32,000 nt of DNA from assembly GCF_000189295.2 (NCBI RefSeq), contig NC_016803.1:1350001-1382000 (forward strand), written 5' to 3'. The DNA is from Pseudodesulfovibrio mercurii (GTDB lineage Bacteria > Desulfobacterota > Desulfovibrionia > Desulfovibrionales > Desulfovibrionaceae). Positions within the stretch are counted from its first letter, which is position 1, and the number at the start of each line of letters is the position of its first letter. The notes under the pieces are model-generated. The model was not told the DNA's origin. It was given only the letters and a program-made list of their open reading frames with translations, and ran no database searches. Below are positions 1-32,000 of this stretch, in pieces. A program made the position numbers and the translations under genes.

Positions 1-230
1 ATCCCGGTGAGGGTATGGCCACTGTACACGAAATTGCCGCCGGTCAGGTTCGGGGAGCCGATGACGTCCAGGTTGTCCTGCCAATCCCGCAGATAGGGGT
101 CCCAGCGGTTGTTGTTGAAACCGGGCCAGTAATTCACCTCGTCGGTGAAGGCCACGGTATAATAGGCCAGTGCGGACGGAGCCTGGAGCAGGCACAGGAG
201 GAACAGGGCCAAGGCGATACAGCGTTTCAT
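1..230 (-). CDS. Secreted hypothetical protein, N-terminal part (gene runs off the left edge)
   Basis: Absent from the ORF track because it is open at the window edge. Reverse-strand ATG at 230-228 is preceded by GGAGAC (240-235). Translation MKRCIALALFLLCLLQAPSALA/YYTVAFTDEVNYWPGFNNNRWDPYLRDWQDNLDVIGSPNLTGG... has a basic n-region, Leu-rich core and A-x-A site, i.e. a signal peptide. The + ORF 15..248 is its antisense shadow. Confidence 0.55.
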   Translation of the reverse strand, partial: MKRCIALALFLLCLLQAPSALAYYTVAFTDEVNYWPGFNNNRWDPYLRDWQDNLDVIGSPNLTGGNFVYSGHTLTG

Positions 231-582
231 GATTGTCTCCCACGTTGAATTCCACGCCATTAAGCATAAAGTATGCCAGCAATGTAAATGGCGACTTTCC
301 AGGACTCAAACGCAAGGGAAATGTCATTTTGCCCGACATCTTGTCGAAGGGTCTTACATTTTGTGCCCGTTTCGACACAATCAGACCGATTCTCAGCCCA
401 AAAATCATGTTTTTACCGTTTTCCACAGGGCAACCGCCGGGGAAAATGGATTTTAGCGCAGTGGGGCCGACGGCCCGGACAGGATGATCTGGACTCGGGC
501 AACAGATTGTTCCTTTACACGCCATCAAGGATACTTATTTGAATAGGAACGACCAACCCACATTCGTGAAAGGAGCTATATC

Positions 583-1101
583 ATGGCCGAACGAACCGGA
601 ATCATCACGTTTCAAGGAAACCCATTGACCTTGATAGGCCCTGAAATCCACGTCGGCGACACCGCGCCCGACTTCACCGTGACCGCCAACGACCTCTCCC
701 CCGCCACCCTGGCCGACTTCTCCGGCAAGGTGCTGGTCATCGCCTCGGTGCCCTCCCTGGACACCCCGGTCTGCGACATGGAAACCCGCCGCTTCAACAC
801 CGAGGCCTCGGCCCTGGGCGACGAGGTGAAAATCCTGACCGTCAGCATGGACCTGCCCTTTGCCCAGGCCCGCTGGTGCGGCGCGGCCGGAATCGAGGCC
901 GTGCAAACCCTGTCCGACCACGCCCAGGCCTCCTTCGGCGAGAACTGGGGCGCGCTCATCAAGGAACTGCGCCTGCTGACCCGCGCGGTCTTCGTGGTGG
1001 ACAAGGACGGCAAGGTCGCCTACGTCCAATACCTCAAGGAGATCACCGAGGAACCCGACTACGAGGCCGCCCTGAAGGTGGTCCGCGAACTGATCGGCTG
1101 A
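583..1101 (+). CDS. tpx: Thiol peroxidase (Tpx-type atypical 2-Cys peroxiredoxin)
   Basis: 172 aa, AGGAG at 571-575. Tpx hallmarks: GNPLTL.G, APDFT, SVPSLDTPVCD (peroxidatic Cys), ARWCGA (resolving Cys) and RAVFVVDKDGKV. Confidence 0.95.
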   Translation: MAERTGIITFQGNPLTLIGPEIHVGDTAPDFTVTANDLSPATLADFSGKVLVIASVPSLDTPVCDMETRRFNTEASALGDEVKILTVSMDLPFAQARWCGAAGIEAVQTLSDHAQASFGENWGALIKELRLLTRAVFVVDKDGKVAYVQYLKEITEEPDYEAALKVVRELIG

Positions 1102-1128
1102 TCCGCCCGCAACATCGCACGACTCAAC

Positions 1129-1161
1129 GGCCCGGAAGGCAACCCCTTCCGGGCCTTTTTT
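1129..1161 (+). terminator. Rho-independent terminator of tpx
   Basis: GGCCCGGAAGG (1129-1139) / loop caacc / CCTTCCGGGCC (1145-1155), followed by TTTTTT (1156-1161). Confidence 0.8.
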
Positions 1162-1393
1162 GCGCCCCGTCCCCGATTCCGCAGGGGACCGGGCCGGGCC
1201 GGATGGCGCACGGCTCGCGGCAGGCAATTGCGCCCCCCGACTTGCCGCCCCTTTCGCAACAACTCGTCCCGACAAGAGGACGGCGGCGTCCCGTTTTTCA
1301 CCCAACAGGGCGTCAAAGCGGGATATCCGCCCGCCTCGCTCTCTTCATTTCCGCAGGATTACAGAGGGTTGACATTCGGCCAAAGGGGCCGTA

Positions 1394-1421
1394 TCAATAT
1401 GTGCATGGATGCATATATTGA
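1394..1421. promoter_or_regulatory. 28-bp inverted repeat over the MarR start codon; putative autoregulatory operator
   Basis: TCAATATGTGCAT-GG-ATGCATATATTGA, 13-bp arms with one mismatch. It overlaps a TTGACA (1369-1374)-N17-TATCAA (1392-1397) sigma70-like promoter and the ATGs at 1399 and 1405. Confidence 0.4.
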
Positions 1422-1890
1422 GAGTCAAGAGTCCGGCCAGCCGGAGGACATCGCCCGGCTCGGGCGCAGTTTCGACCATCTGCACAGCCTGGCCGCGGCC
1501 CAGATATTTACCTCCATGGCCCGCTCCATGCACACCTCGGACATCACCTTCAGCCAGCTCAACGCGCTCTTCCGGCTCTACACCCACGGCCCGCAGCGCA
1601 TCGCCGACCTGGCCGAAGGCGCACACCTGAGCCACTGCGCCACCAGTCGGCTGATCAGCCGGTTGGCCAAGGAAGGCCAGGTGGACAAGCAGCCCAACGC
1701 GCAGAACAGGCGCGAGCGGCTGATCAGTCTGACGCCCGAGGGGCTGGCCTTTCTCCGGAGCCTGAAGCTGAACACCACGGCTGCCTACGAGAATCTCTTC
1801 CGCACCCTGCCGTCTTCCCTGACGGACCGGCTCCAGGCCGTGCTCGACGATATCCTGCCCCTGCTGCCGCCGCCCGAAATGCCCGGCTAG
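1399..1890 (+). CDS. MarR family transcriptional regulator
   Basis: Same frame as ORF 1228..1890; the upstream 57 codons are Arg/Pro-rich and look non-coding. Winged-helix pattern: FSQLNALFRLYTHGPQRIADLAEGAHLSHCATSRLISRLAKEGQVDK...RERLISLTPEG. The start (1399 or 1405) is uncertain. Confidence 0.85.
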   Translation: MCMDAYIESQESGQPEDIARLGRSFDHLHSLAAAQIFTSMARSMHTSDITFSQLNALFRLYTHGPQRIADLAEGAHLSHCATSRLISRLAKEGQVDKQPNAQNRRERLISLTPEGLAFLRSLKLNTTAAYENLFRTLPSSLTDRLQAVLDDILPLLPPPEMPG

Positions 1891-1948
1891 CCGCATCCCG
1901 GCTGCCCCCATCACACCGCTTTCACGACGTTTTCCGAGGTATTCCACC

Positions 1949-3160
1949 ATGCGCAAACGAGGCCTTGCCCATCTCGCCATCCTGGCGGGCATCTCCACAC
2001 TGCCGCCCCTTTCCATCGACATGAACCTGCCGGCCATCCCGGACATCGAGGCCACCTTCGGGGTGGCCCGGGGACAGGGCTCCCTGACCCTGAGCCTGTT
2101 TCTGCTGGGCTTCGCCTGCGCCCCGCTCCTGGGCGGGCCGCTGTCCGACCGGTTCGGCCGCAAGCCGGTCCTGATGACCGCCCTGCTCCTGGACACCCTG
2201 GCGGCCTTCGCCTGCACCGTGCACGGCTCCTTCCACTTCCTGCTCCTCTCGCGACTGATCCAGGGCATCGCCTCCGGGGTCTGCATCCTCGCGCCCCTGG
2301 CCATCCTGCGCGACACCATGACCGGCCCCGAGGCGCGCAAGCAGTTCTCGGCCATCATGTTCGTGGGCGGCGTGGCCCCGCTGGCGGCCCCCCTGCTCGG
2401 CGGCCTGATCCTGCTCTACACGGGCTGGTCGGCCATCTACGCCGTCCAAGGGCTGCTCGGCCTGTCCCTGTTCGTCCTGGTGGCCCTGCTCGTGCCCGAG
2501 TCCCTGCCCCCGGACAGACGGAACACCGTGGGCGCGGCGAAGCTGCTCGGCGGGTACGCGACCATCTTCAGGAGCCCGCAGTTCCTCGGCTACGCCCTGC
2601 CCCAGGCCCTCGGCTTCGGCTGCCTCTTCTCCTACATCGCGGGTTCGCCCGCATTCGTGCTCGGCGAGATGCACCTGTCCGAGCAGGCCTACTCCCTGGT
2701 CTTCGCCCTGACCTCCTTCGGAGTCATGGTCGGGGCCTTCCTCAGCGGGCTGGTCGGCCGCCGGGAAATCCGGGTGGACCGCATCCTGGCCGTGAGCCTC
2801 GGAGTCATGACCCTGGCCGCCGGGTCCGTGTTCGTCCTGACCTGGTACCACGCCCCGGAGCTGCCCCTCCTGCTGCCCCCGCTCTTCCTGGTCATGGCCT
2901 GCTTCGGGGTACTCCAGCCCAACGCCATGAGCGAGGCCGTCGCCCCCTGGGGACACATGGCCGGAACCGCGTCCGGGGCGATCAACTCCCTCCAGATGCT
3001 CACCGGGGCCGGGGCCAGCGCCCTGGCCCCCCTGCTCAACACGGTCTGGGCGCCGGGCAAGGCCATGGGACTGGCCATGCTCTGCGCCGCGCTCCTGGCT
3101 TCGGGATTGTACGTGGTCTTCGGGAGGGCCAGGCGGAACCGGGCGCAGGCCCCCGCCTGA
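1949..3160 (+). CDS. MFS transporter, Bcr/CflA-type drug-resistance efflux pump
   Basis: 403 aa and about 12 hydrophobic spans. Bcr/CflA N-terminal signature LSIDMNLPAIPDI and MFS motif A GPLSDRFGRKPV. Lies directly downstream of the MarR gene. Confidence 0.9.
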   Translation: MRKRGLAHLAILAGISTLPPLSIDMNLPAIPDIEATFGVARGQGSLTLSLFLLGFACAPLLGGPLSDRFGRKPVLMTALLLDTLAAFACTVHGSFHFLLLSRLIQGIASGVCILAPLAILRDTMTGPEARKQFSAIMFVGGVAPLAAPLLGGLILLYTGWSAIYAVQGLLGLSLFVLVALLVPESLPPDRRNTVGAAKLLGGYATIFRSPQFLGYALPQALGFGCLFSYIAGSPAFVLGEMHLSEQAYSLVFALTSFGVMVGAFLSGLVGRREIRVDRILAVSLGVMTLAAGSVFVLTWYHAPELPLLLPPLFLVMACFGVLQPNAMSEAVAPWGHMAGTASGAINSLQMLTGAGASALAPLLNTVWAPGKAMGLAMLCAALLASGLYVVFGRARRNRAQAPA

Positions 3161-3234
3161 TCGGCGAGGTCCGTTCGCCCGGCCCGACCGGGTCCGGTGG
3201 ACGCCTACCCGCCACGGGACGTCCCTGTTTCGGC

Positions 3235-3260
3235 AATCCCTGTCCGGCCCGGATTTTTTC
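3235..3260 (+). terminator. Weak candidate terminator after the MFS gene
   Basis: AATCC (3235-3239) pairs with GGATT (3251-3255), followed by a T-run (3254-3259). The stem is short, so support is weak. Confidence 0.3.
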
Positions 3261-3294
3261 CACGGAACAGGGGTTGCCTTTTTGGACGGTCCGC

Positions 3295-3316
3295 TATATC
3301 AATACATATTGATATA
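3295..3316. promoter_or_regulatory. Perfect 22-bp A/T-rich palindrome upstream of metF; candidate repressor operator, possibly SahR-type
   Basis: TATATCAATA-CA-TATTGATATA has exact 10-bp arms. It is an isolated A/T island in GC-rich intergenic DNA about 165 nt upstream of the metF ATG. Confidence 0.5.
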
Positions 3317-3478
3317 CGAATTTAGTCGACAACGCCGGCGGCGTGCACCCCCCGGACCTTGCCGGGCCACGGGCCGCGCCGCCAACGGCGGCCCCATTCG
3401 ACACACAACACACGGCGGGCGGACCGGGAACGGCACGGAGCCGGTCCGGTCCGGGATCGCCGGAAGAAAGGACAGACC

Positions 3479-4354
3479 ATGAAGATCATCGATCGCATCC
3501 GGGACAACGGCCCGTTTCTCTCCCTCGAATTCTTTCCGCCCAAGGAGCGCGACCAGTGGCCCCGCTTCTTCGGACAGGTGGAGCGGCTGGCCGGGCTCGA
3601 TCCCCTGTTCGCCTCGGTCACCTACGGGGCCGGAGGCTCGTTCCAGGACAACACCCTGGAGATCGCGGCCGAGGTGCACAAGCGGTTCGGGCTGACGACC
3701 ATGTCGCACCTGACCTGCGTGGGCGCGGAGAAACGGTCCATCGCCGCGTACATGGACCGGTTGCTCGAGGCGGGCGTCAGCGACGTCCTGGCCCTGCGCG
3801 GGGACATGCCGGGCAACGACCCGGCCGAGGTCTGGAAGGACTTCCGGCACGCCTCGGACCTGGTGGAGTTCGTGCGTCAGGGGTGGCCGGAGGCGGGCGT
3901 GGCCGCGGCCTGTTATCCCGACGCCCACCCCGAGTCCGGGTCCATCGACGACGACCTGCGCTGGACCTGCCACAAGTTCAACACGGGCGCGGACTTCGGC
4001 GTGACCCAGTTGTTCTTCGACGTGCGCCGCTACCAGGACCTGGTGCGCAGGCTGCGTTCCCGTGGCATCGACAACCCCGTGGTGCCGGGCATCCTGCCGG
4101 TCCTGGCCATGCAGTCCCTGGACCGCATCCTGTCCCTGTGCGGGGCGAACATCCCGCTCAAGCTCTACCTGGAGATCCGGGAGGCCTTCGACACCGGCGG
4201 CGACGAGGCCGTGCGGCGCAAGGGCGTGGACATCGCCCGGCGGCAGATCCGCGAGCTCCTGGCCCTGGGGGCTCCCGGCATCCACTTGTATTCCTTGAAT
4301 AACGCCGATGTCTGCCTGGACATCCTCCGGGATGTGCCGGAGCTGCGCGGCTAG
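3479..4354 (+). CDS. metF: 5,10-methylenetetrahydrofolate reductase
   Basis: Start trimmed to MKIIDRIRDNGPFLSLEFFPPK (AAAGGA RBS upstream), giving 291 aa. MetF motifs: SLEFFPPK, SVTYGAGGS, MSHLTC, LALRGD, GVTQLFFD, PGILP, HLYSLN. Confidence 0.93.
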   Translation: MKIIDRIRDNGPFLSLEFFPPKERDQWPRFFGQVERLAGLDPLFASVTYGAGGSFQDNTLEIAAEVHKRFGLTTMSHLTCVGAEKRSIAAYMDRLLEAGVSDVLALRGDMPGNDPAEVWKDFRHASDLVEFVRQGWPEAGVAAACYPDAHPESGSIDDDLRWTCHKFNTGADFGVTQLFFDVRRYQDLVRRLRSRGIDNPVVPGILPVLAMQSLDRILSLCGANIPLKLYLEIREAFDTGGDEAVRRKGVDIARRQIRELLALGAPGIHLYSLNNADVCLDILRDVPELRG

Positions 4355-4366
4355 GCTGAAAGGCGC

Positions 4367-4400
4367 GCCCCGGCGAATCCGTCCTTGCGCTTCGCCGGGG
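4367..4400 (+). terminator. Candidate metF terminator hairpin
   Basis: CCCCGGCGAA (4367-4376) pairs with TTCGCCGGGG (4391-4400) around a 14-nt loop. It is followed by cTTTggcTaTTcTc, a weak U-tract. Confidence 0.5.
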
Positions 4401-4432
4401 CTTTGGCTATTCTCGAAAAGTTCTAGATGTCC

Positions 4433-4580
4433 TTCAGGTGGCCGTAGGCCATAACAGGGAATCCGGTGCGAAGCCGGAGCGGTCCCGCCGCTGTAATCCC
4501 CCATGGAGGTCCGGTCCGAATGCCACTGCCGCGAGGCGGGAAGGCGGGCCGGGCGGGGAGAGTCAGAAGACCTACCTGAA
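4433..4580 (+). promoter_or_regulatory. Cobalamin (B12) riboswitch in the nrdD leader
   Basis: Conserved cobalamin-element blocks appear in the correct order: AACAGGGAATCCGGTGCGAAGCCGGAGCGGTCCCGCCGCTGTAA, GCCACTG, GGGAAGGC and the B12 box AGTCAGAAGACCTACC. P1 closes TTCAGGT (4433-4439) with ACCTGAA (4574-4580). Confidence 0.85.
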
Positions 4581-4768
4581 GCGTTTCCTGCCGGATGCGG
4601 ATCGCGGAACCCGCGTGCGGACAAGAATGCGTATCACCCGACAACCGTCGCCGGGACCTGCGGTGCCGCCGCCAGGTCCGTTCATCGACGACAGTGCAGG
4701 CAGTCCCCTTGCGGCCGCACCCCGTGCGGCGCGCCCTTCCGCTTTCGACGCCTGCAAGAGATTCCCCA

Positions 4769-6868
4769 ATGCCCAGCAAAATACTCAAGCGTGACGGCTG
4801 CATCGAAACCTGGTCCACCAAACGGATCGGCAACGCCATCTTCAAGGCCCTCAAGGGCAGCGGCATCAAGGACCCGCTGCTGGCCGACCGGCTGGCCGGA
4901 AAGGTGGAAAAAAAGCTCAAGGACGTGGACATCCCCGAGCAGGAACAGGTCCAGGACATGGTCCAGGAGGTCCTCATGGAGGCCCGCCTGTTCAAGGTGG
5001 CCGAACGCTACATCATCTACCGCGAAAAGCGGCGCGAGCTGCGCTCCCAGGACGAGGCCTTCCTGGACATCGCCCAGGTGACCGACGGCTACCTGAACAA
5101 CGTGGACTGGCGGGTCAACGAGAACTCGAACATGACCCACTCCTACCAGGGGCTGATCCTGCACATGGCGGGCGCGGTCCAGGCCCGGTACATGCTCGAA
5201 AAGTACCCCGAGGAGGTCCGCCTGGCCCACACCCACGGCTACTTCCACATCCACGACCTGTCCTTCGGTCTGGCCGGATACTGCTCGGGCTGGTCCCTGC
5301 GCGATCTGCTGCTCGAAGGGTTCAACCTGCGCGACCGCTGCTCGTCCACCCCGGCAAAACACTTCGACGCGGCCTGCGGCCAGATGGTCAACTTCCTCGG
5401 CACCCTGCAGAACGAATGGGCCGGGGCCCAGGCCTTCAACAACGTGGACACCTACCTGGCCCCGTTCATCCGCAACGACGGGCTCAGCTACCACGACGTC
5501 AAGCAGCAGATCCAGAAACTGCTCCACAACCTCAACGCCACCTCGCGCTGGGGCGGGCAGTCGCCGTTCACCAACTTCACCCTGGACTTCGTGCCGCCCG
5601 CGCACATCGCCAAGGAACCGGTGATCATCGGCGGCGAGTTCAAGGATTCCACCTACGGCGAGTACGCCGAGGAGATGGCCATGTTCAACCGCGCCTTCCT
5701 GGAGGTCATGCTCCAGGGCGACGCGGACGGGCGCATCTTCTCCTTCCCCATCCCCACGTACAACGTGACCAAGGACTTCCCCTGGGAATCCGAGGAAGGC
5801 AGGCTGCTGCTCAAGATGACCGCCAAGTACGGCGCGCCCTACTTCCAGAACTTCATCAACTCGGACCTGAACCCCGAGGACGTGCGCTCCATGTGCTGCC
5901 GCTTGCAGATGGACCTGCGCGAAATCCGCAAGAAGACCGGCGGCCTGTTCGGCGCGGGCGACCTGACCGGGTCCATCGGCGTGGTCACCCTGAACCTGCC
6001 CAAGCTGGCCTACCTCGCCCACAACGAGGAGGACTTCATGGACCTCATCGCCGAGTACGCCCGGCTGGCCTCGGAGTCCCTGGAGTTCAAGCGCAAGGTG
6101 GTCCAGCAGAACCTGGACGCGGGCATGTTCCCGTTCTCCCGGCGCTACCTCAAGAACGGGTTCAAGGGCCACTTCTCGACCATCGGGCTCATCGGCGGCC
6201 ACGAGGCGTGCATGAACCTGCTGCACAAGGGGCTCGACACCCCGTCCGGCTCGATGCTCATGCAGAGGGTGCTCAAACTCCTGCGCCGCCTTGTGGTCCG
6301 GTTCCAGGAGGAGACCGGCAACCTGTACAACCTCGAGGCCACGCCCGGCGAGGGCACCTGTTACAGGCTGGCCAAGATCGACCGCGAGCTGTACGCCGAC
6401 ATCTACACCTCGGGCGACGAGACCCCCTACTACACCAACTCCACCCTGCTGCCCGTGGGCATCAGCTCGGACGTGTTCTTCGCCCTGGAGCACCAGAATG
6501 AGCTCCAGACCCTGTACAACGGCGGCACGGTCTTCCACACCTTCCTGGGCGAGGCCGCCCCGGACGAGGAGAGCGTGAAGAACTTCCTGATCAAGGCCAT
6601 GACCAAGACCAAGATTCCGTACATCTCGGTCACGCCGACCTTCTCCATCTGCGAGGACCACGGCTACCTCTACGGCGAGCACTTCCAGTGCCCGACCTGC
6701 GGCAAGGAGGCCGAGGTCTACACCCGCGTGGTCGGCTACTACCGCCCGGTGGGCCGCTGGAACAAGGGCAAGCAGGAGGAGTACAGGGACCGCATCGAGT
6801 ACTCGCGGCAGAGCTTCTGCCGTCCGGCCTGCGAACCCGCGACCGAACCGGTGGGCGAGCCCGCCTGA
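4769..6868 (+). CDS. nrdD: Anaerobic ribonucleoside-triphosphate reductase (class III, glycyl-radical)
   Basis: Start trimmed to MPSKILKRDGCIETWS (ATP-cone), because the upstream part of ORF 4595.. overlaps the riboswitch; 699 aa. C-terminal Zn site CPTCG and glycyl-radical motif TRVVGYYRPV. Confidence 0.95.
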   Translation: MPSKILKRDGCIETWSTKRIGNAIFKALKGSGIKDPLLADRLAGKVEKKLKDVDIPEQEQVQDMVQEVLMEARLFKVAERYIIYREKRRELRSQDEAFLDIAQVTDGYLNNVDWRVNENSNMTHSYQGLILHMAGAVQARYMLEKYPEEVRLAHTHGYFHIHDLSFGLAGYCSGWSLRDLLLEGFNLRDRCSSTPAKHFDAACGQMVNFLGTLQNEWAGAQAFNNVDTYLAPFIRNDGLSYHDVKQQIQKLLHNLNATSRWGGQSPFTNFTLDFVPPAHIAKEPVIIGGEFKDSTYGEYAEEMAMFNRAFLEVMLQGDADGRIFSFPIPTYNVTKDFPWESEEGRLLLKMTAKYGAPYFQNFINSDLNPEDVRSMCCRLQMDLREIRKKTGGLFGAGDLTGSIGVVTLNLPKLAYLAHNEEDFMDLIAEYARLASESLEFKRKVVQQNLDAGMFPFSRRYLKNGFKGHFSTIGLIGGHEACMNLLHKGLDTPSGSMLMQRVLKLLRRLVVRFQEETGNLYNLEATPGEGTCYRLAKIDRELYADIYTSGDETPYYTNSTLLPVGISSDVFFALEHQNELQTLYNGGTVFHTFLGEAAPDEESVKNFLIKAMTKTKIPYISVTPTFSICEDHGYLYGEHFQCPTCGKEAEVYTRVVGYYRPVGRWNKGKQEEYRDRIEYSRQSFCRPACEPATEPVGEPA

Positions 6869-6885
6869 CGGACCATGGGACATCC

Positions 6886-7101
6886 ATGATACTCGACGCC
6901 AACCAGCTGGCCTCCATCCGGCAGCACAACGACGAGGAACTCCGGAGGGGCGGCCGTGCCGCGCACGGCTGCCCCGCCCGAACGGTCCAGGACCTGCTGC
7001 AGACCATCGAGGCCCTGAAAAAGGAAAAGCGGAAGTGGAAGAAGCTGGCCCAGGACCGTGGCCGGGCCCTCAAGGCCATCAGCGACCTGGCCGCGGACTA
7101 G
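6886..7101 (+). CDS. Hypothetical small protein (71 aa, charged coiled-coil-like C-terminus)
   Basis: In frame with ORF 6688..7101 but must start after the nrdD stop: MILDANQLASIRQHNDEELRRGG...LKKEKRKWKKLAQDRGRALKAISDLAAD. Strong G/C third-position bias like neighbouring genes. Weak RBS and no family recognised. Confidence 0.45.
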   Translation: MILDANQLASIRQHNDEELRRGGRAAHGCPARTVQDLLQTIEALKKEKRKWKKLAQDRGRALKAISDLAAD

Positions 7102-7269
7102 CCCCGGCTGTGGGTCGGCCTCGGTGCGGAGCATGACCGGGCCGCCCATGCGGGCGGCTTTGGCGGGAAGGATGTGGAGGCGGCCGGGGCCGGGGGAACG
7201 GGCGGGGCACGCCCCGCGAGGAACCCCTTTCGGGGAAATGGCGTCTATTGAACGCTGAATTTTGGCGTC

Positions 7270-7314
7270 GGTGGCCGTCCCGGAAACATGCCGGGGCGGC
7301 CACCGTTTGTTTTG
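7270..7314 (+). terminator. Rho-independent terminator ending the nrdD transcription unit
   Basis: GGTGGCCG(t)CCCGG / aaacatg / CCGGGGCGGCCACC (7270-7304), followed by GTTTGTTTTG. It sits between convergent genes. Confidence 0.7.
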
Positions 7315-7318
7315 CAAG

Positions 7319-8368
7319 CTACTTCAGCGCCTTGGTGAAGAAGGCTTCCAGCTTGTCGAAGGGGATCATGTCCGTGCGGTCGTACAGATCGATGTGCCGC
7401 GCGCCGGGGACGATGACCAGCTCCTTGGGCTCCTTGGCCGCCTTGTAGGCGTCCTCGGTGAAGTACCGGGAGTGCGCCTTCTCGCCCATGATGAACAGAA
7501 TCGGACGGGGCGAGATGGTGTCGATGTAGTTCAGCAGCGGGAAGTTCGCGAAGGCCATGTTGCTGGTCGCGGTGAACGGGCCGTGGGACCGGGGATGATG
7601 GCCGCGCGGCATGGCGTAGTATTCCCAGAACTCGCTGCTGATGGGGTCCAGCCCTTCGGGGATGGAATCGACCGCCACGGTCGGGAAGCCCTCGGGCAGC
7701 AGAGGAGCGCCCGCCTCGAAGTCCTTCCAGCGCTGCTCGCCGAGCTCGGTGAGCATCCTGGTGCGCTCCTCGCCGGTCATGGAGTCCTGCCAGCCGTTGC
7801 GGATCACGCGACTCATGTCGTACATGGACGCGGTGGCCACGGCCTTGATGCGCTGGTCCACCTGCGCGGCCTTGAGGGAGAACCCGCCGCTGCCGCAGAT
7901 GCCGATGGCCCCGATCCGGTTCCGGTCCACGAAGGGCCGGGTGCCCAGGAAGTCCACGCCCGCGCTGAAGTCCTCGGAGAATATCTCCGGGGACGAGATG
8001 TGGCGGGGCTCGCCGCCGCTTTCGCCGTTGAAGGACTCGTCAAAGGCGATGGCCACGAAGCCGCGCTCGGCCATGGTCTGGGCGTAGATGCCCGCGCCCT
8101 GCTCCTTGACGCCGCCGTAGGGGGTGCCCACGACCAGCGCCGGGTATTTCTTGGACTTGTCCATGTCCTTCGGCATGTACATGTCGGCGGACAGCGTGAT
8201 CCCGTACCGGTTGGGGTACGACACCTTTTCGTGAACCACCTTGTCGCTCAACTTGAATGTCTTGTCCCAGGTCATATCGTTTTCCTCCGCATAGGCTGCG
8301 TTGCTTGCCAGGGCCAGCGCCAGGATCGGCAGCATGGCCAGCATGGTTTTGATCACGTTGATCTTCAT
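7319..8368 (-). CDS. Secreted alpha/beta-fold hydrolase
   Basis: 349 aa. Signal peptide MKINVIKTMLAMLPILALALASNAAYA. Hydrolase core: YPALVVGTPYGGVKEQ, GFVAIAFD, nucleophile-elbow-like IGICGSGGF and C-terminal PGARHIDLYD. Begins 28 nt downstream of the ADH gene, so the two are probably co-transcribed. Confidence 0.85.
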   Translation of the reverse strand: MKINVIKTMLAMLPILALALASNAAYAEENDMTWDKTFKLSDKVVHEKVSYPNRYGITLSADMYMPKDMDKSKKYPALVVGTPYGGVKEQGAGIYAQTMAERGFVAIAFDESFNGESGGEPRHISSPEIFSEDFSAGVDFLGTRPFVDRNRIGAIGICGSGGFSLKAAQVDQRIKAVATASMYDMSRVIRNGWQDSMTGEERTRMLTELGEQRWKDFEAGAPLLPEGFPTVAVDSIPEGLDPISSEFWEYYAMPRGHHPRSHGPFTATSNMAFANFPLLNYIDTISPRPILFIMGEKAHSRYFTEDAYKAAKEPKELVIVPGARHIDLYDRTDMIPFDKLEAFFTKALK

Positions 8369-8396
8369 GGCGATCTCCTTGTTGAAATGCTGTTCC

Positions 8397-9587
8397 CTAG
8401 AGGGCCGACCGGAAAATCCCGATCATGTCCTCGACGCTCATGACCGGGCGGCCGGGCAGGTTGCCCTTGCCGTCGCTGACGATCTTGAGGGTGTCCCTGG
8501 CGTAGGTCTCGAAGAGCTCGTCGCCGATGCCCAGCTCGGAGAAGCGGGTCGGGCAGCCGATGCTCTTGAGGAACGCCTCGAACTTGTCGATGCCCTCCAG
8601 GGCGCAGTCCAAATCGTCGGCCCCCTTGGCCTTCAGGCCGAAAACGCGCTCGGCGAACTGGACGTACTTGGCGGTGTTGGACCGGGCCGCGAAGCGCATC
8701 CAGGCCGGGTTGATGATGGCCAGGCCCGCCGCGTGGGTGATGTCGTGGTAGGCGGACACGGTGTGCTCCATCATGTGCACGGGATAGGGCGCGTCGGTGC
8801 CGATCTGGGCCCAGCCGATGAGCGCCACCGAAGCGGCCCACTGGATCTGGGCGCGCGCCTCCACGTCGCCGCCGTCGGCGATGGCCCTCGGGCCCCATTC
8901 CATGGCGGTCTGGATGACGCCTTCGGCCAGCCGGTCCTGGATGGGCGTGTTGTCGATGCCGTTCAGGTAGGACTCGGTCAGGTGGGTGATCAGGTCGCAG
9001 ACGCCGTAGGCGGTCTGGTCCCTGGGCACGCTCACGGTCAGCTCGGGGTCCATGACCGCGACCTTGGGGTAGAGCAGCGGAATCTGGATGAAGGACTTGA
9101 CCTTGGTCTCCTCGTTGGTGATGACCGCCCCGCAGTTGGTCTCGGAGCCCGTGGCCGCGATGGTCGGCACGGTGATGACCGGCAGGGCCTCGGTCGGCAC
9201 GTACACGTTTTCCTGGCCGTGCAGGATCATGTCCCAGGGGTCGCCGTCGTACAGGGCAGCGGCCGAGATGACCTTGGAGGCGTCCATGACGCTGCCGCCG
9301 CCCAGGGCCACGATCACGTCGCACCCTTCGGCGCGGACGGTCTCCGCGCCTCTGGCCACGGAGGTGATGCGCGGGTTGGGCTCCACGCCGGAGCACTCGG
9401 CCACGGCAATGCCGGCCGCCTTCAGGCTCTCGACCGCCCGGTCGAACACGCCGCTACGCTTGACGCTGCCGCCGCCGGTGACGACCAGGGCCTTTTTCCC
9501 GTATTCACCGACGACATCGCCGAGCCGGGCAAGATTGCCGGCGCCAAAGATAATGCGAGTCGGGTTTTGAAATTCAAAATTCATCAT
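8397..9587 (-). CDS. Iron-containing (group III) alcohol dehydrogenase, butanol-DH/YqhD-like
   Basis: Start trimmed to MMNFEFQNPTRIIFGAGN (AGGAG at 9596-9592). Motifs: VVTGGGSVKRSG, GVEPNP, ALGGGSVMDASK and metal-site His residues in HMMEHTVSAYHDITHAAGLA. Confidence 0.92.
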   Translation of the reverse strand: MMNFEFQNPTRIIFGAGNLARLGDVVGEYGKKALVVTGGGSVKRSGVFDRAVESLKAAGIAVAECSGVEPNPRITSVARGAETVRAEGCDVIVALGGGSVMDASKVISAAALYDGDPWDMILHGQENVYVPTEALPVITVPTIAATGSETNCGAVITNEETKVKSFIQIPLLYPKVAVMDPELTVSVPRDQTAYGVCDLITHLTESYLNGIDNTPIQDRLAEGVIQTAMEWGPRAIADGGDVEARAQIQWAASVALIGWAQIGTDAPYPVHMMEHTVSAYHDITHAAGLAIINPAWMRFAARSNTAKYVQFAERVFGLKAKGADDLDCALEGIDKFEAFLKSIGCPTRFSELGIGDELFETYARDTLKIVSDGKGNLPGRPVMSVEDMIGIFRSAL

Positions 9588-9655
9588 GCACTCCTTCTGG
9601 ATCTCATGTGTTGATGACTCTCTATCTAAGATCCTCCCGCTTCGGCGTGAACGCA

Positions 9656-9691
9656 CATTTCTCCAAAAACCTTGCTCATTCCTCCAAACAC
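9656..9691. promoter_or_regulatory. Direct repeat in the ADH/AraC divergent region; candidate AraC-type binding sites
   Basis: CATTTCTCCAAAAAC (9656-) and CATTCCTCCAAACAC (9676-) are spaced about 20 bp, i.e. two helical turns. Confidence 0.3.
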
Positions 9692-9761
9692 ATCCCTTTT
9701 ATGTTGAATATGGCCGACAAATGGTGTTCATAATAGCCACAGCCCACAGGAGGAACAGCCC

Positions 9762-10646
9762 ATGTCCAACATGCTCGAATTACTAAAAGAGTACGACATC
9801 CCCGACGGCGGCGCCCTTGAATCCGCCTACCAGGGCGTCCGTTTTTTCAAAGAGACCCGGCACGTACGGCGCAGGCCGATGTTGTACAATCCTGGATTGT
9901 GCATCGTGGCTTCGGGAGCCAAGATCGGACATCTCGGCGGCCAGTCCTTCCACTACGACGCGGACAACTATCTGGTCGTTTCCGTGACCATGCCCTTTGA
10001 AAGCGAATCCTTCCCCGCCGAGGACGGCCCGCTGCTCGGCGTATATATCGACATCGACATGGGGCAGTTGAACGACCTGATCGTTCAGATGGACCTGCAA
10101 ACCGAATTCCCCGACATGGGAAACCAAGGGTACCCCCTCGGCATCGGCCCGTCCGCCATGGACGAGGACATGAAGGATGCCGTGACCAAGCTGCTCAAGG
10201 CGCTTCGCTCGGAAAGAGAGGCCAGGATTCTGGCCCCGGGACTGGTACGGGAAATCTATTACCGCGCCCTGTGCGGCAGCCAGGCGGAGGTGCTCTACTC
10301 CCTGGCCAGGGGCAGCAACTCGTTCGGCCAGGTGGGCCGCGTCATCAGCCTGATGGAAGCGAGCTACAACGAAAAGCTCGACGTGCGCCAACTGGCCGAA
10401 TCGGCGCACATGAGCGTCTCCGCCTTCCACAAGGCGTTCAAGGAGATCACCGCCGACTCACCGCTGCAATACCTCAAGAAAATTCGCCTTTCCCGGGCCA
10501 GGGACCTCATCGTGCAGGAGAACATGAAGGCCTACCTGGCGGCCGACGCCGTGGGCTACGAAAGCCCGTCCCAGTTCAGCCGGGAGTTCAAGCGCCACTT
10601 CGGCCAAAGCCCGGCGGAGATCATTCGGGGGATGCGTTCGGCCTAG
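9762..10646 (+). CDS. AraC family transcriptional regulator (AraC_N-type sensor domain plus HTH_18)
   Basis: 294 aa, AGGAGG RBS at 9749-9754. C-terminal dual HTH: LAESAHMSVSAFHKAFKEITADSPLQYLKKIRLSRARDL...AVGYESPSQFSREFKRHFGQSP. Confidence 0.9.
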   Translation: MSNMLELLKEYDIPDGGALESAYQGVRFFKETRHVRRRPMLYNPGLCIVASGAKIGHLGGQSFHYDADNYLVVSVTMPFESESFPAEDGPLLGVYIDIDMGQLNDLIVQMDLQTEFPDMGNQGYPLGIGPSAMDEDMKDAVTKLLKALRSEREARILAPGLVREIYYRALCGSQAEVLYSLARGSNSFGQVGRVISLMEASYNEKLDVRQLAESAHMSVSAFHKAFKEITADSPLQYLKKIRLSRARDLIVQENMKAYLAADAVGYESPSQFSREFKRHFGQSPAEIIRGMRSA

Positions 10647-10664
10647 GAGCGGACCGGGGCCGGT

Positions 10665-11558
10665 TCACGCGCCCGCCGCGAAATGGGCCTGAATGTGGTC
10701 CACGAACAGCCTGACCCGCTGGGGCAGCTGGTTCGAGCCCGTCACCAGGTAGACGTCATGCACGAACCCTCCGCTCCAGTCCGGGAGGAGGCGGATCAGC
10801 CGCCCGGCCCGTTCATCCGGCTCGGCCTTCTCCCTGCGGAGCAGCGCCACGCCGTGCCCGGCCAGGGCGAACTCACGACACATCTCCACGGAGCCGAAGC
10901 TGTACTGCGGCTGCACCTCGACGGTCACCTGCCGCGTGCCGTCGTGCATGGGCCATCGGTTGCCGAACCGCTGGAGCACGATGCACGGCAACCGGCGCAG
11001 GTCTCCCGGCTCCAAGGGCATGGAATACCGCTCCAGCAGCGCGGGCGACGCGTACAGGAACGGTTCTATGGTCAGGAGTTTCCGGGCGATCAGCGGCAGG
11101 GCGATGGAGGGACCGATGAGGAAGGCCACGTCGAACGGGTCCGTGCGCATGTCCACCGGATGCTCCACGAAGGTCAGGTCCATCTGAATGTCCGGCCATT
11201 TGACCGCGAAGTCCATGAGGGCGTCCTTGAAGGGCCGGTCGTCGTAGAGGTCCAGGAACATGCAGATGCGGATCAGTCCGGCCGGTTTCTGCATGTTCAG
11301 GACCACCGAGTCGTAGGCGTTCTGCACCTCGTCGAGGATGTACCCGCACCGGTCCAGCAGGTACGCGCCGTTGTCCGTGGGCTCGACGTTCCGGGTGTCC
11401 CGGTAGAAAAGCAGCACCCCCATCCGCTCTTCGAGCAGCTTGATGCGCCGCGACAGGGTCGAGACGCCCATGCCGAGCGTTTCCGCCGCCTTGGTGAAGC
11501 TCTTCCGCCTCGCCACTTCCACCAGCAGTGGGACGTCATTGAAAAATTCCCGACTCAT
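10665..11558 (-). CDS. LysR family transcriptional regulator
   Basis: N-terminal HTH: FNDVPLLVEVARRKSFTKAAETLGMGVSTLSRRIKLLEERMGVLLFYR. Start at MSREF (11558) is preferred over 11597, which has no RBS. Divergent from the DUF169 gene. Confidence 0.88.
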   Translation of the reverse strand: MSREFFNDVPLLVEVARRKSFTKAAETLGMGVSTLSRRIKLLEERMGVLLFYRDTRNVEPTDNGAYLLDRCGYILDEVQNAYDSVVLNMQKPAGLIRICMFLDLYDDRPFKDALMDFAVKWPDIQMDLTFVEHPVDMRTDPFDVAFLIGPSIALPLIARKLLTIEPFLYASPALLERYSMPLEPGDLRRLPCIVLQRFGNRWPMHDGTRQVTVEVQPQYSFGSVEMCREFALAGHGVALLRREKAEPDERAGRLIRLLPDWSGGFVHDVYLVTGSNQLPQRVRLFVDHIQAHFAAGA

Positions 11559-11607
11559 TTTGCCCGTCCATGGAAAAGAGTTTTCCGTATTGCCCATTTA
11601 TTTTAGT

Positions 11608-11624
11608 TTCGAGCATGGTATGAA
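11608..11624. promoter_or_regulatory. LysR-type T-N11-A box candidate
   Basis: TTC-gagcatggtat-GAA lies in the 134-bp LysR/DUF169 divergent region. Confidence 0.3.
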
Positions 11625-11692
11625 AAGGCATGTCGAAAGGCAACAGCCCCGCCCGACCGCGGGGTTCGGACGAACCATCAAAGGAGAACGAC

Positions 11693-12538
11693 ATGACGTT
11701 GCAACCCATACTCGACGGCACCGCCGCCTTCCTGGAACACCTAGGCCTGGGGGAGGAGCCCTTCGGCGTCCACTACGCCGACACCCTGCCGGAGAACGCC
11801 TACGGCCCGAAAACGGGAACGCCCATCTCGCGCGAGCTGGAGGACCGGGGGGAACTGGACATGCAGGAGGTCATGAAGACCTTCTCCTGCGTCATGGGCA
11901 ACGTCTGGCTGGCCAGGAAGAAGAAGGGCGCGGCCTTCATCTCCTCCGAAGAGTACGGCTGCCCCGGCGGCGTGTACTACTGTTCGATGATGAAGCCCCA
12001 CCTCCGGTTCATCGAGCACTACGTGTCCACCGGGTACGAGGGCTCCCCCCTGCACGGCGAGCGCTACATGCCGAATCCCGACGCCATGCGGAAATTCATG
12101 CTCGAGGTGAATCCCCGCGAAGCACCGGGCAAATACTGCATCTTCAAGCCGCTGTCCCATTTCACCGACGACGAGAAGCCGGAGTTCGTCATCTTCTTTG
12201 CCCGGCCCGAGATCCTGAGCGGGCTCTTCACCCACGCCATCTTCACCACCGGCGACATGGAATGCGTGGTCTCCCCCTTCGGTGCGGGCTGCACCAACAT
12301 GATCAGCTGGCCCCTCTACTACCAGGGCAAGGGGCTGGAGAAGGCCGTCATAGGCGGCTTCGACCCCTCGGCCCGGAAGTTCATGAAGACCGACGAGCTG
12401 ACCTTCACGGTCCCGCTGGACCTCTATGAAAAGATGCTGGCCGCCCTGCCCGAGTCCATGTTCACCCACGAAACCGACTGGAAGAACGTGCGCAAGAAGG
12501 TCGAGCGCAGCGCCAAGGCGTGGGGCGAGGACGGCTAG
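11693..12538 (+). CDS. DUF169 (COG2043) family protein
   Basis: Start trimmed to MTLQPILDG (AAGGAG at 11681-11686), giving 281 aa. The pattern resembles DUF169: conserved Cys/Gly blocks (YGCPGG, PFGAGCTNM), PEFVIFFARPEILSGL and GGFDPSARKFMKTDELTFTVP. The family call is from memory, not from a search. Confidence 0.7.
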   Translation: MTLQPILDGTAAFLEHLGLGEEPFGVHYADTLPENAYGPKTGTPISRELEDRGELDMQEVMKTFSCVMGNVWLARKKKGAAFISSEEYGCPGGVYYCSMMKPHLRFIEHYVSTGYEGSPLHGERYMPNPDAMRKFMLEVNPREAPGKYCIFKPLSHFTDDEKPEFVIFFARPEILSGLFTHAIFTTGDMECVVSPFGAGCTNMISWPLYYQGKGLEKAVIGGFDPSARKFMKTDELTFTVPLDLYEKMLAALPESMFTHETDWKNVRKKVERSAKAWGEDG

Positions 12539-12568
12539 GTCCTTCCGGAACCGACCGGGGATCGACAA

Positions 12569-12604
12569 ACGAAGGCCCGGCCGTGTTCACGGCCGGGCCT
12601 TCGT
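12569..12604. terminator. 15-bp perfect hairpin between convergent genes (bidirectional terminator candidate)
   Basis: ACGAAGGCCCGGCCG / tgttca / CGGCCGGGCCTTCGT. U-tracts are poor on both strands. Confidence 0.6.
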
Positions 12605-12640
12605 CGTGCGGGCATCGCGGGGCGGGACGCCCGTGGGGCG

Positions 12641-12958
12641 TCAGTCCTCGGAATCCTCCACGGCACCGCGCAGGGCGGCGCAGAGCTGGGCCGCGCAGGA
12701 GGTGTCCTTGCGGCCGCAGGTGATGCCGCTCAGCTTCTCCAGGATGTCCTCGACGCGCATGCCCGTGACCAGGGTGGACAGGGCCTTGAGGTTGCCGTCG
12801 CACCCACCGGTGAAACGGACGTAGGCCAGGCGGCCGTCGTCAACCGCGAAGCGGATCATCTTGGCGCAGACGTTTTCCGGAATGAAGACCTCCGTGTCGC
12901 CGGGCGCTTCGGCCGGAAACACGGTGCGCGGTTCGGCAGGGAGTTGGAACGATTTCAT
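12641..12958 (-). CDS. TSCPD-domain protein (TIGR03905-like)
   Basis: 105 aa within the long ORF 12641..13663, starting at MKSFQL (12958). Pattern: FTGGCDGNLKALSTLVTGMRVEDILEKLSGITCGRKDTSCAAQLCAAL. Here the motif reads TSCAAQ rather than TSCPDQ. Confidence 0.8.
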   Translation of the reverse strand: MKSFQLPAEPRTVFPAEAPGDTEVFIPENVCAKMIRFAVDDGRLAYVRFTGGCDGNLKALSTLVTGMRVEDILEKLSGITCGRKDTSCAAQLCAALRGAVEDSED

Positions 12959-12984
12959 GCGGCGCTTCCTCGTCGGGTTGAGGG

Positions 12985-13848
12985 TCAATAGTTCTTGCGC
13001 AGCCCCAGGGGGCCTCCGATCACGCTGAAGGTGTTCTCCACGACGATGATCGCCTCGGGGTCGATGGCGAAGACGTCCTGTTCGAGGGAGCGCAGCCGCA
13101 GCCGGTCCGTGACCGAGAGAATCATGTCCACGTCGATGCCGGAATACCCGCCCTTGCCGGGGAAGATCGTGGCGTGCTGCTTGCGCACGCGGGTGAGGTT
13201 TTGGACGACCTCCTCCCCCTTCCTGGTCAGGATGCGGACGGCCTTGCGCTGGTTGAACAGGGAGAGGACGTATTCCGTGACCACGGAGCTGATGAACAGC
13301 ATGACCAGCGAGGCGATGATGATGTCCGGGCTGAACCGATTGAGGGCGGTGAGCATGACCACGGCGTTGACCAGAAAATAGAACACGCCGAAGCGCAGGC
13401 CGTACTTCCGGTTCAGGATGACGGCCAAAACGTCCAGACCGCCCCCGCCGCCGTAGGTCCGCAGGATCAGCCCGGCCCCGGCCCCCATGAAGGCGCCCGC
13501 GGCGATGGCCGAGTAGACGTCCGCCTTGATGCCGAAGTCGCAATGCAGGTAGGCGGTCAGCAGGGCTATGATCACCATGCTGTAGAGATTGAGAAAAAAG
13601 AACCTCCGCCCCACGCCTTTCCAGGCCGCGACAAAGAGCGGCACGTTCAGCAGCACGTACCACCGGGACAGCGACAGGTCCGGCACCATGTTGTTGCCCA
13701 CCACGGCCAGGCCGTACAGGGCCCCGGGGACGAAGTTATGGTGCGCGGCGATGCCGTTGTAGCCGAGGACATAGACCACCGACCCCACGGTCAACAGAAA
13801 GACATTCCAGGCAAGCGAGTCAGTTAGCGACCGCAGCTGCATGTTCAT
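12985..13848 (-). CDS. YitT family membrane protein (with C-terminal DUF2179 domain)
   Basis: Start trimmed to MNMQLRSL (GAGGAG upstream). Several TM spans, GGGGLDVLAVIL, and a C-terminal soluble domain ATIFPGKGGYSGIDVDMILSVTDRLRLRSLEQDVFAIDPEAIIVVENT. Confidence 0.88.
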   Translation of the reverse strand: MNMQLRSLTDSLAWNVFLLTVGSVVYVLGYNGIAAHHNFVPGALYGLAVVGNNMVPDLSLSRWYVLLNVPLFVAAWKGVGRRFFFLNLYSMVIIALLTAYLHCDFGIKADVYSAIAAGAFMGAGAGLILRTYGGGGGLDVLAVILNRKYGLRFGVFYFLVNAVVMLTALNRFSPDIIIASLVMLFISSVVTEYVLSLFNQRKAVRILTRKGEEVVQNLTRVRKQHATIFPGKGGYSGIDVDMILSVTDRLRLRSLEQDVFAIDPEAIIVVENTFSVIGGPLGLRKNY

Positions 13849-14293
13849 GTTCCACTCCTCCCTTACCGGCTGATTTGGGAGCGCCACCATAAAGAGCAAC
13901 GAGTATGCCCGCAAGGATTAATGCTCCGCTCAGGACCTGGGTCCGATTGACGGGTTCGTCGATGACGAACCAGGCGACCGCATCGGCGTCCGGATCGAGC
14001 GCCTTGAGGTCGGTCTTGACCACCGGCATGGGGACGGGCGGCGTCAGTCCGTCCCCGTCGCGGAGGACGAACTTGATCAATCCGCCGAGACCGCTCCCGC
14101 CCTTGACGATCTGCTTGAAGGGGACGCGGTTGTGGAAGATTCCGTCCCGGTAGTTGGGCGACTTCGATATCCTGTCCAGCCGCGCTCCCTGCGGGAGCCT
14201 GCCGAACTTCTCCTGTCCCAGGAACAGGAAACTGGAACCCGCCGACAGCATGGCCAGCATCCCCAACCAGAGTATGATTTTCAGCATGTGCAT
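13820..14293 (-). pseudogene. Chimeric remnant: N-terminus of a membrane-anchored MBL-fold (COG2220-like) hydrolase fused to the last TM helix of an EamA/DMT transporter
   Basis: MHMLKIILWLGMLAML...GRLPQGARLDRISKSPNYRDGIFHNRVPF...PMPVVKTDLKALDPDADAV matches the typical COG2220 leader. The expected W.GHS... metallo-beta-lactamase core is missing. Instead the frame continues FVIDEPVNRTQVLSGALILAGILVALY, like an EamA C-terminus. The 3' end overlaps the yitT-like start by 29 nt. Confidence 0.5.
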
Positions 14294-14378
14294 CCTCGTT
14301 TCTCCAGGCGGTCTTTCGTCACCTCCGCCGGGAACCGCGCCCGGCGGCAATTGTCGACTCGCTCCCGCGCCCGCAGGG

Positions 14379-14597
14379 TCAGAAATGTTCCGCCCGGTTC
14401 CGGTGGGAGGCCCTCCGCTTCAGGTCGAAGGGGGCCACCAGCCAGATGGCGCCGAGCAGCGCCGCGGACAGGACTGCGAGGTTGACGGTCGCGGAACAGA
14501 CCAGTTCGGGGGAAATCCACTCCCACATGGAAGCGACCGCATTCCAGGCGGTACGCGGGGCCTCGAAAAGTATCCGTACTATTTCAAAAAGATTCAT
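14379..14597 (-). CDS. Hypothetical small membrane protein (72 aa)
   Basis: AAGGAG lies 5 nt upstream of the ATG. One clear TM segment (ATVNLAVLSAALLGAIWLVAPF). No family recognised. Confidence 0.4.
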   Translation of the reverse strand: MNLFEIVRILFEAPRTAWNAVASMWEWISPELVCSATVNLAVLSAALLGAIWLVAPFDLKRRASHRNRAEHF

Positions 14598-14831
14598 GAG
14601 TTGCTCCTTGGCGGTTGCCTGCGGGAGGAAAATCCCCCGCGTCGATCACAGGCCTAACATAGGATGATTCGGCTTCGAAAAGTAGACGAATACTGTGCAA
14701 TTATTGTCCGATCCTCCGACATGGAGAAGAAACAGCGATTCATCGACCGTTGTTTATTGCCTGTTCCTCGCCGCAGGAATGCGGATGTTCGATCTGAGGG
14801 CCTAGACCATGCCCAGGCCGCGCAACCAGGC

Positions 14832-15191
14832 CTACACCTCGTCACGGGAGAAGCCGATGTCGTGCGGCGTGTAGTGGTCGAAGATGTCCACGCCGCACTT
14901 CTCCAGCTGTTCGCTGAAGATCTTCTCGTGGTCCTCTTCGGCCTCGGACATGCACGGCGGCAGCTTGGTGGCCAGGAGGAAGGAGTCACGCGGATGGCGT
15001 CCGGCCAGGGCCTTCCGGACGAACGCCTCGCCGTGATACGAGTGGCAGGTCAGGGCCGTGTCGAACTAGGTGACCCCCTTGGCCAGAAAGGTATCCACCA
15101 GGGCATGGAACGTTTCCAGATCCACGGAGGTCTGGTCGCCCTTGTCCAGCAGTGGCAGACGCATGCAGCCGAATCCAAGTTTCTTGAGCAT
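14832..15191 (-). pseudogene. Aldo/keto reductase fragment with an in-frame TAG, truncated after about 119 codons
   Basis: My translation: MLKKLGFGCMRLPLLDKGDQTSVDLETFHALVDTFLAKGVT*FDTALTCHSYHGEAFVRKALAGRHPRDSFLLATKLPPCMSEAEEDHEKIFSEQLEKCGVDIFDHYTPHDIGFSRDEV*. The TAG at 15068-15066 replaces the Tyr of the conserved G-x-x-YFDTA motif. About 200 residues of a normal AKR are absent. Confidence 0.7.
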
Positions 15192-15217
15192 GACAATATC
15201 CTGACGTTGTAACGGAA

Positions 15218-15982
15218 CTATTCCGCGGCCTGTGGCGGCAGCACTTCATTGATGCAGGCCACGGCGTTGAGGGAGCGGGGGTAACCGATGAAAGGGACGA
15301 GTTGGGTGACCGCGCCGATCAGGACGTCACGGCCGTTGCCAACGGCCGCGTTGCCCTGGATGTGCCCCTTGAGCTGCGGCTCGCACCCGCCCAGGGAAAG
15401 GATCATCGAGAAGGTCATCAGTTCGCGCATCCTCATGTCCAGGCCGCCCCGGGTGTAATAGTCCCCGAAGCAGTTGCCGGACAGGAACCGCTGGATGTGC
15501 AGCAGGTCCTTGGGCGAATGCTCGTACATGGCGTCGATGGCCGCGCCGAAGACCGACTTGGACAGGGCCAGCCCCTTGTCGAGGCGCGTCTCGGGCGTGG
15601 TCGTGGACTGCCCTTCCAGGGGCAGCTTCACGCCCCGGCTCTCCAGCACCTCGTTGGTCGCCCGGAGGAAGTCGAAGACCTTGGCCATGCCCGCGTAGGC
15701 CACGGCCTGGTAGACGATCTCCTTGACCTCCACCGGGGTCACGCCAACGTTCAGGGCGCCGCCCAGCATGACCCGGTACTCGTTCACCGACTGCTGGGCG
15801 ATGAGCGAGGCCAGGATGACCATGAGCCGCGTGCGGACGTCGAGGTTCACCTGAGCGGGAACCTCGTCGAAGGCGAAGTTGTCGAAGAGTTCGACGAACT
15901 CCGGGTCCGTCGCCGCGAGCGTGGACCGGTGGTTCGGGAACAAGGCCGCATGATTGTTGCGGGCGGTTTCACTGATTGCCAT
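15218..15982 (-). CDS. Carboxymuconolactone decarboxylase (CMD/AhpD-like) family protein, two-domain form
   Basis: 254 aa with AGGAGG RBS. CMD-like blocks: LDVRTRLMVILASLIAQQS, VGVTPVEVKEIVYQAVAYAGMAKV, then a second repeat RELMTFSMILSLGGCEPQLKGHI...QLVPFIGYPRSLNA. Confidence 0.9.
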   Translation of the reverse strand: MAISETARNNHAALFPNHRSTLAATDPEFVELFDNFAFDEVPAQVNLDVRTRLMVILASLIAQQSVNEYRVMLGGALNVGVTPVEVKEIVYQAVAYAGMAKVFDFLRATNEVLESRGVKLPLEGQSTTTPETRLDKGLALSKSVFGAAIDAMYEHSPKDLLHIQRFLSGNCFGDYYTRGGLDMRMRELMTFSMILSLGGCEPQLKGHIQGNAAVGNGRDVLIGAVTQLVPFIGYPRSLNAVACINEVLPPQAAE

Positions 15983-15992
15983 GACCCGCCTC

Positions 15993-16406
15993 CTACAACG
16001 CTTCGTAGTCTTCGTCGGAAACCGGCTCCAACCACTCGTTGGACCCGTTTTCGCCGGGCACCTCGACGGCCAGGTGGGAGAACCAGCTGTCCTTGGCCGC
16101 GCCGTGCCAATGCTTCACTCCGGCGGGGATGTGGACCACGTCGCCGGGGCGCAGGGCCCGGGCGGGCTTGTCCCATTCCTGGTACCAGCCGTTTCCGGAG
16201 GTGCACAGCAGGATCTGCCCGCCGCCCTTGTCCGTCTTGTGGATGTGCCAGTTGTTCCGGCAGCCGGGCTCGAAGGTGACGTTGCCGATGAAGACGCCCT
16301 CCCGGTTGAGGATGTTCAGATAGCTCTGCCCCACGAAATACTGGGCATACGCCGTGTTCTCGGGGCCGCGTTCAAAGACGTCGGTAGTATTGTTCTTGTC
16401 GGACAT
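15993..16406 (-). CDS. Cupin domain protein
   Basis: 137 aa, starting at MSDKNN (AAGGAG upstream) within the long ORF 15993..17021. Cupin motifs: FEPGCRNNWHIH and GDVVHIPAGVKHWHGA. Confidence 0.88.
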   Translation of the reverse strand: MSDKNNTTDVFERGPENTAYAQYFVGQSYLNILNREGVFIGNVTFEPGCRNNWHIHKTDKGGGQILLCTSGNGWYQEWDKPARALRPGDVVHIPAGVKHWHGAAKDSWFSHLAVEVPGENGSNEWLEPVSDEDYEAL

Positions 16407-16483
16407 TTTCTCATACTCCTTGCTCAACATGTTGTCGGCCCGGCACCGCGCGGCACCGGGCCCAATGGTGTTCCAAGCCTGGG

Positions 16484-17616
<1,133 letters not shown>

Positions 17617-17946
17617 TCAACCGCATCACAGACGCTGCGAAGTTCCTCGCCTTTCGGCTTTGCCCAGCATTCCTGGTCGGTGTGATTTTATTATCCCCAG
17701 ACGAGGGGAACGAGGTAGACCGATCCTGTCTAATTATTGCCGGATCGTACAAAATTGCCTGAAACCGGCCTGGGGGGTACACGTTCGCCTCCCCGGCCCT
17801 GACAAAGGAAGGCCGACAGGCAACGCCTTTACAGTTCACCAGGGAATACAAGCAGTTGTTCGGGCATCACCCCGGCGCCGCCTCCAGGATGTGACGGGTG
17901 CGGAAATGCCCTCCCCGCCGGTTGACAGGCATGACCGTTCCAATTA

Positions 17947-17973
17947 TTGACCCGTCAACAATTGATACGTCAA
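17947..17973. promoter_or_regulatory. Two tandem 12-bp palindromes just upstream of the MarR start; putative MarR operator
   Basis: TTGAC-CC-GTCAA (17947-17958) and TTGAT-AC-GTCAA (17962-17973) have centres 15 bp apart and end 15 nt before the ATG at 17988. Confidence 0.45.
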
Positions 17974-17987
17974 CGAATTGAGGCGAC

Positions 17988-18464
17988 ATGCACAGCGACA
18001 CCATCACGGCGTTCGACCGGGAATCCCCCGGCCGACGGTTCTCCCTCATCCAGCGCCTGAGCCTGATCTACCTGTCGGGACCGATGTCCGGGGCGGGCGT
18101 CAGCAAGGGCAAGATTCCCTATCTGATGAAGATTCTGAGCTCTCCGGGCATTGTCCAGGAAGACCTGACGAACCATCTCTGCCTTGACCGGGCGGCCACG
18201 GCCAGGGCCCTCCAGTCCCTCGAAAACGATGGCCTCATCCGCCGGGAAGAGGACCCCCGGGACCGACGCCGCAAGAACGTGTACCCGACCCCGAAGGCGG
18301 AAGGCCTCCAGGAAGAGATGATCGCCATCCTCAAGGCGCACAACGACGTGCTCCTTTCCGGCTTCACCGGGGAGGAGCGGAACCTGCTCATGTCGCTGCT
18401 CGACAGGGTGACCGACAACCTCCGCCGCAACCTGGACAAACCCCGCCGCAATCCCGAAGCCTAG
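17988..18464 (+). CDS. MarR family transcriptional regulator
   Basis: 158 aa. Winged HTH: IPYLMKILSSPGIVQEDLTNHLCLDRAATARALQSLENDGLIRREEDPRDRRRKNVYPTPKA. Confidence 0.88.
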   Translation: MHSDTITAFDRESPGRRFSLIQRLSLIYLSGPMSGAGVSKGKIPYLMKILSSPGIVQEDLTNHLCLDRAATARALQSLENDGLIRREEDPRDRRRKNVYPTPKAEGLQEEMIAILKAHNDVLLSGFTGEERNLLMSLLDRVTDNLRRNLDKPRRNPEA

Positions 18465-18530
18465 CCCCTTCCCAGTCGGCCCCGGTCGCCCCAGGACCCT
18501 GCATCAAACGATTTCAACCGAGGCATCACC

Positions 18531-19859
18531 TTGAAAAGAACATTCAAAAGAATCCTTGTCGCCATTGTCGGAATCGGTTTCATGGCGTTCGGCGTGGCCT
18601 TTTCGGTCAAGGCCAATCTGGGCGTTTCGCCCATTTCGTGCATCCCGTACATCTACAGCCTGAAGTTCGACCTGACCATCGGCGAGCTGACCATCCTGAT
18701 GAACAGCCTGTTCGTCCTGGCCCAGTTCCTCATCCTGCGGCGGAAATTCACCCTGCTCCATCTCTCGCAGATGCTCGCGGTCACCGTGTTCGGCTTCGGA
18801 ATCGACCTGGCCATGATGGTCATCGACGACATCAACGCCAACGCCTACGTCTGGCAGCTGCTGATGTGCCTGCTGAGCTGCGTGCTCATCGCCTTCGGCG
18901 TCTTTCTCCTGGTCAAGGCCAAGCTCACCTACCTTCCCGGCGACGGCCTCGCCGTGGTCGTCTCCGACACGTTCAACAAACCGTTCGGCAAGCTGAAGGT
19001 CACCCTGGACAGCTCCATGGTCATCGTGGGCCTGGCCAGCTCCTTCCTGTTCCTCCACCGGCTGGAGGGCATCCGCGAGGGCACCGTCATCGCGGCCCTC
19101 CTGGTCGGCTCCCTCGTCAGGTTCTACAACAGCCGGATTCTCCGGCTCGACGCCTGGCTGGGCAACGACATTCCCGGCAGGACGGCGCTCGAACCCCTGC
19201 CCGAAGGCCTCAACCGGTATCTCGTGGTGACCATCTCGCGCGAATACGGCAGCGGCGGACACGGGATAGGCCAGGCCATCGCCCGGAAGCTGGGCATCGC
19301 TTTCTACGACAGGGAACTGATCGACATCACCGCCCAACAGAGCGGCTTCACCGAGGACTATATCCGGGAGAACGAACAGAAGCTGGCCGGCACGCTGCTC
19401 GACGAGCTTTACATGCAGAACTACGCCTACGTGCAGGACAAACTGCCCCCGTCCGACGTGCTCTTCCTGGTCCAGAGCAAAATCATCCGCGACGTCGGCA
19501 GCCGGGGCCCCTGCGTCATCGTGGGCCGCTGCGCCAACTTCGTCCTCAAGCGGAACCCGAACTGCTTCAACGTGTTCGTCCATGCCGACGAGGAGTACCG
19601 CCGGTCCAAGATCATCCACGAATACGGCGTCGAGTCGCTGGTGTCGGGCAAGGAGCTCGAAAAGCTGGACCGCGAGCGGGCCAACTACTGCCTGAAATAC
19701 ACGGGCGAGGACTGGCGGGATGCGACCAACTACCACCTCACCGTGGACAGCTCGTTGTACGACAGCGACGAGGAGATCGCCGACAGGATCATCGCGATGA
19801 TTCCGGAGGACATCCTGCATCCGGAAACCGCCCCGGCCGGACTTCCCTCGGCGGCATAG
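18531..19859 (+). CDS. Fusion protein: YczE/DUF6198-like polytopic membrane domain plus cytidylate-kinase-like (PF13189-type) domain
   Basis: TTG start with GAGG upstream. Roughly the first 200 aa are hydrophobic (GVAFSVKANLGVSP...). The C-terminal half carries ISREYGSGGHGIGQAIARKLGIAFYDRELI...VIVGRCANFVL, the signature of the cytidylate-kinase-like family 2. Confidence 0.82.
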   Translation: MKRTFKRILVAIVGIGFMAFGVAFSVKANLGVSPISCIPYIYSLKFDLTIGELTILMNSLFVLAQFLILRRKFTLLHLSQMLAVTVFGFGIDLAMMVIDDINANAYVWQLLMCLLSCVLIAFGVFLLVKAKLTYLPGDGLAVVVSDTFNKPFGKLKVTLDSSMVIVGLASSFLFLHRLEGIREGTVIAALLVGSLVRFYNSRILRLDAWLGNDIPGRTALEPLPEGLNRYLVVTISREYGSGGHGIGQAIARKLGIAFYDRELIDITAQQSGFTEDYIRENEQKLAGTLLDELYMQNYAYVQDKLPPSDVLFLVQSKIIRDVGSRGPCVIVGRCANFVLKRNPNCFNVFVHADEEYRRSKIIHEYGVESLVSGKELEKLDRERANYCLKYTGEDWRDATNYHLTVDSSLYDSDEEIADRIIAMIPEDILHPETAPAGLPSAA

Positions 19860-19910
19860 GCTCCGGCCGCGCCCCGTCGGGACCGTCCGCCTGTCCGGGG
19901 CCGGACTGCG

Positions 19911-20324
19911 CTATTTCCTGCGGCGACGGATGTTGTAGACGCCGCGCCCCTCGGCCACGTGGGTCCCGGGATCGGCCTGGGACCAGATGACCACATGGGC
20001 GTTGCCGACCTTGTTGCCGAGCAGGCGGACCGTAGCCTCGGCATAGAGATCACCGGCCGCCGCCGGACGCAGGTAATCGACGCTGAGGGTGATCGTGGCG
20101 ACGAAGTCGTCCCGTTCGCAGCGGGTCCAGACGGCGAACCCCCCGCAGATGTCGGCCAGGGTCGAGATGACTCCGCCGTGGATCATGCCGCTTTCCGCAT
20201 GACCGATCAGATCTTCCTTGAAGGGGATATACAACCGGACGGAGGCTTCATCGATCTTGTCCACCTTGACGCCAAGGAGCCGATGAAAGGGGAATCCGGT
20301 TTCAATGAATTTTTCTATGGGCAT
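19911..20324 (-). CDS. PaaI-family hotdog-fold thioesterase
   Basis: 137 aa, starting at MPIEKFIE within the long ORF 19911..20738. Motif: GMIHGGVISTLADICGGFAV...TITLSVDYLRPA. Confidence 0.88.
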   Translation of the reverse strand: MPIEKFIETGFPFHRLLGVKVDKIDEASVRLYIPFKEDLIGHAESGMIHGGVISTLADICGGFAVWTRCERDDFVATITLSVDYLRPAAAGDLYAEATVRLLGNKVGNAHVVIWSQADPGTHVAEGRGVYNIRRRRK

Positions 20325-20543
20325 GGTCTCTCTCGTTGCGTGCGCTGCGGGAAACGGCCCTGAAACATCCGCTTTCCCCGAATTCAACAGGGACCATAGC
20401 CCAAGCGATCCGCCCCGACAACAGGGGATGCGCGCGCGACGGGGAGCGCCCCCAGCCCCGTCTCCCTCATCCTCGCCGACCACGGGTCGGCCCGGATTCG
20501 ACCGTTCGGCTCCGGGACCGGACGCAAAACCGCGAGCGGCACA

Positions 20544-20738
20544 GCCTCCACGGGCCACGGAGGGGATTGGCGGATTCCGCTCCACGCCGGCGCATTCGGC
20601 AACATCGACGCCGGAGGCCTTGTGGCCTCCGATTGCCCGATCGAAGGTTCCGCGCCGCCGAACGCTCCGGGCACACATCCGTTCCCGATAGATCGATCCT
20701 CTGTTATTTTGCCCAATCGTCCGAAAAATCCGTATCAC
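20544..20738 (-). pseudogene. Decayed N-terminal remnant of a second iron-containing alcohol dehydrogenase
   Basis: The frame upstream of the PaaI gene reads ...IRIFRTIG...RSVRRRGTFDRAIGGHKASGVDVAECAGVERNPPIPSVARGG. It aligns with the intact ADH at 8397-9587: TRIIFGAGN...GSVKRSGVFDRAVESLKAAGIAVAECSGVEPNPRITSVARGA. The GGGS motif and everything after about residue 95 are lost. Confidence 0.55.
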
Positions 20739-20792
20739 ACCTTGTCCCCCGAAAGAGGAAGATGCTAACGCTGAATGGCAAGGAGGCTTTCA

Positions 20793-21731
20793 ATGAGCAA
20801 GAACGGAACAGACGGCATCAGCGCGGCGCGGAGCACGCTTGCGAAAAAGATCTACCGCTGGACGGAACAAAACGACCATCTGCTTTCGGAGGTACCGGGG
20901 TTGATGCTGGTCAGGTACGAGGCGCCCACCGAGCCCATGAGCGCCATGTATGAACCGTGCATCTGCCTGGTCGCCCAGGGCGCCAAGCGGGTACAGCTCG
21001 GCGACGAGGAATACATCTACGACGAAAATCACCTGCTGATCACTTCGGTGGGCCTGCCGGTCATGGCCAACATCGTCCGGGCGAGCAAGGAGGAACCGCT
21101 CCTCAGCCTGGTCCTGAAAATAGACCTGCGCATGGTGGCCCAGCTCATGGTGGACAGCAATCTGCCGGTGCCGCGCAACCCGCAGCCGGGACGGGGAATG
21201 GCCGTGTGTGAAGTATCCGGGCCGCTGCTCGACAGTTTTCAGCGGTTGGTCGACCTGCTGGACACCCCGGAGGACATCCCCATCCTCTCGCCGCTGATTC
21301 ACAAGGAAATCCTGTATCGTCTCCTCATGGGGGAACTCGGCCCGCGCCTGCGCAACATCGCCACCGCCGGAAGCCACGGACAGCAGGTCGCCAAGGCCGT
21401 GGACTGGCTCAAGGAAAACTATGCAAAGCAGCTCAAGGTGGAGGGTCTGGCCAAGGCGACCGGCATGAGCGTGTCCACCTTCCACCACCATTTCCGCGCG
21501 CTGACGGCCATGAGCCCCCTGCAATTCCAAAAATGGCTCAGGCTGCACGAGGCCCGACGCCTCATGCTGTCCGAAAGCCAGGACGCCACCACCGCCGCCT
21601 TGCAGGTGGGCTACGAAAGCCCGTCGCAGTTCAGCCGCGAGTACAAACGCCAATTCGGCGCCCCGCCCTTGCGCGACATCAAGACCCTGCACCAGCTGGG
21701 AAAAACCGAGGTCGTTTCCGGGACGGCGTAA
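20793..21731 (+). CDS. AraC family transcriptional regulator (AraC_N-type sensor domain plus HTH_18)
   Basis: Start at MSKNG (AGGAGG at 20781-20786). C-terminus: LAKATGMSVSTFHHHFRALTAMSPLQFQKWLRLHEARRLM...QVGYESPSQFSREYKRQFGAPP. Same architecture as the regulator at 9762-10646. Confidence 0.9.
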   Translation: MSKNGTDGISAARSTLAKKIYRWTEQNDHLLSEVPGLMLVRYEAPTEPMSAMYEPCICLVAQGAKRVQLGDEEYIYDENHLLITSVGLPVMANIVRASKEEPLLSLVLKIDLRMVAQLMVDSNLPVPRNPQPGRGMAVCEVSGPLLDSFQRLVDLLDTPEDIPILSPLIHKEILYRLLMGELGPRLRNIATAGSHGQQVAKAVDWLKENYAKQLKVEGLAKATGMSVSTFHHHFRALTAMSPLQFQKWLRLHEARRLMLSESQDATTAALQVGYESPSQFSREYKRQFGAPPLRDIKTLHQLGKTEVVSGTA

Positions 21732-21776
21732 GGAATGCCCGATTCGCCTCGGACGTCGATCCGGCGGAAATCACGA

Positions 21777-21817
21777 AAGCGGGGCCTGCATCCGGGTGCG
21801 GGGCCCGCTTGCATTTT
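21777..21817 (+). terminator. Candidate terminator after the second AraC gene
   Basis: AAGCGGG (21777-21783) pairs with CCCGCTT (21804-21810), with inner imperfect pairing, followed by gcaTTTTg. Confidence 0.4.
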
Positions 21818-22040
21818 GTCCGGCTCCATCGTCCAGCGATTCACCGCCCTGCCGCCGGTGGAGCCGCCCCTCTCGGCAACGGACCGGCACGAACGTTTCC
21901 GCCCGCCCCTTTTCAGACCTTGGCTTTTTTTCGGCCGGGGGGTATGTTGACGACCATTCAATACAACAAACGTAATATATTGAAGAATATCCTCTCATAC
22001 AACATTTCGCGTTCATACGACGAACCACGGAGGAGGCCCC

Positions 22041-22787
22041 ATGGGCATTTGCGGACAGCTGGTCGAAACCATGCAGACTCAGGCGGAAGGCAGGTTTCTG
22101 GAAAATCTGACTATCGGGTTGGGGTACACCGCCGTCTGCACCGACGATGGCGGCGTCGGTGTTGCCTATACCCCCGAATCGAACAAGGGAGGATGTTCGG
22201 TGCTTCCTCCCAATGAAGAGTATGAAGGCAGGCCCGCATCCGAGGTATTGGAATTGCTGCTCTCGAACAGCGCCCTGCACCGGACCATCGGTCTGGCGCT
22301 CGTCAATGCCTTGAACCATGCCCAGGCCCGGACGCTGCCGGAAGACAGGAACAACTCGGTGCTGTTCGACGCGTTGGGGATAGTCCGGGGAACCAGGGTC
22401 GCCATGGTGGGCCACTTCGCCCCCATCGTCGCCCGCCTCGAGGAAAGGGGCTCCCTGGTGGAAGTCGTCGACAGGGGCAAGGGATTGGGTGACGAACAAC
22501 GATTCACGGAAAGGCTGGAATCCTGGGCCGAGGTCGCCATTGTGACCTCCACCAGCATCATCAACAACACCTTGGACGATCTGCTCGCCCGCATGGGCAA
22601 GGATGTGCGCGTGGCCCTGATGGGCCCCTCCACCCCATTGCTGAAGGCCCCGTTCCAAGGGAAGGTCCGCCTGCTCGCTGGCACCGTGCCCATGGATTCC
22701 GAGGCCACGCTCAGGGCCGTGCGGCAGGCCAAGGGCACGCCCGTCATCCAGAAGTTTTCCAGAAAGCCCCTGCTCGTGGTGGCATAG
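22041..22787 (+). CDS. DUF4213/DUF364 (Rossmann-like, putative chelatase-related) family protein
   Basis: 248 aa with GGAGGAGG RBS. Pattern: GLGYTAV...GGVGVAYT, ALVNALN, VAMVGHFAPIV, VAIVTSTSIINNTLD, VALMGPSTPL. Confidence 0.82.
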   Translation: MGICGQLVETMQTQAEGRFLENLTIGLGYTAVCTDDGGVGVAYTPESNKGGCSVLPPNEEYEGRPASEVLELLLSNSALHRTIGLALVNALNHAQARTLPEDRNNSVLFDALGIVRGTRVAMVGHFAPIVARLEERGSLVEVVDRGKGLGDEQRFTERLESWAEVAIVTSTSIINNTLDDLLARMGKDVRVALMGPSTPLLKAPFQGKVRLLAGTVPMDSEATLRAVRQAKGTPVIQKFSRKPLLVVA

Positions 22788-23076
22788 GATGGCGCATCGT
22801 TCCAGCTCCGTAGGGAATGACGGACAACGTTGAAAACGCCCGGAGATGCGCAAAAAAAGGATCAAATAATCGCATCACGCGAAACGCAATCGCAACGGCA
22901 CGGGCCTCGCAATCCGGACGACCCGGCGCCCGCCGAATCCCGATTCGCGCACGCAAGGGGCACTCCTCGGCACGGGTTGGGCCGGGAATCTCTAGGCAAT
23001 GGACTCGTCTTACGGGACGTTGCAAGTTGAAAGGGGACACGGCCACAGAGACGTTTCGAAGGGATTTCGGCGGGGA

Positions 23077-23313
23077 TCAGAGGTACTCCCAGACCTTGCC
23101 GATGGTCGTTTCCATAATGGCCACGGCGCAAAGATCGCTGTAGGCGATTTCGACGATCTCGGCCCGAAGCCGCCCCGCCCCCTGCTCGTTGTTGTAGGCG
23201 TCCCTGATGGCAATGGACTCACTGCGGGAGCGTGATCGGGGAGAGCTGCCGTCATGCGTCCGGGGGTGGTAGCCCATGAAAATCTTTTTGACCTCTTCCT
23301 GATCGCTGTTCAT
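23077..23313 (-). CDS. Hypothetical small protein (78 aa)
   Basis: MNSDQEEVKKIFMGYHPRTHDGSSPRSRSRSESIAIRDAYNNEQGAGRLRAEIVEIAYSDLCAVAIMETTIGKVWEYL. Codon third positions are G/C-biased as in real genes here. The RBS is weak and no family is recognised. The upstream part of ORF 23077..23508 looks non-coding. Confidence 0.35.
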   Translation of the reverse strand: MNSDQEEVKKIFMGYHPRTHDGSSPRSRSRSESIAIRDAYNNEQGAGRLRAEIVEIAYSDLCAVAIMETTIGKVWEYL

Positions 23314-23954
23314 ATCCCGTTCCCGTTGGTTTGTGATCGTTCCGTGTACGATTCCGGGGCCGACATCCGGAATCCGGCGCGAACCATGTGGTCTCAGTTG
23401 ATGTCCTGAGCCGGCGCCGAGTGCGTTCACTGTGCATAGGGGGCATGTCGGCACGCCCATTCGCATCGCAAGCGAGCCCTGCCGCCATCGGCATCGGTCC
23501 GACCGCATGCATATTTGCCAGCTAACGTGCCATAAAAGTAGCCTATGTTATTACGGAGTCAAGTTCTTCTTATCAGGAGAACAGTATAGCGGATTCCACT
23601 GCTTCGGACCGGGTTTCCGGAGTCGGGACACACTCCAGTCCGGGCATGTTCGCTCAGGACATCCATGCGAATGGGCCCGCGCACAGCTCAAGGGGAAGGC
23701 TGGGGCCGCGACCATGCCCGCGCGCACGGGATGTCGTTCATTTCGCATGACGTCGGGGGAAAAGCGGCCCCATAGCGGACACGACGAAGCCATTGCCACC
23801 CTTTCCAGCGGTTCGAGCCAGACGCCGTCAAAGGGCGACCGGGCGCGCAGGGAGGCGAAAAGGACAAACCTCCCCCTCGACGCCTGTCGCAATGACGGGG
23901 CAGTGATTGCTCCGCCTCAAAGGGCCGGACCCGGGATCAGCCCGCCCAGCCGAA

Positions 23955-24776
23955 TCAGAGGCCGACAAGCTGGCCGGCAATCTCATCGATATCCAATGAG
24001 AAGGAGCGGGTCGGAGCTTCGAACAATCGGGAAGCTTCGACTGCGGCCGAAGGGATTTCCTCAAGAAGCTTCTGGGACAAGCTCCTGTCCAGGCGCACGG
24101 TGGGCACCGAGCAGCTTATGGTCGCCAGGATGCGCCCGGAATCGTCGAAAACCGGCGCGGCAACGCAGCGGATACCCTTGAACAACTCCTCGAAATCCAG
24201 TCCGAGCCCACGTACCCTGGCGAGTTCCAGCTCCCTGTACAGCCAGTTGATCTTGTCGCTGTCCACCCGCGCATCGGTACGGCGCAACTCCTTGATGAAG
24301 CTGCGCAGATCCTCCTCGGGCAAAAAGGCCAAAAAGGCCTTGCCCGAAGCCGACAGATAGGCCGGAAAGGACGTCCCCACAATCGAATCCATTTGCAGGG
24401 CGTGGTAGGAAGCCTTCTGGTGGATCACCACCATGTCCACACCGGAGAGGACGCTCAGGTTGACCGTCTCGTTGACCTTGTCGCGCAATCTCAACATGAT
24501 GGGCTGCACCATGGACACGATGTCGTTCCGCGACGTGATCTGCTTTCCCAACTTGTAGAACTTCAGGGTCAGGGCGTATGCCCCGCCGCGTTCGACTTGA
24601 CGCACGTAGCCGAGGTCCTCGTACGTCCTGAGAATCCGTTGCAGCGTGCCTTTGGGCATGGAACAGACCGCGCTCAGATCCTTCAGCTCCCATTTGCTTT
24701 TCGTGGCCATGGTCTCGGCGACGAAAAGGGCCTTTTCCAGGGAACGCATCATGTAATACTTGTCGTCTGTTGCCAT
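23955..24776 (-). CDS. IclR family transcriptional regulator
   Basis: Start trimmed to MATDDKYYMMRSLEKAL (GAGGAG upstream), giving 273 aa. HTH: LKDLSAVCSMPKGTLQRILRTYEDLGYV. Effector domain: ASGKAFLAFL, GIRCVAAPVFD..GRILATISCSVP. Confidence 0.9.
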   Translation of the reverse strand: MATDDKYYMMRSLEKALFVAETMATKSKWELKDLSAVCSMPKGTLQRILRTYEDLGYVRQVERGGAYALTLKFYKLGKQITSRNDIVSMVQPIMLRLRDKVNETVNLSVLSGVDMVVIHQKASYHALQMDSIVGTSFPAYLSASGKAFLAFLPEEDLRSFIKELRRTDARVDSDKINWLYRELELARVRGLGLDFEELFKGIRCVAAPVFDDSGRILATISCSVPTVRLDRSLSQKLLEEIPSAAVEASRLFEAPTRSFSLDIDEIAGQLVGL

Positions 24777-24821
24777 CGTCTCCTCAGAGGCTTTTCCGCC
24801 CGCGAAGTTGCCGGGCAGAGA

Positions 24822-24860
24822 ATTTGAATGCCCTTCGGATAAAGAGAAGGGCATTCAAAT
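24822..24860 (-). other. 15-bp perfect intercistronic hairpin between the BCCT and IclR genes
   Basis: ATTTGAATGCCCTTC / ggataaaga / GAAGGGCATTCAAAT. There is no U-tract on the transcribed (minus) strand, so it is more likely a processing, stability or attenuation element than a strong terminator. Confidence 0.6.
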
Positions 24861-24861
24861 A

Positions 24862-26427
24862 TTAGCTTTTCTCGGACTCAGTGTCCAGCCAATTCGGTTT
24901 GTTTAATAAATATATTCCGTCTTTTACAAGCGATACGCACATGGCGAACGTGAAAATCATCATGGGGAACCCGGCAAGGGAAATGAGCCCCCGAACGGGT
25001 TCGATCCCGCCCGCTATGCACAGGACATATGCCACGAGCCCGACGATGACCCCCCAGAGCACCTTGAGCCGCTTGGGAGGCTCCTCGTCCGCACGAACGC
25101 CCTTGGTCGAAATGATCGCCAGTGTGGCCACCAGGGAGTCGGTCATCGTGGCGAAGGAAAACACGATGGTGACGACGAACAACCCCATCAATATGTTGCT
25201 GTACGGGAACTGCGAGAGAATGATGTAGACCATCGACTCCATGCCGAACTCGTGGATGCCGGACCAGACATCGACCAGGCCGCTCCACTGATAGAACACG
25301 GCGGTCCCGCCGAACGTGGATATCCAGAAATGACAAAACACGGTCGGAGGAATGACGTTGATCAGGATGAACTGGCGAATCGTCCTCCCCTTGCCCATGC
25401 GCGCCAGGAAGTGGCCGAGCAGCGGCGCGAAGATGAAGAAAATCTCCATGTACGGGACAAGCCACTGCATGGGCCAGAGATCATTTGCCTGCATGGTGTT
25501 GAGCAGGGTGCTGTTCCGGAAGAAGTTGTTGGCGAAATAGCCGAACGACTCGACCCCGATGCCGAGGATGAACAGCGTCGGCCCGGCGAAAAGGACGATG
25601 GCCATGAAAAAGAGAAAGGCCCTCGTGGTTCCGGTGGAAAGGTAGCACATGCCCTTCTTCAGCCCCGAATACGAGGAGAGCACGTAAATCGGGATGATGA
25701 TGGCCGCCGCCACCCCCCAGGTCACCGGCCCCGGCGTGTAGTTGAAGATTCTGCCCGTGCCGCTGCCGATCTGCATGAGTCCCGCGCCCATGCTGGTGGC
25801 GACGGCGCAACACAGTGAAAAAAGACAGATGGCGTGAACCATCGGCGTCAGGACCGGACGCAGCCTTTCCGGAAAGAGCGCGTACATGCCCGCCGCCACG
25901 GACAGGGGATATTTCCTATTGTAGCTGACCAGGGCGATCGCCACGCCGCAGACCGTATAGAAACAGTACTGGGCGATGGTCCAGTGGAGCGTGGTCTGGG
26001 CAATGGCGAAAACGCCCGCGTCCTTGGTTCCGGGTTCGATATGCAGGCTGAGCGGGGGCTGCATCATGTGGTAGATGGGTTCGCCCATGGCCCAGAATAG
26101 GATGCCGATGCCGATGCAGCCGCACAGGGACAGCGCGAACCATTGCCAGAAAGTGAACTCCGGCTTGGCGTCCTTGCCGCCCAGCCGGATGTTGCCGATG
26201 GGCGAAAAGGCCAGCCCGGCGGTGAACATGACGATGATGATCCCCAGGGAGACCTCCAGCCATCCGAAATTCACATGAATCCAGGCCATGGTGCAGGCCA
26301 GCAAATCGGCAAGCCTCTGGTGGTACACCAGGCCCAGGGCGATACCGCCGATCAGCAGGATAAATCCGGGCCAAAACGTAAAGGGATTCAGCGACCTTCT
26401 GTCATCATCCGTTTTCTCAACCGGCAT
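24862..26427 (-). CDS. BCCT (betaine/carnitine/choline transporter) family secondary transporter
   Basis: Start trimmed to MPVEKTDDD (AGGAGG 6 nt upstream), giving 521 aa and about 12 TM spans. BCCT blocks: GNIRLGG.DAKPEF....W.A, GIGILFWAMGEP, TLHWT, LSSYSGLKKG, W.MQWLVPYMEIFFIFAPLLGHFLARMGKGRTIRQF. Confidence 0.93.
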   Translation of the reverse strand: MPVEKTDDDRRSLNPFTFWPGFILLIGGIALGLVYHQRLADLLACTMAWIHVNFGWLEVSLGIIIVMFTAGLAFSPIGNIRLGGKDAKPEFTFWQWFALSLCGCIGIGILFWAMGEPIYHMMQPPLSLHIEPGTKDAGVFAIAQTTLHWTIAQYCFYTVCGVAIALVSYNRKYPLSVAAGMYALFPERLRPVLTPMVHAICLFSLCCAVATSMGAGLMQIGSGTGRIFNYTPGPVTWGVAAAIIIPIYVLSSYSGLKKGMCYLSTGTTRAFLFFMAIVLFAGPTLFILGIGVESFGYFANNFFRNSTLLNTMQANDLWPMQWLVPYMEIFFIFAPLLGHFLARMGKGRTIRQFILINVIPPTVFCHFWISTFGGTAVFYQWSGLVDVWSGIHEFGMESMVYIILSQFPYSNILMGLFVVTIVFSFATMTDSLVATLAIISTKGVRADEEPPKRLKVLWGVIVGLVAYVLCIAGGIEPVRGLISLAGFPMMIFTFAMCVSLVKDGIYLLNKPNWLDTESEKS

Positions 26428-26540
26428 AGTGAGCCTCCTATTCCCCCTGCAAAACGCCTCGGGTCGTGAACCTGACGTCTCTACACGATGCGATATACGC
26501 CTCACAAGGGTATGGCGATTCAATTTTTTTTGGAACGACA

Positions 26541-26555
26541 TACCATTTTGTGGTA
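26541..26555. promoter_or_regulatory. TACCA-N5-TGGTA palindrome in the BCCT/OFOR divergent control region
   Basis: TACCATTTTGTGGTA uses the same half-site as the sites at 26745-26826. Confidence 0.4.
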
Positions 26556-26801
26556 AACTTATTCCACGAATCAAATGCTGTCAATCTGCTAGCCGCACAA
26601 AAATCAGCACAAATATTTCACGGACGTAATACATAAATTATCAATTTTTACGGTATATTAAATGAAAATTTAACATTATTATCGACTTTTTCCTCAAAAT
26701 CGGTTGACGCGGCAGTTGCCCCCAGGTATCGTGATTTTGCAAAACACCGTACCACAATACGAAACGCAAGCCTGTCGCTTCAACTCGTTTCGCTGCATTA
26801 G

Positions 26802-26816
26802 TGGTACACCGTACCA
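26802..26816. promoter_or_regulatory. TGGTAC-N3-GTACCA palindrome about 65 nt upstream of the OFOR alpha start; candidate operator
   Basis: TGGTACACCGTACCA. The 11-mer ACACCGTACCA recurs at 26744-26754, with extra GGTAT half-sites at 26725-26729 and 26822-26826. Confidence 0.45.
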
Positions 26817-26879
26817 AATTATGGTATTTAATTGAGGCAAACACTGAAGCAAACCGCAACAAATTTCATTGAGGTGCAT

Positions 26880-27950
26880 ATGGCCCAAGAAACTTTGTTC
26901 CTGAAAAACACTGAGGCTTTCGCCGAGAGCCTGGCCCGGTGTGGAGTGAAATACCACTTCGCCTACCCGATCACTCCGGCGACGGACGTGATGAAGCGCA
27001 TGGCGGTCATCCTGCCCGCCTACGGCGGGGAAATGATGCAGATGGAGAGCGAGCTGGCCGTGTCCAGCGCCCTTGCCGGCGCCGCATGCACCGGCAAGCT
27101 GGTGGCCACATCCAGCTCCGGCCCCGGGCTGACCCTCATGCATGAGGCCATAGGCTTCATGTGCGCGGCCGAACTGCCCTGCCTCCTGGTCGATTCCATG
27201 CGCGTCGGCCCCGGCGACGGCGACATCCTCGGCGCCCAGAGCGATTATTACGTCGCCACGCGCGGCGGCGCCCACGGCGACTACCACACCATCGTTCTCG
27301 CCCCCGCCTCCGGACAGGAAATCGCGGACATCGTCCCCACCGGCATCAGACTGGCCTACACCTACAGAACGCCCGTCCTCTTCGTGATCGACGGCGTGAG
27401 CGCCCAGACCACCGAATCCACCACCCTGCCGGACTACCACGACTACTCCGCCGAGTTCGACACCACCGGATGGGCATTCACCGGCACGCAGGACCACCCC
27501 AAGCGGGCGCTCATCACCGGCAGCTACTCCCACCAGGACGGCTACGAGCTGAACGAGCGGCTGCGCGCCAAGTACGCGACCATCCGCGAAAAGGAACAGT
27601 TGTGGGAACAGGATGGGATCAATGACGCCGAGCTCGTGGTCGCCGCCTTCGGCATTCACGGCCGCATGTGCCGGGACCTGGTCGCCAAGATGCGGGCCGA
27701 GGGCAAGAAGGTGGGCTTCATCCGGCCCATCACCCTGTGGCCGTTCCCCGAACTCGTCTTCGCCGAGCTTCCGGACTCGGTGAAAAACATTCTCGTTGTC
27801 GAGATGAACCACGGCCAGATGGTCGACGACGTCCGGCTCGCCGTGAATGGGCGGATACCCGTCCACTTCCTCGGCAAGACCGGCGGCGACATGCCCATGA
27901 ACACCCTGGCTGAGATGATTGCCGAAGCAAACCGGATTCTGGGGGAGTAA
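26880..27950 (+). CDS. 2-oxoacid:ferredoxin oxidoreductase, alpha subunit
   Basis: Start at MAQETLFL (GAGG upstream), giving 356 aa. Motifs: FAYPITPATD, MESELAVSSALAGAACTG, TSSSGPGLTLM, and C-terminal domain III (VGFIRPITLWPFP). Confidence 0.92.
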   Translation: MAQETLFLKNTEAFAESLARCGVKYHFAYPITPATDVMKRMAVILPAYGGEMMQMESELAVSSALAGAACTGKLVATSSSGPGLTLMHEAIGFMCAAELPCLLVDSMRVGPGDGDILGAQSDYYVATRGGAHGDYHTIVLAPASGQEIADIVPTGIRLAYTYRTPVLFVIDGVSAQTTESTTLPDYHDYSAEFDTTGWAFTGTQDHPKRALITGSYSHQDGYELNERLRAKYATIREKEQLWEQDGINDAELVVAAFGIHGRMCRDLVAKMRAEGKKVGFIRPITLWPFPELVFAELPDSVKNILVVEMNHGQMVDDVRLAVNGRIPVHFLGKTGGDMPMNTLAEMIAEANRILGE

Positions 27951-27954
27951 TCAC

Positions 27955-28716
27955 ATGGAAAATCTGAGCGCCAAGTACGGAAAAACGCTGAACCTTGACA
28001 AACTGACCAGCTACTGCCCGGGCTGCGGCCACGGCATCGTGACCCGCCTGGTGGCCGAAGCCATCGAGAGCCTGGGCATCATGAGCCGAACCATCTCCAT
28101 CGTCGGCATCGGCTGCGGCGGCTTCTCGCACCACTACATGGACATCGACGCCATCGAGGCCACCCACGGACGGTCTCCGTCCTTCGCCATCGGCTACAAG
28201 CTGGCCCGCCCCGACAACATCGTCTTCACCTACGCGGGCGACGGCGACACCTGCGCCATCGGACTCGGCGACCTGATGCACGCGGCCAACAAGGGCATGC
28301 CCATCACCACCATCATGGTCAACAACACGGTGTTCGGCATGACCGGCGGACAGATGTCCCCCACCACCCTTGAGGGCCAGGTGACGACAACCACGACCAA
28401 GGGCCGCGCGGTTCCCCATCAGGGCTACCCCCTCCTGGTGCCTGAAATGATGCGCGCCATGCCGGGCGTGAAGTACCTGGCACGGGAGTCCGTGGCCACC
28501 CCCAAGGATGTCCGGAAGGCCAAGAAAAGCATCCGCAAGGCCTTCGAATGCCAGGTCAAGGGCCTCGGCTACGCCTTCGTGGAAGTCATCGTCCCCTGCC
28601 CCACCGGCCTCAAGATGAATGTCAAGGACTCCTATGCGCGGTGCGGCAACGAAATGGCGGACTATTTCAAACCTCAGGTCTTCAAAGACGAAACGGAGCA
28701 AAGCGATGTTGCATAA
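27955..28716 (+). CDS. 2-oxoacid:ferredoxin oxidoreductase, beta (TPP-binding) subunit
   Basis: Start at MENLSAKYG. Motifs: YCPGCGHG, IGCGG, the TPP motif GDGD....G and MVNNTVFGMTGGQ. Confidence 0.92.
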   Translation: MENLSAKYGKTLNLDKLTSYCPGCGHGIVTRLVAEAIESLGIMSRTISIVGIGCGGFSHHYMDIDAIEATHGRSPSFAIGYKLARPDNIVFTYAGDGDTCAIGLGDLMHAANKGMPITTIMVNNTVFGMTGGQMSPTTLEGQVTTTTTKGRAVPHQGYPLLVPEMMRAMPGVKYLARESVATPKDVRKAKKSIRKAFECQVKGLGYAFVEVIVPCPTGLKMNVKDSYARCGNEMADYFKPQVFKDETEQSDVA

Positions 28717-29254
28717 GTGCATGTTTTCGGGATCGGGCGGCCAGGGGTCCGCGCTCATGGCGAAGATGGTTTGCCTGGGAGCGATCAAGGAGAACCTGAA
28801 GGTCGTCATGACCCAGACCTACGGCATTGAACAACGCGGCGGCGATTCCACCGCCTACGTGATCGTGTCCGACGAACCCATCGGCAGCCCCATCGTGGAG
28901 AACGACGCAGACATCGCCGTGGCGCTCAGCCAGTCCATCTACGGCAACTGTTTTGCCGGAGTGGTTCCCGACGGCATGCTCTTCACCAACAGCTCGATGG
29001 TCGAGAACCCGAAGGAAAGCGACGCGTTCAAGCAGGTCTTCCTCCCGGTTTCCGACACCGCCGTCCAGCTCGGCACCGTCCGTTGCGCCAACATGGTGAT
29101 GCTCGGCGCGGTGCTGGCCGGAACCGGCCTTCTCAAGCTGGAGACCGTCGAAGAGGTCGTACGGGAAACCATCGGGAACAAGAAGCCTCAACTGGTGGAG
29201 CTGAACATCGAGGCGCTGCGTAGCGGATATTCCGCCATGAAGAAGGAGTCGTAG
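28706..29254 (+). CDS. 2-oxoacid:ferredoxin oxidoreductase, gamma subunit
   Basis: Starts at MLHKCMFSGSGGQGSALMAKM. Shows the GxGGQG motif and QTYGIEQRGG. Overlaps the beta stop by 11 nt, suggesting translational coupling. Confidence 0.88.
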   Translation: MLHKCMFSGSGGQGSALMAKMVCLGAIKENLKVVMTQTYGIEQRGGDSTAYVIVSDEPIGSPIVENDADIAVALSQSIYGNCFAGVVPDGMLFTNSSMVENPKESDAFKQVFLPVSDTAVQLGTVRCANMVMLGAVLAGTGLLKLETVEEVVRETIGNKKPQLVELNIEALRSGYSAMKKES

Positions 29255-29255
29255 A

Positions 29256-29471
29256 ATGAGCGAGAAACATCATGTCATTGACGCCCGCCGCTGCAAGGCC
29301 TGCGGGCTTTGCGTGGACAACTGCCCCAAGGCGGTTCTTGCCCTCGGCACCGCAATCAATGCGCAGGGATACAACTACGTCGTCCAGGAACACCCGGAAA
29401 ACTGCGTACTTTGCGACATTTGCGGCACCATCTGCCCCGACATGGCCATCGGTGTCGTCGTAGACCAGTAA
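29256..29471 (+). CDS. 2-oxoacid:ferredoxin oxidoreductase, delta subunit (2x[4Fe-4S] ferredoxin)
   Basis: 71 aa with AAGGAG RBS. Two clusters: CKACGLCVDNCP and CVLCDICGTICP. Confidence 0.9.
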   Translation: MSEKHHVIDARRCKACGLCVDNCPKAVLALGTAINAQGYNYVVQEHPENCVLCDICGTICPDMAIGVVVDQ

Positions 29472-29477
29472 AAGCCC

Positions 29478-29505
29478 AAGGCGCCCGCCCCCTCGCGGGC
29501 GCCTT
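29478..29505 (+). other. GC-rich 11-bp hairpin between the OFOR delta and acyl-CoA synthetase genes
   Basis: AAGGCGCCCGC / cccctc / GCGGGCGCCTT has no U-tract and abuts the AAGGAG RBS of the next gene. Confidence 0.6.
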
Positions 29506-29519
29506 CAAGGAGTATATTC

Positions 29520-31667
29520 ATGAGTGATCTTGTTCCCCTGTTTCAGCCCAGGAGCGTCGCGCTGATCGGCGCCTCCTCCAACTCGAAGAAATACGGATAT
29601 TGGACCGCGAAAAGCCTCATCGAAAACGGCTTCGAGGGAGATATCCACCTCGTTTCCCGCACCGGAGGCGAAATCTTCGGACGTCCGACCTATCCCGACA
29701 TCCTCGCCGTCCCCGGCGAGGTGGACCTTGCCATCATCGCCATCGCGCCCAAGCACATCCTGCCCATCATGGAGCAGTGCGTCGAAAAGGGCGTCAAATG
29801 CGCCATCGTCGTCTCCACCGGGTTCGGCGAGACCGGCCCCGAGGGCAAGGAGCTCGAACGCAAGATGCTGGAGATCGCCCGCAAGGGAAACATGCGCGTC
29901 CAGGGCCCGAACTGCATGGGCACCTACAGCTCGGCCAAAAGCATGAACGCGAGCATCATCGACCTGGCCCCCGGCCCCATGAGCCTGGTCCTCCAGAGCG
30001 GCAACTTCGGCATCGACATCAACTTCAACGCCAAGTCCCGCAACCTCGGCTACAGCTGCTGGGCCACCATCGGCAACCAGATGGACATGCGCTTCCACGA
30101 CTTCGTTGAGTACATCGAGGAAGACGAAAACACCAAGGTGCTCCTCCTTTACATGGAGGGCCTGCGGGTCGAAAGCGAGGAAGACGGACGGAAATTCCTG
30201 GAAGCGGCCAAAAAAACGGCCGCCAGGGTGCCCATCGCCGCCATCAAGATCGGCCGCAGCGCCGCCGGCGCCCGCGCCGCCGCTTCGCATACCGGCTCCC
30301 TCGCTGGCAGTGAAAAGATTTTCGACGCGGCCCTCCGACAGGCGGGCATCATCCGGGTGGACAGCCCGGGCGAGCTCCTGGACGCCGCCGAGGCCTTCTC
30401 CAAGTGCAAGCCCGCCAGCGGCAAGCGCATCGCCATCCTGACCGACGGCGGCGGGCACGGTGTCATGGCCACGGATTTTGCCGAAAAGTACGGGCTTGAG
30501 GCGCCGGTCCTTTCGGACGCCACCCAGGCCAAGCTGCGGGAAATCCTCATGCCCCACTGCCCGATCAAGAACCCCGTCGACCTGGCCGGTACACCCGAGG
30601 CGGACATGTGGGTGTTCGACCGCTGCCTGGACGTCCTCATGAAGGATCCGGACGTCGACGGCATCGTCATCGTGGGCCTCTACGGCGGCTACGCCGACCT
30701 CTCCGAAGAGTTCCGGGTCCTGGAGATGGACGTGGCCAAGAGCATGGTGGAAAAGATCAACGCGGGCGACAAGCCGGTGGTCATGCATTCCATCTATCAG
30801 CCCCAGCACCCTGAATGCCTTGACTATATCAGCGAACACGGCGTTCCCGTCTTCGGCGGCGTCGATGCGGCGGTCAAGACAATGGGCGTCCTCTCGACCT
30901 ACAGCGAGCTGAAAAAGGCCCTGCGGAAAGAGTCCGGCAACGAACTGCCGAGCATGCCCGCCGACCGCAAGGAAAGGGCCTCAGCCATCCTCGACGCCGT
31001 CAAGGCGGCGGGCCGCAAGAACCTCGTCGAGACCGAGGCACGCCACGTGCTGCGCTGCTACGGGCTCGACATCGCGGACGACTACCTGGCCACCACGGCC
31101 GACGAGGCCGCGGCCTTCTACAAGAAGATCGGCGGCAAGGTCGTCATGAAGATCGTATCGCCCGACATCCTGCACAAGACCGATGCCGGCGGCGTCGCGC
31201 TGAACATCGACTCCGAAGCCAAGGCGCGGAGCGCCTTCGAACAGTTGGTGAAAAACGGACGCACATACAAGGCCGGAGCCGACATCTTCGGCGTCATGCT
31301 GACCCCCATGCTCCCCGGCGGCGTCGAGTGCATCATCGGTTCGAGCCACGACAACACCTTCGGGCCGACCGTCATGTTCGGCCTGGGCGGCATATTCGTG
31401 GAGATACTCAAGGACGTGGCCTTCCGTGTGGCCCCGGTCAACATGCCCGCCTGCCGCAGCATGATCCGGGAGATCAAGGGACTGGGCATGCTCCAGGGCG
31501 CCCGCGGGAGCAAGGCGTGCGACCTGGAGGCCCTGGCGGAAGCGGCCTGCATCATCTCGCAACTCGTATCGGAGTTGCGCGAGATCGCGGAAGTCGATCT
31601 CAACCCGGTCTTTGCGTTGGAAAAAGGCCTGTCCATCGCCGACGCAAGAATCATTTTGCACGGGTAA
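29520..31667 (+). CDS. ADP-forming (NDP-forming) acyl-CoA synthetase, fused alpha-beta form (ACD family)
   Basis: 715 aa. N-terminal CoA-binding domain (PRSVALIGAS...YG), GPNCMG, phosphohistidine loop AASHTGSLAGS, and a C-terminal ATP-grasp domain (VVMKIVSPDILHKTDAGGVALNI). Confidence 0.92.
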   Translation: MSDLVPLFQPRSVALIGASSNSKKYGYWTAKSLIENGFEGDIHLVSRTGGEIFGRPTYPDILAVPGEVDLAIIAIAPKHILPIMEQCVEKGVKCAIVVSTGFGETGPEGKELERKMLEIARKGNMRVQGPNCMGTYSSAKSMNASIIDLAPGPMSLVLQSGNFGIDINFNAKSRNLGYSCWATIGNQMDMRFHDFVEYIEEDENTKVLLLYMEGLRVESEEDGRKFLEAAKKTAARVPIAAIKIGRSAAGARAAASHTGSLAGSEKIFDAALRQAGIIRVDSPGELLDAAEAFSKCKPASGKRIAILTDGGGHGVMATDFAEKYGLEAPVLSDATQAKLREILMPHCPIKNPVDLAGTPEADMWVFDRCLDVLMKDPDVDGIVIVGLYGGYADLSEEFRVLEMDVAKSMVEKINAGDKPVVMHSIYQPQHPECLDYISEHGVPVFGGVDAAVKTMGVLSTYSELKKALRKESGNELPSMPADRKERASAILDAVKAAGRKNLVETEARHVLRCYGLDIADDYLATTADEAAAFYKKIGGKVVMKIVSPDILHKTDAGGVALNIDSEAKARSAFEQLVKNGRTYKAGADIFGVMLTPMLPGGVECIIGSSHDNTFGPTVMFGLGGIFVEILKDVAFRVAPVNMPACRSMIREIKGLGMLQGARGSKACDLEALAEAACIISQLVSELREIAEVDLNPVFALEKGLSIADARIILHG

Positions 31668-31705
31668 CAAACACCATATAAACTTCATATACAAAGGGTC
31701 GGATC

Positions 31706-32000
31706 ATGAAAGACGTAAAGCGTTTTCCCACAACGACAGGGCAGAGCTGGCTGGAAATGTCCGGGTACAAGTTCCACCAGTTCAAGGACCATTCCGAAAT
31801 CCGTGACGTGTACGACTATATCGTCATAGGCGCCGGATACGGCGGTCAGGGGGCCGCCAGGCACCTGGCCGAGCTCCATCCCGATGCCAAGATCGCCGTC
31901 TTCGAAGCCATCAAGATCGGCGACAACGACAGCGGCAAGAACGCCGGATTCATCATCGACGTGCCCCACGACTTCGGCGACCAGGGCGCCTCCTCCTTCG
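31706..32000 (+). CDS. FAD-dependent oxidoreductase (DAO/OrdL/PuuB-like), N-terminal part; gene runs off the right edge
   Basis: Absent from the ORF track because it is open-ended. My translation: MKDVKRFPTTTGQSWLEMSGYKFHQFKDHSEIRDVYDYIVIGAGYGGQGAARHLAELHPDAKIAVFEAIKIGDNDSGKNAGFIIDVPHD.... It shows the dinucleotide fold GxGxxG...E plus the GxxxSG.N.G block typical of DAO-family amine oxidoreductases. Confidence 0.72.
   Translation, partial: MKDVKRFPTTTGQSWLEMSGYKFHQFKDHSEIRDVYDYIVIGAGYGGQGAARHLAELHPDAKIAVFEAIKIGDNDSGKNAGFIIDVPHDFGDQGASSF

Follow-up and report, generated by a model that had tools for sequence, protein, structure and literature searches.

The region described here, part of a 32,000 nucleotide stretch of the Pseudodesulfovibrio mercurii chromosome (the window), carries a widely conserved gene cluster that appears to be uncharacterized; no description of it was found in the literature. 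It is present in sulfate- and sulfite-reducing bacteria, including the gut pathobiont Bilophila. Its genes encode a BCCT transporter and an IclR regulator that diverge from an operon for a four-subunit OFOR, a fused ADP-forming acyl-CoA synthetase (ACD), a DAO-family FAD oxidoreductase, a RidA imine deaminase and an MFS transporter. The best model, which is about as likely as not and is inferred from sequence alone, is that the cluster imports a proline-like amino acid, oxidizes it to a ring-shaped 2-oxoacid, and consumes the latter to yield reduced ferredoxin and ATP.

Gene content and organization

An earlier note, made from the sequence alone, described these genes up to the truncated FAD oxidoreductase, and open reading frame and Pfam analyses confirm its observation in full (Table 1). 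The 11 nt overlap of the OFOR beta and gamma genes (bp 28,706–28,716) and the 39 nt between the ACD and oxidoreductase genes are as it stated, and the shared control region that it gave as 450 bp is 452 bp. The genes have third codon position GC contents of 0.76–0.87, as expected for coding frames in this 62% GC genome. The note also stated that the operon continues beyond the window, and a public contig that is identical to the window over 1699 nt shows that it does so with the full 441 amino acid oxidoreductase, RidA (125 amino acids) and the MFS transporter.

Table 1. Features of the P. mercurii cluster (window positions)
Feature	Position	Strand	Description	Supporting observations
IclR-family transcriptional regulator	23955–24776	-	273 aa from the Met at 24776; ORF open to 24854; downstream of the BCCT gene on the same strand	Pfam IclR_C (E 8.7e-39) and HTH_IclR; best NCBIfam model BhcR, 142 bits (cutoff 350), no equivalog reached
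BCCT-family transporter	24862–26427	-	521 aa; degenerate tryptophan box; proposed substrate importer or substrate/product exchanger	Pfam BCCT (PF02028, E 1.5e-113); below every NCBIfam equivalog cutoff
Divergent control region	26428–26879		452 bp, AT-rich	GC falls to 0.51; islands of conservation in an alignment of 8 orthologous intergenic regions
Operator-like palindrome O1	26540–26556		ATACCATTTTGTGGTAA	Conserved in all 8 species; 2 mismatches to GTACCA-N5-TGGTAC
Likely -35 of the BCCT-IclR promoter	26584–26579	-	TTGACA, abutted by O1	Conserved
Sigma-70-like promoter of the OFOR operon	26704–26732	+	TTGACG-17 nt-TATCGT	Consensus scan; GGTTGACG block invariant in the 8-species alignment
Operator-like half-conserved palindrome O2	26749–26765		Just downstream of the operon promoter	GTACC-N-CAAT-N-GG conserved across species
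Operator-like palindrome O3	26811–26827		GTACCAAATTATGGTAT	One mismatch to the pattern, best match in the whole window; TGGTAC...GTACC conserved in all 8 species
OFOR alpha	26880–27950	+	356 aa; YPITP motif, carboxylate-binding Arg108, family-specific RVGPGDGD (Asp113)	Pfam POR_N and PFOR_II; best NCBIfam model VorB subfamily, 377 bits (cutoff 399); best solved relatives 1yd7, 8ys5 and 6n2n
OFOR beta	27955–28716	+	253 aa; TPP-binding GDG...NN, CPGCG cluster cysteines, Phe57	Pfam TPP_enzyme_C; aligned to 8ys5_C, 6n2n_B and 5b48_B
OFOR gamma	28706–29254	+	182 aa	Pfam POR (E 3.3e-38); TIGR02175 PorC_KorC, 85.5 bits (cutoff 81.1)
OFOR delta	29256–29471	+	71 aa; 2x[4Fe-4S] ferredoxin-like	Two CxxCxxCxxxCP motifs; Pfam Fer4 and Fer4_7; nearest NCBIfam models OGOR delta subunit and OorD
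Fused ACD (alpha-beta order)	29520–31667	+	715 aa; 100% identical to a P. mercurii protein	Five Pfam domains, among them CoA_binding_2, Succ_CoA_lig, Ligase_CoA_2 and ATP-grasp_5; 517 bits (NCBIfam cutoff 1300), no equivalog reached
DAO-family FAD-dependent amine/amino-acid dehydrogenase	31706–32000	+	First 98 of 441 residues; cut by the window end	Pfam DAO

For the GTACCA-N5-TGGTAC pattern, to which O1 has 2 mismatches, the window background is 17 matches observed against 5.7 expected. The best solved relative of the ACD is 8wzu, a 4-hydroxybutyrate-CoA ligase [ADP-forming] (E 5.8e-131 over the full length), which acts on a 4-substituted butyrate, and the SHTGSLAG histidine loop of the P. mercurii ACD is invariant in 17 homologs. 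The RidA protein scores above the curated RidA-subfamily cutoff (120.7 against 106.25). The oxidoreductase, on the other hand, has no informative close relative; it gives no PDB sequence hit at E<=1e-3, and the nearest folds to its AlphaFold2 model (mean pLDDT 89) are those of glycine oxidase, L-amino-acid deaminase and sarcosine oxidase beta, at about 15% identity.

The BCCT protein lacks most of the tryptophan box. Its motifs are HWTIAQY and WLVPYMEIFF, where BCCTs encoded next to MttB betaine demethylases in sister loci have HWGxHxW and WTxFYWxWW, and it keeps only one of the box tryptophans; its best solved relative is the trimethylamine transporter 8zw8 (225 bits).

Conservation of the cluster and its interchangeable front ends

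The absence of conserved linkage in related genomes had been named beforehand as grounds for rejecting a dedicated pathway, but the linkage is conserved across the Desulfovibrionaceae and beyond. Among 40 distinct related loci, the four OFOR genes and the ACD gene are colinear in 35, RidA is present in 31, an IclR gene in 24, and the same DAO family in 23. DAO, RidA, BCCT and IclR occur together in 14 loci, among them that of Bilophila wadsworthia ATCC 49260.

In a tree of the ACD proteins, loci with this DAO are intermixed with loci that lack it. Two of the latter, in a gut Desulfovibrio MAG and the isolate Desulfovibrio sp. Huiquan2017, carry instead genes for an MFS protein, a DAO-beta-like protein, a Fer2_4 protein and a Pyr_redox_2 protein (a three-component D-imino-acid dehydrogenase) and a Pro_racemase. 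That racemase has a Cys/Cys dyad and is closest to the Acetoanaerobium sticklandii proline racemase 7pb3 (400 bits, against 173–185 bits for hydroxyproline epimerases); it scores 509 bits with the NCBIfam proline racemase model. In Klebsiella and Desulfobacterium loci the DAO is replaced by a proline-racemase-family enzyme, but these have a Ser/Cys dyad, which in Zhao et al. (PMC4113996) marked 4-hydroxyproline epimerases rather than dehydratases; those clusters would then lack an oxidase. The window's own clade (DAO plus BCCT) contains no proline-racemase-family gene within 10 kb, so the proline inference is transferred from sister clades whose ACD and OFOR are 66–74% identical.

The OFOR pocket

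The OFOR is not a housekeeping Kor or Por by these criteria; no curated NCBIfam equivalog cutoff is reached for its alpha or beta subunit, and its substrate pocket, mapped on Sulfolobus StOFOR1 (PMC5020499), is family-specific. The carboxylate-binding Arg and the YPITP motif are kept, but pocket residue Thr349a is an invariant Asp within RVGPGDGD (invariant in 41 alpha subunits), where every solved relative has GPSTG. Lys49b, which is required for 2-oxoglutarate turnover in StOFOR1 and is Arg in the KGOR structures 8ys5 and 6n2n, is an invariant Phe (Phe57) within GIGCGGF(S/H)HHY (invariant in 42 beta subunits). This fits a cationic rather than an anionic side chain, although the Asp113 argument is suggestive only, since the T349aL mutation had little effect in StOFOR1 (PMC5020499).

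A proposed catabolic pathway

The locus is best explained as an IclR-controlled catabolic operon for a proline-type cyclic or omega-amino amino acid, most likely D- or L-proline and/or a hydroxyproline. In this view the BCCT, together with the MFS transporter, would take up the substrate and probably export the product, and the DAO-family flavoprotein would dehydrogenate the C2-N bond to give delta1-pyrroline-2-carboxylate or its 4-hydroxy form. RidA would then speed hydrolysis or tautomerization of this imine to the open-chain 2-oxoacid, 5-amino-2-oxopentanoate, which the OFOR would oxidatively decarboxylate to 4-aminobutyryl-CoA (or 4-amino-3-hydroxybutyryl-CoA) with reduction of ferredoxin, and the ACD would convert the thioester to the free acid (GABA or GABOB) plus ATP. 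The electrons would feed sulfate or sulfite respiration. D-proline dehydrogenation and 3-hydroxyproline dehydration are both known to give delta1-pyrroline-2-carboxylate (PMC4113996, PMC4364671). However, 4-aminobutyryl-CoA is known to lactamize to 2-pyrrolidone, RidA has not been shown to act on cyclic ketimines, and a distant DAO homolog in Pseudomonas germanica (44% identity) sits next to a DHDPS-family gene, which points to 4-hydroxyproline rather than proline. The gene content and its conservation, the family assignments, the pocket substitutions and the conserved operator-like sites are established by the sequence comparisons, whereas the substrate, the action of RidA on a cyclic imine, the product and the direction of transport are inferences without experimental support.

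The interpretation offered in the earlier note is supported in part. Its central proposal, a self-contained route of uptake, flavin oxidation to a 2-oxoacid, OFOR and then ACD with substrate-level phosphorylation, survives, and is strengthened by the conserved linkage, by the downstream RidA, which logically links the flavoenzyme to the OFOR, by the nature of the OFOR and by the conserved operator-like palindromes. Its lean toward quaternary amines as substrate is not supported. In that reading, glycine betaine, choline, carnitine or proline betaine would be imported by the BCCT and a derivative would feed the DAO, OFOR and ACD. The transporter does belong to the BCCT family, and in Desulfobacterium-type loci the OFOR-ACD module sits with MttB-family methyltransferases, a corrinoid protein and a BCCT (in one locus also with TMADH/StcD-like flavoproteins), suggesting that proline-betaine-type compounds feed the same module there. 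But the window and its clade have no MttB or other demethylase, a DAO-type flavoenzyme cannot oxidize a quaternary nitrogen, the tryptophan box that the MttB-linked BCCTs keep is largely lost, and the interchangeable front-end enzymes in sister loci are proline-family enzymes, so this reading seems unlikely. Similarly doubtful is the idea that the OFOR and ACD are general housekeeping enzymes (Kor, Vor or Por type plus acetyl- or succinyl-CoA synthetase) that merely sit beside unrelated transporter and oxidase genes, or that they serve common amino acids such as D-alanine, D-glutamate or branched-chain amino acids. The nearest solved OFORs are 2-oxoglutarate enzymes, the VorB score is close to its cutoff, and Liv-type ABC transporters lie near the module in two loci; however, the ACD, like OFOR alpha and beta, reaches no curated equivalog cutoff, the Phe and Asp substitutions are unfavorable for 2-oxoglutarate and for hydrophobic side chains, gene order with DAO, RidA, transporters and IclR is conserved across genera, and the operator-like sites are conserved.

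Two other routes are possible but much less likely than the proline-type route, and neither is more likely than the other. In one, 4-hydroxyproline is degraded by deamination; the DAO would make delta1-pyrroline-4-hydroxy-2-carboxylate, which would be deaminated with the help of RidA to 2,5-dioxopentanoate (alpha-ketoglutarate semialdehyde), and OFOR and ACD would convert this to succinic semialdehyde plus ATP. The DHDPS-family and MFS genes that flank the P. germanica homolog resemble the known pairing of D-hydroxyproline oxidase with the deaminase, the Ser/Cys proline-racemase-family enzymes resemble 4-hydroxyproline epimerases, 8wzu uses a C4 acid oxygenated at C4, and aldo/keto reductase or aldehyde dehydrogenase genes follow the module in some loci. 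On the other hand, no locus with the module has a DHDPS-type deaminase, RidA is not known to catalyze the dehydration step, the acidic Asp113 is not explained by an aldehyde side chain, and the racemases of the two Desulfovibrio loci are proline-racemase-like rather than epimerase-like. In the other, the substrate is a basic D- or L-amino acid or a related imino acid (ornithine, arginine, lysine or pipecolate); the DAO would make the 2-imino acid, RidA would hydrolyze it, and OFOR and ACD would give 4-aminobutyrate, 4-guanidinobutyrate or 5-aminovalerate plus ATP. The pocket changes favor such cationic side chains equally, RidA proteins are known to accelerate the D-arginine dehydrogenase reaction (PMC5619798), the weak NCBIfam hits of the DAO include the L-pipecolate oxidase AmaA, and D-ornithine oxidation gives the same 2-oxoacid as D-proline. 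However, the proline racemase superfamily to which the variable front-end enzymes of sister loci belong is not known to act on these substrates, and BCCT and MFS transporters are not typical basic amino acid carriers.

Relationship to known systems

The two-step chemistry, 2-oxoacid to acyl-CoA to acid plus ATP with ferredoxin reduction, is that of archaeal (Thermococcales) peptide fermentation by POR, VOR, IOR and KGOR with ADP-forming acyl-CoA synthetases, and the four-subunit OFOR layout and the ACD domain set are also shared. The present system is bacterial, its ACD is a single fused alpha-beta polypeptide, the 2-oxoacid would be made by a dedicated flavoprotein plus RidA encoded in the same operon rather than by transaminases, the OFOR pocket is family-specific, and the whole forms an apparently substrate-specific, IclR-linked operon with its own transporters. 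The 2-oxoglutarate:ferredoxin oxidoreductases (KorABCD/OorDABC; 8ys5 and 6n2n) and Sulfolobus StOFOR (5b46, 5b48) are the closest solved structures and share YPITP, the carboxylate-binding Arg, the TPP motif and the cluster cysteines, but they differ at the two pocket positions discussed above, and no NCBIfam Kor equivalog cutoff is met.

The aerobic bacterial hydroxyproline and D-proline pathways (LhpA/HypE epimerase, LhpBEF or HypO D-hydroxyproline dehydrogenase, LhpC deaminase and KGSA dehydrogenase, as well as 3-hydroxyproline dehydratase plus Pyr2C reductase) use the front-end enzyme types found in sister loci, namely a proline-racemase-family enzyme, a DAO/Fer2_4/Pyr_redox_2 dehydrogenase and an OCD-family protein, and the same cyclic ketimine intermediates are expected. 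Here, however, there is no DHDPS-type deaminase, no KGSA dehydrogenase and no obligatory Pyr2C reductase; the ketimine or 2-oxoacid would instead be oxidatively decarboxylated by an oxygen-sensitive OFOR, with energy conserved by an ACD. Stickland D-proline reduction in Clostridia (proline racemase plus D-proline reductase) is also anaerobic and uses a proline racemase orthologous to those of the two Desulfovibrio loci, but there proline is an electron acceptor reduced to 5-aminovalerate, whereas here it would be an electron donor, oxidized with loss of C1. Finally, the lactate oxidation operon of Desulfovibrio (LDH, PFOR, Pta, Ack; PMC4481167) follows the same physiological logic of incomplete oxidation in a sulfate reducer, with a substrate dehydrogenase, then a 2-oxoacid:ferredoxin oxidoreductase, then substrate-level phosphorylation, but the P. 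mercurii locus has a four-subunit OFOR in place of the large homodimeric PFOR and an ACD in place of Pta/Ack, and its substrate would be a nitrogenous one.

Gene content and extent of the cluster

Open reading frame listing and Pfam scans of the window (about 62% GC) show each of the genes that the earlier note had named from the sequence alone, so its observation holds in full; they are listed in the table below. The third-codon-position GC of 0.76-0.87 supports these reading frames. The ACD is 100% identical to a protein of Pseudodesulfovibrio mercurii. The first 24 kb of the window hold unrelated genes (peroxiredoxin, MarR, MFS, MTHFR, NrdD, Fe-ADH, AraC, LysR and others), and in the sister species P. 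thermohalotolerans the left neighbors of the cluster are different, being hydrogenase maturation genes; the cluster therefore begins at the IclR gene. About 1.1 kb immediately left of the IclR gene has no convincing coding frame and no Rfam or tRNA hit, and since the neighbors on this side differ between the two species it may be a rearrangement scar. Within the unrelated part, a cobalamin riboswitch (Rfam RF00174, 104.8 bits) lies immediately before the anaerobic ribonucleotide reductase gene nrdD, which implies B12-dependent control of this class III RNR.

Coordinates of features in the window and in related contigs (L numbers denote contigs or loci carrying homologs)
Sequence	Position	Strand	Feature
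Window	4419-4593	+	Cobalamin riboswitch (RF00174)
Window	4595-6868		nrdD, anaerobic ribonucleotide reductase
Window	22790-23955		Interval between a DUF364/DUF4213 gene and the IclR gene
Window	23955-24776	-	IclR-family regulator
Window	24862-26427	-	BCCT-family transporter
Window	26428-26879		Divergent region, 452 bp, AT-rich
Window	26540-26556		Palindrome-like site abutting the transporter promoter
Window	26584-26579	-	Conserved TTGACA
Window	26704-26732	+	Promoter-like site of the OFOR operon
Window	26749-26765		Palindrome-like site downstream of the operon promoter
Window	26811-26827		Palindrome-like site downstream of the operon promoter
Window	26880-27950	+	OFOR alpha subunit
Window	27955-28716	+	OFOR beta subunit
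Window	28706-29254	+	OFOR gamma subunit (11-nt overlap with beta)
Window	29256-29471	+	OFOR delta subunit
Window	29520-31667	+	Fused ADP-forming acyl-CoA synthetase (ACD), 715 aa
Window	from 31706	+	DAO-family FAD oxidoreductase, 39 nt after the ACD, cut by the window end
L049 (contig overlapping the window end)	2731-2823		93-nt spacer with hairpin, between DAO and RidA
L007/L030 (Desulfobacterium MAG)	8583-12178		ACD (68% identical) paired with a DAO/Amino_oxidase gene
L024; L041 and L021	10462-11433; 12972-14102 and 6521-7372		D-2-hydroxyacid dehydrogenase directly after the ACD, or aldo/keto reductase after RidA
L033 (Desulfovibrio MAG)	17533-18462		TauE/SafE-family membrane protein
L053 (Desulfovibrio sp. 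Huiquan2017)	17596-18501		TauE/SafE-family membrane protein

A public contig, L049, is identical to the window over its last 1699 nt and continues with the complete 441-aa DAO protein, a 93-nt spacer, a 125-aa RidA protein and the start of an MFS transporter gene. The spacer contains a strong GC-rich hairpin (GGAAAGGATGCCG...CGGCATCCTTTCC) without an obvious T-run, and could be an internal attenuator or an mRNA-stability element inside the operon. The same gene order, IclR<-BCCT<- ->OFORabgd-ACD-DAO-RidA-MFS-EamA, occurs in P. thermohalotolerans and other relatives. The RidA ortholog of locus L001 scores 120.7 bits against the TIGR00004 RidA-subfamily cutoff of 106.25, and the P. mercurii RidA on L049 carries the PAR motif with the conserved active-site Arg. 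RidA enzymes hydrolyze 2-imino acids and enamines to 2-oxoacids, which is exactly the step needed between an amino-acid-oxidizing flavoprotein and an OFOR, and its presence strengthens the pathway logic proposed in the earlier note (uptake, flavin oxidation to a 2-oxoacid, oxidative decarboxylation and substrate-level phosphorylation).

Conservation of the module and variation of its front end

One genome per species was scanned with an ACD alignment, followed by tblastn with reference proteins; together with neighborhoods fetched by exact protein look-up this gave 40 distinct loci. (An exact look-up of the window ACD itself in the contig index gave no record, and neighborhoods of its homologs and of the DAO protein were used instead.) OFORabgd lies next to the ACD in 35 of the 40 loci, and most of the rest are truncated contigs. 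RidA is present in 31, the same DAO family in 23, an MFS transporter in 28, a BCCT in 19 and an IclR gene in 24, and DAO, RidA, BCCT and IclR occur together in 14. The hosts are Pseudodesulfovibrio, Maridesulfovibrio, Desulfocurvus, Desulfoplanes, many gut Desulfovibrio MAGs and Bilophila wadsworthia ATCC 49260; in Bilophila the identities to the window proteins are 79% for OFOR alpha, 80% for the ACD and 71% for the DAO. Absence of conserved linkage in related genomes had been named beforehand as grounds for discarding the idea of a functional module, and the linkage is in fact conserved. The module is common in gut Desulfovibrio and Bilophila sequences, where single 90%-identity clusters hold hundreds to more than a thousand metagenomic members.

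A neighbor-joining tree of the ACDs has three groups. Clade A holds the window and only DAO+RidA+BCCT+MFS loci. Clade B holds MFS-DAO-OFOR-ACD-RidA-MFS-IclR loci, intermixed with loci that lack this DAO. Two of the latter, in Desulfovibrio genomes (L033 and the isolate Huiquan2017, L053), instead have after RidA and MFS a DAO-beta-like protein, a Fer2_4 protein, a Pyr_redox_2/Fer2_BFD protein and a Pro_racemase gene. This racemase has the Cys/Cys dyad and aromatic residues at the two sites that Watanabe et al. associate with proline racemases (PMC4364671); it scores 400 bits to the Acetoanaerobium sticklandii proline racemase, against 173-185 bits to hydroxyproline epimerases, and 509 bits to the NCBIfam proline racemase model. 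The three-subunit dehydrogenase has the make-up of the Pseudomonas D-hydroxyproline dehydrogenase LhpBEF. In both genomes a TauE/SafE-family membrane protein, which may be a product exporter, is encoded between the three-component dehydrogenase genes and the racemase gene.

Also in clade B, Klebsiella huaxiensis (contigs L002-L004) carries a 66-70% identical OFOR-ACD-RidA module, split into two divergent operons, on what looks like a mobile element. It has a ProP-like MFS gene, a Ser/Cys proline-racemase-family gene, an IclR gene, a nearby OCD/mu-crystallin gene and a Fer2 reductase gene, and in one contig it sits next to conjugation genes (TraG-like, DtrJ-like, hok), which suggests horizontal transfer of an oxygen-sensitive module into an enterobacterium. 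A megablast of this cluster against plasmids and E. coli genomes, made to read its upstream genes, gave only a 130-nt unrelated match in plasmids and none in E. coli.

Clade C (Desulfobacterium and related MAGs) couples the module to a BCCT, MttB-family methyltransferases and a corrinoid protein, sometimes with a proline-racemase-family gene or TMADH/StcD-like flavoproteins; that is the equipment expected for proline-betaine-type osmolytes. Two copies of the OFOR-ACD module occur in one 6-Mb Desulfobacterium MAG (L005/L034 and L025; loci L022 and L041 are grouped with these), each tied to a BCCT and MttB-family methyltransferases. One copy has a corrinoid protein and the other has two TMADH/OYE-like flavoproteins and an HdrD-like CCG protein, and these may be anaerobic proline-betaine-type demethylation routes feeding the same module. 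In a Desulfobacterium MAG locus (L007/L030) a 68% identical ACD overlaps a DAO/Amino_oxidase gene by 13 nt with no OFOR nearby, so this ACD family is also used in another, unexplained context. Some module variants carry a D-2-hydroxyacid dehydrogenase directly after the ACD or an aldo/keto reductase after RidA, which hints at alternative entry or exit steps.

All of these front ends belong to proline or hydroxyproline metabolism, although the Klebsiella and Desulfobacterium proline-racemase-family enzymes are ambiguous. They have a Ser/Cys dyad and not the Ser/Thr dehydratase dyad, so the dyad cannot be read as proof of dehydratase activity. D-proline dehydrogenation and 3-hydroxyproline dehydration converge on delta1-pyrroline-2-carboxylate (Pyr2C), the cyclic imine of the 2-oxoacid 5-amino-2-oxopentanoate (PMC4113996, PMC4364671).

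The OFOR and its predicted substrate pocket

Four consecutive ORFs encode the parts of a four-subunit 2-oxoacid:ferredoxin oxidoreductase: domains I and II in alpha (Pfam POR_N plus PFOR_II), the TPP-binding domain VI in beta (TPP_enzyme_C), domain III in gamma (POR; it passes the TIGR02175 cutoff) and a 2x[4Fe-4S] domain V in delta (Fer4). The catalytic motifs are present as well. FAYPITPATD and R108 of alpha align to Thr256 and Arg344 of StOFOR1, the latter being the carboxylate-binding arginine, and beta has CPGCGHG, GIGC and AGDGD...VNN, which supply the cluster cysteines and the TPP motif.

The OFOR is not a housekeeping enzyme by these criteria: no NCBIfam equivalog cutoff is reached, with Kor alpha at 189 against a cutoff of 579 and Kor beta at 135 against 364, although the closest solved structures are 2-oxoglutarate enzymes and the Sulfolobus OFORs. 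The pocket residues defined for StOFOR1 (PMC5020499) were mapped through alignments. Pocket residue Thr349a is Asp113, which lies in an RVGPGDGD motif that replaces the GPSTG of every solved relative. Lys49b, whose mutation in StOFOR1 abolishes 2-oxoglutarate turnover and whose equivalent is Arg in the KGOR structures 8ys5 and 6n2n, is Phe57, so the basic residue for the distal carboxylate of 2-oxoglutarate is missing. Both substitutions are invariant in all 41 alpha and 42 beta sequences across clades A-C. The whole family thus shares a pocket that has lost a positive charge and gained a negative one, which disfavors 2-oxoglutarate and hydrophobic side chains and fits a side chain ending in an ammonium group. 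This is inferred from alignment and not from structure, and the T349aL change had little effect in StOFOR1, so the argument should not be over-weighted.

The transporter and the other enzymes

The transporter belongs to the BCCT family (Pfam E 1.5e-113) but scores below all NCBIfam BCCT equivalog cutoffs. The aromatic tryptophan box that cages the trimethylammonium group in carriers of the BetP, BetT, CaiT and OpuD type (TM4 W...W..Y; TM8 WT.FYW.WW) reads HWTIAQY and WLVPYMEIFF in the window protein; only one Trp is kept, and Tyr or Phe stand at three positions. Alignment to solved BCCTs and an internal comparison show a clear split: BCCTs beside MttB demethylases keep the canonical box (HWGxHxW; WTxFYWxWW), whereas all DAO-linked BCCTs, both the window type and the 43-45% identical gut type, read HW(T/S)IAQY and W(L/I)xxYM(E/A/G)xFF. 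A trimethylammonium cage is thus not conserved, which is compatible with a secondary or primary amine zwitterion.

The DAO protein has the N-terminal GxGxxG FAD fold and two-domain architecture of its family (Pfam DAO on the fragment and on full-length homologs), but this DAO family is narrow and uncharacterized. A search returned 179 proteins at E<=1e-10, a PDB sequence search gave no hit at E<=1e-3, and no characterized subfamily cutoff is met. A confident AlphaFold2 model (mean pLDDT 89) matches glycine oxidase, L-amino-acid deaminase and sarcosine oxidase beta with TM-scores of 0.63-0.72 but only about 15% identity; these are generic DAO-family neighbors and do not allow a substrate call. 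A 44% identical homolog in Pseudomonas germanica lies between a DHDPS-family gene and an MFS gene, which recalls the pairing of D-hydroxyproline oxidase with its deaminase and keeps hydroxyproline in play, while a distant homolog in Pseudomonas corrugata sits alone beside a LysR gene and is uninformative.

The ACD has the CoA-binding, CoA-ligase and ATP-grasp domains of its superfamily (five Pfam domains) and an invariant SHTGSLAG phosphohistidine loop. It is closest, over its full length, to the ADP-forming 4-hydroxybutyrate-CoA ligase 8wzu, a weak hint for a 4-substituted C4 acyl group.

The control region

Alignment of the divergent region from eight species shows a conserved minus-strand TTGACA, a conserved plus-strand GGTTGACG that begins the promoter-like site of the OFOR operon, and three conserved TACCA-N5-TGGTA-like palindromes. 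The palindrome pattern is enriched in the window (17 matches against 5.7 expected), and its best match and one of the two next best lie in this region. No riboswitch or tRNA was found in the control region. The regulator has the N-terminal winged HTH and C-terminal effector domain of the IclR family (Pfam HTH_IclR and IclR_C), and this arrangement is what one expects of IclR-type repression and argues against constitutive expression, although binding of IclR to these sites is inferred from sequence alone.

A proposed pathway for a proline-type imino acid

In the model we favor, a proline-type imino acid would be taken up by the BCCT and/or the MFS transporter and dehydrogenated at C2-N by the DAO enzyme; in other genomes this step would be done by a racemase plus a three-component dehydrogenase, or the same intermediate would be produced from 3-hydroxyproline. 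RidA would accelerate conversion of the enamine or cyclic imine to the open 2-oxoacid, the OFOR would yield 4-aminobutyryl-CoA, or its 3-hydroxy analog, plus reduced ferredoxin, and the ACD would yield GABA or GABOB plus ATP, with one of the transporters exporting the product. The minimal cluster encodes no enzyme for further metabolism of the acid but does encode two or three transporters, and both facts fit incomplete oxidation with product excretion. The genes and their order, their conservation, the family assignments, the pocket substitutions and the conserved palindrome-like sites are direct results of the analysis, whereas the substrate, the action of RidA on a cyclic imine, the acyl substrate and product of the ACD, the direction of transport and the binding of IclR are inferred. 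We are quite confident of the generic scheme, in which an amino or imino acid is converted to a 2-oxoacid, an acyl-CoA and an acid plus ATP by a substrate-specific, regulated operon. A proline or hydroxyproline substrate with a Pyr2C-type OFOR substrate seems about as likely as not. The main caveats are that the proline inference is transferred from sister clades, that the Ser/Cys dyad of the Klebsiella and Desulfobacterium enzymes is ambiguous, that 4-aminobutyryl-CoA is chemically labile and that there are no experimental data.

The interpretation given in the earlier note is partly supported by these findings. Its two-step route from 2-oxoacid to acid plus ATP survives, and an OFOR of the housekeeping Kor type is disfavored by the pocket and the profile scores, but the quaternary amines that it listed as candidate substrates (betaine, choline, carnitine) are argued against by the degenerate tryptophan box, even though clade C suggests that proline-betaine-type compounds could feed the same module in other genomes. 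The canonical bacterial 4-hydroxyproline pathway (LhpA-LhpBEF/HypO-LhpC-LhpG) is not encoded here either: no epimerase, DHDPS-family or aldehyde dehydrogenase gene lies in the window cluster or its clade, and only the dehydrogenase step has a candidate.

A more far-reaching reading, which remains tentative and is less likely than not, is that sulfate- and sulfite-reducing bacteria of sediments and the gut, including Bilophila wadsworthia, possess an undescribed oxygen-sensitive, ATP-yielding oxidative pathway for proline or hydroxyproline. In this view a specialized OFOR would decarboxylate the ring-opened delta1-pyrroline-2-carboxylate, an omega-amino 2-oxoacid, RidA would serve as a cyclic-ketimine hydrolase, and an ACD would release GABA or GABOB, which would link collagen-derived imino acids to H2S production and to the release of neuroactive amines. 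Given the abundance of the module in gut sequences, it could bear on H2S production and on GABA-type metabolites in the gut. Even if the substrate guess is wrong, the cluster is a well-delimited, conserved and experimentally tractable unknown, as P. mercurii ND132, Desulfovibrio sp. Huiquan2017 and B. wadsworthia are all cultured hosts.

Relation to known pathways

The combination of OFOR and ACD is a known kind of pathway. The dedicated flavoprotein/RidA front end, the family-specific OFOR pocket, the atypical BCCT and the link to proline-family metabolism in sulfate and sulfite reducers appear undescribed; full-text literature searches found no paper describing this module, although they missed most subscription-journal papers and prior work cannot be excluded. 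Incomplete oxidation with excretion of the product would be analogous to the conversion of lactate to acetate in Desulfovibrio. Proline and hydroxyproline are abundant, from collagen, plant cell walls and osmolytes, and an oxidative route that conserves energy by substrate-level phosphorylation would add a new electron-donor pathway for Desulfovibrionaceae, a new substrate class for OFOR and ACD enzymes, and a metabolic rather than damage-control role for RidA. The known anaerobic routes for these imino acids, by contrast, are reductive (Stickland) or depend on glycyl-radical enzymes.
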